Positions 1 through 64,000 of a DNA stretch of 64,000 nt are shown here, piece after piece; position 1 is the first letter of the stretch; the number at the start of each line of letters is the position of its first letter. Made by a program: the position numbers and the translations under genes. Under the pieces are notes generated by a model. It ran no database searches and was not told the origin of the DNA. It worked only from the letters and a program-made list of their open reading frames with translations. The stretch spans positions 22,309-86,308 of the forward strand of contig SCTX01000098.1 in the NCBI GenBank assembly GCA_004298385.1, read 5' to 3'. This stretch comes from Betaproteobacteria bacterium (lineage in GTDB: Bacteria; Pseudomonadota; Gammaproteobacteria; Burkholderiales; SG8-39).

Positions 1-1
1 G

Positions 2-442
2 CGCGGATTAGCCGAGGCCGAGCTGCGCGGACGTTTTCAGGTGCTGCCCGGACGCCCTGCGGTGGTGCTCGATGTGGGGCACAACCCGCAGGCGGCCGCA
101 GTGCTGTCGGACAACCTTTCCGACATGGGCCTTTACTCGGACACTTGGGCGGTGTTCGGCATGCTGCGCGACAAAGACATTGCCGGAGTGGTGAGACTAC
201 TCGCGAAGCGCATAGACCACTGGATGGTTTGCACCCTTCCGCCGCCGCGCGGCGCCCAGGCCGCGCAACTCGCGCAGGCGCTGAGGCAGGCCGGCGTGGA
301 CGCGGTGCGCGAGTTCGAAAATCCGGCGCTTGCCTATGCGGCTGCCTGCAGCGAGGCTGCTGATAATGATAGAATTGTAGTATTTGGATCCTTCCATACC
401 GTGGCAGGCGTTCTCGCTGCACGGGAGACACCAAAGGCGTAG
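2..442 (+). CDS. folC: Folylpolyglutamate synthase/dihydrofolate synthase, C-terminal fragment (5' end outside window)
   Basis: Frame is open from the window edge (..RGLAEAELRGRFQVLPGRPAVVLDVGHNPQAA..), matching the Mur-ligase C-terminal domain. It is followed by dedD-cvpA-purF, as in proteobacterial folC loci. Confidence 0.8.
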   Translation, partial: RGLAEAELRGRFQVLPGRPAVVLDVGHNPQAAAVLSDNLSDMGLYSDTWAVFGMLRDKDIAGVVRLLAKRIDHWMVCTLPPPRGAQAAQLAQALRQAGVDAVREFENPALAYAAACSEAADNDRIVVFGSFHTVAGVLAARETPKA

Positions 443-1030
443 ATGGCGGAAAGCGAAGAAGCCCTGCAGCTGAAGCGGCGAGCACGGCGCCGTTTGGTAG
501 GTGCCATCGCCTTGGTGTCTTTCGTCGTCATCATTCTGCCGCTCATTCTGGACAAGGAGCCCGGCCCTGCCGGCCCGCCGCTCAGTGTGCAGATTCCCAG
601 CCAGGAATCGGGCAGCTTCAACACCCCCGTCTTGCCGCCTGCGCCGGCGGCACCTGTCGCGCCTGCGACCGGGAACAAAGTCGAAAGCGCTCCCGCCAGT
701 GGCGAACAGCCTCCGGCCAAGGCCGAGCCAGCAGTGCAGGAGGGTCCCAAGGCAGCGGGCAAGACCGAAGGGCTGCGGGCGCAGGCTGCGCCCAACGACC
801 AGACCTGGGTGGTGGCGCTGGATGCGTTCTCCGACAAGAAGAACGTGAAACAGCTGCGGACCAGGCTTTCTGCCGCGGGGGTAAAGTCCTATACTGAACC
901 GGTGAAGACCAGCAAGGGCGAGTTGACGCGCGTGCGCGCCGGGCCTTTTGCCAGCAAGGAAGCCGCCGAGAAGGCGCGCGCAAAGCTGGACGCGATGGGG
1001 TTGAAGCCCGGCGCAGTTGCGAACCGATGA
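443..1030 (+). CDS. dedD: SPOR-domain cell-division protein (DedD-like)
   Basis: N-terminal TM anchor, Pro/Ala-rich linker and C-terminal SPOR-like repeat (WVVALDAFSDKKNVKQL..RVRAGPFASKEAAEKA). The ATG directly follows the folC stop. Confidence 0.75.
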   Translation: MAESEEALQLKRRARRRLVGAIALVSFVVIILPLILDKEPGPAGPPLSVQIPSQESGSFNTPVLPPAPAAPVAPATGNKVESAPASGEQPPAKAEPAVQEGPKAAGKTEGLRAQAAPNDQTWVVALDAFSDKKNVKQLRTRLSAAGVKSYTEPVKTSKGELTRVRAGPFASKEAAEKARAKLDAMGLKPGAVANR

Positions 1031-1515
1031 CGTGGTTCGATTATGCCGTGATCGCCAGCGTCGGCCTGTCGGTGCTGCTGGCGGTGATTCGCGGCGCGGT
1101 GAGAGAAATCGCGGCGCTGGCGGGGTGGGCGGCGGCCCTGATCCTGTCTGGTCTGTTCGCGCAGGAATTGGCACAGTGGCTGCCGATCGCTTTGTCGCCC
1201 ATGCTGAAGGCGGTGATCGCATACCTGGTGATTTTCCTCGGCGTGCTGCTTCTGTCGGGTTTGGCCGGCGTGCTGCTGGCAAAGCTGTTTCGTGCCGCAG
1301 GCCTGGGATTCACCGACCGCGCAGTCGGCGCTTTGTTCGGACTCGTGCGCGGTGTGCTGATCGTGTTTGTGGCGGTGATGCTAGCCGGATTGACCAGCCT
1401 GCCGAGGGAGCCCTTCTGGCGCGAGGCGGCGCTCTCCGGCCCGATTGAAACCGCGGTGTTGGCGGCCAAGCCGGCATTGCCGAAAGATTTGGCGCAACGC
1501 ATCCGTTACAGGTGA
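1027..1515 (+). CDS. cvpA: Colicin V production membrane protein CvpA
   Basis: 162-aa polytopic membrane protein in the conserved position between dedD and purF. Its start overlaps the dedD stop (ATGA). Confidence 0.8.
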
Positions 1516-1519
1516 AACC

Positions 1520-3043
1520 ATGTGCGGGATTCTCGGTGTAGTAGCAAGGACTCCGGTGAACCAGTTGCTCTACGACGGGCTGCTGGTGCTGCAGCACCGC
1601 GGCCAGGACGCGGCGGGTATCGCCACTTCCGAGGGGCAGACCTTCCACATGCACAAAGGCGGTGGGCTGGTGCGCGACGTATTTCATACCCGCAACATGC
1701 GCGCCCTGCCCGGCAACATGGGCATTGCCCACTGCCGTTATCCCACCGCCGGCTCGGCCTCCAGCGCCGCCGAATCGCAGCCGTTCTATGTCAATTCGCC
1801 TTTCGGCATCGTGCTCGGCCACAACGGCAACCTCACCAATTCGGATAGCCTGAAGCAGGAGATGTTCCGCCAGGACCTGCGCCACATCAACACCAACTCG
1901 GATTCCGAAGTGCTGCTGAACGTGCTGGCGCACGAGTTACAGGAAGCATCCACCAACTACAAGCTCGACCCGCAGATCATTTTTGCCGCAGTGGCCAACG
2001 TGCACCGGCGCTGCCGCGGCGCCTACGCCGTGGTGGCGATGATCGCCGGCTACGGTCTGCTCGCATTCCGCGACCCTTACGGCATCAGGCCGCTGGTGAT
2101 CGGCCGCATCGACACCGGCAAGGGCTACGAATATCTGGTGGCCTCGGAATCGGTGGCCCTGGACACCCTGGGTTTCCAGATTGTGCGCGACGTCGCGCCG
2201 GGCGAGGCCGTGTTCATCGACGAGGACGCCAATTTTTACAGTCGCCAGTGCGCGGGGAAGACCTCGCTCAATCCCTGCATTTTCGAGTATGTCTACCTCG
2301 CGCGCCCCGACTCGCTCATGGACGGGGTGTCGGTCTATGAGACGCGGCTGCACATGGGCGAGCAACTGGCGGCGAAGATCAGGAACCAGTACTCACATCT
2401 CGACATCGACGTCGTGATCCCGATCCCCGATTCCAGCCGCCCCAGTGCGATGCAACTCGCCTTGAACCTGGGCTTGTCTTACCGTGAAGGCTTCGTCAAG
2501 AACCGCTACATCGGTCGCACCTTCATCATGCCCGGCCAGAGGGAGCGCAAGAAATCGGTGCGGCAAAAGCTGAACGCGATAGCGATGGAATTCAAGGGAA
2601 AGAACGTGCTGCTGGTCGACGATTCCATCGTGCGCGGCACCACCAGCCACGAAATCGTGATAATGGCGCGCGAGTCCGGCGCCAACCGCGTATTCTTCGC
2701 CTCGGCCGCACCGCCGGTGCGCTATCCCAACGTCTACGGCATCGACATGCCCACGCGCCAGGAACTGATCGCCAACGGTCGCAGCGATGAGGAGACCGCG
2801 CGCGAAATCGGCGCCGACGCGCTTATCTACCAGGACCTGGATGCGCTCAAGGCCGCAGTGCGCGAGGCCAACCCGCGGCTGACGGAATTCGAAACCTCCT
2901 GCTTTGACGGCAACTACATCACCGGCGACGTTACGCGTGAATACCTGGATAGCGTGGAGAATCACCGTAACTGCGCCCGCGGGGAACCATCCGAGGACGA
3001 GCCAAGCACCCAGCTGGATCTGGGGCTGGTGGAGACCGACTAG
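1520..3043 (+). CDS. purF: Amidophosphoribosyltransferase
   Basis: MCGILGV N-terminal nucleophile start; I trimmed the track ORF from 1445 to the ATG at 1520. Also has the PRTase motif [13 protein letters not shown]. Confidence 0.95.
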
Positions 3044-3087
3044 TTTTAGAATTTGACAGCTGCGCGCTGTGGTAGTAACGTAGTGCT

Positions 3088-3165
3088 GCGCCGATTTGAA
3101 GCATAGCTTGCGGGCGCCGCCGGTTCCTGGTTTGCAGACCGGCAAACAAATACAGCTAAAGCGTG
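3088..3165 (+). promoter_or_regulatory. Candidate SAM-II-like riboswitch aptamer in the metZ leader
   Basis: Blocks CCGAUUUG / AGCUUGC / internal hairpin CCGGU..ACCGG / GCAAAC / CAGCUAAAGCG resemble my recollection of the SAM-II (metA motif) conserved blocks. It lies upstream of a methionine-biosynthesis gene and is followed by a terminator. Not verified with a covariance model. Confidence 0.35.
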
Positions 3166-3167
3166 GG

Positions 3168-3201
3168 AAACCCGTCTTAGCCGAAGCTGAGCGGGTTTTT
3201 T
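3168..3201 (+). terminator. Intrinsic terminator/attenuator 22 nt upstream of the metZ start
   Basis: AAACCCG(T)CTTAGC-CGAA-GCTGAGCGGGTTT forms a ~13-bp stem with one bulge and a tetraloop, then runs into TTTTTT. Confidence 0.7.
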
Positions 3202-3222
3202 GCTTTTCATACGGACGTAATC

Positions 3223-4395
3223 ATGACAGAGAGAATCGAATTCGATACCCTGGCGCTGCGCGCCGGCATACACCGCAGCCAGTTCGGCGAGCATTCCGAG
3301 GCGATGTACCTCACCTCGAGCTTCGTGTTCGAGAACGCCGCACAGGCGGCAGCGCGCTTCACCGGTGGCGCGGAGGGTAATATCTATTCGCGCTTCACCA
3401 ATCCCACGGTGAGCGCGTTCCAGGAGCGCCTTGCCGCCCTCGAAGGCGCCGAGGCCTGCGTTGCCACCGCTTCGGGCATGTCCGCGATCCTCGCCACGGC
3501 CATGGCTGTGCTCAAGGCGGGCGATCACGTGATTTGTTCGGCTAGCGTGTTCGGCGCCACGGTGCAGCTGTTTTCCAACATTATGGCCAAATTCGGCGTG
3601 CAGACTAGCTTCGTCGATGGGGCAAGCGTTGCCGCCTGGGAAGGCGCGTTGCGCGACAATACCAAGCTGCTGTTCCTCGAAACCCCGTCCAATCCGCTCA
3701 CCGAGATCGCCGATATCGCGGCCCTTGCGGCCGTGTCGAAACGCGCGGGCGCGCTGCTTGCCGTGGACAATTGCTTTTGTACTCCGGCTTTACAAAAGCC
3801 CTTCCAGTTTGGCGCCGACCTGGTGATCCACTCGGCCACCAAGTATCTGGACGGCCAGGGCAGGGTGCTGGGCGGAGCGGTGCTGGGGCCGCGCGGACCG
3901 GTGATGGACGGCGTTTATGGTTTCTTGCGCACTGCCGGCCCGAGCCTGTCGCCCTTCAACGCCTGGGTGCTGCTGAAGGGACTGGAGACGCTGCGGATAC
4001 GCATGGACGCGCAGTCGCAAGCGGCTCTGCAGCTTGCGCAGTGGCTGGAACAGTGCCCCCGCATCGAGCGCGTGTACTATCCTGGCTTGCCTTCCCACCC
4101 GCAATACGAGTTGGCGAAAAAGCAGCAGCGTCTGGGCGGGGCGGTGGTGTCGTTCGTGGTCAAAGGCGGGCGCGAGGCGGCCTGGCGGGTGGTGGATGCT
4201 ACGCGCATGATCTCGATCACCGCCAACCTGGGCGACACCAAGACCACAATTACCCATCCTGCCACCACTACCCACGGCCGCATCAGCCCGGAAGCGCGCA
4301 AGGCCGCGGGCATCGGCGAGGGCTTGCTGCGCGTTGCCGTGGGCCTGGAGGCGCTCAGCGACATCGAGGCCGATCTTGAACGCGGGCTAAACTAG
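3223..4395 (+). CDS. metZ: O-succinylhomoserine sulfhydrylase (Cys/Met-metabolism PLP enzyme)
   Basis: Trans-sulfuration family signature including the PLP-lysine context HSATKYLDGQG. 390 aa. The purF-metZ linkage is typical. Confidence 0.85.
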   Translation: MTERIEFDTLALRAGIHRSQFGEHSEAMYLTSSFVFENAAQAAARFTGGAEGNIYSRFTNPTVSAFQERLAALEGAEACVATASGMSAILATAMAVLKAGDHVICSASVFGATVQLFSNIMAKFGVQTSFVDGASVAAWEGALRDNTKLLFLETPSNPLTEIADIAALAAVSKRAGALLAVDNCFCTPALQKPFQFGADLVIHSATKYLDGQGRVLGGAVLGPRGPVMDGVYGFLRTAGPSLSPFNAWVLLKGLETLRIRMDAQSQAALQLAQWLEQCPRIERVYYPGLPSHPQYELAKKQQRLGGAVVSFVVKGGREAAWRVVDATRMISITANLGDTKTTITHPATTTHGRISPEARKAAGIGEGLLRVAVGLEALSDIEADLERGLN

Positions 4396-4407
4396 ACCGT
4401 TAAAAGC

Positions 4408-4434
4408 GAAAGCCGCCGCGACGCGGTGGCTTTC
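4408..4434. terminator. Bidirectional hairpin between convergent metZ and lpxH
   Basis: GAAAGCCGCCGCG/CGCGGTGGCTTTC inverted repeat (one G.T pair) flanked by A- and T-runs. It overlaps the lpxH stop codon. Confidence 0.6.
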
Positions 4435-5161
4435 AGTTTCCGCTCAGTTGCACCGCGTGGCAGCCTGATTCGTCGCAGGCGAGATAGCTCCCGGCCTGAT
4501 ACCAATCTGCCAGCACCCAGCGCTCGCAGGCATGGCCGTCGACCATGTGCACATGACGGGCGGGGCGGTGGGTATGTCCGTGGATCAGGCGCGGATAGCC
4601 GTGACGTCGAAATGTCGCTTCGACTTCGGCCGGATCGACATCCATGATTTCTTCGGGTTTGTTGCGCTTTTCCTGCTCGCTTTGCCGGCGTAGTGCTTCG
4701 ATCGCCGCCTTGCGCTCGGTCAGGGGTTTTCCGAGGAGATTGCGTATCCAAGCGTCGCTGCGTGCCTTGCGCCGGAACGCCTGATATTCCCGGTCCAGCG
4801 TGCATAGCGTGTCGCCATGCATGAGCAGGGTCGGCTGTCCGTACAGACTCAACAGGGTAGGATCGGGCAGCAGCGTCACCATGCTCGCGTGCGCGAAGGC
4901 CTCGCCGATGACAAAATCGCGGTTGCCGTGCATCAGGTAGGCCGGAACGCCGCTGCCGACGAGCCGGGCGAGGGCGGCGACCACCGTGGCGTTGAACGGA
5001 TCGCCGAGGTCGTCATCGCCGGCCCAGTACTCGAACAGGTCACCGAGGATGTAGAGCGCATCGGCGCTCTTCGCCTCGCGCTCGATAAAGCCGAAGAAAC
5101 CGCGGTTGATCCCCGGCCGGCCGGAGCAGAGGTGCAGATCGGAGATGAATAGCGTCGACAT
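4433..5161 (-). CDS. lpxH: UDP-2,3-diacylglucosamine diphosphatase
   Basis: Calcineurin-like metallophosphoesterase motifs SDLHL, GDLFEYW, GNRD and GHTH. 242 aa. Confidence 0.9.
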   Translation of the reverse strand: MSTLFISDLHLCSGRPGINRGFFGFIEREAKSADALYILGDLFEYWAGDDDLGDPFNATVVAALARLVGSGVPAYLMHGNRDFVIGEAFAHASMVTLLPDPTLLSLYGQPTLLMHGDTLCTLDREYQAFRRKARSDAWIRNLLGKPLTERKAAIEALRRQSEQEKRNKPEEIMDVDPAEVEATFRRHGYPRLIHGHTHRPARHVHMVDGHACERWVLADWYQAGSYLACDESGCHAVQLSGN

Positions 5162-5239
5162 GCGGCGATTGCGGGTGATGAGAAAACCGGAGTTCTGCCG
5201 ATCGACCCATTACCCGTCACTCATCCCCCTATCGTGTTT

Positions 5240-5731
5240 TCAACAAACCTCGGCCCGTTCCAACACCACGTCTTCGACCGGCACGTCCTGATGGCCGCCG
5301 CGGCTGCCGGTTTTCACGCCCTTGATCTTGTCCACCACATCCATGCCTTCGGCCACTTTGCCGAACACGCAATAGCCCCAGCCCTGGGGCGTCGGCGCGC
5401 TGTGGTTAAGGAAGCTGTTGTCATTGACGTTGATGAAAAACTGGGCGCTGGCGGAGTGGGGGTCGGAAGCGCGCGCCATGGCGACCGTGCAGCGCTCGTT
5501 CTTGAGGCTGTTGTTCGCCTCGTTTTCGATTTGCGCCTGCGTCGGCTTTTGCCGCATGCCCGGCTCGAAGCCGCCGCCCTGGATCATGAAGCCGTCGATG
5601 ACGCGGTGAAATAGGGTGTTGTCGTAGTGGCCGCTATTGACGTAAGCGAGAAAGTTCTCCACCGTCTTGGGCGCTTTGGCGGCGTCGAGTTCCAGGGTGA
5701 TGGTGCCGTGGTTGGTATGCAGTTTGACCAT
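5240..5731 (-). CDS. ppiB: Peptidyl-prolyl cis-trans isomerase B (cytoplasmic cyclophilin)
   Basis: Cyclophilin core [14 protein letters not shown], with no signal peptide. Confidence 0.9.
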
Positions 5732-5741
5732 AATGTGCTCG

Positions 5742-6317
5742 CTAATTGTCGGAAATGAGGGTAATGGATTTGATGATGATCGGCTGCTGCGGCACGTCCT
5801 TGGGAAAAGGGCCGCCTGGACCGGTGGGTGCGCGCGCTATGCGCATCACCACGTCCATGCCCTGGGTTACCTTGCCGAACACGGCATAGCCGTAGCCCGC
5901 AGGACTGGCGTCGCGGAAATTGAGGAAAGCGTTGTCGGCAACGTTGATGAAAAACTGCGCGGTGGCCGAGTGCGGGCTGGAGGTGCGCGCCATGGCGAGG
6001 GTGCCGACATCGTTTTTCAAACCGTTGCCGGCCTCGTTCTCGATCGGCGGGCGATCGGCCTTCTTTTCCCGAAAATCTGGATAGTGACCGCCGCCCTGGA
6101 TCATGAAGCGATCGATCACACGGTGAAAAACGAGGCCGTTGTAGAAACCGTCTTTTACATACTGCAGGAAATTGGCCACTGATTTTGGCGCTTTGTCGGC
6201 GTAGAGTTCGATGCGCACGGCGCCGGCGCTGGTATTGATTTCAACCATCGGATTGGAGGCCAACGCTTCGGCCGACCAGAGCAGGAGGCCTGATATCAAA
6301 ACTTTGAACAGTCGCAT
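5742..6317 (-). CDS. ppiA: Peptidyl-prolyl cis-trans isomerase A (periplasmic cyclophilin)
   Basis: Cyclophilin core [15 protein letters not shown] trimmed the start to the ATG at 6317, which gives the signal peptide [20 protein letters not shown]. Confidence 0.85.
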
Positions 6318-6373
6318 GTTTTCAGCCAATGTAGAGTTGCGCTTGTTGCGCAGACGAGAAGCCGTCCGCGCGG

Positions 6374-6421
6374 ATCGCCGATTGTGCACGGATGAAAAGC
6401 CATCCGTGCACAATCGGCGAT
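6374..6421. repeat. REP-like perfect hairpin (21-bp arms, 6-nt loop)
   Basis: ATCGCCGATTGTGCACGGATG-aaaagc-CATCCGTGCACAATCGGCGAT. Confidence 0.8.
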
Positions 6422-6459
6422 CTTGTATAAAACCCCGCCCTGTTCTTGTCTTTATCCAT

Positions 6460-6508
6460 AACCGTGTTTTTTGCACGGATGCTTTTTATCCGTACAAAAA
6501 ACACGGTT
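6460..6508. repeat. REP-like hairpin (21-bp arms, 1 mismatch) sharing the core of the first hairpin in inverted orientation
   Basis: AACCGTGTTTTTTGCACGGAT-gcttttt-ATCCGTACAAAAAACACGGTT. The core GCACGGAT-GCTTTT-ATCCGT is the reverse complement of the core of hairpin 6374-6421. Confidence 0.75.
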
Positions 6509-6533
6509 GGCGCGCGTAGCGCGCAAGCTTGGA

Positions 6534-7727
6534 TTAAGCTGCGCCCTCGTAAACAATGCGCCACTTGCCGCCTTCCTTGGTCCAATACTGGCGCTTCTTC
6601 ATGGTATTGGACAGGTTGTTCGAGCGGTAATTCTGGTCGAAGGTCACTACGACCAGTTCGTCCTTGCCGGGATTGCGGAACATGCTGAAATTGGAAAGGT
6701 GCAGCTTGATCCAGCTCTTGCCGGCGTTGACGTGGCGCTTGTGCCGCACCCAGTCCGAGTAGTTTTCGCGGTCGGCGGAAAATCTCTTCGAGTAGTGTGT
6801 CAGGTAGCGCTCGGTATCGATGCTTTCCCAGTCGTTGCGCCAGCGCTCGATTTCCGTATTGAGCGCGTTGCGCTCCGCGTCCCAGTCATCCAGCGACAGC
6901 CATTCGACCTGTTCGCTGATGATCACCGGCGTGAGTCCGATTTGCAGCTTGTTGGACAATGCGTCCAGGTCCGCATTGGCCAGCACCACGCAGCCGTTGC
7001 TCGCGCGCGGCGCGCGGCTGTAGGTATCGCTGGGCGTGCCGTGCAGCCAGATGCCATGGCCTTTTCTGCCATGGCGCTTGTCCCATTCGTTGGGGTAGCT
7101 GATGGGGAAGGCGCCGCTGCCGTAGAAATCGGAAAGTTTGTTTTTGGGCAGGCTGGCGGTGACGTGGTATACGCCCACGGGGGTTTTTTCGTCCCCTTCG
7201 CGCGTTTTCTCCCCGCCGCCTTTGCCGGTACTGATGTAATAATCGGCGACGAAGCGCGGCCGTCCGTTCTCGTTCTGGTACAGATACAGGCGCGAGCGCT
7301 TGTTGTCGACGACAATGGCATAGCGCTGATCCTCGCGCATTTGCATCAGATAGCGCGGCACCCGGTCCCGCGACGGGCGATCGCGATAAGCATGCAGGCG
7401 CGCGCGCGCTTCGGCGCGCAAGTCATTGAGCTGTTCGCTCGGGCCGCGGGGCGCGTTGCCGAAGGTCTTGAGTGCATGGCCGCGAGCCAGCAGCAGGTCG
7501 CCTTTGATCAGATACGCCAGGCGGAAATTGGGTTTGGCCCGGAGCAGCGCCTCGATGGAATTGAACGCCTGATCGAGGCGGTTGCTCTCGATTTCCTCGA
7601 ACGCTTTGCCCAGCAGGTCGTCGGTACTCTGATCTGCCCGGACGGGGGCGGTGGAAAGGAAGAAGACACTGGCGAGGCCCAGGGCCCCGGCGATCAGTGA
7701 GTTAGAGAATCCGCGCCGCAACTGCAT
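6534..7727 (-). CDS. L,D-transpeptidase (YkuD domain) with C-terminal NTF2-like domain
   Basis: YkuD catalytic region HGIWLHGTP...SNGCVVL, plus a signal peptide. I set the start at the ATG at 7727; the track start at 7730 is a TTG. Confidence 0.8.
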   Translation of the reverse strand: MQLRRGFSNSLIAGALGLASVFFLSTAPVRADQSTDDLLGKAFEEIESNRLDQAFNSIEALLRAKPNFRLAYLIKGDLLLARGHALKTFGNAPRGPSEQLNDLRAEARARLHAYRDRPSRDRVPRYLMQMREDQRYAIVVDNKRSRLYLYQNENGRPRFVADYYISTGKGGGEKTREGDEKTPVGVYHVTASLPKNKLSDFYGSGAFPISYPNEWDKRHGRKGHGIWLHGTPSDTYSRAPRASNGCVVLANADLDALSNKLQIGLTPVIISEQVEWLSLDDWDAERNALNTEIERWRNDWESIDTERYLTHYSKRFSADRENYSDWVRHKRHVNAGKSWIKLHLSNFSMFRNPGKDELVVVTFDQNYRSNNLSNTMKKRQYWTKEGGKWRIVYEGAA

Positions 7728-7730
7728 CAA

Positions 7731-8738
7731 TTAGTTGACCCGTTCTTCGCGTATTAGCCATTTGCCATTGGTTTTGACCATGACCAGCGTTTTGGTTCCC
7801 GAGGCTTTGATCACGTCGGAACGGTAAATCTGACGGAAGTTCACGCTTGCAGCGCCCTCTCCGCTGATACTGACCTTGGGCGACTCGATTCCGACCTCGA
7901 TCTTCTTCGGCGCGCTAATGCGCTGCTTGCGCGCTTTTTCCCAGTCGCCGCGCGCCTCGCCCTTGGGCGTCTTGAAGTCCTTGGCGTAATGCGCGAGGTA
8001 GCCGGCCACATCTTTCTTGGCCCAGGCGCTGGCCCAGGCGCGCACGGTGTTGATCAATTCGTCCGTTTCGGCGGCCTGGCCTCCGGCTGCCTTGGGTTCG
8101 GCCGACTTGGGCTCGGCGCCTGATTTGGCGGCGCTAGCGACCACGCTGACCTTGGCGGCATCGGCGGCCTTGGCCGGGGCCGCTTCCGCCATCTTGACCG
8201 GTTCCGGGCGCGCAGGGGCGCGGGCCGTGCGTGCTCCGCCGCCGATCAGCTCGCCTATCATGGCCAGCTTGGTCTTGGCGCCGGTATTGGAGGAGTCGAG
8301 TTGCAGCGCTTTGTCGTAGGCCTGGCTGGCGAGCTTGGCGTAAATATCGCCCAGGTTCTCATGCGCGGTGGCGTAGCTCGGATGCGTGCGTATCGAGCTT
8401 TCCAATGCGGTCCTGGCCTTCTCGTACTGGCCTTGCGAGGCATATAAAACGGCCAGATTGTTGAATGGCTCGGGCAGCTCGGGGTAGTCCTCCGACAGCT
8501 TCGCGAACACCTGGATCGCCTCAGCCGGCCGGTTCATCTCGGTCAGGATCAGGCCTCTCAAAAAACGCGCCTGCGCGTCGCGCGGCTTGCCGGCCAGGAA
8601 TTTGTCGACGCGCTCGAGGGACTGGGGCAACTGGCCCTGCCGCATCATGCGAGTGATGTCCTGCAGCTCGTCGGCGTGGACGGCGGCGGCCAAAACGAGG
8701 CTGAGCGTGACTGCGGTGCGGCGAAGGAGTGGGTGCAT
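7731..8738 (-). CDS. TPR-repeat periplasmic protein with the same C-terminal domain as the downstream L,D-transpeptidase
   Basis: Only the last 335 codons of the 695-aa track ORF look coding. The ATG at 8738 gives the signal peptide MHPLLRRTAVTLSLVLAAAVHA, followed by TPR repeats and then W..W..YL.HY.K.F...GKW.I. Confidence 0.7.
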   Translation of the reverse strand: MHPLLRRTAVTLSLVLAAAVHADELQDITRMMRQGQLPQSLERVDKFLAGKPRDAQARFLRGLILTEMNRPAEAIQVFAKLSEDYPELPEPFNNLAVLYASQGQYEKARTALESSIRTHPSYATAHENLGDIYAKLASQAYDKALQLDSSNTGAKTKLAMIGELIGGGARTARAPARPEPVKMAEAAPAKAADAAKVSVVASAAKSGAEPKSAEPKAAGGQAAETDELINTVRAWASAWAKKDVAGYLAHYAKDFKTPKGEARGDWEKARKQRISAPKKIEVGIESPKVSISGEGAASVNFRQIYRSDVIKASGTKTLVMVKTNGKWLIREERVN

Positions 8739-8894
8739 TGTGTTATACTTTCTCGCGCCAGTACGATTAACTTCGCATTCTAGCAAGAACACCCGAACCT
8801 CCACAATAGAGGCAACTGTCAAGGTTTCGGTCGTGGCTCCGCCTTCACGCGGAAAACGCGGCGCAGCCGACCGCATCCTGGCCGCTTTTTGCGC

Positions 8895-10337
8895 ATGCTG
8901 AAGATATACAACACCCTTGCCCGCCGCAAGCAGAATTTCGTCCCAATCGAGCCGGGCAGGGTGCGCATGTACGTATGCGGCATGACCGTCTACGATTACT
9001 GCCACCTGGGTCATGCGCGCGTCATGGTGGTGTTCGACATGGTGCAGCGCTGGCTGCGCGCCTCCGGATTTGAACTCACTTATGTGCGCAACATCACCGA
9101 CCTTGACGACAAGATCATCCGCCGCGCGCTCGAGAACGGCGAAACCATAGGCGAACTCACCGCACGTTTCATCGCTCACATGAACGAGGATGCGGCCGCC
9201 CTCGGGGTCGAGAAACCCGATCATGAGCCGCGTGCCACGCAATACATCGGCGCTATGCTGGATATGATCGGGGCGCTGCAGCACAAGGGCCTGGCTTATC
9301 AGGCGGCGAGCGGCGACATCAACTACGCGGTGCGCAAGTTTCCCGGCTACGGCAAGCTCTCGGGCAAGACGCTGGACGAATTGCGCGCGGGCGAGCGCGT
9401 CGAAACCGATCCAAGCAAGCACGACCCGCTCGACTTCGTCCTGTGGAAGCGGGCCAAGGAGGGAGAGCCCGCCTGGGCGTCGCCCTGGGGCGAGGGCCGT
9501 CCCGGCTGGCATATCGAGTGCTCGGTCATGTCGGGCGAGTTGCTGGGCGCGCATTTCGACATCCATGGTGGCGGCCAGGACCTGCAGTTCCCTCATCACG
9601 AGAACGAGATCGCCCAGTCGGAGGGCGCGCACGGCGATATTTTCGTGAATTACTGGATGCACAACGGATTTGTGCGCGTCGACGAGGAGAAGATGTCCAA
9701 GTCGCTCGGCAATTTCTTCACCATCCGCGAGGTGCTGAAGACCTACCATCCGGAGGATGTGCGCTATTTCATCCTGCGCGCGCATTACCGCAGCCCGCTC
9801 AACTACTCCGACCGGCACCTGGACGACGCCAAGGGCGCGCTGACGCGCATGTATACCGCGCTGAATAAGGTCCCGCCACAGCAGGTGACGGCGATCGACT
9901 GGAACGACGTCTACGCCAGGCGCTTCAAGGAGGCAATGGACGACGACTTCAACACGCCGGAGGCCGTGGCGGTATTGTTCGATCTCGTGGCTGAGACGAA
10001 TCGCACAAAGTCCGCGATGACTTCTGGTTTGCTCAAGGCGCTGGGTGGGAAACTCGGCCTGCTCGAAAAGAATCCGTCCGATTACCTTCAGTGGCGCGCG
10101 TCACACGGCGCGGTTCGAATGGAACCGATGGACGCAAAGGGGACCGGGCGGACCAACGTTGGCATGTCCTCGACAGCCTTAAGCAACGACCAGATCAATC
10201 AGATGATTGAAGACCGCGCTCTAGCCAAGACGGCAAGGAATTACGCAGAGGCCGACCGTATCAGGAAGGAACTGCTCCATGCGGGCATCGTGCTTGAGGA
10301 TGCTCCCGGTGGGAAAACCGGCTGGCGCCGCGCCTGA
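8895..10337 (+). CDS. cysS: Cysteine--tRNA ligase
   Basis: [26 protein letters not shown] (HIGH motif) and the KMSKS motif. I set the start at the ATG at 8895; the track start is a TTG. Confidence 0.95.
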
Positions 10338-10371
10338 GCTTGAACAGCTTCCACCGAGCCTTCGCCCTTCG

Positions 10372-11499
10372 CTATTCCGCGAAGAATTCCTTCACTTTAT
10401 CCATCCAGGATTTCGCCCGCGGGTTATGCCGGTCGGAATCCTTCACATTGATCGCCTCCAATTCGCGCAGGAGTTCTTTTTGCCGCTCGGTAAGGCGCAC
10501 CGGGGTCTCGACCACCATATGACACAGGAGGTCCCCGTGGGCATGGCTGCGCACGCCCTTGATGCCCTTGCCACGCAGACGAAAGATCTTGCCGCTCTGG
10601 GTTTCGGCCGGAATCTTGATCCGGGCCGAGCCGGAGAGCGTCGGGATTTCGATCTCCCCGCCCAGTGCCGCAATGGTGAAACTGATCGGCATTTCGCAGT
10701 GCAGATCGTCGTGATCGCGCTGGAACACCGCGTGCGGTTTCAGGTGCAGTTGCACGTACAGGTCGCCCGGCGGCCCGCCGTTGACGCCGGCCTCGCCTTC
10801 GCCGCTCAAGCGGATGCGGTCGCCTTCGTCCACGCCCGCCGGGATCTTGACCGACAGCGTCTTGTGCTGCTTCACGCGTCCGGCGCCCTGACAACCGGTG
10901 CAGGGGTCGGCTATGACCTTGCCGGTGCCGTGGCACTTGGGGCAGGCCTGCTGGATGGAGAAAAATCCCTGCTGCATGCGCACCTGGCCTTGGCCGTTGC
11001 AGGTGGGGCAGGTCTTGGGCTGGGTGCCGGGCTTCGCCCCCGAGCCGTGGCAGGTCGCGCATGCATCCATGGTGGGAATGCGGATCTTGGTCTCGGTGCC
11101 GTGCGCCGCCGCCTCCAGCGAGATCTCGAGGTTGTAGCGCAGATCGGCGCCGCGGTAGACGTTGGAGCGGCCGCCGCGCGCCTGGCCGAAGATGTCGCCG
11201 AAGATGTCGCCGAAGGCGTCGGCGAAGTTCGAGAACCCGGCGCCGTGGGCGCCGGCCGCCGCGGACGGGTCGACGCCCGCATGGCCGTAACGGTCGTAGG
11301 CGGCGCGCTTGTCGGCATCGGAGAGCACCTCGTAGGCTTCCTTCGCTTCCTTGAATTTGTCCTCTGCGCCTTTGCCCTTGTCCTCCGGATTGCGATCCGG
11401 ATGGTGCTTCATCGCGAGCTTGCGGTATGCTTTCTTGATCGCGTCGTCTTCCGCGTCGCGATTGACGCCCAGAATCTCGTAGTAATCTCTTTTGGCCAT
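10372..11499 (-). CDS. dnaJ: Molecular chaperone DnaJ
   Basis: J-domain with HPD, a G/F region and four CxxCxGxG zinc-finger repeats. Confidence 0.95.
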
Positions 11500-11585
11500 A
11501 TGCGTCTTTAGCTGCGGATTAGCACGGAAACATGCGGATAAGGCATGTTCTCAACATCCGTTCTTTGCTTGCTTGCAAGCGAAAT

Positions 11586-11614
11586 CCCGCGGAGGGGCAG
11601 AGCCTCTCCACGGG
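11586..11614 (-). terminator. Imperfect hairpin between dnaK and dnaJ (partial terminator/attenuator)
   Basis: On the minus strand, CCCGUGGAGAGG-cucug-CCCCUCCGCGGG followed by AUUUCGCUU. It contains one wobble pair and one mismatch. Confidence 0.4.
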
Positions 11615-11645
11615 ACGAAAACAATCGCCGTAATTCTGCAGCCGC

Positions 11646-13571
11646 TTACTTCTTGCCGTCCTTGACCTCGGTGTACTCGGCATCGACCACTTCGCCCTCG
11701 TCGGCTTTGGCCTCGTTTTTCCCCCCCGGCGCTGCCTTCTCGCCGGCAGCCTGGGCATCGGCGTACATTTTTTCGCCCAGCTTCTGCGCCGCCTGCGCCA
11801 GGGCCTGCGACTTGGCGTCGATCGCCGCCTTGTCCTCGGACTTGAGCACGGTCTCGGCGTCTTTGATCGCCGCCTCTATTTTTTCCTTCTCGCCTGCTTC
11901 CAACTTGTCGCCGTATTCGGCGAGCGATTTCTTGATCGAGTGCACCAGCGCCTCGCACTGATTGCGCGCGTTCACCAGTTCCAGCGCCTTCTTGTCCTCT
12001 TCGGCGTGGGCCTCGGCGTCTTTCACCATTTTCTCGATTTCCGCTTCGTTCAAGCCGCTCGAGGCCTGAATCTTGATCTTGCTCTCCTTGCCCGTGGCCT
12101 TGTCCTTGGCCGACACATGCAGGATGCCGTTGGCGTCGATGTCGAAGGCGACCTCGATTTGCGGCAGCCCGCGCGGCGCCGGCGGGATGTCGGTGAGGTT
12201 GAACTGACCCAGGCTCTTGTTGCCGGAAGCTATGTCGCGCTCGCCCTGCAGCACATGGATAGTCACCGCCGTCTGGTTGTCGTCGGCGGTGGAGAAAACC
12301 TGCTGCGCCTTGGTCGGGATGGTGGTGTTCTTTTGGATGAGCTTGGTCATCACGCCGCCTAGCGTCTCGATGCCCAGCGACAGCGGCGTGACGTCGAGCA
12401 GCAGCACGTCCTTCCTTTCGCCCGAGAGCACCGAAGCCTGGATGGCCGCACCCGCCGCCACCGCCTCGTCCGGATTCACGTCCTTGCGCGGCTCCCTGCC
12501 GAAAATTTCCTTGACCTTGTCCTGCACCTTGGGCATGCGCGTCATGCCGCCCACCAGGATCACGTCGCTGATGTCGGACACTTTGACGCCGGAATCCTTG
12601 ATCGCCGTCAGGCACGGCGCGACGGTCTTCTCGATCAGTTCATCGACCAGGCTCTCCAGCTTCGCCCGCGTGAGCTTGATCGACAGGTGCTTGGGTCCGC
12701 TCGCGTCGGCGGTGATATAGGCCAGGTTGATCTCGGTCTGCTGCGAGGACGAGAGCTCGATCTTGGCTTTCTCCGCCGCTTCCTTCAGGCGCTGCAGCGC
12801 GAGCACGTCCTTCCTGAGATCGATGCCCTGGTCGCGCTTGAATTCGTCGCAGAGGTAATCCATGATCCTCTGATCGAAATCCTCGCCGCCGAGGAAAGTG
12901 TCGCCGTTGGTGGAGAGCACTTCGAACTGTTTCTCGCCCTCGACATCGGCGATCTCGATGATGGAGATGTCGAAAGTGCCGCCGCCCAGGTCATAGACCG
13001 CAATCTTGCGGTCGCCGCCCTGCTTGTCCACGCCGAAAGCGAGCGCGGCCGCGGTCGGTTCGTTGATGATGCGCTTCACCTCCAGCCCGGCGATGCGGCC
13101 GGCGTCCTTGGTCGCCTGGCGCTGGCTGTCGTTGAAGTAGGCCGGAACGGTGATCACCGCTTCGGTCACCGGTTCGCCGAGATAGTCCTCGGCGGTTCTT
13201 TTCATTTTAAGCAATACCTGTGCCGACACCTCCTGCGGGGCGATTTTCTTGCCTCGTACTTCGACCCAGGCGTCGCCATTGTCATGCTTGACTATCTTAT
13301 AGGGCATGAGGTCGAGATCTTTCTGCACCTCTTTTTCCTCGAAGCGGCGGCCGATCAGGCGCTTGACCGCGTACAGGGTGTTCTTGGCGTTGGTGACCGC
13401 CTGGCGCTTGGCCGAAGCGCCGCACAAGACCTCGCCGTCTTCCTGATAGGCGACGATGGACGGCGTGGTGCGCGCGCCCTCGGAATTCTCGATGACCTTG
13501 GTTTGGCCGCCTTCTATGATGGCGACGCAGGAGTTGGTTGTTCCCAGGTCGATGCCGATGATCTTAGCCAT
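11646..13571 (-). CDS. dnaK: Molecular chaperone DnaK (Hsp70)
   Basis: Full-length Hsp70 beginning [17 protein letters not shown]. 641 aa. Confidence 0.97.
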
Positions 13572-13608
13572 GTTGTGTTCCTCGATGAGTGAAATGAGCC
13601 TGACAGCA

Positions 13609-13636
13609 ATGTGGGGTTGAATCCCCAGGCTTCAAG
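13609..13636 (-). promoter_or_regulatory. Sigma-32 (RpoH)-type promoter of dnaK
   Basis: Minus strand reads CTTGAAG-N13-CCCCACAT, against the consensus CTTGAAA-N13/14-CCCCATNT. It overlaps the grpE stop. Confidence 0.7.
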
Positions 13637-14192
13637 CGTCCATTGCCTTTGAAACCGTCACCAGAGCCGGGCGGACGACGCGTTCGTGCAGCAGGTAGCC
13701 TTTCTGCATCACGTTCACCACCTGGTTGGGCTCGCCCTCGTGGGGCACCACGGTCATCGCCTGATGCCTATGCGGGTCGAACTTTTCGCCGACCGGGTTG
13801 ATTTCCCTGAGGTTTGCTTTTTCGAACACGGTACTGAGTTGCCTCAAAGTCAACTCGACTCCGCTCTTCAGGCTCTCCAGCGTGACATTTTCGATCACCA
13901 GGGCGGCCTCCAGACTGTCGCGGACCGGCAACAGCGCTTCGGCCAGGTTTTCCACGGCATATTTGTGCGCGCCGGCGATGTCGGCCTGGGCGCGCTTGCG
14001 CAGGTTCTCGGTCTCGGCCTTTGCTCGGAGCCAGGACTCCAAATGCTCCTGGGCCTTTTGCTCGGCTTGGCGCAGCCGCTCTTCCAGGCCGGGCGCAGCT
14101 TCGGCTTTCAGCCCGGCACCGGTATCGCCTTCCGTCGTGGCTGCGTTTTGACCGGGCGCAGCCTGGGAACAGTCAGGTTCTTGATCCGCCAT
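13632..14192 (-). CDS. grpE: Nucleotide exchange factor GrpE
   Basis: GrpE C-terminal signature ([15 protein letters not shown]). I trimmed the start to the ATG at 14192 (MADQEPD..). Confidence 0.85.
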
Positions 14193-14224
14193 CGAAATCT
14201 CTGCTTTTTGAATGACCGCTAAAA

Positions 14225-14252
14225 ACATGGGGACAAGTCGGGACATTTCAAG
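14225..14252 (-). promoter_or_regulatory. Sigma-32 (RpoH)-type promoter of grpE
   Basis: Minus strand reads CTTGAAA-N13-CCCCATGT, a near-perfect match to the consensus, about 33 nt upstream of the grpE ATG. Confidence 0.8.
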
Positions 14253-14357
14253 GGGGGAATCCCGGCGCTGAGCAAACTTCGTTGACGCGCTCATGTGCTG
14301 GACGACCCAGTCACCACGACCCGCGAAGATCGAGTCCGTCTGGATGCCGCGCGGATT

Positions 14358-15449
14358 CTAGAGTTTGGCGCCCAGGGCGAGCGCGCGTCGGCGCGATTGT
14401 CTCAGTGCATCCGGGCTTGGGTCGGCGCGGTCCCATCCCTGCAAGTGCTCCAAGACGATCTGCGCCAGCGCCTGGATCCAGGCGTCGCTTTCATTGAGGC
14501 AGGGGATGGCGTGGAATTCCTTGCCGCCTGCCTTGAGGAACTCGGCCTTGCCCTCTATGCCGATTTCCTCCAGTGTCTCCAGGCAGTCGGCGACGAAGCC
14601 GGGGCATACGACGTCAACGCGGCGCAAGCCCTGCCTGCCCCATTGCGCAAGCGTGGCCGCGCTGTAGGGTTGCAGCCATTCCGCGCGGCCGAAACGCGAC
14701 TGGAAGCTAAGCTGGTATTGTTCCGGCGCCAGCGCCAGCGCCTCGGCCAGCAGGCGCGCCGTCTTCTGGCATTCGCAGTGGTAAGGATCGCCGCGTTCCA
14801 GCGTGTAGCGCGGCAGCCCGTGAAAACTCATCAGCAGACGGTCCGGTTTGCCATGCTGGGCCCAGTGCTTGCGCACACCTTCCGCCAGCGCCGATATGTA
14901 GGCCGGGTGGTCGTGAAAGCGTTTGACCAGGCGCAACTCGGGAATGTTGCGCGTCTGCCTGAAAAAGTCGGATACCGCGTCAAACGCGCTTGCCGTCGTG
15001 CTTGCGGCGTATTGCGGGTAAAGCGGCAGGACGAGAATGCGTTCGCAGTGCGCATCCTTCAAGCGGGCCAATACCGCGGCAATCGAAGGATCGCCATAGC
15101 GCATGGCGTGCTCCACGACCAGTGCCGAGTAGTGCAGCGCACCCAGGTATTCGCGCAGGAGCTTTGCCTGGCGCTCGGTATGCAGCTTGAGCGGCGAGCC
15201 GTCCTGGCACCAAATCTGCGCGTATTTCGCCGCCGACTTGGCGGGCCGAAAATTGAGGATGACGCCGTTCAGGATCAGCCACCACAGCGGCCTAGGGATT
15301 TCCACCACGCGCGGATCGGAAAGAAATTCCTTCAAATAGCGGCGCACCGCCGCCGCGTTCGGCGCCTCCGGCGTACCCAGGTTGACCAGCAGGATCGCGG
15401 TGCGCGCCGGCGTGCCGTGCGCATAGGCTGGTTCGGCCAGGAAAGGCAT
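14358..15449 (-). CDS. hemH: Ferrochelatase
   Basis: 363 aa with typical ferrochelatase blocks ([20 protein letters not shown]). Confidence 0.9.
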
Positions 15450-15468
15450 GGGTTTCGCCGCAGGGGGA

Positions 15469-16488
15469 TCAGTTGTTGGAAAGCGCGCTGGAGAGCAGCT
15501 TCGCCGTGATGTCGACGATGGGAATCACGCGTTCGTAGGCCATGCGCGTCGGTCCGATCACGCCCACGGTGCCGACGATCTGTCCGTCCACGGAGTAGGG
15601 CGCGGTGACCACGCTGCACTCGTCCAGCAGCGAGGCGCCGGATTCGCCGCCGATGAAAATCTGCACGCCCTGCGCGCGCGTGCTCATGTCGAGGATCTGC
15701 ACGAACAGGGTTTTCTTCTCGAACAGCTCGAACAATTCCCGCAGCCGCGCCATGTTGGAGGCGAGGTCGATCGAGTCGAGCAGGTTCTTTTCGCCCGAGA
15801 TGACGTAATTCTCGGTGTTCTCGTTCAATGCCTGGTCGCCCGCTTCCAGCGCCGCCGTCATTAGCGCGGTCATGTCCTGATGCAGTTGTTTCAACTCCTG
15901 CTGCACGCGCGTCCGGATGTCGTCGAGGCTAAGCCCCGCATAGTTCTGGTTGAGGAAGTTCGCCGCCATGGTGAGCTGTGCCGGGGAATAAGTCTTTTCG
16001 GTAAACAGGATCCGGTTTTGCACATTCCCGTCCTGGGTGACGAGAATAAGCAGGATGCGCTTTTCCGAAAGGGAGAGGAATTCGATGTGGCGAAAGGCAG
16101 CGCTCTTGCGCCGCGGCGAGGCGACGACCCCGGCAAAATGGGAAAGCTGCGACAGCAGTTGCGAGGCCGAACTGATCAGGCGCTGCGGGTTGTCCGGATG
16201 CAGGTTGCCTTCGATCTGGCTCAGTTCAACCTGCTCCAGCGGTTTGATGGTGAGCAGGGTATCGACGAAAATGCGGTAGCCGCGCGGCGTGGGTACGCGC
16301 CCGGCCGAGGTGTGGGGGCTGGAGATGAAACCCAGTTCCTCCAGATCCGACATGATGTTGCGGATGGTCGCCGGCGACAGGTCCAGGCCGGAATAGCGCG
16401 ACAGCGCGCGCGAGCCCACCGGCTGGCCTTCGGTGATGTAGCGCTCCACCAGGGTTTTGAGCAGGATCTTGGCGCGACGGTCAAGCAT
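15469..16488 (-). CDS. hrcA: Heat-inducible transcription repressor HrcA
   Basis: N-terminal wHTH ([17 protein letters not shown]) and the full 339-aa HrcA architecture. Confidence 0.9.
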
Positions 16489-16529
16489 GTTCGTATTCTA
16501 CCCAAAATATCCGCGTGTTCATCAACACG

Positions 16530-16558
16530 AGATGGGGGCGATGTGGTTTAATTTAAAC
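16530..16558 (-). promoter_or_regulatory. Possible sigma-32-type promoter of hrcA
   Basis: Minus strand reads GTTTAAA-N14-CCCCATCT, with one mismatch in the -35 element. Confidence 0.4.
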
Positions 16559-16561
16559 GTG

Positions 16562-17434
16562 ATGCCCCCTGCGTTCAAAACAGTCGCGCTGATCGGCCGC
16601 TACAACACCGCCGAAATCGCCCAGTCGCTGCTCGGTTTGGCCGCCCTGCTGCAGCTACGCGGCTGCAAGGTGCTGATCGAAAAAGAGACCGCCGCGAATA
16701 TCGGCAGGAACGGTTTTGCCACTGGCGATTATGCCGCCATTGGCGCAGAGGCCGACCTCGCAGTGGTGCTGGGTGGGGACGGGAGCATGCTCTCGGCCGC
16801 GCGTCATTTGGCCACCCACGGGGTGCCCCTGGTCGGCGTCAACCAGGGGCGGCTTGGCTTCATGACCGACATCGCGTTCTCGCACATGCCGGAAACCATC
16901 GAGTTGCTGCTCTCCGGCCAGTACACCCTGGAAGAGCGCACCATGCTCGAGGCCAAGGTGCTGCGCGGGGAGAAGGAATTTTTCAGCACCCAGGCGCTCA
17001 ACGACATCGTCGTCAACAAGGGCGCCACCGGCCGCATGATCGAATTCCTGGTGCACATCGACGGCCAGTTCGTCTACGATCTGCGCTCCGACGGCATCAT
17101 CGTGGCCAGCCCTACCGGCTCCACGGCATACGCGCTTTCATCCAATGGACCTATCTTGCAGCCCAATGTGACCGGTATCGCCCTGGTCCCGGTTTGCCCG
17201 CATACGCTGTCCAACCGCCCGATTACCGTGAGCGACCAGTGTGTAATCGAGATTACCATCAAGCAGCGCGCCATCGGCGCGCGCCTGCATTTCGACGGTC
17301 AGCCGCATTCCGAGCTTGCGGCCGACGACAAGGTGGTCGTGCGCCGTGCGGCGCATTCCATCCGCTTTGTCCATCCGCCCGGATACAGCTACTACGCCAT
17401 GCTGCGCGAGAAGCTGCACTGGAGCGAAATGTAA
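16562..17434 (+). CDS. nadK: NAD+ kinase
   Basis: GGDG motif (VVLGGDGSML). I chose the start at the ATG at 16562 (MPPAFKTVALIGR) because NadK proteins start a few residues before FK.IG. The ATGs at 16532 and 16541 are alternatives. Confidence 0.85.
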   Translation: MPPAFKTVALIGRYNTAEIAQSLLGLAALLQLRGCKVLIEKETAANIGRNGFATGDYAAIGAEADLAVVLGGDGSMLSAARHLATHGVPLVGVNQGRLGFMTDIAFSHMPETIELLLSGQYTLEERTMLEAKVLRGEKEFFSTQALNDIVVNKGATGRMIEFLVHIDGQFVYDLRSDGIIVASPTGSTAYALSSNGPILQPNVTGIALVPVCPHTLSNRPITVSDQCVIEITIKQRAIGARLHFDGQPHSELAADDKVVVRRAAHSIRFVHPPGYSYYAMLREKLHWSEM

Positions 17435-17436
17435 TC

Positions 17437-19098
17437 ATGCTGCGGACGCTCAGCATCCGCGACTTCGCCATCGTCGATTCGCTCGAACTCGAATTTCATC
17501 CCGGCTTCACCGTGCTAACCGGCGAAACCGGCGCCGGCAAGTCCATCCTCATCGATGCCCTGGCGCTGACCCTGGGCGGGCGCGGCGACGCGGCCGTGGT
17601 GCGTGCCGGCCGCGAGCGCGCGGACATCAGCGCCGAGTTCGATATTCAACCGCTGCCCGAACTTCTCCGATGGCTGCGCGCGGCCGAACTCGAGGGCGAT
17701 CCCGGCCTGGTGCTGCTGCGCCGGGTAATCGACAAGAACGGGCGCTCGCGCGCTTTCGTCAACGGCCGGCCGGCCACGCAGAGCCAGTTGCGCGAGGCGG
17801 GCGAATGGCTGGTCGACATCCACGGACAGCATGCGCACCAGTCCTTGCTCAAACCCGATGCCCAGCGCGCGCTGCTGGACGCGCACGCCGGGCTGGCGCC
17901 GCTCGCGGCCGAGGTCGCGGCGGCTTATCGGCAATGGCAGAAGCTGGCGCAGGCGCGCGCCGAGCACGAAACCCACGCGGCCGAGCGCGATGCCGAATGC
18001 GAGCAACTGCAATGGCAAGCGCGCGAACTCGAACAGTTAGCCCTGCAGCCGGACGAATGGGACGCGGTGCAGGCTGAGCATACCCGTCTGGCACATGCGG
18101 CCGGCCTGATCGAGGGCGTGCAGGCGGCGCTGGATACCCTATCGGAGGCCGATGCCGCCTGCCTGCCGCTGCTCTCCGGCACGCTCGCGCGGCTGGAGGC
18201 CCTGCTCGGCTATGATGCGCGCCTGCGGGAGGCGGCAGATCTCATCCGCTCGGGCGCGGCGCAGGTGCAGGAGGCGGTCTATGCGCTGCGTCATTACGCG
18301 GATCGCGTCGAGCTGGACCCGCAGCGGCTCGCCGCGGTGGAGGCGCGCATGGAGGCGATCCACGGCAGCGCGCGCAAGTTCCGCCTCGCGCCGCAGGAAC
18401 TGCCCCAACACCTGCGACAACTGCAGGCGCGCCTGGGTGAACTCGAGATCGCCTCCAACCTGGAGGCCCTGGTGGGGCAGGAGCAGCAGGCGCGCGCGAG
18501 CTACTACGATCTGGCGGCCAAGCTGAGTGCCGGCAGGAAGAAGGCCGCCGTCAAGCTCGGCAAGGAGGTCACGCAGACGATGCAGCAGCTCGCCATGGCA
18601 GGGGGCAAGTTCGAGGTGGCGCTGAATCCGTATCCGCCCGAAGGCAGCGTGCACGGCGCCGAACTGGTGGAGTTCCTGGTCGCCGCCAATCCGGGGGTCG
18701 AGGCGCGCGCGCTCGCCAAGGTTGCTTCCGGCGGCGAATTGTCGCGCATCAGTCTTGCCATCCAGGTCATCACCAGCAAGGCGGCGCTGGTTCCGACATT
18801 GATCTTCGACGAGGTGGACGCCGGCATCGGCGGCGGCGTGGCCGAGATCGTCGGTCGGCAACTCAAGACCCTGGGGCGCGAGCGCCAGGTGCTGTGCGTC
18901 ACGCACCTGCCCCAGGTGGCCGCCCAGGCCGACCGGCAATGGTCGGTGAGCAAATTCGGCATCGAGGGCAGGGTGAAGACCATGGTTTCGGTGCTCGACC
19001 AGAAAGCGCGGATCGAGGAGGTGGCGCGCATGCTCGGCGGTACCGAAATCACCGCCACCACGCGCAAACATGCTGCGGAAATGCTGAGTCTGCGCTAA
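17437..19098 (+). CDS. recN: DNA repair protein RecN
   Basis: MLRTLSIRDFAIV.. followed by Walker A GETGAGKS and the SMC-like C-terminal signature. I trimmed the start to the ATG at 17437. Confidence 0.93.
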   Translation: MLRTLSIRDFAIVDSLELEFHPGFTVLTGETGAGKSILIDALALTLGGRGDAAVVRAGRERADISAEFDIQPLPELLRWLRAAELEGDPGLVLLRRVIDKNGRSRAFVNGRPATQSQLREAGEWLVDIHGQHAHQSLLKPDAQRALLDAHAGLAPLAAEVAAAYRQWQKLAQARAEHETHAAERDAECEQLQWQARELEQLALQPDEWDAVQAEHTRLAHAAGLIEGVQAALDTLSEADAACLPLLSGTLARLEALLGYDARLREAADLIRSGAAQVQEAVYALRHYADRVELDPQRLAAVEARMEAIHGSARKFRLAPQELPQHLRQLQARLGELEIASNLEALVGQEQQARASYYDLAAKLSAGRKKAAVKLGKEVTQTMQQLAMAGGKFEVALNPYPPEGSVHGAELVEFLVAANPGVEARALAKVASGGELSRISLAIQVITSKAALVPTLIFDEVDAGIGGGVAEIVGRQLKTLGRERQVLCVTHLPQVAAQADRQWSVSKFGIEGRVKTMVSVLDQKARIEEVARMLGGTEITATTRKHAAEMLSLR

Positions 19099-19141
19099 GC
19101 TAGCAAATGAGAGCTATTTCTAACAACCAGGGGAGGTGATG

Positions 19142-19519
19142 ATGCGACAGTTGAAACCGTTCAAATCAGCGGCCGGTTCGGCGCGGGTAATATCGATGGT
19201 GGTACTGGTCGTGATACTCGTCTGCGCCTATGTTGCATTGGATTTCTATACCGGTGGGCAGCAGAACGCGAGCATCGTGGAAGGACGCGGCGGCGCCATC
19301 GTCGGTGCGTTGTCTGGCTACAAGCGCGAAACCGGCAGCCTGCCTGATTCGCTGGAGAAACTCGTGCCCAAGCACCTCCAGGGGTTGGCCAAGTGTCCCA
19401 ACGGCCAGCCCTACGCGTACAAGCCGGCCGGGACGGAATATACGCTCACCTGTCAGGAGGTGTTGTTCAAGTCCAAGCCATATCAATACGATTCCAAGTC
19501 GAGGGCCTGGGGCGGCTAG
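19142..19519 (+). CDS. Hypothetical membrane-anchored small protein (pseudopilin-like C-terminal flavour)
   Basis: GGGAGG RBS 5 nt upstream and a single N-terminal TM helix. The segment GSLPDSLEKLVPKHL...QPYAYKP is reminiscent of GspG-type globular domains. I recognise no family with confidence. Confidence 0.5.
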   Translation: MRQLKPFKSAAGSARVISMVVLVVILVCAYVALDFYTGGQQNASIVEGRGGAIVGALSGYKRETGSLPDSLEKLVPKHLQGLAKCPNGQPYAYKPAGTEYTLTCQEVLFKSKPYQYDSKSRAWGG

Positions 19520-19608
19520 CGAATACGTAAATGGGGGTCGGGACGCAGGGGCTTGGCGCAGCGATTCCGAATTTCGCGCCGGGCCGATCACGGGATGCGG
19601 CGCGCGGT

Positions 19609-19637
19609 TTGTGCGTGTCGTCGCTTTGGGCTAGAAT
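19609..19637 (+). promoter_or_regulatory. Sigma-70-type promoter for tRNA-Val
   Basis: TTGTGC-N17-TAGAAT, ending 13 nt before the mature tRNA 5' end. Confidence 0.45.
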
Positions 19638-19650
19638 GCGCGTTCTTTTT

Positions 19651-19727
19651 AGGCGCGTAGCTCAGCTGGTTAGAGCATCACCTTGACATGGTGGGGGTCG
19701 TTGGTTCGAGTCCAATCGCGCCTACCA
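19651..19727 (+). tRNA. tRNA-Val (anticodon GAC), CCA encoded
   Basis: I folded the cloverleaf by hand. Acceptor stem AGGCGCG/CGCGCCT, anticodon loop TTGACAT, T-loop TTCGAGT, 5-nt variable loop. Confidence 0.9.
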
Positions 19728-19952
19728 AATTTCTCCCGATAGATCGATAAATCGAGGGTCCGCGGAGGCCCGCCCGGGACGAATTTGGGGCACATGCGCA
19801 GGCGGTCATCATCAAACCTGAAATGATTTTCATCGAGCGAGACAGTTGCCTTGGACGCGTCCGGTACGGGTGTTATCGTTTTTTGATCTGGCGCAAGCTT
19901 GTCAATTCCCGTTGTAGCAGCGTAAACCCGTCGTTAATGTGAGGAGGGTTCC

Positions 19953-20954
19953 ATGAATCCGAAAAGCAAGTTCGTATTCGCAATCCTGGCCGCTACGCTG
20001 GCAGTTGGCGCGGCGCATGCGCAGCAGCCTATCATCATCAAATTCAGCCACGTCGTCGCCGTCGGCACGCCGAAAGGCAAGGGCGCCGAGCAGTTCAAGA
20101 AGCTTGCCGAGGAGCGCGCCAAAGGGCGCGTCAAGGTCGAAGTCTATCCGAACAGTTCGCTGTTCAAGGACGGCGAGGAGATGGAAGCGCTGCAGATGGG
20201 GTCGGTCCAGATGTTGGCGCCTTCGCTCGCCAAGTTCGGCCCGCTCGGCGCGCGCGAGTTCGAGGTATTCGACCTGCCGTACATGTTCGACAGCGTCGCC
20301 GAACTGCACAAGGTCACCGCCGGTCCGGTCGGCGCGATGCTATTCAAGAAGCTCGAGTCTAAGGGCATAATGGGCCTCGCCTACTGGGACAACGGCTTCA
20401 AGCTCATGAGCGCGAACAAGCCGATTCGCGTGCCGGCCGACTACAAGGGCCTCAAGATGCGCATCCAGTCGTCGAAGGTCCTCGGTGACCAGTTCAAGGC
20501 GCTCGGTGCGATTCCGCAGGTGATGGCGTTCTCCGAGGTGTACCAGGCGATGCAGACCGGCGTGGTCGACGGCTCCGAGAACACCCCATCGAACATTTAC
20601 ACGCAGAAGCATCACGAGGTGCAGAAGTACATCGCCGAGACCAACCATGGCTACATCGGCTACGCCGTCATCGTGAACAAGAAATTCTGGGATGGGCTGC
20701 CGGCCGACGTTCGCATTGTGCTCGATGGCGCGATGAAGGACGCCACCAAATATGCGAACGAGATCGCGCAGAGCGAGAACGACGACGCGCTCGAAGCTAT
20801 TCGCAAGTCGGGCAAGTCCGAGGTGCTCAAGCTCACGGCCGAGCAGAAAGCGGCGATGAGAAAGGCGCTCTTCAGCGTGCACAAAGAGAACGAAGCGCGC
20901 GTCGGCAAGGACACGATTGCCGAAGTCTACAAAGCGACCGGGTTCAAGCCGTAA
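19953..20954 (+). CDS. dctP: TRAP transporter substrate-binding protein (C4-dicarboxylate type)
   Basis: Signal peptide plus DctP-family blocks. Strong RBS GAGGAGGG. Confidence 0.88.
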   Translation: MNPKSKFVFAILAATLAVGAAHAQQPIIIKFSHVVAVGTPKGKGAEQFKKLAEERAKGRVKVEVYPNSSLFKDGEEMEALQMGSVQMLAPSLAKFGPLGAREFEVFDLPYMFDSVAELHKVTAGPVGAMLFKKLESKGIMGLAYWDNGFKLMSANKPIRVPADYKGLKMRIQSSKVLGDQFKALGAIPQVMAFSEVYQAMQTGVVDGSENTPSNIYTQKHHEVQKYIAETNHGYIGYAVIVNKKFWDGLPADVRIVLDGAMKDATKYANEIAQSENDDALEAIRKSGKSEVLKLTAEQKAAMRKALFSVHKENEARVGKDTIAEVYKATGFKP

Positions 20955-21127
20955 GCGCGGGGTGGGCGGCACTGCGTATCGGATTGGCGCGCAACCGCGC
21001 GCCGGTGATCCCGCGATGCATCCCGAATGAACGCGCGCGATCGAGCGCGCTGCGAAATTCGATCGAGTGCGACGCGGACCAGCAGTGCCTTAGTGCGCGG
21101 ACGCAGCGGTCGAAAGGGAGGAAAGAC

Positions 21128-21727
21128 GTGAGATTTCTCGATCGTCTGGAGGAGTGGCTAATCGCGTTCATGATCGGCGCGGCTACGGTTCTCATATTCG
21201 TCGCCGTCGCGCACCGCTACATGGCCGGCGTGCCGATCCCCTTTCTGCAGGACGCGCTGCTGAAGATCGACCTGAGCTGGGCGCAGGAGCTGTGCATCTA
21301 CATGTTCGTGTGGATGGCGAAATTCGGCGCCGCTTACGGTGTGCGCACCGGCATTCACGTCGGTGTCGACGTGCTGATCAACCGGCTTCCAGATGGATCC
21401 CGCAAGCTGTACATCCTATTCGGCCTCTTGGCGGGTGCGCTGTTCACCGCCATCGTCGGCACGCTCGGGGCCGTCTTTGTCTGGGATATCGCACACGGCG
21501 ACTCGGTGTCGCCCGACCTCGAGCTGCCCAAGTGGATCGTCTACCTGTGCGTACCGCTCGGGTCATACCTCATGTGTTTCCGCTTCCTGCAGGTGGCATG
21601 GTGGTTCGGCACGACCGGCACGCTCCCGCACCACGATGAATCACACGTAGAGGGTCTCGACGACACGGATGTATACACGCTGCCCGATGACTTGCACCCG
21701 GCGCCGCTACGCCCGGAGCGGCCATGA
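21128..21727 (+). CDS. dctQ: TRAP transporter small permease
   Basis: GTG start at 21128 preceded by GGGAGGAAAG. Four TM helices. The upstream part of the track ORF (20984-21127) is Arg-rich and looks non-coding. Confidence 0.8.
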   Translation: MRFLDRLEEWLIAFMIGAATVLIFVAVAHRYMAGVPIPFLQDALLKIDLSWAQELCIYMFVWMAKFGAAYGVRTGIHVGVDVLINRLPDGSRKLYILFGLLAGALFTAIVGTLGAVFVWDIAHGDSVSPDLELPKWIVYLCVPLGSYLMCFRFLQVAWWFGTTGTLPHHDESHVEGLDDTDVYTLPDDLHPAPLRPERP

Positions 21728-23160
21728 ACGCGACCCTTCCCGCCTCCGCTGGGGCACGCGCACGCTGGCCGGCGCTGATCGCGCCCGCGACCATCGCCAT
21801 CCCGCTCGCGGTCAAGCTCGCCGGAGTGCCGGTCAACAATGCGTGGATCATCTTCACGTTGCTCGTCGGACTGATGCTGACGGGGATGCCGATCTCGATC
21901 TCGCTCGGCCTCACCGTGCTCACCTATCTCTTCACCATGACGACGGTGCCGATCGAATTGGTGGCGCTCAAGCTCTTCACCGGCATCGAGCGATTCGAGA
22001 TCATGGCGATCCCGTTCTTCATTCTCGCCGGCAACCTGCTGACGCACGGCGGCGTCGCCCGGCGGATGATCAACTTCGCCACGGCCATGGTCGGCCATTG
22101 GCACGGCGGCATGGCGGTCGCCGCCATCCTCGCCGCGGGGCTGTTTTCCGCGGTGTCGGGATCGAGTCCCGCCACCGTCGTCGCGATCGGTTCGATCATG
22201 CTGCCGGCGATGCTGCGCCACGGCTATCCGAAGCGCTACGCGGCGGGTGTAATCACGATCGGCGGCTCGCTCGGCAACATGATCCCGCCTTCGATCGTCA
22301 TGGTGATCTACAGCATCGCCACCAGCGGCATGCTGATCAAGGGCCCCGGCGGCAACATCGTGGGCAACGCCTCGGTTGGCCAGCTCTTCATGGCGGGCCT
22401 GGTACCCGGCATCGTCCTCGCATTCCTGCTCAGCGGCATCGCCTGGTACATCGCGTGGCGCAACGGCTATCCGCGCATGACGCGCGCCGGCTGGATCGCG
22501 CGCTGGAACGCGCTGCGCGAGAGTGTCTGGGGCGTCATGCTGATCATCATCGTGCTAGGCGGCATCTACGCGGGCTGGTTCACGCCCACCGAGGCCGCGG
22601 CGATGAGCGCGGTGTACGCGTTCGCGGTCGCCGTGTTCGTCTACAAGGACATGCCGCTCGCGCGCATCCCGCGCGTGCTCCTCGACTCCGCGAACATGTC
22701 GGCGATGCTGCTCTACATCATCACCAACGCGGTGCTGTTCTCGTTCCTGATGGCGCACGAAAACATTCCGCAGGCGATGTCGAATTGGATCACGACGACG
22801 GGCCTGTCCTCGTTTGAGTTCCTGCTGTTCGTCAATATCCTGCTGCTCGTCGCCGGCAACGTGATGGAGCCATCTTCGATCGTGCTGATCATGGCGCCGA
22901 TTCTGTTCCCCATCGCGGTGACGCTTGGCGTCGACCCGGTGCACTTCGGCGTGCTGATCACGCTCAACATGGAGATCGGCATGTGCCACCCGCCGGTTGG
23001 CTTGAACCTCTACGTGGCCTCCGGCATCGCGAAAATGGGTATCACCGAGTTAACGATCGCCGTCTTGCCCTATCTTGCCGGCCTCCTGTTCTTCCTGGTC
23101 GTCGTGACCTATTGGCCCGGCCTGTCGCTGTGGCTGCCGAGACTGCTGGGGATGATGTAG
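21724..23160 (+). CDS. dctM: TRAP transporter large permease
   Basis: DctM-family polytopic permease with an ATGA overlap onto dctQ. The N-terminal ~35 aa is longer than usual, so the start is uncertain. Confidence 0.85.
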   Translation: MNATLPASAGARARWPALIAPATIAIPLAVKLAGVPVNNAWIIFTLLVGLMLTGMPISISLGLTVLTYLFTMTTVPIELVALKLFTGIERFEIMAIPFFILAGNLLTHGGVARRMINFATAMVGHWHGGMAVAAILAAGLFSAVSGSSPATVVAIGSIMLPAMLRHGYPKRYAAGVITIGGSLGNMIPPSIVMVIYSIATSGMLIKGPGGNIVGNASVGQLFMAGLVPGIVLAFLLSGIAWYIAWRNGYPRMTRAGWIARWNALRESVWGVMLIIIVLGGIYAGWFTPTEAAAMSAVYAFAVAVFVYKDMPLARIPRVLLDSANMSAMLLYIITNAVLFSFLMAHENIPQAMSNWITTTGLSSFEFLLFVNILLLVAGNVMEPSSIVLIMAPILFPIAVTLGVDPVHFGVLITLNMEIGMCHPPVGLNLYVASGIAKMGITELTIAVLPYLAGLLFFLVVVTYWPGLSLWLPRLLGMM

Positions 23161-23242
23161 CGGAGGGACGCGATCGCTTGCGCGTCGCGCGCCCGGGCAG
23201 GAAAATGATTGCGCGCCGCCACTGTGGGCCGTCGGCGCGCAA

Positions 23243-24241
23243 TCAGCCGGTATAGGACGTCAGCGCCTTCATGTAGTTGCTGCGCTCGAACGCGGCCGGA
23301 TCGGGACAGGCGTGCTGGCTGAGCGAGCCCTTCATCTGTTCGACCGAGATGTAATCGCGCTCGTTCATCCATTTTTCGACGCCGTTCACCAGCGTGGCGA
23401 CATGGGCCGGCCCCTGGCGCAGCAGGCAGCTCGCGATCATGACGCAGTCGGCGCCCGCGAGCAGCAGTTTAAGCGCGTCGTCCGCGGTATGCGCTCCGCC
23501 GGTGGCGGCCAGGCTCGCCTGTACGCGGCCGCGCAGGATGGCGATCCAGCGCAGCGCCAGGCGCAGTTCGTCCGAAGTGGACAGCACTAAATGCGGCGCC
23601 ACCTCGAGTTCGTCGAGGAGGATGTCGGGCTGCAGGAAACGGTTGAACAGCACCAGGCCCGCCGCGCCGGCACTGGCGAGGCGCGCCGCCATGTTGGTCA
23701 TGGCGCTGAAGTAGGGCGACACCTTCACCGCCACCGGTATCGAAACCATGCTGCTGACCGAGGCCACCAGGTCGACGTAACGCTGCTCCACGCGGGCGCT
23801 GCTGTCCTCGGGATCGGTGGCGAGGAAGTAGATGTTGAGTTCGATCGCGTCGGCGCCGGCCTCCTCGAACTGCTTTGCGATGCGCGTCCAGCCGCCCGGA
23901 GTGTGGCCGTTTAGGCTGGGTATCACCGGCACCGAGAGCGCCGTCTTCGCCTCGCTGATCAGCTTCAGATACTTGTCGGGACCGGTGTTGTAGTTCTGCA
24001 TTTCGGGAAAGAAGCCACGCGCCTCCGGCGACAGTTCCGCCCCCGACAGCATCAGGTTGTGCGTGGCCATCTCCTCATGCTCGATCTGCTCCTCGAACAG
24101 CGACGGCAGCACCACGGCCGCGACGCCGGCGTCCTGCAGCCGCTTGAGGCTGTCGATCGAGTTGGTCATGGGCGAGGCCGCGGCCACGATGGGATTCCTC
24201 AGCTCGAGGCCCAGGTATAGGCTGCGCAAATCAGGTCTCAT
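23243..24241 (-). CDS. Dihydroorotate-dehydrogenase-like FMN TIM-barrel protein (non-canonical active site)
   Basis: Class-1 DHOD-like fold (NPIVAAASP.., ATGGAHTADDALKLLLAGADCVMIAS), but the catalytic N(I/L)SCPN block reads ELNIYFLA. The start ATG at 24241 overlaps the PFOR stop (ATGA). The rest of the 574-aa track ORF is an artefact. Confidence 0.8.
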   Translation of the reverse strand: MRPDLRSLYLGLELRNPIVAAASPMTNSIDSLKRLQDAGVAAVVLPSLFEEQIEHEEMATHNLMLSGAELSPEARGFFPEMQNYNTGPDKYLKLISEAKTALSVPVIPSLNGHTPGGWTRIAKQFEEAGADAIELNIYFLATDPEDSSARVEQRYVDLVASVSSMVSIPVAVKVSPYFSAMTNMAARLASAGAAGLVLFNRFLQPDILLDELEVAPHLVLSTSDELRLALRWIAILRGRVQASLAATGGAHTADDALKLLLAGADCVMIASCLLRQGPAHVATLVNGVEKWMNERDYISVEQMKGSLSQHACPDPAAFERSNYMKALTSYTG

Positions 24242-27200
24242 GATTGCTCCTCCGTGGAACTCGGCGTCGCCGCTGCGGGTGCCGCATTGCCGCTGTTCGC
24301 GTCGTGTTTGCCGTCCTCGGTCACGGAACGGTGCACGCCGGCCATCTGCTCGTACAGCCGCCAGCGCGCGTCGGCATCGGCCTGCGCCGCGATCGTCAAC
24401 TGTTTGGCCCGCTCCGGGTCGGCCTGGGCGAGCATGGCGTAGCGGCCCTCTTTCATGGTGAAGCGCTCCACCGGCATCGTCGGTTTGCGCGAATCGAGCT
24501 TTAGCGGCTGAGTGGCGCCGCCCATTCCCAGTCGCGGGTCGTAGTGGTATAGGGTCAGGTAGCCGCTTTTGACCGCTTCGCGCTGGTGGCTCATGCCGGT
24601 AGCCATGTCGATGCCGTGCGCGATGCATTGGCTGTAGGCGATGATCAGCGACGGCCCCGGCCAGGATGCCGCTTCCTGGAAGGTGCGCACGGTGTGCATC
24701 GGGTTCGCGCCCATCGCCACTTGGGCGACGTAGACGTTGCCGTAAGCCATGGCGATCATGCCCAGATCCTTCTTGCCCGAGGCCTTGCCGGCGGCGGCGA
24801 ACTTCGCCACCGCGCCGCGCTGCGTGGACTTCGACGCCTGTCCGCCGGTGTTGCTGTACACCTCGGTGTCGAGCACCAGGATGTTGACGTCGCGCCCCGA
24901 GGCGAGCACGTGGTCGAGCCCGCCGTAGCCGATGTCGTAGGCCCAGCCGTCGCCGCCGACGATCCACACGCTGCGCGTTACCAGGCTGTCGGCCACGGCT
25001 GCCAACTGCTGCGCCCGCACCGAGCCGAGCCGGGATAGAACGGTCTTGAGTTCCTTCACGCGCCCGCGCTGCTCGCGAATCTGCCGGTCGGACTCCTGTG
25101 GTGCTTCGAGCAGCGCCATGGATAAGCCATCGCCGAGCTCAGCGCGCAATTGGAGCACTAGCGTTTGCGCCAAGGCGCGTTGCGCGTCGAGCGCGAGGCG
25201 CATGCCGAGCCCGAACTCGGCGTTGTCCTCGAACAGGCTGTTGGCCCACGCCGGTCCCTGGCCGCTGCTGTTCTGCGCCCACGGTGTCGAGGGCAGGTTG
25301 CCGCCATAGATCGACGAGCAACCGGTGGCGTTGGCCACCAGCAGGTGATCGCCGTAGAGTTGCGACAGCAGCTTCACATACGGCGTTTCGCCGCAGCCGG
25401 CGCAGGCGCCCGAGTATTCGAACAAGGGCAGGCGCAACTGCGAGCCTTTGAGCGGATCGATCGTGTCCCACGGTGGGCGCGTCTCGGGAAGCGTGAGATA
25501 GAACTCGTAGTTGCGCCGCTCGGCCTCGATGTGATCGAGCTTGGGCTCCATGTTGATCGCTTTGCGCTTCACCACCTCCTTGCTGCGGGTCGGGCAAATG
25601 TCCACGCAAACGCCGCAGCCGGTGCAATCGTCTGGCGCCACCTGCAGGGTGTAGACCCAGCCGTCGAGCGCGGGGGTGTCCTTGCTCCTCCAGGGCACGC
25701 TCTTGAAGCCCTCCGGCGCCCCTTTTAATTGTTCCGTCGGATAAGCATTCATGCGGATGGCCGCGTGCGGGCAGGCCAGCGGGCATAAGGCGCATTGCGT
25801 GCAGATGGCTTCATCCCAGATCGGAATCTCGTGGGCAATGCTGTGCTTCTCCCACTGCGACGTCGCGGTGGGGAAAGTGCCGTCGAGCGGCAGCGCCGAC
25901 ACCGGCAGCAGGTCGCCTTTGCCGTCGAGCATCATCGCGGTGACGCGCTGGACAAATTCCGGGGCCGCGCGCGGCACCACCGGCCGGCGGCGCAACGCCG
26001 AGTCCGCGCGCGCGGGCACCTTCACTTCGCGCAGCGCGGCGAGCGACTGGTCCACGGCGGCAAAGTTGCGGCTCAACACGGACTCGCCGCGCTTGCCGTA
26101 GGTCTTGCGGATCGAGGACTTGATTTTCTCGATCGCCTCTTCGCGTGGCAGGATGCCGGAAATGGCGAAAAAGCATGCTTGGGTAACGGTATTGATGCGA
26201 CCCGCGAGGCCGGCTTCCTGCGCCACCGTCAGCGCGTCAACCACGTACATTTTGAGGTTCTTGGCGAGGATCTGCTCCTGTGTCTCGCGCGGGAGCTTGT
26301 CCCATATTTCGTCCGGACCGTAGGGACTGTTCAGGAGGAAGGTCGCGCCCGGACGGGCGAGCGCGAGCACGTCGAGCTTCCCCATGAATTCGAACTGGTG
26401 GCAGGCGACGAAGTCGGCCCGGCGGATCAGGTAGGTGGATTCGATCGGTCTTGGCCCGAAGCGCAGGTGCGATATGGTGATCGCGCCCGATTTCTTGCTG
26501 TCGTACACAAAGTAGCCCTGCGCGTGGAGCGGCGTATTCTCGCCGATGATCTTCACCGAGTTCTTGGTCGCACCGACAGTGCCGTCCGCGCCCAGACCGT
26601 AGAACACCGCGCAGGTGACGTCTTCGGCTTCGGTGTCGAAGCTCTCGTCCACCGCCAGCGACAGACGCGTGACGTCGTCGACGATCCCCACGGTGAAATG
26701 ACGCTTGGGCTGCGGTTTCGACAGTTCATCCAGCGCAGCCTTGGCCATGGCCGGCGTGTACTCCTTGGACGACAAACCGTAGCGGCCGCCGATGACTTTG
26801 GGCATGGCAAGGTCCTGCGGCCAGGCTTCGACCAGGGCGGTGACGATGTCCTGATACATGGGCTCGCCGACCGCGCCCGGCTCCTTGGTGCGGTCGAGCA
26901 CGGCGATGGCGCGCACGCTGCGCGGCAGCGCCGCGACAACGGCTTCGGTGTCAAACGGCCGGTACAGCCGCACGGTCAGGAGGCCCACTTTCTCACCACG
27001 GGCGACCAGGGCCCGGACCGCTTCGCCGGAAGCGCCGACGCCGGAGCCCATTTGCACCAGCACCCGCTCGGCATCGGCAGCGCCCTGGTAATCGAACAGC
27101 CGGTAGTGGCGACGGGTGAGCTTGGCGAACCGGTCCATGGCTTGCTGCACGATACCCGGCACCGCCATATAGAACAGGTTGCACGCTTCGCGCGCCTGGA

Positions 27201-27876
27201 AAAACACGTCCGGATTCTGCGCCGAGCCGCGCAGCACCGGCTTGTCCGGGTTGAGCGCGCGCGCGCGATGCGCCGTGACCAGTTCTTCGTCGATCAACTC
27301 GCGCACCTCTTCCTCGAACAGCAGATCGAGCCTGTTTACCTCGTGGCTGGTGCGAAATCCGTCGAAAAAATGCATGAACGGAATGCGCGAACGCAGCGTC
27401 GCCATCTGCGCGATCATGGCCATGTCCTGCGTCTCCTGCACATTGGCGGAGGCGAGCATGGCCCAGCCTGTCGTCCTCGCGGCCATCACGTCGCTGTGGT
27501 CGCCGAAGATGGAAAGCGCGTGCGTGGCCAGCGTGCGCGCCGCGATGTGAAACACCGTAGGCGTGAGTTCGCCCGCGATCTTGAACATGTTGGGAAGCAT
27601 CAACAGCAGACCCTGCGAAGCGGTGAATGTCGTGGTGAGCGCGCCCGCTTGCAGTGCGCCGTGCACGGCGCCTGCGGCGCCCGCTTCGCTTTGCATCTCG
27701 ATGACCTCCGGCACCACACCCCATAGGTTTTTCTGTCCGGCGGCCGACCAAGCGTCGGCAAACTCACCCATGCCCGATGACGGGGTGATGGGGTAGATCG
27801 CGATCACCTCGTTGGTGAGGTGGGCGATGCGTGCAGCGGCCTCGTTGCCTTCGAGGACGGCTAGGCGCGCGCTCAC
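24238..27876 (-). CDS. nifJ: Pyruvate:ferredoxin (flavodoxin) oxidoreductase, single-polypeptide NifJ/YdbK type
   Basis: 1212 aa. IYPITPSS, the 2x[4Fe-4S] domain (CTQCALCPLACP, CTGCGVCVDICP) and the TPP motif GGDGWAYDIG. GTG start with an AAGGA RBS. Confidence 0.93.
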   Translation of the reverse strand: MSARLAVLEGNEAAARIAHLTNEVIAIYPITPSSGMGEFADAWSAAGQKNLWGVVPEVIEMQSEAGAAGAVHGALQAGALTTTFTASQGLLLMLPNMFKIAGELTPTVFHIAARTLATHALSIFGDHSDVMAARTTGWAMLASANVQETQDMAMIAQMATLRSRIPFMHFFDGFRTSHEVNRLDLLFEEEVRELIDEELVTAHRARALNPDKPVLRGSAQNPDVFFQAREACNLFYMAVPGIVQQAMDRFAKLTRRHYRLFDYQGAADAERVLVQMGSGVGASGEAVRALVARGEKVGLLTVRLYRPFDTEAVVAALPRSVRAIAVLDRTKEPGAVGEPMYQDIVTALVEAWPQDLAMPKVIGGRYGLSSKEYTPAMAKAALDELSKPQPKRHFTVGIVDDVTRLSLAVDESFDTEAEDVTCAVFYGLGADGTVGATKNSVKIIGENTPLHAQGYFVYDSKKSGAITISHLRFGPRPIESTYLIRRADFVACHQFEFMGKLDVLALARPGATFLLNSPYGPDEIWDKLPRETQEQILAKNLKMYVVDALTVAQEAGLAGRINTVTQACFFAISGILPREEAIEKIKSSIRKTYGKRGESVLSRNFAAVDQSLAALREVKVPARADSALRRRPVVPRAAPEFVQRVTAMMLDGKGDLLPVSALPLDGTFPTATSQWEKHSIAHEIPIWDEAICTQCALCPLACPHAAIRMNAYPTEQLKGAPEGFKSVPWRSKDTPALDGWVYTLQVAPDDCTGCGVCVDICPTRSKEVVKRKAINMEPKLDHIEAERRNYEFYLTLPETRPPWDTIDPLKGSQLRLPLFEYSGACAGCGETPYVKLLSQLYGDHLLVANATGCSSIYGGNLPSTPWAQNSSGQGPAWANSLFEDNAEFGLGMRLALDAQRALAQTLVLQLRAELGDGLSMALLEAPQESDRQIREQRGRVKELKTVLSRLGSVRAQQLAAVADSLVTRSVWIVGGDGWAYDIGYGGLDHVLASGRDVNILVLDTEVYSNTGGQASKSTQRGAVAKFAAAGKASGKKDLGMIAMAYGNVYVAQVAMGANPMHTVRTFQEAASWPGPSLIIAYSQCIAHGIDMATGMSHQREAVKSGYLTLYHYDPRLGMGGATQPLKLDSRKPTMPVERFTMKEGRYAMLAQADPERAKQLTIAAQADADARWRLYEQMAGVHRSVTEDGKHDANSGNAAPAAATPSSTEEQS

Positions 27877-27920
27877 GTTTTCCTTTCCATCATGTTGTTC
27901 TCCTTACTGCCCGCGTGGCG

Positions 27921-28556
27921 CTACAGAAGCCCGGCCTTGCCGGACTTCCAGCGCTCGTATTCGGTAGTCAGCAGCGCCACATGCTCGCGCTCTTCGGCGG
28001 CGAGTTCCTTGTACAGATCCCGCTCGACCGAGCCCTCGGGCGATTTCGCGCCCTGCTCGCTGAAGAACTTCACCGCCCGCTCCTCGAAGGCGATGGCGAC
28101 GCGAAACAGGTTGGCTGGATCCTCGGGCTTGCGCTCCACGCCGGCAAAGATGGCCGCGTGATCGATCTGGAAGTCCTCGGCCGGCTGCGGCAAATCCGCG
28201 TGGTAACGTTTGGACAAGGTCTGCATGTGCTCCTGCTCCATCGCGGCGAAACGGCCGAAGAGCTCCCGTAGCAGCGGGTCCTTCGACTCGTTCGCCGCGC
28301 GTCGGTAGAAGGCATGGCCGCCGAGCTCGATCTCGAACGCCGCGCGGATGGCGGCTAGGCCTTTGGTGTCGTTAATCGGCCCGCGCTCGAGGATCTCCAG
28401 CTTGCCGTTGCAATGCGGGCACATGCCATAGGGAAAGGCAAAGCCCTCGCTCACCTTGCCGCAGGCGCCGCACCGCCACCTGAGTTCGAGGTTGGCGCAG
28501 CAAATGTAGACTTCCTCGCCTTCGATCGGGCGCTGGCACTTTGGACAGGAGATCAT
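27921..28556 (-). CDS. Zinc-ribbon + ferritin/rubrerythrin-like domain protein
   Basis: N-terminal cysteine pairs CPKC..CC..CGAC..CPHC, then a four-helix diiron-like region (E..H: EQEH, EEREH). The ATG at 28556 overlaps the upstream stop (ATGA). Confidence 0.7.
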   Translation of the reverse strand: MISCPKCQRPIEGEEVYICCANLELRWRCGACGKVSEGFAFPYGMCPHCNGKLEILERGPINDTKGLAAIRAAFEIELGGHAFYRRAANESKDPLLRELFGRFAAMEQEHMQTLSKRYHADLPQPAEDFQIDHAAIFAGVERKPEDPANLFRVAIAFEERAVKFFSEQGAKSPEGSVERDLYKELAAEEREHVALLTTEYERWKSGKAGLL

Positions 28557-30928
28557 GGTCGGCTCTCGCTCCGGGTGCCGGTCGGCGCGGGCCCGCCGAG
28601 GGCGGGCGGCGGCGCGAAAGCGTCGGCGTCTTCCTGGGTGACGGGCCATTTCTGCTTGCCGCTTTGCAGATAGGCGCCGATCGACCTGGCCGCGCGGCGG
28701 CCGGCCCCCATGGCAAGGATGACGGTTGCCGCGCCGGTGACAATGTCGCCGCCCGCAAACACCCCGGGCAGCGTGGTGGCCTGCGTCGCCGGGTCGGCAA
28801 TGATGTAACCCCATTGGTTGAGGCCCAGCCCCTGCGTCGACTGCGTGACGATCGGGTTGGCCTTGGTGCCGAGCGCGTAGATCGCGGTATCGCATTCAAG
28901 CTCGACGAATTCGTCCAGGGGTACGGGCTTGCGCCGGCCCTTCTCGTCGGGTTCGCCCAGCATCATCTTCTGCACCTTCATCCCGCGAACGTTGCCTTCG
29001 GCGTCGGTGAGGATCTCGACCGGCGTGTGCAGGAAGAAGAACTCGATGCCTTCTTCCTTGGCATGGCGGATTTCCTCGATGCGCGCCGGGGCCTCGGTCT
29101 CGGACCGGCGATAGACGCAGCGCACGGTCGGCGCGCCCAGGCGCTTGGCCACGCGCAGGCAGTCCATCGCCGTGTTCCCGGCGCCGATCACGATCACGCT
29201 CTGGCCCAGAGTGATCGGCGTGTCGAGATAGGGAAATTTGTCGCCGCCCATCAGGTTGACGCGCGTCAGGAATTCGTTCGCGGAATAGACCTGGCCGGCA
29301 AACTCGCCCGGGATGCCGAGAAAGGAGGGCGCGCCGGCGCCCGCGCCGACGAACACCGCGTCGTAGTCCATCTCGCCCATGAGTTGCGCGATGGAGAAGG
29401 TCTTGCCGATCACCTTGTTGGTTTCGAACTTGACGCCCATACCCTTCAAGTTTTCGACTTCGCGGCTGATGATGTCGCGCGGCAGGCGGAACGAGGGGAT
29501 TCCGTATTGGAGCACGCCGCCGATCACGTGCAGCGCCTCGAACACGGTGACGTCGCAGCCGTAGCGCGCCAGGTCGGCGGCGACGGCGAGTCCCGAGGGT
29601 CCGGAACCGACGATGGCGACCCGGCCCAGTTCGCGCCCGAAGCTTGGCGGCCGGGCCTTGGGCGCACGGGCATTGTCGCCGACGAAGCGTTCCAGCCGGC
29701 CGATCGCCACCGGCTCCATCTTTATATTCTTGTTCTTGCCGATGATGCACTGGGCCTCGCATTGCGATTCCTGCGGGCAGACGCGGCCGCACACCGACGG
29801 AAACAGGTTGGATTCATTGATTACGCCGAGCGCGCCGTCGAGGTCGCGCACCAGCAGGTGGCGAATGAAGCGCGGGATGTCGATCGACACCGGGCAGCCG
29901 GCGATGCAGACGGGCTTGGTGCACATGATGCAGCGTTCGGCCTCCTCCAGCGCATCATGCATGCTGTAGCCCAGGTTTACCTCCTTGAAGTTGCGCGAGC
30001 GCTCGAGCGCGTCGCGCTCCGGCATCTTCACGGCGTGAGGTGAGAGGTCCTTGTACTTCTTGTAATTGTGCTTATTCTGCTCGAACAGCACCTTCTCCAC
30101 GTGGCAAACATGGGCGTAATCCTCGCTCGCCTGCGACTCCTGCCCCTTGAAGCGCCGCTGCCGCAGGACCAGTTCCTTGAAGTCGACCAGATGGCCGTCG
30201 AAGTCCGGCCCGTCGACGCAGGCGAACTTGACCTTGCCGCCGACGCTGACGCGGCAGGAGCCGCACATGCCGGTGCCGTCGACCATGATGGCGTTGAGCG
30301 ACACCATGGTTTTGACGCCATAGGGCCGCGTCGTCTCGACACATGCGTTCATCATCGGCAGCGGCCCGATGGCGATGACCAGATCCGGCTGGTCGCGCTC
30401 GAGTACGTCCTTCAATACCGAGGTGACGAAGCCCGGCGTGCCGTAGCTGCCGTCGTCGGTGCAGACGATCAGCTTATCGCAGAACTCGTTGAAGCGGTCC
30501 TCCCAGAACACCAGGTCCTTGTTGCGAAAACCGATGATGCCCGTGGTGCGATTGCCGGCGTTCTTGAATGCCCGCAACTGCGGATAGATGGGCGCCACGC
30601 CGAGTCCGCCGCCAACCAGCACTACGTGTCCGACCCGGCTCACCTGTTGCGGCATGCCGAGCGGGCCGACGAAATCGGCGAAGCGGTCGCCCTCCTTGTA
30701 GTGATCGCGCATCTCGAGCGTGGTCTTGCCGAGGGACTGGATCACCATGGTGATCGTGCCCTTGTCGCGGTCGAAATCGGCCACCGTCAGCGGGATGCGC
30801 TCGCTGCCTTCGTGCATGCGCACCATGACAAAATGGCCGGGTTGGGCGGATTTCGCCACGTCGGGGACCATCACCTCCCAGAGAAAGGTCGTGTCGGAAA
30901 AGACTTCGCGGCGGACAATGGTGTACAT
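28553..30928 (-). CDS. Fused NfnA/PyrK-like (FAD, 2Fe-2S) + NfnB/GltD-like (2x4Fe-4S, FAD, NAD(P)H) oxidoreductase
   Basis: N-terminal MYTIVRREVF.. with MCGSCRV (PyrK/SudB type). C-terminal half has CIMCTKPVCIAGCP, VAIVGSGPSGLA and VIGAGNTAMDC (GltD/SudA type). I prefer the ATG at 30928 over the TTG at 30967 by analogy with NfnA/SudB N-termini. Confidence 0.8.
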   Translation of the reverse strand: MYTIVRREVFSDTTFLWEVMVPDVAKSAQPGHFVMVRMHEGSERIPLTVADFDRDKGTITMVIQSLGKTTLEMRDHYKEGDRFADFVGPLGMPQQVSRVGHVVLVGGGLGVAPIYPQLRAFKNAGNRTTGIIGFRNKDLVFWEDRFNEFCDKLIVCTDDGSYGTPGFVTSVLKDVLERDQPDLVIAIGPLPMMNACVETTRPYGVKTMVSLNAIMVDGTGMCGSCRVSVGGKVKFACVDGPDFDGHLVDFKELVLRQRRFKGQESQASEDYAHVCHVEKVLFEQNKHNYKKYKDLSPHAVKMPERDALERSRNFKEVNLGYSMHDALEEAERCIMCTKPVCIAGCPVSIDIPRFIRHLLVRDLDGALGVINESNLFPSVCGRVCPQESQCEAQCIIGKNKNIKMEPVAIGRLERFVGDNARAPKARPPSFGRELGRVAIVGSGPSGLAVAADLARYGCDVTVFEALHVIGGVLQYGIPSFRLPRDIISREVENLKGMGVKFETNKVIGKTFSIAQLMGEMDYDAVFVGAGAGAPSFLGIPGEFAGQVYSANEFLTRVNLMGGDKFPYLDTPITLGQSVIVIGAGNTAMDCLRVAKRLGAPTVRCVYRRSETEAPARIEEIRHAKEEGIEFFFLHTPVEILTDAEGNVRGMKVQKMMLGEPDEKGRRKPVPLDEFVELECDTAIYALGTKANPIVTQSTQGLGLNQWGYIIADPATQATTLPGVFAGGDIVTGAATVILAMGAGRRAARSIGAYLQSGKQKWPVTQEDADAFAPPPALGGPAPTGTRSESRP

Positions 30929-31177
30929 GGAATTGTCTTGCGGCACTGGAAAAAGTCGGTAGGACAAAAAGTTGGGAGGACTAATGCGCGCCGGTTTCCG
31001 GCTGAGCAGCGTGATGGCGCCGGTCAGGCGTCGCGATGCATCGCGAGCGGGTCATACCTGCATCAGCCCGGCCTGCCGTTGCAGCAAGCCACAATAGGTG
31101 ACACTGGGTGACACTGCGTCCTCTCCTCGTCCTACGACGATACTGTATGAGCGTAAATTGTAGCAGCTATCCACGTA

Positions 31178-31191
31178 TTGACGCAGATCAA
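31178..31191. promoter_or_regulatory. FNR/CRP-family box TTGAC-N4-ATCAA (proximal to the PFOR cluster)
   Basis: TTGACgcagATCAA, 9/10 match to TTGAT-N4-ATCAA. Confidence 0.65.
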
Positions 31192-31329
31192 ACGGGCGAA
31201 CGTGGTGTTCTCGACCGGCTTCGTGCCGCGCCATCATCGATGATGCGGCGCGCGACGGATTGGCGATGCGACGCGGGCCGCCATTGCAAATGCCGTATGT
31301 ATTTGTAGTTCGAAGATTTAGCCAGGCGT

Positions 31330-31343
31330 TTGACCTGGATCAA
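31330..31343. promoter_or_regulatory. FNR/CRP-family box TTGAC-N4-ATCAA (proximal to frdABCD)
   Basis: TTGACctggATCAA. It has the same half-site variant as the box at 31178. Confidence 0.65.
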
Positions 31344-31550
31344 CAAAGCGTAAGTCGACGGGCGGTAACTTACGCTACACGGTTCGTGAGTTCAGCATTC
31401 GATCATTCCCGCCGAGCGGGCGGGCAATGAGCGGCTGAGCGGCGGACCGTATTTTTTAAATGCGTGACCACGATACCGGCTCGGAATTGGAGTTGCGGCG
31501 GAATTGGAGTTACACTTATTAAGTGGTTACGCGCAGAGGGAGGGTAAACA

Positions 31551-33347
31551 GTGGAAGTTTTCAAGGCAGATGTGGCGATTGTGGGCGCGGGCGGCGGAGG
31601 ACTGCGAGCGGCAATCGCGGTCGCGGAAAGCGATCCGAAGCTGAAAATCGCGCTGATTTCCAAAGTGCTGCCAATGCGCAGCCACACCGTGGCTGCAGAA
31701 GGCGGCGCGGCCGCGGTGACGCGGCCCGACGACAGCCTGGACCACCATTTCAACGATACCGTTGGCGGCGGCGATTGGCTGTGCGAGCAGGACGTGGTCG
31801 AGTACTTCGTCGCTCATGCCCACGAAGAGGTGGTGCAGATGGAGCACTGGGGTTGCCCATGGAGCCGCACGGAGGACGGGCACGCGAACGTGCGGCCATT
31901 CGGCGGCATGAAGATCGAGCGCACCTGGTTTGCCGCGGACAAGACCGGGTTCCACATGCTGCACACGCTGTTCCAGACTTCGATCAAATATCCTTCGATC
32001 AAGCGCTTTGACGAGCATTTCTGTGTAGATTTGGTGGTGGAAGACGGACGGGTCCAAGGCGCGGTTGTGATCGAGATCGCCACTGGCGCGTTTCGGCTGA
32101 TCCAGGCGAAGGCGGTGATCATTGCAACCGGCGGCGCGGGCCGCGTGTTCCGCGAAAATACCAATGGCGGTATCGTCACCGGCGACGGTATGGCCCTTGC
32201 GTACCGCCACGGCGTGCCGCTGCGCGATATGGAATTCATGCAATATCACCCGACCTGCATGCCGCGCACCGGCTTGCTGTTCACCGAGGCATGCCGCGGC
32301 GAAGGCGGGTTCCTGATCAACAAAGATGGCTATCGCTATCTCCAGGATTATGGGCTCGGGCCTGCCGAGGATAAGCCACGCAACAAGTTCATGGAGCTGG
32401 GTCCGCGCGACCGCGTGAGCCAGGCGTATTGGCACGAGCAGAAAAAGGGCAGGACCATCGAAGGCCCTTTTGGCTCGGTCGTGCACCTGGACATGCGCCA
32501 TCTGGGCGAGGCGAAGCTGCGCGAGCGCCTGCCGCAAATATACGAACTGGCGGAAGAATTCATGGGCATCGATCCGGCGCACGCGCCGATCCCGGTGCTT
32601 CCAGCGGTGCATTACACCATGGGCGGAATCCTCGCCTACGGCAATACGGCATCGTCGCTGCCAGGACTGTATTCGGTCGGCGAATGCTCAAGCGTAGGCA
32701 TACACGGGGCCAACCGACTGGGTTCCAATTCGCTCACGGAACTGGTGGTGTTCGGCAAGGTAGCCGGCGTCGAGGCAGCGAAGTACGCGAAATCGGTGTC
32801 GATCACCAATCCGGGTGCGATCGAGAAACAGGCCGAGTCGGTGCAGGCGCGCGCCCTTGGAATCGTCAACCAGTCCGGCGGCGCCGAGCGCATTGCAGTG
32901 CTGCGCACCGAAATGGCGAAAAGCATGGAAAGCGGCTGCGGTATCTACCGCCTCGCCACCGACATGCAGGCCACCTGCGACAAGATTGGCGAGCTCAGGC
33001 AGCGCTACAAGAAACTCAAGGTTGAAGACCAGTCGAAAGTCTACAACACCGATTGGCTGCTCGCGATCGAACTCGGTTATCTGCTCGATGTGGCGGAGAC
33101 TATTGTGCACTCTGCACTCAAGCGCAAGGAGTCGCGCGGTTCGCACCAACGCCTGGACGGCTACGAGCAGCGCGATGACGCCAATTTCCTCAAGCACACA
33201 CTCGCCTACTACAACGGAGACAGCCCGCCGCGCATCGAATACGGGGATGTGAAAATCACCAAGTCCAAACCAGGCACACGCGCCTACGGAGCAGCCGGCG
33301 TGAAAGCCGATGAAGAACGCAAGAAACAGGGAGCAGCCAATGGCTGA
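31551..33347 (+). CDS. frdA: Fumarate reductase flavoprotein subunit
   Basis: GTG start after AGAGGGAGGG. VAIVGAGGGGLRAA and the covalent-FAD histidine context MRSHTVAAEGG. Close to the E. coli FrdA N-terminus. Confidence 0.92.
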   Translation: MEVFKADVAIVGAGGGGLRAAIAVAESDPKLKIALISKVLPMRSHTVAAEGGAAAVTRPDDSLDHHFNDTVGGGDWLCEQDVVEYFVAHAHEEVVQMEHWGCPWSRTEDGHANVRPFGGMKIERTWFAADKTGFHMLHTLFQTSIKYPSIKRFDEHFCVDLVVEDGRVQGAVVIEIATGAFRLIQAKAVIIATGGAGRVFRENTNGGIVTGDGMALAYRHGVPLRDMEFMQYHPTCMPRTGLLFTEACRGEGGFLINKDGYRYLQDYGLGPAEDKPRNKFMELGPRDRVSQAYWHEQKKGRTIEGPFGSVVHLDMRHLGEAKLRERLPQIYELAEEFMGIDPAHAPIPVLPAVHYTMGGILAYGNTASSLPGLYSVGECSSVGIHGANRLGSNSLTELVVFGKVAGVEAAKYAKSVSITNPGAIEKQAESVQARALGIVNQSGGAERIAVLRTEMAKSMESGCGIYRLATDMQATCDKIGELRQRYKKLKVEDQSKVYNTDWLLAIELGYLLDVAETIVHSALKRKESRGSHQRLDGYEQRDDANFLKHTLAYYNGDSPPRIEYGDVKITKSKPGTRAYGAAGVKADEERKKQGAANG

Positions 33348-34095
33348 TACCGAGAAAATCATTGAGATTCAGGTTCTGCGCTACCGTCCGGAACAGGATA
33401 AGGAACCGGTATTGCAAAGTTACAAGGTTCCTTTCACCGATGACATGTCCGTGCTGCAGGGCTTGCAGTACATCAAGGACTACCTTGACGAAACGGTGAG
33501 CTTCCGTTGGTCGTGCCGCATGGCGATTTGCGGCAGTTGTGGCATGATGATCGACGGCAAGCCCAAACTTTCGTGCAAGACCTTCCTGCGCGAGTACTAT
33601 CCCCAGGGCCTGCGCGTGGAGGCGCTGGCGCACATGCCGATCGAACGCGACCTTATCGTTTCGGTCGAAGATTTCGTCACCAAGCTCGAAAGCATCAAGC
33701 CGTACATCATTCCCAAGGAACCGCGCACGCTGGAGCAGGGCGAATACCTGCAAACGCCGCAGCAGCGGGATATGTACGAGCAGTTCAGTTCGTGCATCAA
33801 CTGCATGCTGTGCTACGCTGCCTGCCCGCAGTATGGGCTCAATCCGAAATTCACCGGGCCGGGCGTGCTCGCGCTGCTGCACCGCTACAACGCCGATTCG
33901 CGCGATGGCGGGCAGGCCGAGCGCCTTGGCTTGGGATATGCGGATGAAGGCTTCTGGGGTTGCACCGCGGTCGGCTACTGCTCCGAGGTGTGTCCGAAGG
34001 GCGTCGACCCGGCCAACGCGATCAACCAAAACAAGATGAACAGCGCGATAAATTATTTCACCAGGTTCGTCACGCCAGGGGGAGCAGACAAATGA
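33340..34095 (+). CDS. frdB: Fumarate reductase iron-sulfur subunit
   Basis: Three Cys clusters (CRMAICGSCGMM, CINCMLCYAACP, CTAVGYCSEVCP). The ATG at 33340 overlaps the frdA end. Confidence 0.9.
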   Translation: MADTEKIIEIQVLRYRPEQDKEPVLQSYKVPFTDDMSVLQGLQYIKDYLDETVSFRWSCRMAICGSCGMMIDGKPKLSCKTFLREYYPQGLRVEALAHMPIERDLIVSVEDFVTKLESIKPYIIPKEPRTLEQGEYLQTPQQRDMYEQFSSCINCMLCYAACPQYGLNPKFTGPGVLALLHRYNADSRDGGQAERLGLGYADEGFWGCTAVGYCSEVCPKGVDPANAINQNKMNSAINYFTRFVTPGGADK

Positions 34096-34487
34096 GCAAT
34101 CGTCGACCCTACGTCCGGTCCATGGATGGTTGGTGGAAACGGGATCCCTATTTCATCCGCTACATGGCGCGCGAAGTCACGGCGGTGTTCGTCGCCGCCT
34201 ATGCGGTGCTGCTGCTGGTCGGCCTGGTGCGTCTGGGCCAGGGCGAGGCCGCGTTCAACGGCTGGCTGCAGTACCTGAAAACGCCGTGGATGCTGGTGTT
34301 CCACCTGATCGTGCTGGCGGTGTTCTGCTACCATACATGGAGCTGGTTCAACATCATGCCCAAGACCATGCCGATCATGTTCGTCGGCGGCAAGCGCGTG
34401 CAGCCAGGGGCCATCACCGGAACCGGACTCGCTGCTTCCGTAATCGCGTGCCTGGCCGTGTTATTCATTGTGCGGGGGATGAGCTAA
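34092..34487 (+). CDS. frdC: Fumarate reductase membrane anchor subunit C
   Basis: 131 aa with 3 TM helices. RRPYVRSMDGWWKRDPYF resembles the FrdC N-terminus. ATGA overlap with frdB. Confidence 0.85.
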   Translation: MSNRRPYVRSMDGWWKRDPYFIRYMAREVTAVFVAAYAVLLLVGLVRLGQGEAAFNGWLQYLKTPWMLVFHLIVLAVFCYHTWSWFNIMPKTMPIMFVGGKRVQPGAITGTGLAASVIACLAVLFIVRGMS

Positions 34488-34843
34488 TGAAACGCTCCAA
34501 CGAACCGATTTTCTGGTCCCTGTTCGGCGCCGGCGGCATGCTGGCGGCGCTGATTGGCCCGGCGCTGGTGTTCATCACCGGCATCGCCGTTCCGTTTGGT
34601 TTGTTTTTCAAACCCGACACCATGAGTTACGCGCATATGCTCGCGTTCTCTCAAAGCTGGGCGGGCAAGATTTTTGTGCTGGCGGTCATTGCGCTGTTCC
34701 TGTGGCACGCGGCGCACCGCATACACATTTTGTTGCACGATTTTGGCGTGCATGCGGTTACGGCGGTCAGAGTTCTCTGCTATGGTGGCGCCTTTGCGGG
34801 AACGGTAATCGCTGCCTATACATTGCTGATGATCAAGGCTTGA
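34487..34843 (+). CDS. frdD: Fumarate reductase membrane anchor subunit D
   Basis: 118 aa with 3 TM helices. KRSNEPIFWSLFGAGGM resembles the FrdD N-terminus. TAATG overlap with frdC. Confidence 0.85.
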   Translation: MKRSNEPIFWSLFGAGGMLAALIGPALVFITGIAVPFGLFFKPDTMSYAHMLAFSQSWAGKIFVLAVIALFLWHAAHRIHILLHDFGVHAVTAVRVLCYGGAFAGTVIAAYTLLMIKA

Positions 34844-34879
34844 GACCACGCCAGCGCGATTGCATAAGCGTGTTTGCGG

Positions 34880-34913
34880 AAAAGGTGCGGCGCGTCCGCA
34901 CCTTTTCATTTTT
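34880..34913 (+). terminator. Intrinsic terminator after frdD, ending 15 nt before the thrS ATG
   Basis: AAAAGGTGCGG-cgcgt-CCGCACCTTTT followed by CATTTTT. Confidence 0.75.
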
Positions 34914-34927
34914 GGATTTGAGTACCT

Positions 34928-36841
34928 ATGCCCAACATAAAGCTGCCTGACGGCTCGGTCCGTCGGTTTGCCGGGCCGGTTACGGTGGCGGAAGTGGCCG
35001 CCGGCATCGGCCCCGGCCTGGCCAAAGCGGCGCTGGCCGGCCGCGTCAACGGCACCCTGGTGGATACCTCCTTTCGCATCGACGCCGATGCCGAAGTCGC
35101 GATCGTCACCGACCGCGACAAGGACGGGCTGGACATTATCCGCCACTCCACCGCGCACCTGCTCGCGTACGCAGTGAAGGCGCTGTTCCCCGACGCCCAG
35201 GTAACCATCGGCCCGGTGATCGAAAACGGCTTCTACTACGATTTTGCCTACAAGCGGCCGTTTACGCCGGAAGATCTCGCCGCCATCGAAAAGAAGATGT
35301 CCGAGCTCGCGAAAAAGGACTACCCGGTGACGCGCGAGGAAATGCCGCGCGATCAGGCGGTGGCCCTGTTCAAGGGCATGGGCGAGCACTACAAGGCCGA
35401 GATCATCGCGTCGATTCCGGAAGATCAGGTCATAGGCCTGTATCGCGAGGGCGATTTCATCGATTTGTGCCGCGGGCCGCACGTGCCCTCCACCGGCAAG
35501 TTGAAGGTGTTCAAGCTGATGAAGGTGGCAGGCGCGTATTGGCGCGGCGACTCGAAGAACGAGATGCTGCAGCGCATTTACGGCACCGCCTGGGCGAAAA
35601 AGGACGAGCAGGACGCCTATCTGCATATGCTGGAGGAAGCGGAGAAGCGCGACCACAGGAAGCTCGGCACGCTGCTCGATCTGTTTCACATGCAGGAAGA
35701 GGCGCCGGGCATGGTGTTCTGGCACCCCAAGGGCTGGACGTTGTGGCAGCAGGTGGAGCAGTACATGCGGCGGGTCTACCAGGATAACGGCTACCGGGAA
35801 GTTCGCTGTCCGCAAATTCTGGACCGCAGCCTGTGGGAAAAATCCGGCCACTGGGAGAACTACCGCGAGAACATGTTCACCACCGAATCGGAGAAACGCA
35901 CCTACGCGGTGAAACCGATGAACTGCCCCGGCCACGTGCAGATCTACAATGCGGGCCTCCGCAGCTATCGCGAACTGCCGCTGCGCTACGGCGAATTCGG
36001 CGCCTGCCACAGGAATGAGGCCTCGGGCGCGCTGCACGGCATCATGCGCATCCGCGCGTTTACCCAGGACGACGGCCATATCTTCTGCACCGAGGACCAG
36101 ATCTTGCCCGAGTGCGTCGCCTATACGGCGCTGCTGCAGAAGGTCTATGCGGATTTCGGTTTTACCCAGATTATCTACAAGCTCGCCACGCGGCCGGACA
36201 AACGCGTAGGCGCGGACGACTTGTGGGACAAGGCGGAGAACGCACTGGCCGAATCCTTGCGCGCGAGCGGCGTGCAGTTCGAAATGCTGCCGGGCGAGGG
36301 GGCCTTCTACGGCCCGAAGATCGAATATCACCTGAAGGACAGCATCGGGCGTTCGTGGCAATGCGGCACCATGCAGGTGGACTTCTCCATGCCCGGGCGT
36401 CTGGACGCGGAATATGTCGCCGAGGACAACACGCGCAAGGTGCCGGTGATGCTGCACCGGGCCATCGTCGGCTCGATGGAGCGCTTCATCGGCATTCTCA
36501 TCGAACATTACGCCGGGGCGATGCCGCTATGGCTCGCGCCGCTGCAGGTGGTGGCGCTGAATATCTCCGGCGGCCAGGCCGAGTACACCGCGCAGGTGGC
36601 GCTCGAACTGCGCCGTGCCGGTTTTCGCGTTGAAGCAGATTTGCGTAATGAGAAAATAACTTATAAAATACGGGAACATAGCATGCAGAAGCTGCCCTAC
36701 CAACTGATCGTTGGCGAAAAAGAGAAGGCGGCTTCGAAAGTGGCCGTGCGAACCCGCAGTGGTGAAGACCTCGGGCAGACGACGCTCGCTGAATTCATCG
36801 TACGCCTCCAGCGCGAGGCGCGTGTGGGCAGCGCGGCCTAA
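34928..36841 (+). CDS. thrS: Threonine--tRNA ligase
   Basis: [10 protein letters not shown].. TGS domain, class II core and anticodon-binding domain. 637 aa. Confidence 0.96.
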
Positions 36842-36866
36842 TTATTAATTTTTTTGGAGAAACAAC

Positions 36867-37418
36867 ATCGCTCAGGAAAAAGCGCAGCGCCTCAACAGTG
36901 ACATAACCGCACCCGAAATACGCCTGGTCGGCACGGAAGGCGAACAGTTGGGCGTGGTGCCCATCGCAGACGCGATGCGGCGTGCGGAAGAGCTGGAGGT
37001 GGATCTGGTGGAAATCGCACCGACGGCCGTACCCCCGGTGTGCAAGCTGATGGACTTCGGCAAGTTCAAGTACCGTGAAGCCAAGAAAGCGCACGAGGCG
37101 AAGCTCAAGCAGAAGCAAATCCAGGTCAAGGAAGTGAAATTCCGTCCCGGCACCGACGAAGGCGATTACCAGATCAAGCTGCGCAACTTGATGAAGTTTC
37201 TGGACGAGGGCGACAAGACCAAGGTCACGCTGCGCTTTCGCGGGCGCGAGATGGCGCACCAGGAATTCGGCCACCGGCTGATCGAGCGGGTGAAAAACGA
37301 TTTGCTTGCACACGGCGTGGTAGAGCAGTACCCGAAGATGGAAGGACGCCAACTGGTGATGGTTCTGGGGCCGAAGAAAGTGGTGGTGAAGAAAAAGACG
37401 GAACCCGCCGCAAAATGA
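36867..37418 (+). CDS. infC: Translation initiation factor IF-3 (non-canonical ATC start)
   Basis: Homology to IF-3 extends upstream of the first ATG (..[30 protein letters not shown]). The frame is closed by a TAA at 36846. The only plausible initiator is the ATC at 36867, 6 nt after GGAGA. Confidence 0.8.
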
Positions 37419-37434
37419 TTTCTGCGGCGGGTTC
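37401..37434 (+). terminator. Perfect 12-bp hairpin spanning the infC stop codon (attenuator/terminator candidate)
   Basis: GAACCCGCCGCA-aaatgatttc-TGCGGCGGGTTC. The T-tract is weak (CTTAG). Confidence 0.35.
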
Positions 37435-37568
37435 TTAGAAGGATCCGAATCCGATCTTTCTTTGCAGCACCGTTCCGGGTTCGCCGGGAACGTAACACAA
37501 GTGGTGTCAAGGTCAATAAGTTCTCCCCTTGGGAGACACCTGCCGCCATGTCAAAACTAGGAGTAGTC

Positions 37569-37766
37569 ATGCCCAAGATGAAGACCAAGCGGAGCGCGGC
37601 CAAGCGTTTTCGCATCCAAGCCGGCGGCGGAATAAAACGCACCAAAGCGTTTCTGCGCCACATCCTGACCAAGAAGACCACCAAGCGCAAGCGCAACATG
37701 CGCGGCACTTCCCAGGTCCACGCGAGCAATGTGCGTTCCGTGCGCGCGATGCTTCCCAACGGTTAA
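37569..37766 (+). CDS. rpmI: 50S ribosomal protein L35
   Basis: [14 protein letters not shown].. Start trimmed to the ATG at 37569. RBS TAGGAG. Confidence 0.93.
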
Positions 37767-37777
37767 GGAGACGAGCC

Positions 37778-38182
37778 ATGCCAAGAGTTAAACGTGGGGT
37801 AGACGCGCGCGCCCGTCACAAGAAAGTAATGGACCTGGCAAAGGGTTACCGCGGTCGCCGCGGCAGCGTCTTCCGCATCGCCAAAGAGGCGGTGATGAAG
37901 GCGGGCCAGTATGCGTATCGCGACCGCAGGACGAAGAAGCGCGTGTTCCGCGCGCTGTGGATTGCGCGCATCAACGCGGCAGCGCGCGAGTGCGGTCTCT
38001 CCTACAGCGTATTTATGAATGGGCTGAAGAAGGCCGCGATCGAGGTGGACCGCAAGGTACTGGCCGATCTGGCCGTGACCGACATGGCCGCCTTCGCCAA
38101 GTTCGCCGAGCAGGTCAAGGCAAGCATGCCTTCCGCTAAGGCAAGCTTGCCTGCCAACCGGGCAGGCGCGGCGTCCAAGTAA
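37778..38182 (+). CDS. rplT: 50S ribosomal protein L20
   Basis: [17 protein letters not shown].. RBS AAGGAG. It has a C-terminal Ala/Lys-rich extension beyond the usual ~118 aa. Confidence 0.93.
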
Positions 38183-38265
38183 GGCGGGCCTCGGCAGAGT
38201 TCACGCGCATCAATGCGAAAGGGGGCTAACTTGATTAGCCTCTTTTCGTTTCCGTGATTGTCACC

Positions 38266-39282
38266 ATGGATAATTTGGAAAAAATAGTCAGCGCCGCGCT
38301 GGAGCAGTTCAGCCGCATCCATGGTGCGGCTGAACTGGAGCAGGCCAAGGCGCGCTTTCTCGGCAAGGCAGGCGCGCTCAGCGATCTGCTCAAAGGCCTG
38401 GGCAAGCTCCCCGCTGAAGAGCGGCGCGAGGCCGGCAGCCGCATCAACGCGGCGAAGGACCGGCTCGAGGCCGCGCTGGCCGAGCGGCGCGAGGCCCTGG
38501 CGCGGGCGCAGTTGGATGCGCGGCTGGCGCAGGAGGCTGTAGACGTCACGCTTCCCGGCCGCGGCGCGGGCCGCGGCCGCCTGCACCCGCTCACCCGCAC
38601 CCAAGACCGCATCGAGGCCATATTCCGCTCGATCGGCTTCGATATCGCCGACGGCCCCGAAATCGAGACCGACTGGTACAACTTCACCGCTCTCAACAAC
38701 CCGGAGAATCACCCGGCGCGCTCGATGCAGGACACCTTCTATGTCGACCAGAAGGACGCGAGCGGCAGGCCGCTGCTGCTCAGGACGCATACCAGCCCGA
38801 TGCAGGTGCGCTATGCGCGCATGCACGAGCCGCCGCTCAAGGTCATCGCGCCCGGCCGCACCTATCGCGTCGACAGCGACGCCACCCATTCTCCCATGTT
38901 CCACCAGGTCGAAGGTCTGTGGGTCGACGAGGACATCAGTTTCGCCGACCTGAAGGGCGTGTATACCGATTTCCTGCGCCGTTTCTTCGAAACCGAAGAG
39001 CTGGAGGTGCGCTTCCGGCCGTCGTTCTTTCCCTTTACCGAACCTTCGGTCGAAATCGACATGGCCTTCGGCGCGGGGCCGAACCAGAACCAGTGGCTGG
39101 AGATTTCCGGCGCCGGCCAGGTGCATCCGGCGGTCATCCGCAATTTCGGGCTCGACCCGGAACAATACATCGGCTTCGCCTTCGGTTCGGGGATCGAACG
39201 CCTGGCGATGCTGCGCTACGGCATCCACGACCTGCGCCTGTTCTACGACGGCGACTTGCGTTTCCTGCAACAATTCCCATGA
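38266..39282 (+). CDS. pheS: Phenylalanine--tRNA ligase alpha subunit
   Basis: Class II motifs ([32 protein letters not shown]). I prefer the ATG at 38266 over the GTG at 38254. Confidence 0.93.
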
Positions 39283-41678
39283 AACTCTCCGAACTCTGGC
39301 TGCGCAGTTTCGTCGATCCGCCCCTGTCGACGGCGGAGCTGGCGCACGCCCTCACCATGGCCGGTCTGGAAGTGGAGGCGATCGAGCCGGCCGCGCCGCC
39401 TTTCTCCGGGGTGGTGGTGGCCGAGGTCCTGGAAGTGGCGCGCCATCCCAACGCCGACCGCCTGTCCGTGTGCCAAGTCAATGTAGGCGAGCCGGCACCG
39501 CTCTCCATCGTATGCGGTGCACCCAACGTCATGGCCGGCATGCGCGTGCCCTGCGCCCTGGTCGGCGCGCGCCTGACGGGCGCCGACGGCGAGGCGTTCG
39601 AAATCAAGCGTTCGAGCTTGCGCGGCGTAGACAGCCAGGGCATGTTGTGCTCGGCCAAGGAACTGGGGATAGAGGACGATCATTCGGGAATTCTGCCGCT
39701 CGCGGCGGATGCGCCGATCGGCCGCGGCGTGCGCGAGGTGCTCGGACTCGATGACACCCTATTCACGCTCAAGCTCACCCCGAATCGCGCCGACTGCCTG
39801 AGCCTCGTTGGAGTCGCGCGTGAAGTGGCGGCAATCACCGGCGCCGTATTGAGAGCGCCGGCGATCGCGCCGGTCGCGGCGCAAAGCGACGCGCGTTTCC
39901 CGGTTAAGATTTCCGCCGCGGACGGATGCGGGCGGTTCACCGGTCGCGTGATCCGCAACGTCAACGCTGCCGCGCCCGTACCCGAATGGATGAAGCAGCG
40001 CCTGGCACGCTCCGGCCAGCGCTCGATCTCGGCGCTGGTGGACGTGACCAACTACGTGATGCTCGAGCTCGGGCGCCCGCTCCACGTCTACGACCTGGAC
40101 AAGCTGCGAGGCGGTATCGACGTGCGCTTCGGCAGGAAGGGGGAGCGGCTGAAGCTCCTGAACGAGCAAACGGTCGATGTGGACGAAACCGTGCTCTGCA
40201 TCACCGATGCCTCGGGCCCGATCGGGCTTGCCGGCATCATGGGCGGGGATTCGACCAAGGCCGAGACGGACAGCAGGAACATTTTCCTCGAGTCCGCATT
40301 TTTCTTCCCCGACGCCATCGCGGGCCGCGCGCGCCGCTACAATTTCGCCAGCGACGCCGCGCACCGCTTCGAGCGCGGCGTCGACTTCGACAACAACGTG
40401 GCCGGGATAGAGCGCGCGACCGAACTGATACTCGCGATCTGCGGCGGCGAGCCGGGGCCGACAGTCGACGATGTGGCGCAGTTGCCCGAGCGCAAGCCGG
40501 TGCGCGTGCGCAGCGCGCGCGCGGCCAAGGTACTGGGCATCAGCGTGAGCGACGCGGAGATCGCCGCGATTTTCTCGCGCCTCGGCCTTGCCAGCGCGAA
40601 CACCCCGGAGGGTTTCGAGGTGACGCCGCCCTCCTATCGCTTCGACGTCGCCATCGAGGAAGACCTGATCGAAGAGATCGCGCGCATTTACGGCTACGAG
40701 CGCATCCCGGCGAACCAGCCGCGCGCGCGCGCTGCCATGTCGCCGCAGCGCGAGGCCGTGCGCCCGCTGATACGGGTGAAGGAAGCGATCGCCGCGCGCG
40801 ACTACCAGGAAGTCGTCAACTTCAGCTTCGTCGAGGCCGGCTGGGAGCGCGATTTCTGCGGCAACGACGCGCCGGTGAAGCTGCTGAATCCGATTTCGAG
40901 CCAGCTCTCGGTCATGCGCTCCGGCCTCGCCGGCAGCCTTGTCGCCAACGTGCGCTACAACCTCGACCGCAAGCAGGGCAGGGTGCGTGTGTTCGAGCTC
41001 GGGCGGGTGTTCCGCGCCGACAACAACGTGGCGGACGGGCCACTGACGGTGGCAGGCGTCGCCCAGCCGCTCAAACTCGCCGCCATCGCCTACGGTCCGG
41101 CCTATCCGGAGCAATGGGGGCTAGCCGAGCGCAAAGTGGATTTCCACGACGTCAAGGGCGACATCGAAAGCCTGTTTGCCTCCGCAGCGCTCCGTTTCGA
41201 GCGCACCACGCATCCCGCCCTGCATCCAAGCCGGGCAGCCAATGTGCTGGTCGACGGAAAGACTATCGGCTGGCTGGGTGAACTGCATCCGCGCTGGCAG
41301 CAAAAATACGAGCTGCCGCAGGCTCCGCTTGTGTTCGAGCTCGATCTGGATGCGCTGTTGGCCGTGCCCTTGCCTGCCTACCGCGAGCTATCGAAGTTCC
41401 CGCCCGTGATCCGCGATCTGGCCGTGGTGGTGGATGAAGCCGTGCCGGCGCAGGCGCTGCTGGAGGCGATGCTGGGCTCGCGCCCGGCGCTCGTGCAGGA
41501 TCTGTGGCTGTTTGACTTATACCGCGGAAAAGGGGTGGACTCAGGCAAAAAAAGCCTTGCATTTCGGGTAGTTATGCAAGATACTTCGAAAACGCTGACC
41601 GACGCGGAGGCGGAGGCGGCGATGGCGCAACTGCTGCAGCTTCTCACGCAACGCGTCGGCGCCAAATTGCGCACCTAG
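39279..41678 (+). CDS. pheT: Phenylalanine--tRNA ligase beta subunit
   Basis: [12 protein letters not shown].. 799 aa. ATGA overlap with pheS. The upstream part of the track ORF is an artefact. Confidence 0.93.
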
Positions 41679-41687
41679 GGAGAAAAA

Positions 41688-41999
41688 ATGACGTTAACCA
41701 AAGCCGAGCTGGCTGACTTTTTGTTCGAGAAAGTCGGGCTTAACAAGCGCGAAGCCAAGGATATGGTCGAAACATTCTTCGAGGAAATCCGGGCTGCGCT
41801 GGAAAATGGCGACAGCGTAAAGCTTTCCGGATTCGGCAATTTTCAACTGCGCAACAAGCCGCAACGCCCGGGGCGCAACCCCAAGACCGGAGAAGAAATA
41901 CCGATCACCGCGCGGCGCGTCGTCACCTTCCACGCCAGCCAGAAGTTAAAGGCGCTGGTGGAAAAGGCCAATAGTGGAAAGCCACAGCAGCAGCAGTAG
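41688..41999 (+). CDS. ihfA: Integration host factor subunit alpha
   Basis: [37 protein letters not shown]. Confidence 0.95.
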
Positions 42000-42354
42000 C
42001 CTGCCGCCGATTCCGGCGAAGCGCTACTTCACCATCGGCGAGGTGAGCGAACTGTGCGGCGTCAAGCCGCACGTGCTGCGTTACTGGGAGCAGGAGTTCA
42101 CCCAGTTGAAGCCGGTCAAACGGCGCGGCAACCGGCGCTACTACCAGCATCACGAGGTGCTGCTTATCCGCCGCATCCGCGATCTGTTGTACGAGCAGGG
42201 CTTCACCATCAGCGGCGCGCGTAACCGCCTGGACGAAGGCGCCTCCAGTAGCGGCCGCGCGTCGGCCGCTCGCGCCGAGCCGGACAAGGTCGATCTGGCC
42301 GCGGTCAAAAGCGAGCTCAAGAGCATCATCGAGACCCTCGGCGGCGGCGCCTGA
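41974..42354 (+). CDS. MerR-family transcriptional regulator (conserved ihfA-downstream gene)
   Basis: MerR-type HTH: [25 protein letters not shown]. The start is uncertain; the GTG at 41974 overlaps ihfA. Confidence 0.75.
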
Positions 42355-42414
42355 GCGGCGCGGGTGCATCAGTGCTGGTTTTCATCCGGGCCGGCGTGAT
42401 AAGATCAGAAGCAT

Positions 42415-42491
<77 letters not shown>

Positions 42492-42493
42492 TT

Positions 42494-42529
42494 AAAACCC
42501 GCCATGATTCAACGTCTTGGCGGGTTTTT
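42494..42529 (+). terminator. Intrinsic terminator after tRNA-Pro
   Basis: AAAACCCGCC-N15-GGCGGGTTTTT followed by ATTT. Confidence 0.7.
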
Positions 42530-42531
42530 AT

Positions 42532-43013
42532 TTACCCCGTCTTTCTCCTCAGTATCGTCATTGCGTCGATTTTGCGTTGTTCTGTCGTCGCGACACGGTT
42601 CGCCGCGTCGATCAGGTTCCCAATATCGGGTGCCGAATAGTGCGTGGTAACGCTCCCGTTCTGGTACCCGAGCAACACCTGGCGATCCTCGAAGGATACG
42701 CCTGCCGCCCGCAGCCTGCGACCGAACCTGTGCCGTTTATGCCGAGTACGGCATAGTGCTTTAAATCGTGTACTCGCGCGAATTCCTTGGGCGCTGCTTC
42801 GTTCATCTCTTCTTGCCACTTCGTTGCCGCGCGAACCCTCGCCTTCTTCCGGGCGCTGTCGTTCATTTTCGCGATGGCGCGACCTTGATAGGGAAACACC
42901 CACTCCGGGTTCTTGCCGCCGCGCTGCGCGTCGACGATCGACTTGGTGACGTCGTTCAAGACAACCAGGCGATCCTCGCCATTTTTCGCGCCAGAGAACC
43001 GGCGTCGTCCGCG
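42532..43013 (-). pseudogene. Tyrosine-recombinase (phage-type integrase) remnant: N-terminally truncated and frameshifted
   Basis: Two frames together give ..GAKNGEDRLVVLN..EWVFPYQGRAI..FARVHDLKH / RHRFGRRLRAAGVSFEDRQVLLGYQNGSVTTHYSAP... Only ~160 C-terminal residues remain. The box-II Arg reads Lys. An in-frame TAG at ~43014 closes the frame. Confidence 0.75.
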
Positions 43014-43087
43014 CTAATCGCCGGAGGTTATTAGAAACCAATTCGAACTTCGTTCTGTTTCTTAGCCGGTCCAGTTAAGGTTCGGCT
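43011..43087 (+). repeat. 77-nt repeat copy 1 (upstream of sbp); probable sulfur-regulon promoter/activator site
   Basis: 68/77 positions are identical, ungapped, to 46958-47034. It contains the imperfect palindrome AACCAATTCGAAnTTCGTTCTGTTT. Confidence 0.85.
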
Positions 43088-43130
43088 CACGCACGTAATT
43101 TCAGCCCAAGCGAATCCAGGCAGATTGACG

Positions 43131-44135
43131 ATGTCTAGCAGGTACTATTCATGGATCGGCGCGCTGGCGCTGGTGGCGGCGACCGCGGCGCAGGCCGACA
43201 GCACGCTGCTGAACGCGTCCTACGACACCACGCGCGAGCTGTACCGGATTTTCAACACCGCGTTTGCGAAGCACTGGAAAACGAAGACCGGCGAGACGGT
43301 TGCGCTGAAGCAATCGCATGGCGGATCGGGCAAGCAGGGGCGCACCGTCATCGACGGGCTGGAAGCCGATGTCGTAACCCTCGCGCTGGCCTACGACGTG
43401 AACGCCCTGGCGGAACATGGCAATCTGATCCCCAAGGATTGGCAAAAGCGCCTGGGCCACAATAGCTCGCCCTACACGTCCACCATCGTGTTCCTAGTGC
43501 GCAAGGGCAATCCCAAGGCGATCCGAGACTGGGACGATCTGGTGAAGTCCGGCACGTCGGTGGTCACGCCCAATCCGAAGACTTCGGGCGGTGCGCGCTG
43601 GAACTATCTTGCCGCCTGGGGTTACGCTCTGAAGAAATTCGGCAACGACGAAGCCAGGGCCAGGGATTTTGTCGGCAAGCTCTATGCGAATGTGCCGGTG
43701 CTCGATTCCGGCGCCCGTGGTTCGACCGTCACCTTCACCGAGCGCGGCATCGGCGACGTCCTCATTTCCTGGGAGAACGAAGCCTTTCTCGCGCTGAAGG
43801 AACTCGGCCCGGAGAAATTCGAGATCATCGTACCCTCCATCAGCATCCTCGCCGAGCTGCCGGTGGCGGTGGTGGACAAGGTGGTGGACAAGCGCGGCAC
43901 GCGCAAGCTGGCCGAGGCCTATCTGCGATACCTCTACAGCGATGAAGGTCAGGACATCGCCGGCAGAAATTACTACCGGCCGCGCGATGCCAAGGCCGCG
44001 GCTAAGTACGCCAAAACGTTCCCCAAGGTCGATCTGTTCACCATCGATGAGGTCTTCGGCGGCTGGCAGAAGGCGCAGAAACTTCACTTCGACGACGGCG
44101 GCCTGTTCGACCGGATCTACCAGGCGAAGAAATGA
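43131..44135 (+). CDS. sbp: Sulfate/thiosulfate ABC transporter substrate-binding protein
   Basis: Signal peptide plus Sbp/CysP family blocks ([19 protein letters not shown]). I prefer the ATG at 43131 over the TTG at 43125. Confidence 0.9.
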
Positions 44136-44974
44136 GTTTCGCGCTGCGCACCCGCCATAGCGTTTTGCCGGGGTTCGGCCTGGCGCTCGGCTTTACCGTG
44201 CTATACCTCTCGCTCATCGTCCTGATTCCGCTGTCGGCGGCGTTCATCAGGACCGCGGGTATGAGCTGGGAGGCCTTCTGGCGCACGGTGACCGCGCCGC
44301 GCGTGCTCGCTTCCTTCGAGTTGAGCTTCGGCGCGGCGTTCATCGCGGCGCTGATCAACGCCTTTTTCGGGCTGATCGTCGCCTGGGTGCTGGTGCGCTA
44401 TCGTTTCGCCGGCAAGAAACTGATCGACGCCCTGGTAGATCTGCCGTTCGCGCTGCCGACCGCGGTGGCCGGAATCGCGCTTACCGCCGTGTATTCCTCC
44501 AAGGGCTGGATCGGGCAATACCTGGAGCCGAACGGCGTCAAGGTGGCATTCACCCCGCTGGGGGTGGTGGTGGCGCTGACCTTCATCGGACTTCCGTTCG
44601 TGGTGCGCACGGTGCAGCCGGTGCTGGCGGATCTGGGGCGGGAGCTCGAGGAGGCGGCTTCCGTTCTCGGCGCGACGCGCCGGCAAACCTTCGTTCGGGT
44701 AATCCTGCCGGCGATCCTGCCGGCGCTGATCACGGGCTTCGCGCTGGCGTTCGCACGCGGTGTGGGCGAATACGGTTCGGTGATTTTCATCGCCGGCAAC
44801 ATGCCGATGAAGTCGGAGATCGCGCCGCTCTTGATCGTCACCAAGCTGGAGCAATACGACTATGCCGGCGCCACCGCAATCGCGGTGGTGATGCTGGTCG
44901 CGTCCTTCCTGCTGCTGTTCGCGCTCAATCTGCTGCAATGGTGGGCGCGGCGCCGCGGCGGCCAGGATTCCTGA
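44132..44974 (+). CDS. cysT: Sulfate ABC transporter permease CysT
   Basis: Polytopic permease with the EAA-type loop ([15 protein letters not shown]). ATGA overlap with sbp. Confidence 0.9.
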
Positions 44975-44975
44975 C

Positions 44976-45871
44976 ATGAGCGCAACGTTCGCATTGCCAA
45001 TGGCCGAATACCGCTTTCCCGTGCGCCGGCGCGCAAGCGGGGAGTCCGCGCTGGTAAAGTGGTCGCTGATCGGGACCGCGCTCGCCTTCCTGGCCCTGTT
45101 CCTTTTCGTGCCGCTGGCGGCCGTATTCCACGAAGCCTTGTGCAAAGGGCTGGACGCCTATATCGCCGCGCTCGCGGAGCCGGACGCGCTCGCTTCGATC
45201 AAGCTTACTTTTTTTGTCGCGGCGCTTGCCGTCCCGGCGAACCTCGTCTTCGGCGTCGCAGCGGCCTGGGCCATCGCACGCTTCGAGTTTCGTGGCAAGA
45301 GCCTGCTTCTGACTTTGATCGATCTGCCGTTCTCGGTGTCGCCGGTGATCTCGGGTCTGATCTATGTGCTGATCTTCGGCGCCCAGGGCTGGATCGGACC
45401 GTGGCTGCAGAGCCACGACATCAAGATCATTTTCGCGCTGCCCGGCATCGCGCTGGCGACGGTGTTCGTGACGTTTCCGTTCGTCGCGCGCGAGCTGATT
45501 CCATTGATGCAGGAGCAGGGAAGCGAGGAAGAGGAGGCGGCAATCGTGCTCGGCGCCTCCGGTTGGCAGACCTTCCGGCGCGTGACCCTGCCGAACATCA
45601 AGTGGGGGCTGCTCTACGGCGTGATACTGTGCAACGCCCGCGCCTTGGGCGAATTTGGCGCCGTGTCTGTGGTGTCGGGCCATATTCGCGGGCAGACCAA
45701 CACCATGCCGCTGCATGTGGAGATTCTTTATAACGAGTACCAGTTCGCCGCGTCTTTTGCGGTGGCTTCGGTACTCGCCCTGCTGGCGCTGGTCACGCTT
45801 GCGCTCAAGAGTTACGTCGAGTGGCGCGTCCGCCACGAAACCAGCGACCCCGTCACGGTAGGACCGCAAGA

Positions 45872-45875
<4 letters not shown>
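44976..45875 (+). CDS. cysW: Sulfate ABC transporter permease CysW
   Basis: Paralogous permease ([16 protein letters not shown]) in the conserved sbp-cysTWA order. Confidence 0.9.
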
Positions 45876-46936
<1,061 letters not shown>

Positions 46937-46957
46937 TACCACTGTGCGTGCGCATTC

Positions 46958-47034
46958 GCGCTAATTGCTGGCGGTTATTAGAAACCAATTCGAAGTTCGT
47001 TCTGTTTCCCGGCCGGCCCGGTTAAGGTTCGGCT
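46958..47034 (+). repeat. 77-nt repeat copy 2 (upstream of the DUF934-cysHDN operon)
   Basis: See copy 1. This copy ends 25 nt before the ATG at 47060. Confidence 0.85.
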
Positions 47035-47059
47035 TGGACGCATGCAAGGAAAATCGTAA

Positions 47060-47599
47060 ATGCTTAGCTTGATCAAACAGGAGAGCGTCGCCGTCGACGC
47101 GTGGAAACTCCTGACCCTGGCCGAGAACGAAACGGCTGAAAGCGTGAACTTGCCGGTCGGCCCGCTGCTGGTGCCGGTCGCCGTGTGGCGCGCCCGTCGG
47201 CGCGAGCTGGTGGAGCGTGAGTATGCCCACGGCTGGCCGCTGGGCGTGTGGCTGGCCGCGGGCGAGGGCCCCAAGGCCATCGCCGACGACATCGAGGACT
47301 TCAGTGTCATCGCCGTGCACTTCCCCAAAGCTAGCGATGGCCGCGGCTGCTTCACTGCCCGGCTGCTGCGGCGGTGCTATGGCTACGGCGGCGAATTGCG
47401 CGCCTTCGGCGACGTGCCCGGAGAGCAGCTAATTTCCTTGCGTCGCAGCGGGTTCGACGCCTTTACCCTGCGCGCCGATCAGGCCGGCCTGCTTGCTCTC
47501 GACCGGGCCGCTCAGGCGGCAGCCAATCAGCCGATGCGCCTGGTCCCCCGCTGCCCGGCGTCCGAGTGCCGTCGCTTCGAGACCGGGCGCGCCGCATGA
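47060..47599 (+). CDS. DUF934-family protein (sulfite-reductase-associated oxidoreductase-like)
   Basis: Pattern LPVGPLLVPVAVW..LGVWL..IAVHFPKASDGRGCFTARLLRRCYGYGGELRAFGDV..GFDAF is typical of DUF934, which is usually linked to cysI/cysH. Confidence 0.75.
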   Translation: MLSLIKQESVAVDAWKLLTLAENETAESVNLPVGPLLVPVAVWRARRRELVEREYAHGWPLGVWLAAGEGPKAIADDIEDFSVIAVHFPKASDGRGCFTARLLRRCYGYGGELRAFGDVPGEQLISLRRSGFDAFTLRADQAGLLALDRAAQAAANQPMRLVPRCPASECRRFETGRAA

Positions 47600-48339
47600 T
47601 GCGCGACCTTCCGTTCGACCTCGACGACACGCGACTGCAGGCGGAGCTCGAGCGCAAGGTCGCTGCCGCGGCCGAACTGCTCTCGGACATTGCCCGCAGG
47701 TTCGAACCGGCGGCGCTTGCCTCCAGCCTGGGCGCCGAAGACATGGTCCTGACCGATCTCATCGCCAAGCACGCGCCGGCGATCGAGGTCCTCACCCTCG
47801 ATACCGGACGGCTGCATGCCGAAACCTATCGCTTGTTGCAGCAGATCACGGATCATTACGCGCTGCGCATTCGGGTGGTCTATCCCAGCGGCGAGGCGGT
47901 GGAGCGCTGCGTCGCCGAGCACGGGATCAACGGCTTCGTCAACAGCGTGGCAAGCCGCAAAGCCTGCTGCGAGGCGCGCAAGGTGGAACCGCTGCGGCGT
48001 GCCCTCGCGGGCAAGCGCGCCTGGATCACGGGTCTGCGCCGAGCACAAGCCGCCACCCGCGTGGGCCTGCCGCTGCAGGAGTACGACGCGGCGAACGGTC
48101 TGGAAAAATTCAGTCCTCTCGCCAACTGGCGGGTGCAGGAAATCTGGGCCTATCTCCACCTCTTCGGCGTCCCCTACAACGCACTCCACGATCGCGGCTT
48201 TCCGAGCATCGGCTGCGAACCCTGCACCCGCGCGGTGATGCCGGGCGAGGATATCCGGGCAGGACGCTGGTGGTGGGAGGAGCCGGGCAGTAAGGAATGC
48301 GGTCTGCATCCGGCGAAGCGCAGGCAGGCCGCCGGTTGA
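47596..48339 (+). CDS. cysH: Adenylylsulfate (APS)/PAPS reductase, Fe-S-cluster type
   Basis: PP-loop-like fold with the Cys pairs CCEARKVEP and GCEPCT plus the C-terminal KECGLH. The Cys pairs mark APS-reducing CysH. The ATG at 47596 overlaps the upstream stop. Confidence 0.88.
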   Translation: MMRDLPFDLDDTRLQAELERKVAAAAELLSDIARRFEPAALASSLGAEDMVLTDLIAKHAPAIEVLTLDTGRLHAETYRLLQQITDHYALRIRVVYPSGEAVERCVAEHGINGFVNSVASRKACCEARKVEPLRRALAGKRAWITGLRRAQAATRVGLPLQEYDAANGLEKFSPLANWRVQEIWAYLHLFGVPYNALHDRGFPSIGCEPCTRAVMPGEDIRAGRWWWEEPGSKECGLHPAKRRQAAG

Positions 48340-48422
48340 CCCCGGGCACGCCGATGCACGCCCCGGTTTGGGTGCGTCGTAGCTCGAATCCTGCCGAAAA
48401 ACCATTCAATGCTCCTTCAATT

Positions 48423-49382
48423 ATGAACCCAATTCATCACGAAATTCCGGGACTCGCCCGGGTAATGCTACCCAATACCGGCGCGGCTCGCCTCGATCAC
48501 CTCGACTGGCTGGAAGCCGAAGCCATTTACATCCTGCGCGAAGTGGCGGGCCAATGCGCGAATCCGGTCTTGCTGTTCTCCGGCGGGAAGGATTCGGTGT
48601 GCTTGCTGCGATTGGCGGAGAAGGCATTTCGGCCGGGGCGTTTCCCGTTCCCGCTGCTGCATATCGACACCGGCCACAATTACCAGGAGGTAATCGCATT
48701 TCGCGACTGGCGCGCCGCGCAATTGGGCGAGCGCCTGATCGTGCGCTCGCTCGAAGAATCGATCCGCCGCGGCAGCGTGGTAGTGAAGAGCCCGACCGAG
48801 TCGCGCAACAAGCACCAGTCGGTGACGCTGCTCGAGGCCATTGCCGAGTTCGGTTTCGACTGCTGTATCGGCGGCGCGCGGCGCGACGAGGAAAAAGCGC
48901 GGGCCAAAGAGCGGGTGTTCTCCTTCCGTGACGAGTTCGGCCAGTGGGATCCGAAGAACCAGCGTCCGGAGTTGTGGGATCTGTACAACGCGCGCACCTT
49001 CAAGGGCGAGAACATCCGCGCCTTCCCGATTTCGAACTGGACCGAGCTGGACGTGTGGCAATACATCGCGCGGGAGAAACTGGAACTGCCCCCCATCTAT
49101 TTTGCCCACCGCCGCCAAATCGTGCGCCGCGGCACGGCGCTCGTTCCGGTGACCGGGCTGACGCCGGCGAAACCGGGTGAAGAAGTCATCGAGATGAGCG
49201 TGCGCTTTCGCACCATCGGCGACATTCCCTGCACGGCGCCGGTGGAATCGTTCGCCGATTCGACCGACAAAATCGTCGCCGAAACCGCGACCATCACGAT
49301 CACCGAACGCGGCGCAACTCGTCTCGACGACCAGACCTCGGAGGCGTCGATGGAGCAGCGGAAAAAGGAAGGCTATTTCTGA
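48423..49382 (+). CDS. cysD: Sulfate adenylyltransferase subunit 2
   Basis: PP-loop SGGKDS, LEAEAIYILREV and a C-terminal KKEGYF-type end. The start ATG at 48423 is tentative. Confidence 0.9.
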   Translation: MNPIHHEIPGLARVMLPNTGAARLDHLDWLEAEAIYILREVAGQCANPVLLFSGGKDSVCLLRLAEKAFRPGRFPFPLLHIDTGHNYQEVIAFRDWRAAQLGERLIVRSLEESIRRGSVVVKSPTESRNKHQSVTLLEAIAEFGFDCCIGGARRDEEKARAKERVFSFRDEFGQWDPKNQRPELWDLYNARTFKGENIRAFPISNWTELDVWQYIAREKLELPPIYFAHRRQIVRRGTALVPVTGLTPAKPGEEVIEMSVRFRTIGDIPCTAPVESFADSTDKIVAETATITITERGATRLDDQTSEASMEQRKKEGYF

Positions 49383-50662
49383 TGTCCACCATTGAAAATC
49401 TGTCCGCGATCGACAATGGCCTGCTGCGTTTTCTCACCTGCGGCAGCGTCGACGACGGCAAGAGCACGCTCATCGGGCGCCTGCTCTACGACACCAAGAC
49501 AATACTTGCCGACGCCTTGCACGCGATCGAGCACACGTCCAGGCGGCGCGGGCTGGACGGCATCGATCTGTCCCTGCTCACGGACGGACTCTCGGCCGAG
49601 CGCGAACAGGGCATCACCATCGACGTTGCCTACCGCTATTTCTCCACCGGGCGGCGCAAGTACATCATCGCCGACGCGCCGGGGCACGAGCAGTACACGC
49701 GCAACATGGTGACCGCGGCGTCCACCGCCGACCTCGCCATCCTTCTGATCGACGTGCGCAAAGGCGTGCTGACGCAGACCCGGCGCCATTCCTGCATCGC
49801 GCGGTTACTCGGCATTCGCCACCTCGTCATCGCGGTGAACAAGATGGATCTGGTGGGCTACTCACAACAGGTGTTCGACGCCGTTAAGCGCGACTACCTC
49901 ACTTTCGCCGATCGGATCGGGATCGCGGATGTGCGTTTCGTGCCGCTGTCGGCGCTCGTCGGCGACATGGTCGTGGACCGCGGCGAGCGGCTCGCCTGGT
50001 ATCGCGGGCCGACACTGCTGGAAATTCTCGAAGCGGCGCCGAGGGCCCACTCGGAGGACGCCGAGCCGTTCCGCTTCCCGGTGCAGTACGTCTGTCGCCC
50101 GCAGGCTGCCGACGATCCGGAACTACACGATTTTCGCGGCTACATGGGCCGCGTGGAGTCCGGCGCGATTGCGCTCGGGGACCGAATTCGGGTGTTGCCC
50201 TCGGGAGGCACGGCCAGGATAAAGGACATTCGCTCGGGCGAGCGATCCGTATACACTGCCACCGCCGAACAATCCGTGACCCTGCTGCTCGATGCCGAGC
50301 TCGACGTCAGCCGCGGCGACATGATGGTCGAATCGACGGACGCACTGCAGCCGCGCAAGCAGCTCGATGCGATGCTGTGCTGGCTGTCGGAGATACCCCT
50401 GGATGTGAACCGGCGCTACTCTCTGCGCCACACCACGCGCGAAGTGAAGGCATTGGTGGCGGGCATCGCCTACCGACTCGACATCAATACGCTGGAACGC
50501 GAGGCAAGGGCAGGGCTGCGGATGAACGACATCGGCCGGGTGTCGTTCAAGCTCGCGCAACCGCTTTGCGCGGACTCCTACGCGAGTAATCGCAGCACCG
50601 GCGCGTTTATCGTCATCGACGAAGCGAGTAACAATACCGTCGGCGCCGGTATGATCCTGTAG
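49382..50662 (+). CDS. cysN: Sulfate adenylyltransferase subunit 1 (GTPase), without fused APS-kinase domain
   Basis: G-motifs GSVDDGKST, DAPGH and NKMD. At 426 aa it has no CysC domain. Confidence 0.92.
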   Translation: MSTIENLSAIDNGLLRFLTCGSVDDGKSTLIGRLLYDTKTILADALHAIEHTSRRRGLDGIDLSLLTDGLSAEREQGITIDVAYRYFSTGRRKYIIADAPGHEQYTRNMVTAASTADLAILLIDVRKGVLTQTRRHSCIARLLGIRHLVIAVNKMDLVGYSQQVFDAVKRDYLTFADRIGIADVRFVPLSALVGDMVVDRGERLAWYRGPTLLEILEAAPRAHSEDAEPFRFPVQYVCRPQAADDPELHDFRGYMGRVESGAIALGDRIRVLPSGGTARIKDIRSGERSVYTATAEQSVTLLLDAELDVSRGDMMVESTDALQPRKQLDAMLCWLSEIPLDVNRRYSLRHTTREVKALVAGIAYRLDINTLEREARAGLRMNDIGRVSFKLAQPLCADSYASNRSTGAFIVIDEASNNTVGAGMIL

Positions 50663-50758
50663 TCAGGTCGGGGCAAAGTCTTTGACCGGGTCGAACGGCA
50701 TTTTCGGGTAACATATTACGATCGATGACGGCAAGCCGAATGGCCTCAGAGGAATTGC

Positions 50759-51358
50759 GTGAAAAAACTCATCATTGGCATCTCCGGCGCGTCCGGCGTA
50801 GTGTACGGCATCCGCACCCTGCAGGCGCTCAGGGACATGCCCGACATCGAGACCCACCTGGTCCTGTCGCCGTCGGCGAAGCGCACCATCCTGGAGGAAA
50901 CCGACTGGGACGTGCTTGCGGTCGAGGCGCTCGCCGACGTGGTGCACAGTCATCGCGACATCGGCGCCGCGATCGCGAGCGGCTCGTTCCAGACGATCGG
51001 GATGCTGGTGGCGCCATGCTCGATCAAGTCGCTGTCCGGAATCGCCAACTGCCACAGCGACAACCTGCTGACGCGGGCCGCCGACGTCTGCCTCAAGGAG
51101 CGCCGCCGTCTGGTGCTGCTGGTTCGCGAAACGCCGCTGCACCTAGGACACATCGAGCTGCTCGGCCAGGCGGTCCGTTACGGGGCCGTGGTGCTGCCGC
51201 CGATGCCGGCCTTCTACACCAGGCCGCAGACCGTGGACGACATCGTCGATCACACCGTCGGCAAGGCGCTCGATCAGTTCGATATCGCGCACCAGCTGTT
51301 CAAGCGCTGGAAGGAAACGGCCGGCGAAGAAGTGCTGCGTTCGGTAGCCGAGCGCTGA
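50759..51358 (+). CDS. ubiX: Flavin prenyltransferase UbiX
   Basis: (GTG)KKLIIGISGASGVVYG.. Flavoprotein fold. 199 aa. Confidence 0.88.
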   Translation: MKKLIIGISGASGVVYGIRTLQALRDMPDIETHLVLSPSAKRTILEETDWDVLAVEALADVVHSHRDIGAAIASGSFQTIGMLVAPCSIKSLSGIANCHSDNLLTRAADVCLKERRRLVLLVRETPLHLGHIELLGQAVRYGAVVLPPMPAFYTRPQTVDDIVDHTVGKALDQFDIAHQLFKRWKETAGEEVLRSVAER

Positions 51359-51394
51359 TCCGGGCGCCGCCACCGGAGTCATCTGCAAATCGGA

Positions 51395-52246
51395 CTATTG
51401 TTCCAGCGCCTGCTTGTAGCGTTGGCGCGCCGCCTCTTCCTTCTTCACCTCGTCTATTTCCCGAATGAGGCCGCCTACGTCGGCGAGTTTTTCGCTGCGC
51501 GCGAAATGGCCCGTGAGTTTGTTTTCCGGGTGCAGCTTGCCGCTCTCGTAGATCGACCAGATTTCGCGGCCGTAGTCGGTGCTTAGCAGTTCCGGGGCGA
51601 AGCGGCCGAAATAGGCGGTGAGATTGCCGACGTCGCGCTCGAGCATGCTGCGGGCGCCGTTGTTGCCGGCGGCGTCGACGGCCTGCGGCAGGTCGATGAT
51701 CACCGGACCGTCGCTGCCGGCGAGCACGTTGTACTCGGAAAGATCGCCGTGGACGATGCCGGCGCAGAGCATGCGCACGACCTGCATGATCAGCGCGTGA
51801 TGGTATTCGCGCGCCTGCGCCGCGCTTAGCGCCAGATCGTTGAGCCTTGGCGCCGCATTTCCGTTTTCGTCGGTCACCAGTTCCATCAGCAGGACGCCGT
51901 CGAGGAAGTTGTAGGGCTGCGGAACACGCACCCCGGCGGTGGCAAGACGGTGCAGGGCGTCCACCTCGGCGTTCTGCCATGCTTGCTCCTGCTCCTGGCG
52001 CCCGTAGCGGGAACCTTTCTCCATGGCGCGGGCGCGGCGGCTGTTCTTGACCTTGCGGCCTTCGGTGTACTGAACGTTCTGGCGGAAGCTGCGTTTGTTG
52101 GCCTCCTTATATACCTTCGCGCAACGGAACTCTTCGCCGCAGCGGACTACGTAGACCTCGGCTTCCTTGCCGCTCATGAGTTTACGCATGACCTCGTCGA
52201 CGAGACCCTCGTCGATGAGCGGTTCGATTCTCTTGGGAGTTTTCAT
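51395..52246 (-). CDS. RIO-type serine protein kinase/ATPase
   Basis: RIO-kinase blocks SGKEAEVY, LMELV, the catalytic HGDLSEYNVL and the metal-binding IIDLPQAV. Start trimmed to the ATG at 52246. Confidence 0.75.
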   Translation of the reverse strand: MKTPKRIEPLIDEGLVDEVMRKLMSGKEAEVYVVRCGEEFRCAKVYKEANKRSFRQNVQYTEGRKVKNSRRARAMEKGSRYGRQEQEQAWQNAEVDALHRLATAGVRVPQPYNFLDGVLLMELVTDENGNAAPRLNDLALSAAQAREYHHALIMQVVRMLCAGIVHGDLSEYNVLAGSDGPVIIDLPQAVDAAGNNGARSMLERDVGNLTAYFGRFAPELLSTDYGREIWSIYESGKLHPENKLTGHFARSEKLADVGGLIREIDEVKKEEAARQRYKQALEQ

Positions 52247-52483
52247 GAACGCCTTCCGCGCTGCTCTGGCGCTCGATGATAGTACGGGCTGCTGCAATTT
52301 TACGCTATCCGGCACATACATTATTGCCCAGTCAGTTCCAGCGTCTGAGCGGGATAAGGCGCTCTTTCGCCAATCGCCCTAATAGGTGATTACTTGATTC
52401 AGGTCAAACGGGCTGATGGCCAAATCGGCAGGATTCAAAGCTCCGCTCGCGTCGATGACGAACTGATCTGGGAGGAGACTGCC

Positions 52484-52915
52484 ATGGAGAAAAGCGAATG
52501 GGAAATCGCGTGGAGCGACTGCTTCAATGTCGGCGTTCCCGAGATAGACGAAGAACATCGAAAATTCATCTCGCGCGTGAACGATCTGAACAAAACCATC
52601 ATTGGAGGCGGAGACAAAGCGACGGTCGAGCGCATGATGGATTTGATGCTGAAGGAAGCGACGCATCATTTTTGGCACGAACAAGAATTGCTGGTCCGGT
52701 GGAAATATCCGGACACCGCAGCCCATACCGCCACGCATGCGCAGCTCACCACGCAGTTTGCGCGCGTGATGAAAGAAATCGAGGAGTCCGATATCAGCTT
52801 CGTCTGGGCGCTCAAAGGCTTGCGCCTTAAACAGCTATTGGTCGAGCATCTGTTGAAGGAGGACATGAAGTACCGGGACTTTCTGCGGGAACAAACGGGC
52901 TACACCGGGCAATAG
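52484..52915 (+). CDS. Bacteriohemerythrin (hemerythrin-like metal-binding protein)
   Basis: WSDCFNVGVPEIDEEHRKF, HFWHEQ, HTATH and EHLLKEDMKY, the His/Glu/Asp ligand pattern. RBS GGAGGAG. Confidence 0.85.
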   Translation: MEKSEWEIAWSDCFNVGVPEIDEEHRKFISRVNDLNKTIIGGGDKATVERMMDLMLKEATHHFWHEQELLVRWKYPDTAAHTATHAQLTTQFARVMKEIEESDISFVWALKGLRLKQLLVEHLLKEDMKYRDFLREQTGYTGQ

Positions 52916-52928
52916 AGCGAAATGCCGG

Positions 52929-52965
52929 AAAAAAAGCCGATGGCGCTTGTTGAAACGCCACCGGC
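52929..52965 (-). terminator. Strong intrinsic terminator oriented on the minus strand with no annotated minus-strand gene upstream
   Basis: Minus strand reads GCCGGUGGCG-uuucaacaag-CGCCAUCGGC followed by UUUUUUU. On the plus strand the hairpin lacks a T-tail. Confidence 0.75.
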
Positions 52966-53110
52966 CTGAAGACGGGATTCCAAAGGAGGAGGAGGAGAAA
53001 CCCCGCAACTGAATAATACAACAGCCGATGGTGCAACGCAATAGTTATTTTCCGCCCGCAGTCCAGACCCCACCGTTCTTCCATCTATTTTTCTGATGGT
53101 AGTCATCAGA
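52929..53110 (-). ncRNA. Candidate small RNA with CU-rich (anti-Shine-Dalgarno-like) hairpin loop
   Basis: In order on the minus strand: possible -10 CATTAT (53115-53110), hairpin CUGAUG..CAUCAG, hairpin GCGGGGUUUC-[UCCUCCUCCUCCUUU]-GGAAUCCCGU (52972-53006), then the terminator. No frame closes before the terminator. Confidence 0.35.
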
Positions 53111-53406
53111 TAATGTGTTATGCTGCGACGCAGCATAACAAGCTATACGATTTGCCGGCGACAGCATGAAAAGGCTTATGCCCGCGAGGGCAAACCGACG
53201 CTCTGAACCGAGGTTGCACGGCCCAGGGTGCCGCTTTTTTCAAACTGAGCCCGAGCCCCCAGCGGGGCGTTTGACGGAAATCATATCGGCCGCGCAAGGA
53301 CGGGGTATGTTTTCTCTACGCAAGCGCATGTGGATCATTGGCAGGCGAACTGTTCCGCGCCGCGGCCGCGGGGCGCGCACGAATGCACGGCGACGAGAGG
53401 TCAATC

Positions 53407-53901
53407 GTGAAAAATCAACGCAGGGAATTCCAGCCGATCGGCAGGGAGCAACTGCTGCAGGAATTGGTACATGACAGCTACAAGGCGGGGCGCAAGCTAG
53501 CGCAACCGGCGCGCTGCCCCGATTGTGGCGCGGTGTTTCAAAAAGGCCGCTGGATCTGGGGTACCGCGCCCGCGGCGGCGCACGAGGAGAGGTGTCCGGC
53601 ATGCCATCGCATCCACGACAAATTTCCGGCGGGGTTCGTGACGCTGAAAGGCCCGTTTCTGCAGGCGCATCGCGACGAGATATTGCAACTGATCAGACAC
53701 CACGAGGCGAAGGAAAAGGCGGAACATCCGCTGCAGCGGATCATGTCGATCGCCGACAGCGCCGATGGCATCCTGGTCACGACCACCGACACCCATCTTG
53801 CGCGCGACATCGCGCAGGCGCTGCACCACGCGTTCAAGGGCGAGCTCGAGTTCCATTACAACAAGGCCGATAATCTGCTGCGCGCGACCTGGGCGCGGTG
53901 A
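53407..53901 (+). CDS. Conserved hypothetical zinc-ribbon protein (two CxxC pairs)
   Basis: CPDCGAV..GRWIWG..CPACHRI followed by a helical C-terminal half. I recall similar proteins annotated as a 'BCAM0308 family', but this is unverified. I prefer the GTG at 53407 with GAGAGG RBS; the ATG at 53383 is an alternative. Confidence 0.6.
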   Translation: MKNQRREFQPIGREQLLQELVHDSYKAGRKLAQPARCPDCGAVFQKGRWIWGTAPAAAHEERCPACHRIHDKFPAGFVTLKGPFLQAHRDEILQLIRHHEAKEKAEHPLQRIMSIADSADGILVTTTDTHLARDIAQALHHAFKGELEFHYNKADNLLRATWAR

Positions 53902-53959
53902 AGGCGAGCGCGTAATCGTAGGCAGGGCGGACGGCAATCCGATCGCGCCCGCCGCCCGA

Positions 53960-54508
53960 TCAACGTTCGAGGCGGGTGATCTTCGAGCCTTCGAACGTCA
54001 GGTTGTACATCAGTCCCTTGTTCGAGAAAATAAAGCCGATGATGGGCTGCCGGACGGTATCGGTGCTGAGTTCGCCGCCCGCGCCCAGCGTCGCCAGCGC
54101 CACGCTTCCATCCACTCCCGCCTTCCAGCCTTCGCTTTTGCGAAAGTTCTCCAGCACTTTCGGATTCATGAACAATATGATCTGGGACTTGACCTGAGCG
54201 CCGAGCTGGAAGCCGATTGAGGCGGCAGCGGTGCTGTAATAGGCGGCGGTCTTTCCCTTGATCAACAGCGCGCCTTCGCCGTACTCCCCGCCGATGCCGA
54301 TGCCCGCTTTGAGCACCTCCGGAAACACCAGCATGCCGGCTGCTTTCTGCGCCAGCCGCTTGCCGGCGCTGGTCTGCTTGCCGAAATCCTCGACCGCCTG
54401 CCGCACTTTGGCGTCGATCTCGTCCTTGGAAGCGGCGAGCGCAACCGACGGCTGACCGGCGCCGAACATGATGCAGAGAATAAAAGCCGCGATAGCCCGG
54501 CCGATCAT
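53960..54508 (-). CDS. SYLF (Ysc84-like, DUF500) lipid-binding domain protein, secreted
   Basis: Signal peptide, then GIGIGGEYGEGALL..ASIGFQLGAQ..VDGSVA, the glycine-rich repeats typical of SYLF domains. Confidence 0.7.
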   Translation of the reverse strand: MIGRAIAAFILCIMFGAGQPSVALAASKDEIDAKVRQAVEDFGKQTSAGKRLAQKAAGMLVFPEVLKAGIGIGGEYGEGALLIKGKTAAYYSTAAASIGFQLGAQVKSQIILFMNPKVLENFRKSEGWKAGVDGSVALATLGAGGELSTDTVRQPIIGFIFSNKGLMYNLTFEGSKITRLER

Positions 54509-54759
54509 CTTCCGTCCCCCGTTGGATATTGGGGCATCAGCTTACGCCGAAAGCCGCGGCGATGCGAGGGTCCCCGGCGTTTCTGGCAATCGTTCGCGCT
54601 TTGCCTTAGAGTACCGAACCAAAGGAGGGGACCAAGGGGGAAAGGAAGGGTCCCTCTCCTTCCTTGGCCCTTCGTGCTCCCCTAAATCGGCCGCCTAACG
54701 CTAATTCCCTTAGGCGCTTTTGGGAGAACCGGAATTTCTCGCCCCCATTCGGAGACACC

Positions 54760-55908
54760 ATGCCCCACGTCATTACCTGTGTCGAAGACCTGCGCCTTCT
54801 GGCGGAAAAACGCGTGCCGCGTATGTTCTACGACTACGCCGATTCGGGCTCCTGGACCGAGGGTACCTACCGCGCCAACGAAAGCGACTTTGCCGGGATC
54901 AAGCTGCGCCAGCGTGTGGCGGTCAATATGGAAAACCGCAGCCTGAAGAGCACGATGGTGGGGCAGGACCTCGCTATGCCGGTGGCCCTGGCGCCGGTCG
55001 GTCTGGTCGGAATGCAGCATGCCGACGGCGAGATTTTGGCGGCGCGCGCGGCCGAAAAATTCGGCGTGCCGTTCACCTTGTCCACCATGAGCATCTGCTC
55101 GATCGAAGACGTGGCCGCGAACGTAAGCAAGCCCTTCTGGTTTCAGCTCTATGTGATGCGCGACCGCGATTTCATCAAGCGCCTGATCGACCGCGCCAAG
55201 TCGGCCGGGTGTTCCGCGCTGGTGCTCACCCTCGACCTGCAGATCATGGGGCAGCGCCACAAGGACATCAGGAACGGCTTGTCCGCTCCGCCCAAGATCA
55301 CTTTGCGCAACGTGCTCGACATGGGGGCCAAGCCGCGCTGGGGCCTGGGCATGCTCGGCACCAAACGCCATACCTTCCGCAACGTGGTGGGCCATGCAAA
55401 AACGGCCGGCGACTTGACTTCGCTCGCGGCATGGAGTGCGAGCCAGCTCGACCCCACCCTGAACTGGGACGACGTGAAGTGGATCAAGGAGCGTTGGGGC
55501 GGTAAACTGATCCTCAAGGGCATCATGGACGCCGAAGACGCCGAGATCGCCGCGCGCTCCGGCGCGGACGCGCTCATCGTTTCCAATCACGGCGGCCGTC
55601 AGCTCGATGGCGCGCCTTCATCGATTGCGGCCCTGCCGCCCATCGCGCGCGCCGTCGGCGACAAGATCGAGGTGCTGATGGACGGCGGCATCCGCTCCGG
55701 GCAGGACGTGATCAAAGCCCTCGCCTTGGGCGCCAAGGGTGTGTTCATCGGCCGCGCCTACGTCTATGGCCTGGGCGCGATGGGCGAGGCGGGCGTGAGC
55801 ACTTGCCTGGAACTCATTCGAAAAGAGCTCGACGTAACTATGGCGTTTTGCGGCCTGCGCGACGTGAAGCAGGTCGACGGGAGGATCCTGGTGCCCGGGA
55901 CCTATTGA
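54760..55908 (+). CDS. lldD: FMN-dependent alpha-hydroxy-acid dehydrogenase (L-lactate dehydrogenase type)
   Basis: RMFYDYADSGSW.., SNHGGRQLD and DGGIRSGQDV. Start at the ATG at 54760 after GGAGA. Confidence 0.85.
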   Translation: MPHVITCVEDLRLLAEKRVPRMFYDYADSGSWTEGTYRANESDFAGIKLRQRVAVNMENRSLKSTMVGQDLAMPVALAPVGLVGMQHADGEILAARAAEKFGVPFTLSTMSICSIEDVAANVSKPFWFQLYVMRDRDFIKRLIDRAKSAGCSALVLTLDLQIMGQRHKDIRNGLSAPPKITLRNVLDMGAKPRWGLGMLGTKRHTFRNVVGHAKTAGDLTSLAAWSASQLDPTLNWDDVKWIKERWGGKLILKGIMDAEDAEIAARSGADALIVSNHGGRQLDGAPSSIAALPPIARAVGDKIEVLMDGGIRSGQDVIKALALGAKGVFIGRAYVYGLGAMGEAGVSTCLELIRKELDVTMAFCGLRDVKQVDGRILVPGTY

Positions 55909-56020
55909 GGGTACATAAGCCGGCCGGACCGGAAACGACGGCGAGCCCGGATCGCCAAAGCCGGTCCGGTGCTCGGTATTTACTCAAGAAAATGATGCTC
56001 GACATGAAAGGACATGGATT

Positions 56021-56434
56021 ATGAAGCTGGAAGTGCCGTTCGAGGTATTGTTTGGAGACTCCGACCCTTCCGGGTGGGTTTATTACGCGGCGGTGTTTCA
56101 TTACGTGGCCCAGGCCGAGGCCCGCTTGTTCCGCGAGGCCGGGTTTACCGGCGCCGCCATAGTGCAAGAGGGCTACGGTCTTCCCCGTGCCCGCGTCGAA
56201 GTCGACTACCGCCGTCCCCTCAAGGTTCACGACCGGGGCGTGGTGCGGGCGTGGATCGGACATTTGGGCAACAGCTCCATTCGCATGGAATTCGAGTTGA
56301 TCCGCGATGGGGAACAGGAAGCCGCGGTAACGGGCAGCATCATCATGGTGACGGTGGGTCTCCTGGCCGAGCGAGCCGTGCCCATGCTCGACTCGATGCG
56401 CTCTGGATTGATGCGGTTTACCGAATCGGGGTGA
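56021..56434 (+). CDS. Hotdog-fold acyl-CoA thioesterase (4HBT/YbgC-like)
   Basis: 137 aa with N-terminal FGDSDPSGWVYYAAVFHY, matching the 4HBT catalytic Asp context. Confidence 0.7.
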   Translation: MKLEVPFEVLFGDSDPSGWVYYAAVFHYVAQAEARLFREAGFTGAAIVQEGYGLPRARVEVDYRRPLKVHDRGVVRAWIGHLGNSSIRMEFELIRDGEQEAAVTGSIIMVTVGLLAERAVPMLDSMRSGLMRFTESG

Positions 56435-56478
56435 CGCTCCGGATTAACGTTATCAAAAAATAAACTCCGGGAGAAATC

Positions 56479-57264
56479 GTGGACAAGAAAGATCTGCAAG
56501 GAAAAGTAGCGCTGATAACGGGTTCCACCAGCGGAATCGGCTTTCGCATTGCGGAGGCGCTGGCCAAGCGGGGCGCCCGGATCGCTTTGAACGGGCGCAG
56601 GACGGCGGCGGGAGAAGAGGCGCTGGGGCGCTTGGCCCATACCGGCGCGGAATCGATCTTTGAGCCCGGCAGCGCTGCCCGTTACGATGAAATCAGCCGG
56701 GTGGTGGCCGCCGTGGAGCGGCGCCTCGGACCCATCGACATTTTGGTGACCAGCGGCGGGTCGGAAAAGCCTGGTCCCACGCCGTTCCATGAACTGAAAC
56801 CCGAAGATTTCTTGAAGGCTTTCGAGACCCGCTACCTGCCGCGGGTCTTTCCTGTCCATGCGGCGCTCTCCGGCATGCGGGAGCGGCAGCGGGGCTCCAT
56901 TGTGCTGATCACCACCGATGCCGCCCGCCACCCCACGCCGGGGGAAGCGTTGATCGGCAGCACCGGGGCTGCGACGATTTTGATGACCAAGGCCCTGGCC
57001 CGGGAATTTTCCCGCTGGAAAATCCGGGTCAATTGCGTCGCCTTGACACTGACCTCCGATACGCCCCGTTACGATGATATTTTCAGCAAGCCGGGTTTCG
57101 AGAACAAACTGTTCAGCAAGGCATTGAGCCGCTTTCCCCTGGGGCGGGCGCCTACGGCGGAGGAAGTGGCCCAAGTGGCGGTTTTCCTGGCTTCGGATCA
57201 GGCGGCGCAAGTTACCGGCCAGACGATCAGCGTCAACGGAGGCCTGTCGTTCGGGGGATGGTGA
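56479..57264 (+). CDS. SDR-fold protein with intact NAD(P) site but no canonical YxxxK
   Basis: TGSTSGIG Rossmann motif and NGRR. The region aligning to S...YxxxK reads ITTDAARHPTPGEALIGSTGAA, with no Tyr or Lys. Confidence 0.7.
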   Translation: MDKKDLQGKVALITGSTSGIGFRIAEALAKRGARIALNGRRTAAGEEALGRLAHTGAESIFEPGSAARYDEISRVVAAVERRLGPIDILVTSGGSEKPGPTPFHELKPEDFLKAFETRYLPRVFPVHAALSGMRERQRGSIVLITTDAARHPTPGEALIGSTGAATILMTKALAREFSRWKIRVNCVALTLTSDTPRYDDIFSKPGFENKLFSKALSRFPLGRAPTAEEVAQVAVFLASDQAAQVTGQTISVNGGLSFGGW

Positions 57265-57348
57265 AATTTGGAGGTTCATCCGCGAAGCAGCGCCGAGACC
57301 CTCCGTCGACATACAAGATCGGGCGCCGTCCTTTATAATCCGACGCAC

Positions 57349-58092
57349 ATGCGCATCCTGCTCAGCAACGACGACGGTTATTTCTCCCCCGGACTGGCCC
57401 GTCTCGCCGAAGAGCTTGCCGGCGTGGCCGAAATCACGGTGGTGGCGCCGGAGCGCGACCGCAGCGGCGCTTCCAACTCGCTCACCCTGGACCGGCCGCT
57501 TTCGGTCAAGCGCTCGGCCAACGGCTTCCTCTATGTCAACGGCACGCCGACCGACTGCGTGCACCTGGCCGTCACGGGCCTGCTCGATCAGTTGCCCGAC
57601 ATGGTGGTGTCGGGCATCAACCTCGGCGCCAATATGGGCGACGACACCATCTACTCGGGAACGGTCGCAGCGGCCACCGAGGGCTACCTGCTCGGCATTC
57701 CCTCGCTCGCGGTCTCGCTGGCGAGCAAGGCCGGCAGGCATTTCGACACCGCCGCGCGCGTGACGCGGGAGCTGGTCGAGCGCTTGCGCCGCGTCCCCAT
57801 GTCCGGACCGGTGCTGCTCAACCTCAATGTCCCCGACGTGGCCCACGACGAGCTGCGCGGACTCGAAATCACGCGCCTGGGCAAGCGCCACAAGGCGGAA
57901 CCGGTGATCAAGGAAATCAGCCCGCGCAAGGAAACCGTCTATTGGGTCGGTCCCGCCGGCGGCGCGCAGGACGCGGGCGAGGGCACCGATTTCTACGCCG
58001 TTGCGGCGCAGCGCGTGTCGGTGACGCCGTTGCAGGTCGATCTCACGCACGTGAACCAGATCCCGCTGCTGCGTGATTGGTTAAAGCAATGA
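57349..58092 (+). CDS. surE: 5'/3'-nucleotidase SurE
   Basis: [15 protein letters not shown].. Start trimmed to the ATG at 57349. Confidence 0.93.
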
Positions 58093-58757
58093 ACCGCCGC
58101 AGCCATCCTCAGGTGCAAGGCATAGGCATGACCTCGCGGCGCACACGCGCGCGCATGGTCGAGCGCCTGCGCAAGGAAGGGATCACGGACGAAACCGTGC
58201 TTGCGGCACTGGGTACCGTGCCGCGCCACTTGTTTGTCGAGGAGGCGCTGGCAAGCCGCGCGTACGATGATGATGCGCTGCCGATCGGTTTTTCGCAGAC
58301 CATCTCCCAGCCCTATGTCGTCGCCCTGATGATCCAGACGCTGCGAGCCGGGCGCGAGCTGGGCAAGGTGCTGGAGGTGGGCACCGGTTGCGGCTACCAG
58401 GCGGCGGTGCTGGCGCGGGTGGCGACCGAAGTGTATTCGGTCGAGCGCATTGCGCCGCTGCTGGCCAAGGCGCGCGCCAATCTGCGCGGCCTGCGCTTGT
58501 CCAATCTGAGGCTGAAGCACGGTGACGGCAATCTCGGCCTGGCCGAAGCCGCGCCCTTCGATGCCATCATCCTCGCCGCCGCCACCCCGGAGCTGCCGCA
58601 GGCGCTGTTGCAGCAGCTCGCTCCGGGCGGCAGGATGATCCTGCCGTTCGGCTCTTCCGCGCAGGTACTGCGGCTGGTGGAACGTACCCGCGCGGGTTTC
58701 AGCGAAACCACGCTGGACGCCGTCCGTTTCGTGCCCATGCTGATGGGGGTGGAGTGA
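58089..58757 (+). CDS. pcm: Protein-L-isoaspartate O-methyltransferase
   Basis: SAM-binding [20 protein letters not shown] overlap with surE. Confidence 0.9.
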
Positions 58758-59710
58758 AGCGCGCATCGGCTTTGCCGTGCTGTGCCGCCGCAGTGGCGTT
58801 GACGCTCGCCGGCTGCTCCAGCCGTCCGGTGCAGGCGCCGGTGATCGAACGCGCGCCGCCGGCCGTCACCCGGCCGGCGGCGCCCGCGGCCGATACGCGC
58901 TCCGAAACGTATACCGTCAAACACGGCGATACCCTGTTCAGCATCGCGCTCGACCAGGGCCACGACTACAAGGAACTCGCTGCCTGGAACAAGCTGGATA
59001 AGCCGAACCTCATTCATCCCGGCCAGCAACTGCGTCTGAAACCGCCGCCAGGCGTGCAGGAAGCGCCGGTGACGGTGAGTCCGATAACTTCATCGGGGCG
59101 GGTCGAGACGCGGCCACTCGGTGCGCAGGGCCCGGTGAGGGCAGACCCCGCGGCGCACCCGCCTAGCGCGCAGGAACCGGTCAAGTCCGAACCTCTGGCG
59201 CGCAAGCTCCCGTACTCGCCGGAGAACGTGGCGCTGTTGCAACGCGGTGAAACACGGCCGGGCGCAGGCCCCGTGCCTGCACCTGCGCCCGCATCGGCGC
59301 CGGCGCTGGCCGGGAAAACCGACGCCGATATAGATGAGGAGGACAAGGTCGAATGGGGCTGGCCGGTGCGCGGCAGGATCCTCGCCGGTTTCTCCGAGGC
59401 GAGCAACAAGGGTTTGGACATCGCCGGCACGCTCGGCGATCCAGTGATCGCCGCGGCTCCGGGGCGTGTGGTCTATAGCGGCAGCGGTTTGCGCGGCTAC
59501 GGCAAGCTCGTCATCATCAAGCACAACAAGACCTATCTGTCGGCCTACGCCCACAACAAGGACATTCTGGTGAAGGAGGGGCAGAGCGTGGTCAAGGGCC
59601 AGAAGATCGCGGAAATCGGCAGTACCGACACCGATGCGCCCAAGCTGCATTTCGAAATCCGCAAGCTCGGCAAGCCGGTGGATCCGGCCAGGTTCCTGCC
59701 CCCGTCGTGA
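58754..59710 (+). CDS. nlpD: Murein hydrolase activator lipoprotein NlpD (LysM + M23)
   Basis: Lipobox LAGCS, Lys[14 protein letters not shown] and an M23 C-terminal domain (KLHFEIR). The GTG start overlaps the pcm stop. Confidence 0.9.
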
Positions 59711-60639
59711 CCCGGCCATCCTCCCACCCGGACGACGAAACCGAGGGCGAGGCCCAGGCCGTGCCCCTGGCCGCGGTGCGATCCGAGCCGCCCGACCCGG
59801 ACACCGAATTCCTGTCCGACGTCACCCAGATCTACCTGCACGAGATCGGGCTCAATCCGCTGCTCTCGCCCGAGGAGGAACTGACCTATGCGCGTCGCGC
59901 CGTCCACGGAGATTTTGCCGCGCGGCAGAAGATGATCGAGCGCAACCTGCGTCTGGTGGTGAACATCGCCAAGCATTACCTCAACCGCAGCGTGCCCCTG
60001 CTGGACCTGGTCGAGGAAGGCAATCTGGGATTGATGCACGCCCTGGATAAATTCGATCCCGAACGCGGCTTCCGCTTCTCCACCTATGCCACCTGGTGGA
60101 TACGCCAGAATATCGAGCGCGCGATCATGAACCAGTCGCGCACCATACGGCTGCCGGTCCACGTGATCAAGGAGCTCAATCTGGTGCTGCGCGCCAAGCG
60201 CCATTTGGAGGCGCACGCGGATCGGGAGGCGAGCGTCAACGACATTGCGCACTTGCTCGGCAAGCCGGCGGAGGAGATACGCAGCCTGCTGGCGCATAAC
60301 GAACACATGGCTTCGCTCGAAGCGCCGCTGGACATCGACCCGACGCTGTCGGTCGGTGAATCCATCTCCGACGAGCAGACGGTCAATCCGGAGGCCGGAC
60401 TGCAGACCCAGGAGATCGAGTCGCTGGTGCAGCAGTGGCTGGAACAGCTGAACGACAAACAGCGCAGCGTGATCGAGCGCCGCTTCGGCTTGAACAGCCA
60501 GAAAGTCTGCACGCTGGAGGAGCTGGCCGGGCAACTGGGCCTGACGCGCGAGCGCGTCAGGCAGATTCAACTCGAGGCGCTGGGGCAGTTGCGCCGCATC
60601 CTGCGCCGGAGCGGGCTGTCGAAAGATGTGCTGTTGTAA
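59707..60639 (+). CDS. rpoS: RNA polymerase sigma factor RpoS
   Basis: Regions 1.2-4 match RpoS closely (TQIYLHEIG, LVEEGNLGLMHALDKFDPERGFRFSTYATWWIRQ). It sits in surE-pcm-nlpD-rpoS synteny. The start is uncertain: GTG at 59707 overlapping the nlpD stop, or in-frame GTG at 59761. Confidence 0.9.
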   Translation: MTRPSSHPDDETEGEAQAVPLAAVRSEPPDPDTEFLSDVTQIYLHEIGLNPLLSPEEELTYARRAVHGDFAARQKMIERNLRLVVNIAKHYLNRSVPLLDLVEEGNLGLMHALDKFDPERGFRFSTYATWWIRQNIERAIMNQSRTIRLPVHVIKELNLVLRAKRHLEAHADREASVNDIAHLLGKPAEEIRSLLAHNEHMASLEAPLDIDPTLSVGESISDEQTVNPEAGLQTQEIESLVQQWLEQLNDKQRSVIERRFGLNSQKVCTLEELAGQLGLTRERVRQIQLEALGQLRRILRRSGLSKDVLL

Positions 60640-60661
60640 CGCCGCAGCGCAAATGCCGGAT

Positions 60662-61591
60662 TTATTGGTTGAGCGTCTCCGGCGGCTTGCGCTTCAGCGC
60701 CGCCGTATCGCCCGCGTCGCTGAACCCTTGAGCGAAATTGATATTCTTGTTCACTTCCTCGAGGTACAGGTTCTGCCCGCCGAAATGCTGCTGCGCGTAG
60801 GAATAGCAGCCGCCCAGGTCGAGATCGAGCCGCTTGGTCGCGCCCCGGAAAAAAATAGGCGTCTTGATGACCAGGTCCTCGCCCGAGGCAAACACCACCT
60901 GCTCTACTCCTTCGGGCGAGCGCTTGGTTGCGAGGCCGCCGGCGACGAACTCCGGATATAGGCGATCGCGGCATTTCTCGAGATAGCAGCGGTCGGCCAT
61001 TTGGGCGATGATGTCCGCCGAACCGAGCATGCTGCCCAGCAACCTGTAGATGGGAGAGGGCACGTTGATCTTCCCGACCGGCATCTCGTATCCGGTGAAG
61101 TGGATCAACTCGGCCGCGATATCGGCCATTTCCGGCATGCCGATTTTCGGCAAGTAGTCCTTGAGGAACACCGACCCGCGCGAAACGTGGGTGAGGGTGT
61201 ACTCGGCGCCGTTCTTGTGCTCGCGGTCCTTCAACTCGCGCACGTAGCCCATATCGTGGAACAGCGCGGTGATCACGCCCAGACGGAACAGGGAATCGCC
61301 GAAGGGCTCGGTGCCGACGCGCGAGCGCTCGTAGCCGTCGATCAGGCGCGCCATGGCGAGCGTTACGTCGAGAACGTGCTGGACGTCGTGATAGGCGGTG
61401 TCGCAGGGATGATATCCCGGGTACTCGCCTCGGTAGAGCCGGGTGAGGTCGCGGAACGCATGGTCGAGCAGATTGGTGGACGCGGACGGATAGAGTTCGA
61501 GATAGATGCGGTCCACTTCTTCATTGACCACTTTTGCATCGGTGGTATTGAAGCGGGAACTGACGTCGAAATCGTTACCGCGATAACTCAT
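60662..61591 (-). CDS. HD-domain-containing hypothetical protein (metal-dependent phosphohydrolase fold)
   Basis: YHDVQHVLDV .. LFHDMGY, the H...HD...D pattern. 309 aa. I recognise no more specific family. Confidence 0.6.
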   Translation of the reverse strand: MSYRGNDFDVSSRFNTTDAKVVNEEVDRIYLELYPSASTNLLDHAFRDLTRLYRGEYPGYHPCDTAYHDVQHVLDVTLAMARLIDGYERSRVGTEPFGDSLFRLGVITALFHDMGYVRELKDREHKNGAEYTLTHVSRGSVFLKDYLPKIGMPEMADIAAELIHFTGYEMPVGKINVPSPIYRLLGSMLGSADIIAQMADRCYLEKCRDRLYPEFVAGGLATKRSPEGVEQVVFASGEDLVIKTPIFFRGATKRLDLDLGGCYSYAQQHFGGQNLYLEEVNKNINFAQGFSDAGDTAALKRKPPETLNQ

Positions 61592-61788
61592 TCTTGCCTC
61601 CGCAGCGCCGGGCGCTCAAACCATCGGGTCGAGGATGCGTCCGGCGGTTGATTCTTGGTACCGTTGAAATTATCCCGCATGATGCAAACGCGGGGCGATT
61701 TTTTCGCCGTTTGTTACAATTTTTGACAATTGCCGTGGCCGGGCGAAACAGCAAATCCGAATATTGGACCAATAGAACCCGGACGGGT

Positions 61789-62505
61789 TCAAGTCTTGAG
61801 GGTGAACGGGCTGAAGTCGGTATTGCGGTCATAGTAATCCTCGTGCTCGGCTCGCTTGAGCGCGTTGACTACCACATAGGTGACCGGGGTGAATACCACT
61901 TCCACGCCTACCTTGATCAGGAACTGCGCCAGCATTACCACGGGCAGCTTGTCGTCGGGGATGATGCCGGCGCCATAGAAAGCGAGCGGATAGAACAGCG
62001 CCGAGTCCACCGCCTCGCCGAAAATGGTAGAGCCGATGGTGCGGGTCCACAGCCACTTGCCCGCGGTGAGGATTTTCATTTTCGCGAGCACGTAGGAGTT
62101 GACGAATTCGCCGCAGAAATAGGCGAACATGGAGGCAAGGACGATGCGCCAGGTCGAGCCGAAGGCGATCTCGTACGCGCCCTGGTGGTCCCAAAACGGC
62201 GCCGGCGGCAGCGCCACCACCACCGCCGCCATGAACGACGCAAAGGCGAGGCCCGCGAATCCGGCCCAGATCACCTTGCGCGCGCGGGCGTAGCCATAGA
62301 CTTCGGTGAGAATGTCGCCGAAGACATACGATATGGGGAAGAACAGCGCGCCGGCGCCGAACGTAACCACGCCCAGGAGCGGCAGATCTATCTGCGCGAT
62401 CTTCGCCGGACCGATCAGATTGGAGCAGATCAGGACCGTGACGAAGGCGGACATGACGAGCTCGTAATAGCGGTACTGTCGCGCCTGGTGGGCGGGTTGA
62501 TTCAT
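61789..62505 (-). CDS. yhhQ: Queuosine-precursor transporter (YhhQ/DUF165, VUT family)
   Basis: Polytopic protein with FPISYVFGDILTEVYGY and the family C-terminal blocks. Confidence 0.8.
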   Translation of the reverse strand: MNQPAHQARQYRYYELVMSAFVTVLICSNLIGPAKIAQIDLPLLGVVTFGAGALFFPISYVFGDILTEVYGYARARKVIWAGFAGLAFASFMAAVVVALPPAPFWDHQGAYEIAFGSTWRIVLASMFAYFCGEFVNSYVLAKMKILTAGKWLWTRTIGSTIFGEAVDSALFYPLAFYGAGIIPDDKLPVVMLAQFLIKVGVEVVFTPVTYVVVNALKRAEHEDYYDRNTDFSPFTLKT

Positions 62506-62841
62506 CGGCGGCCTCGATAAGGGGTGCGCTATTAGACTCCGTTCGGCGCATGCGGGTCAATTGCTGCAGGTTCGCAAAACGTTCGGCCTTGCCCCGGCCT
62601 GACTATAGTTCATGCGATAGTGGACGTATCATTTCATTGCAAGCCTTGAACCGGAGTTACCCATAAACCGGAGCGAACGAATTATGCACGGGCAAGCTAA
62701 AGGTCCACAGGGAGTACTACGGCAGGTATTTCGTGACGCCGCCAGAAAGCGTGCGCTGTCACAGGCGCGGGCTGGACGCGGAATGGGAGTGTAACGAGCG
62801 GTGAGTGTGTAAATACGCCACATGGCAGGTTCGTGACATGG

Positions 62842-63861
62842 TTAATCAGAGCTTCCCTTTCTTGTATAAGCCGATTTCACCGCCTGCGCGAGTTCCAGCA
62901 CCGCAGCGGCATACAGGCTGGAGCGATTGTAGCGCGTGAGCACGTAGAAATTGGTGAGGCCTACCAGGTATGCGCTCGCCTCCCCAGGCGATTCCAGTTC
63001 GATCAAGGCGCACGGCGCCTCCGGGCGGATCTCGCCGCTCGTGCTCACGCCGAATGCTGAGAGGTCGCCGCAGCGGTAATTGGGCTTGATGCCGGCGTCG
63101 ACCAGCCTGCGGTATTTTCCTCCCTGCACCTGCGCGGCGAAGGCCACCGGCTGGCCCGTCTCCCAGCCGTGCGCTTGCAGAAAATTGGCGACGCTGCCGA
63201 TGGCGTCGGCGAAGCTGCCGGAGAGGTCCTGCTTGCCGTCGCCATCAAGATCGACGGCGTAGCGGCGGTAGCTGCCGGGCATGAACTGGGGAATGCCGAT
63301 AGCGCCGGCATACGAACCCTTCAGCGCGAGCGTGTCGATGCCGGCGTCGCGCGCGTACAGCAGGAAATGCTCCAGCTCGCCGCGGAAGAATTCGGCGCGC
63401 GGCGGGTAGTCGAAGGCGAGGGTGATCAGGGCGTCGATGACGCGGTAGCCGCCGGTGTTGCGGCCGTACTCGGTTTCCACGCCGATGATAGCGACGACGA
63501 TTTCTTCGGGAACGCCATAGAGCTGGGCGGCGCGGGCGAGCGCCTCGCGCTGCCGCTCGCGGAATTCGACGCCGGCCCGGATGCGTTGCGGCGTAAGGAA
63601 CAGCGCGCGATAGGCCTGCCAGGATCGGGCGCGCGGATCGATCGGCGGGGTGATGGAATTAATGATCGCCGGCTGGAAGCGCGCTTTGGAAAACAGCGCG
63701 CGCAGTTCTTTTCTGACAAAACCGTGCTTGTCCGCCATCTCGGCGATGAACTGGCGCACGTCTTCGCGCTTGGCGTACTGCGCGGCTGCGGTGGCGGCGG
63801 TGATGGAGGACGACAGCGCCAAGGCGAGCAGCACGCTCGGCAGGCGCGCGGGCCGGCTCAA
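62842..63861 (-). CDS. mltB: Lytic murein transglycosylase B
   Basis: SLT_2 blocks VETEYGRNTG and GAIGIPQFMPGSYRRYAVDLDGDG, with a signal peptide at the TTG start. Confidence 0.85.
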   Translation of the reverse strand: MSRPARLPSVLLALALSSSITAATAAAQYAKREDVRQFIAEMADKHGFVRKELRALFSKARFQPAIINSITPPIDPRARSWQAYRALFLTPQRIRAGVEFRERQREALARAAQLYGVPEEIVVAIIGVETEYGRNTGGYRVIDALITLAFDYPPRAEFFRGELEHFLLYARDAGIDTLALKGSYAGAIGIPQFMPGSYRRYAVDLDGDGKQDLSGSFADAIGSVANFLQAHGWETGQPVAFAAQVQGGKYRRLVDAGIKPNYRCGDLSAFGVSTSGEIRPEAPCALIELESPGEASAYLVGLTNFYVLTRYNRSSLYAAAVLELAQAVKSAYTRKGSSD

Positions 63862-64000
63862 ACGCTGAACTCCCGCACCAGCACGCGCAGCTCGGCCAGC
63901 ATGCGCGGGTCTGCCCGTTCGCCGTAGCGCAGCGCAATGTAGCGCTCGCCGATGGCGCGTATGAGATCCGCCTTGAACGGATAGCGCTCGGCCGCGCGCG
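63858..64000 (-). CDS. 3' end of an unidentified gene (5' part outside window)
   Basis: The minus-strand frame is open to the window edge and reads ..RAAERYPFKADLIRAIGERYIALRYGERADPRMLAELRVLVREFSV*. GC3-rich codons. The stop overlaps the mltB TTG start (TTGA). I do not recognise the product. Confidence 0.35.
   Translation of the reverse strand, partial: RAAERYPFKADLIRAIGERYIALRYGERADPRMLAELRVLVREFSV

Follow-up and report, generated by a model that had tools for sequence, protein, structure and literature searches.

The 64-kb stretch of betaproteobacterial DNA that we analysed (hereafter, the window) contains a minus-strand operon of four genes encoding a fused NfnA-NfnB flavoprotein (g1), a ferritin-like protein (g2), a pyruvate:ferredoxin oxidoreductase (PFOR, g3), and a dihydroorotate dehydrogenase (DHOD)-like FMN barrel (g4). 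The operon is genuine and conserved within a betaproteobacterial group, and its expression is probably on in the absence of oxygen. Because the Nfn and ferritin-like pair is also found without PFOR, the cluster consists of two adjoining modules that are independent of each other and have two genes each, A (g1 and g2) and B (g3 and g4). We favour, with a probability of roughly 0.6, a redox operon that is induced under anaerobic conditions and combines two distinct enzyme modules, in which electrons would pass from PFOR to ferredoxin and from ferredoxin to Nfn. An earlier sequence-only reading had listed the same four genes on this strand, and all of them were located where it had placed them (Table 1); its gene identities and its co-conserved block stand, whereas its ferredoxin-free wire, its PyrK/PyrD- or dihydropyrimidine dehydrogenase (DPD)-like unit, and its single machine are not supported.

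Table 1. Coordinates of the operon and of neighbouring features in the window.
Feature	Position	Strand	Evidence or detail
TRAP C4-dicarboxylate transporter genes dctP-dctQ-dctM, convergent	19953..23160	+	Pfam DctP, DctQ, DctM
Probable intrinsic terminator	23197..23245	-	13-bp GC-rich stem right after g4 stop, then UCAUUUUCC
g4, DHOD-like FMN TIM-barrel, 332 aa	23243..24241	-	NF005741, AF2; ATGA overlap with g3
g3/g4 ATGA overlap	24241-24238	-
g3, homodimer-type PFOR, 1212 aa, GTG start	24238..27876	-	TIGR02176, PDB
g2, Nfn partner, 211 aa	27921..28556	-	Pfam, NF009413, AF2, Foldseek; ATGA overlap with g1
g1/g2 ATGA overlap	28556-28553	-
g1, fused NfnA-NfnB, 791 aa	28553..30928	-	Pfam, NCBIfam, PDB matches
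FNR/CRP-family box	31178..31191		TTGATCTGCGTCAA on minus strand; 256 nt upstream of g1 ATG
FNR/CRP-family box	31330..31343		TTGACCTGGATCAA, 1 mismatch to TTGAT-N4-ATCAA; 214 nt upstream of frdA
frdABCD fumarate reductase operon, divergent	31551..34843	+	Pfam matches and ORF translations
frdA	31551-33347	+
frdB	33340-34095	+
frdC	34092-34487	+
frdD	34487-34843	+

Judging from its sequence, g1 is a close NfnAB homologue that has kept the cluster-binding motifs. In its NfnA part a [2Fe-2S] site accompanies the PyrK-like FAD/NAD module, its NfnB part comprises two [4Fe-4S] sites, FAD, and an NADPH site, and the Pfam domains DHODB_Fe-S_bind, Fer4_20, and Pyr_redox_2 are all present. Both subunits of structurally characterised Nfn proteins are matched, those of Thermotoga maritima (503 bits with NfnB, 4ylf_B, and 256 bits with 4ylf_A) as well as Pyrococcus furiosus NfnI (309 bits with the small subunit, 5jca_S, and 467 bits with 5jca_L), with which the motifs DGTGMCGSCRV...FACVDGP and VCGRVCPQESQCEAQC align. 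The ATG start giving 791 aa matches the starts of homologues and of the NCBIfam models; an 804-aa form would begin at the TTG at 30967. Nfn is an established ferredoxin/NADH:NADP+ enzyme (PMC6405883), and the bifurcating activity of its homologues is not assignable from sequence alone (PMC6405883, Perspectives).

The second gene of module A encodes a protein with eight Cys in its N-terminal part (two pairs of CxxC, present twice, of a zinc-ribbon or rubredoxin-like kind), the remainder forming a ferritin-like diiron four-helix bundle. Its invariant residues are C4, C7, C19, C20, C29, C32, C46, C49, E75/E77, E107, H110, E158, E189, and H192, which include a complete diiron ligand set (E / ExxH / E / ExxH). 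The match to Pfam Rubrerythrin (36.7 bits) covers only part of the profile, and in NF009413, a single-protein model, g2 matches positions 798-1006. The AF2 model has four long helices and a poorly modelled N-terminal Cys region (pLDDT 45-64), and its best Foldseek matches are the COG1633 proteins 2oh3 and 2fzf, followed by bacterioferritins. The genes g1 and g2 are direct neighbours in all of 65 loci, and in at least 120 sequence clusters, for example in Anaeromyxobacter, they are fused in frame into single proteins of about 1000 aa. Module A also occurs alone, without PFOR, in Georgfuchsia toluolica, Anaeromyxobacter dehalogenans, and others, which speaks against the single four-part machine.

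In module B, g3 is a canonical PFOR, with 1717 bits against TIGR02176 (cut-off 911), PDB matches of 1348 bits (6cin) and 1281 bits (1b0p), two CxxCxxCxxxCP motifs, and 54% identity to Escherichia coli YdbK, including the GDGWAYDIG and CAGCGETPY motifs. Relatives start at this position with ATG instead of GTG, preceded by an identical GAAAGGAAA Shine-Dalgarno sequence. The g4 protein scores 459 bits against NF005741, 'dihydroorotate dehydrogenase-like protein' (cut-off 303). The models for true PyrD fall far under their cut-offs. In fold, its AF2 model (pLDDT 86.8) comes closest to domain IV of DPD and to class 1A DHOD, with sequence identities of about 19%. The DHOD catalytic Cys aligns with Phe139 and the SCPN loop is missing, while g4 still has K173, the Lys of the FMN site, as well as the Asn residues of ELN and FNR. 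All four protein assignments of the sequence-only reading (Nfn fusion, zinc-ribbon plus diiron-like protein, PFOR, and DHOD-like FMN barrel) are thus borne out. Its proposal that g4 and g1 form a PyrK/PyrD- or DPD-like unit is not supported, since the genomic partner of g4 is PFOR, which lies directly 5' of the DHOD-like gene in 73 of 76 informative species loci from about ten phyla, with no Nfn, GltD, or PyrK nearby. The two reading frames overlap in 31 loci, and no other conserved neighbour family was found around the pair in the surveyed loci. E. coli PFOR functions without a DHOD-like neighbour, so g4 is not generally required by PFOR.

The operon as a whole is held together by its junctions and its conservation. 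Both ATGA overlaps noticed earlier are real and are not due to chance: 58 of 79 loci share the 4-nt overlap between g1 and g2, and 25 of the 72 with a measurable junction, spread over phyla, share the one between g3 and g4. A 44-nt gap separates g2 from g3. Co-conservation, whose absence the sequence-only reading had named as a refutation, was found: PFOR lies directly 3' of g2 in 52 of 60 g2-anchored loci, PFOR and the DHOD-like gene are both present in 33 of 39, and about 85% of close betaproteobacterial relatives have all four genes together.

Three features point to an anaerobic transcription unit: the FNR-type boxes, the fumarate reductase operon that diverges from it, and a hairpin at its end. 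The boxes and hairpin at its two ends are consistent with one transcript. The 64 kb contain just five boxes that deviate from the consensus at no more than one position, two of them in the 622-nt intergenic region between g1 and frdA. In 31 of 50 related loci such a box is found no more than 400 nt upstream of nfn (background, 0.018 per 400 nt). The terminal hairpin has a free energy of -28.4 kcal/mol and a z-score of -4.4 against shuffles; the consensus terminator scan missed it. Counting against our main explanation are the distance of the boxes from the start codons (about 215-255 nt) and a consensus scan that found no sigma-70 promoter. In 19 of 29 related loci nfn is preceded by a divergent FrdA/SdhA-type (complex II flavoprotein) gene, a dctPQM-type TRAP neighbour recurs at five loci, and the neighbours in relatives include fumarase, malic enzyme, and DcuB.

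In 23 of the 33 relatives whose sequence extends far enough downstream, the next gene after the DHOD-like one encodes an 81-aa 2x[4Fe-4S] ferredoxin; this lineage and about 10 of the 33 have lost it and kept the other four genes, and its absence at this site is a local loss. The earlier remark that no ferredoxin gene is present is correct for the whole window, where neither a ferredoxin nor a flavodoxin gene was found, and incorrect for most relatives. The carrier is therefore assumed here, not seen. In the reading that we prefer, PFOR would convert pyruvate and CoA into acetyl-CoA and CO2, passing low-potential electrons to the small ferredoxin, which is the fifth operon gene in most relatives and would necessarily be encoded elsewhere in this genome. 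The fused NfnAB would then use reduced ferredoxin and NADH to reduce two NADP+, or work in the reverse direction. As a PFOR-specific accessory, g4 may dock on PFOR as an FMN redox partner, much as in dihydropyrimidine dehydrogenase an FMN barrel lies beside an 8Fe ferredoxin-like domain, and g2, which probably associates with NfnAB also in its split form, may have H2O2 or O2 as its electron acceptor. In combination with the fumarate reductase operon that shares the FNR boxes and the C4-dicarboxylate transporter, this would allow pyruvate to be oxidised without oxygen, the electrons returning to the pyridine-nucleotide pool and thence to fumarate. The most parsimonious reading has the Nfn module as the link between PFOR and NAD(P)(H). 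Our explanation leaves the two most conserved accessory proteins without a positive function, which we count against it, as we do the assumed carrier, the Nfn activity that sequence alone does not assign, and the E. coli PFOR that works with no DHOD-like neighbour.

The self-contained wire proposed earlier would join the four proteins in one complex, electrons running from the PFOR clusters through the FMN of g4 and Nfn to NAD(P)+, so as to act either as a pyruvate:NAD(P)+ oxidoreductase that needs no ferredoxin or as a confurcating complex. The tight block with its short gaps and overlaps agrees with it, as do the ability of DHOD-fold FMN barrels to accept electrons from Fe-S partners in class 1B DHOD and DPD, the retention of four genes after ferredoxin loss and the recruitment of NAD(P)-linked GltD/Nfn-type genes beside PFOR and DHOD-like genes in separate lineages, namely betaproteobacteria, a verrucomicrobial locus, and Propionibacterium, for which a complex has been postulated (PMC7650540). 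However, with a dedicated ferredoxin gene in the operon of most relatives, a ferredoxin-free "electron wire" is unlikely. Moreover, either module is found, and conserved, where the other is absent, no protein fusion between modules A and B appears in any hit list, and the PyrK-like [2Fe-2S] site of NfnAB, going by the architecture of 4ylf and 5jca, already faces NfnB, so that g4 has no obvious PyrD-type docking site.

Also improbable, in our view, is an oxygen-protection system in which Nfn and the ferritin-like protein act as an NAD(P)H-driven H2O2/O2 reductase, electrons flowing from flavins and Fe-S clusters through a Cys4 centre to the diiron site as in rubrerythrin, while g4 scavenges O2 or re-reduces the PFOR clusters, keeping PFOR active under micro-oxic conditions. 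The ligand set, the Cys, and the Rubrerythrin match of g2 fit this, as does its frequent fusion to the Nfn C-terminus, yet its fold is generically ferritin-like (COG1633) rather than specifically that of rubrerythrin, its Cys region is the poorly modelled part, and peroxidase or oxidase activity is not readable from sequence. The pairing of PFOR with the DHOD-like protein occurs mostly in lineages with aerobes or facultatives (cyanobacteria, Actinomycetota, Planctomycetota). Synechocystis PFOR, whose operon includes a DHOD-like gene (PMC11368403), is air-stable alone and active in vitro only without oxygen, although in aerobic cells it functions through 'mechanisms not understood yet' (PMC8887894). 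Against this, module A stands alone in the strict anaerobe-like Georgfuchsia, and FNR-type control points to expression without oxygen. Least probable is a pyruvate synthase system in which Nfn bifurcates NADPH electrons to reduced ferredoxin and PFOR carboxylates acetyl-CoA for the assimilation of acetate or stored polymer, feeding a reductive C4 branch: both enzymes are reversible (PMC6405883) and the fumarate and C4-dicarboxylate neighbours, here and in relatives, would suit it, but the window holds no other marker of the reductive TCA cycle or CO2 fixation, and published expression data on related operons connect them with the oxidation of pyruvate during fermentation or micro-oxia (PMC11368403, PMC7650540, PMC5148189).

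The two partner proteins g2 and g4, which have no close solved structure and for which we found no biochemistry in the open-access literature, are the interesting part of the locus. Like rubrerythrin, reverse rubrerythrin, and COG1633 proteins, g2 combines a four-helix diiron bundle with a Cys-rich metal-binding domain, but with eight Cys instead of four, placed at the N-terminus, uncharacterised COG1633 proteins as its best structural matches, and a tie to Nfn rather than to rubredoxin/NROR systems. In class 1B DHOD (PyrK and PyrD) and in DPD, a DHOD-fold FMN barrel is supplied with electrons by the Fe-S domain or subunit next to it; g4 shares with these and with PreTA the barrel and the FMN-site residues, whereas it has diverged at the catalytic Cys and SCPN loop, has no Fe-S domain of its own, and is paired with PFOR instead of a PyrK/GltD protein. 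Pyridine nucleotides are tied to a 2-oxoacid:ferredoxin oxidoreductase core by added flavoprotein modules in the Euglena/Cryptosporidium pyruvate:NADP+ oxidoreductase, a PFOR fused to a cytochrome-P450-reductase-type FMN/FAD domain, and in phenylglyoxylate dehydrogenase (PadEFGHI), an NAD-linked enzyme with a multi-subunit core; the NAD(P) module here is, in contrast, a complete Nfn. The Pad models score far under their cut-offs with these proteins. The nearest known layout to g1 is the fused 'Pattern B' Nfn, as in Clostridium autoethanogenum, with the same order of NfnA then NfnB and all three cluster motifs (PMC6405883). Unlike known Nfn, g1, whose activity is predicted, belongs to a betaproteobacterium and is always accompanied by the ferritin-like protein, a partner absent from the four Nfn patterns of that review.

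As the sequence-only reading supposed, no biochemical description of this combination was found in the open-access literature. Earlier publications already contain both the adjacency of nfn and PFOR and a comparable "complex" hypothesis: nfn has been drawn beside PFOR/SDH/FRD genes (PMC6405883), and in Propionibacterium GltD/NfnB-like and DHOD-like genes flank nifJ1, are co-transcribed and co-regulated with it, and are postulated to form a bifurcating complex (PMC7650540). As here, an NAD(P)-linked Fe-S flavoprotein and a DHOD-like protein flank PFOR, and the complex is in both cases putative; the published account of the Propionibacterium locus differs in describing only an NfnB-like gene, with an extra ferredoxin-binding site, rather than an NfnA-NfnB plus ferritin-like module, and in a hypothesis that has the DHOD-like protein oxidise quinol (PMC7650540). 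In Synechocystis, the DHOD-like gene is co-transcribed with nifJ under micro-oxia (PMC11368403), and five cyanobacterial loci in our survey show the same order of PFOR then DHOD-like gene. The Synechocystis operon (sll0741, sll0743, sll0744) thus resembles module B as a micro-oxia-induced unit, although it has a hypothetical gene in between, lacks the Nfn/ferritin-like module, and is regulated by SigE and cyAbrB2 rather than through FNR-type boxes.

The locus comprises four consecutive genes on the minus strand, and open reading frame listing, translation and inspection of the junctions bore out both this arrangement and the two ATGA overlaps reported by the sequence-only reading. The overlaps mark two independently conserved pairs: a fused NfnA-NfnB gene (g1) with a gene for a protein combining eight cysteines and a ferritin-like diiron domain (g2), and a pyruvate:ferredoxin oxidoreductase (PFOR) gene (g3) with a gene for an FMN barrel resembling dihydroorotate dehydrogenase (DHOD; g4). 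The 44-nt gap between g2 and g3 contains a conserved GAAAGGAAA Shine-Dalgarno sequence, and the GTG start of g3 in this genome is ATG in its relatives. A 6-codon mini-ORF (ATG ATG GAA AGG AAA ACG TGA, window 27873-27893, minus strand) sits downstream of a strong AAGGAG Shine-Dalgarno and overlaps the PFOR GTG start as GTGA. Its equivalent, ATGATTGAAAGGAA(A/G)CCATGA, occurs in six related loci (L088, L089, L098, L103, L107, and L109) and not in every relative; the mini-ORF may serve as a coupling leader peptide or may arise as a by-product of ribosome-binding-site conservation. The window has a G+C content of ~63% and its nearest relatives are MAGs of Burkholderiales and other betaproteobacteria, Georgfuchsia-like ones among them.

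Positions of the four genes in the window
Gene	Product	Positions	Strand	Remarks
g1	fused NfnA-NfnB	28553-30928	-	791 aa; ATG start; upstream TTG would give 804 aa
g2	Cys8 + ferritin-like diiron protein	27921-28556	-	211 aa; ATGA overlap with g1
g3	PFOR	24238-27876	-	1212 aa; GTG start
g4	DHOD-like FMN barrel	23243-24241	-	332 aa; ATGA overlap with g3

Pfam and NCBIfam assign the g1 product to a PyrK/NfnA-like plus a GltD/NfnB-like module. Residues 1-265 align with the P. furiosus NfnI small subunit (309 bits) and T. maritima NfnA (256 bits), and g1 scores 390 bits against NF004862 (cut-off 220). This module has the PyrK-like FAD/NAD(H) fold and the [2Fe-2S] motif D-G-T-G-M-C-G-x-C-R...C of NfnA, represented by VDGTGMCGSCRVSVGGKVKFACVDGP (DGTGMCGSCRV...C) and identical in kind to that of characterised NfnA proteins. 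Residues 301-761 match T. maritima NfnB (4ylf_B, 503 bits), and there are further matches to the P. furiosus NfnI large subunit (467 bits), to TIGR01316 (542 bits, cut-off 472) and to the Pfam domains Fer4_20, Pyr_redox_2, and NAD_binding_8. Two [4Fe-4S] sites, including the CPQE.QCE segment, are present together with FAD and NADPH sites; both [4Fe-4S] motifs, VCGRVCPQESQCEAQC among them, can be aligned, and CIMCTKPVCIAGCP as well as VCGRVCPQESQCEAQC correspond to motifs of the T. maritima protein. Judged by these motifs, g1 encodes a genuine fused NfnAB with a putative bifurcating ferredoxin/NADH:NADP+ activity, Nfn function not being readable from sequence alone (PMC6405883).

The g2 product is recognised by Pfam and NCBIfam as a partial Rubrerythrin/Ferritin_2 protein, the Pfam Rubrerythrin match (36.7 bits, cut-off 22.8) covering residues 71-119 only. 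Residues E75/E77, E107-x-x-H110, E158, and E189-x-x-H192, invariant among 16 homologues, reproduce the E, ExxH, E, ExxH pattern of rubrerythrin-type diiron four-helix bundles, the AF2 model has four long helices, and structure comparison confirmed the ferritin-like fold, the closest matches being uncharacterised COG1633 proteins. The N-terminus carries eight invariant cysteines in CxxC pairs in a region modelled with low confidence, and it matches the rubredoxin domain of rubrerythrin marginally (E = 0.66). The protein is rubrerythrin-like in parts and not demonstrably a rubrerythrin. Both g1 and g2 match NF009413 (PRK12775, ‘trifunctional ... ferritin domain-containing protein’), a family whose members join NfnA, NfnB, and a ferritin-like domain in one polypeptide of ~1006 aa and reach 1895 bits or more: g1 corresponds to positions 1-773 (1541 bits) and g2 to positions 798-1006 (357 bits), neither alone exceeding the cut-off. 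The two overlapping genes are a split form of this family. We rejected a sequencing frameshift in a 1006-aa gene because the split is conserved, the same 4-nt overlap recurring in 58 of all 79 independent loci and only 3 loci being truly fused.

Homodimeric PFOR features are all found in the g3 product, which matches TIGR02176 over residues 6-1179 (1717 bits, cut-off 911): domains I-VI in one chain (Pfam POR_N, PFOR_II, POR, EKR, Fer4, and TPP_enzyme_C), a TPP motif, two ferredoxin-type clusters with CxxCxxCxxxCP motifs, and a third cluster. Identity to E. coli YdbK is 54%, GDGWAYDIG and CAGCGETPY...GCSS being conserved and the TPP and cluster motifs intact, and the Moorella and Desulfovibrio PFOR structures (6cin and 1b0p) are matched with more than 1280 bits. 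The g3 product is a canonical homodimer-type PFOR, with a 33-aa low-complexity tail directly after the PFOR domains.

The g4 product belongs to NF005741 (PRK07565, ‘dihydroorotate dehydrogenase-like protein’; 458.6 bits, cut-off 303, residues 4-330 of 332), a family name that carries no tested function. Its AF2 model (pLDDT 86.8) is a (beta/alpha)8 barrel predicted to bind FMN, with DPD domain IV and class 1A DHOD as best folds (TM ~0.7, ~19% identity); no close solved structure was retrieved, the best sequence match having E = 2.6e-8 over 70 residues. In the family alignment, the FMN-site lysine K173 is invariant and N111, N136, and N200 are nearly so. The catalytic loop of PyrD and PreA (ELNxSCPN, with its Cys/Ser base and substrate-binding Asn) is replaced: ELNLSCPNVPG of L. 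lactis DHODA aligns with ELNIYFLATDP, Cys130 becoming Phe139 and Asn132 becoming Ala141. The family alignment, moreover, lacks any conserved cysteine, and we therefore discarded dihydroorotate or dihydropyrimidine dehydrogenase as the identity of g4; its scores on the PyrD and PreA equivalog models (75-88 bits) fall well short of the cut-offs (269-335). A fusion search disclosed no informative extra domain in eight longer homologues; one has a response-regulator N-terminus that is probably a gene-call artefact.

To survey gene neighbourhoods we aligned diverse g4 homologues, scanned one genome per species, and located the window's four proteins by tblastn in the 80 loci returned; metagenome contigs were likewise scanned for g2 relatives. 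PFOR lies directly upstream of the DHOD-like gene, on the same strand, in 73 of the 76 g4-anchored loci with enough sequence, which come from Planctomycetota, Actinomycetota, Chloroflexota, Cyanobacteria, Bacteroidota, Verrucomicrobiota, Acidobacteriota, betaproteobacteria, and others. The junction is a 4-nt ATGA/GTGA overlap in 25/72 measurable loci and another overlap in 6 more. Among these loci, Nfn and ferritin-like genes accompany the pair only in betaproteobacteria (L006, L007, and L017). Clustering of all flanking ORFs yielded no other widely conserved neighbour beyond small minorities: ferredoxin (6 loci), and the Nfn fusion, Hox hydrogenase, and pyruvate phosphate dikinase (PPDK; 5 each). 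The five hydrogenase loci, all non-betaproteobacterial, have NiFe (Hox-type) subunit genes within ~5 kb of the pair, and the PPDK loci are five others; L054 and L068 belong to these ten. The neighbours of the three DHOD-like genes found without PFOR (L025, L072, and L079) give no hint of a function, and E. coli ydbK has no DHOD-like partner beside it.

The g2-anchored survey gave an NfnB-like gene directly upstream of the g2 homologue in 65/65 loci, PFOR directly downstream in 52/60, and both PFOR and the DHOD-like gene in 33/39. Nfn and ferritin-like genes occur without PFOR in Georgfuchsia toluolica and several metagenome loci. The single ~1000-aa Nfn-ferritin fusion forms at least 120 sequence clusters and is monocistronic in Anaeromyxobacter dehalogenans 2CP-1 and a second genome (L170); in one betaproteobacterial MAG the genes downstream of it are those for PFOR, the DHOD-like protein, a ferredoxin, and a dodecin, and then nqr. 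The four-gene block holds up as a conserved feature of one clade, in which two independently conserved pairs lie side by side. Co-conservation of the four genes as a unit is thus upheld inside that clade; as the signature of one machine it fails, each pair also existing without the other.

The sequence-only reading had further proposed a self-contained, ferredoxin-free electron wire from PFOR to NAD(P)(H). Its gene identities stand, and so does the lack of a ferredoxin gene on which the wire was premised: neither a motif scan of all ORFs of 40 aa or longer nor a tblastn search with the ferredoxin of relatives detected anything but the PFOR and FrdB clusters in the 64-kb window. This absence is a lineage-specific loss at the site between g4 and the convergent TRAP transporter gene dctM, because most relatives carry the gene just after the DHOD-like gene. 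Of the 33 whose sequence extends 700 nt or more past the DHOD-like gene, 23 encode a 2x[4Fe-4S] ferredoxin within 200 nt and on the same strand, in an ORF of ~81 aa with the pattern MAL.I.DDCTACDAC...CPN.AI...C.EC.G....PQC..VCP.DCI. In L090, L091, and L150 this ORF separates the DHOD-like gene from the convergent dctM also seen beside g4; in the window only 83 nt (23161-23242) remain there, mostly occupied by a hairpin. The missing gene is therefore weak evidence for a ferredoxin-free wire and, with the block resolving into two pairs, a direct connection through the four proteins seems unlikely. The operon extends beyond the ferredoxin in two relatives (L169, 15741-16272; L086, 15415-20663): next comes a gene for dodecin, a flavin-storage protein, and then nqrA, nqrB and further genes for the Na+-translocating NADH:quinone reductase, with a malic-enzyme fragment also present in L086.

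Five FNR-type boxes in the window match TTGAT-N4-ATCAA with no more than one mismatch, and two of them fall in the 622 nt that separate g1 from the divergent fumarate reductase operon frdABCD. In 31/50 related loci a box of this type occurs in the 400 nt upstream of nfn (background frequency 0.018 per 400 nt), and loci with only the Nfn and ferritin-like pair lack it; a consensus scan for sigma-70 promoters gave no matches. A complex II flavoprotein gene stands divergently upstream of nfn in 19/29 relatives, either of the E. coli FrdA type, as in the window, or of another Sdh/Frd type. The window has a complete E. coli-type frdABCD (31551-34843) adjoining thrS-infC-rpmI-rplT-pheS-pheT. At the other end, the operon probably terminates at the hairpin directly after the g4 stop, which has a free energy of -28.4 kcal/mol (z = -4.4) and precedes UCAUUUUCC. 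In our reading the locus is a single unit, induced anaerobically and situated next to genes for fumarate reduction, with the nfn-PFOR operon apparently sharing its FNR-box control region with the frd genes.

Other complex II types occupy the same relative position in L001 (sdhCDA) and in L086 (frdCAB-fumC-dcuB, which adds fumarase and DcuB genes). L001 (GCA_040960315.1) is 99.5% identical to window 13243-31425, beyond which it has sdhC-sdhD-sdhA instead of frdABCD-thrS (L001 1-2800); the breakpoint lies in the g1/frdA intergenic region, 126 nt upstream of frdA, with both FNR-type boxes on the shared side. Either the strains differ by a rearrangement, or one of the two assemblies contains a chimeric metagenome contig. 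Downstream of g4, the convergent TRAP transporter dctPQM has two FNR-like boxes with 2 mismatches each (19823-19896) just upstream of dctP (start 19953), which might place it in the same regulon; two-mismatch boxes are common in the window (31 found against 12 expected).

The best-supported mechanism, with a probability of about 0.6, is electron flow from PFOR through a small ferredoxin to the fused Nfn. PFOR would oxidise pyruvate and reduce the ferredoxin, and Nfn would couple reduced ferredoxin and NADH to NADPH, or work in the reverse direction, so that the locus would serve anaerobic pyruvate oxidation and redox balancing jointly with fumarate reduction. The ferritin-like protein is an Nfn-specific accessory whose Cys8 and diiron sites suggest an electron sink to H2O2/O2, or a regulatory or iron-related role. 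A mainly protective function of the accessory proteins, which overlaps with the ferredoxin-mediated mechanism, appears improbable as the principal explanation, and operation of the operon in reverse, in the pyruvate synthase direction, still more so. Alongside PFOR-ferredoxin-Nfn electron transfer, the DHOD-like protein is a PFOR-specific FMN accessory. It may dock near the PFOR ferredoxin-like domain, because in DPD/PreA and DHOD 1B the same fold accepts electrons from an adjacent Fe-S domain.

PFOR and Nfn, both of which serve in metabolic engineering, occupy a central place in low-potential electron metabolism. Outside classical strict anaerobes, a substantial proportion of PFOR genes carry the conserved FMN-barrel partner, often translationally coupled, and a whole branch of Nfn enzymes carries a diiron domain. 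We tentatively entertain the possibility, on balance doubtful, that the DHOD-like protein is an unrecognised FMN subunit on the ferredoxin-like domain of a widespread PFOR form, giving electrons a second exit towards a two-electron acceptor (NAD(P)+, fumarate, or quinone) or towards O2 as sacrificial acceptor. If true, this could explain how a supposedly oxygen-sensitive enzyme works in aerobic cells; in betaproteobacteria, the Nfn and diiron pairing, a second uncharacterised one, may have been bolted on to the same operon. Any effect of the DHOD-like protein on the electron acceptor or oxygen tolerance of PFOR would bear on its function in oxic cells, a question raised for cyanobacteria, E. 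coli, and Sulfolobus (PMC8887894), and would affect ‘PFOR’ annotation and heterologous expression. The window's own result is more modest: a well-conserved operon for anaerobic pyruvate oxidation and redox balancing beside fumarate reductase genes.

As far as we could find, three aspects are not in print: the breadth and tightness of the PFOR and DHOD-like pairing across phyla, the Nfn and diiron pairing with its fused form, and the five-gene ancestral layout with ferredoxin. Literature searches likewise returned no functional study of the DHOD-like partner or the Nfn-ferritin pairing. The enzymes themselves are new members of known families, and both nfn-PFOR adjacency and the ‘complex’ hypothesis have been published. 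The g3 product differs from the Euglena-type pyruvate:NADP+ oxidoreductase, a fusion to an NADPH-cytochrome P450 reductase-like FMN/FAD domain, Pfam having detected neither a flavodoxin nor an FNR-type domain in it. The g1 product has the same order, NfnA then NfnB, as the ‘Pattern B’ fusion, one of four Nfn architectures, none containing a ferritin-like domain, in a review that also records nfn next to PFOR, SDH, FRD, and fumarate hydratase genes in some microbes (PMC6405883). Accumulibacter has a highly expressed three-gene ‘PFOR operon’ (CAP2UW1_2510-2512; PMC5148189). In Synechocystis, nifJ (sll0741), sll0743, and sll0744, the last annotated ‘dihydroorotate dehydrogenase (fumarate)’, are transcribed as a unit whose induction in micro-oxia is transient (PMC11368403); the PFOR purified alone is air-stable and active in vitro only without oxygen, its aerobic in vivo function being ascribed to unknown mechanisms (PMC8887894). 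The Propionibacterium PFOR gene is flanked by co-transcribed and co-regulated GltD/NfnB-like and DHOD-like genes, for which a bifurcating complex was postulated without biochemistry (PMC7650540).
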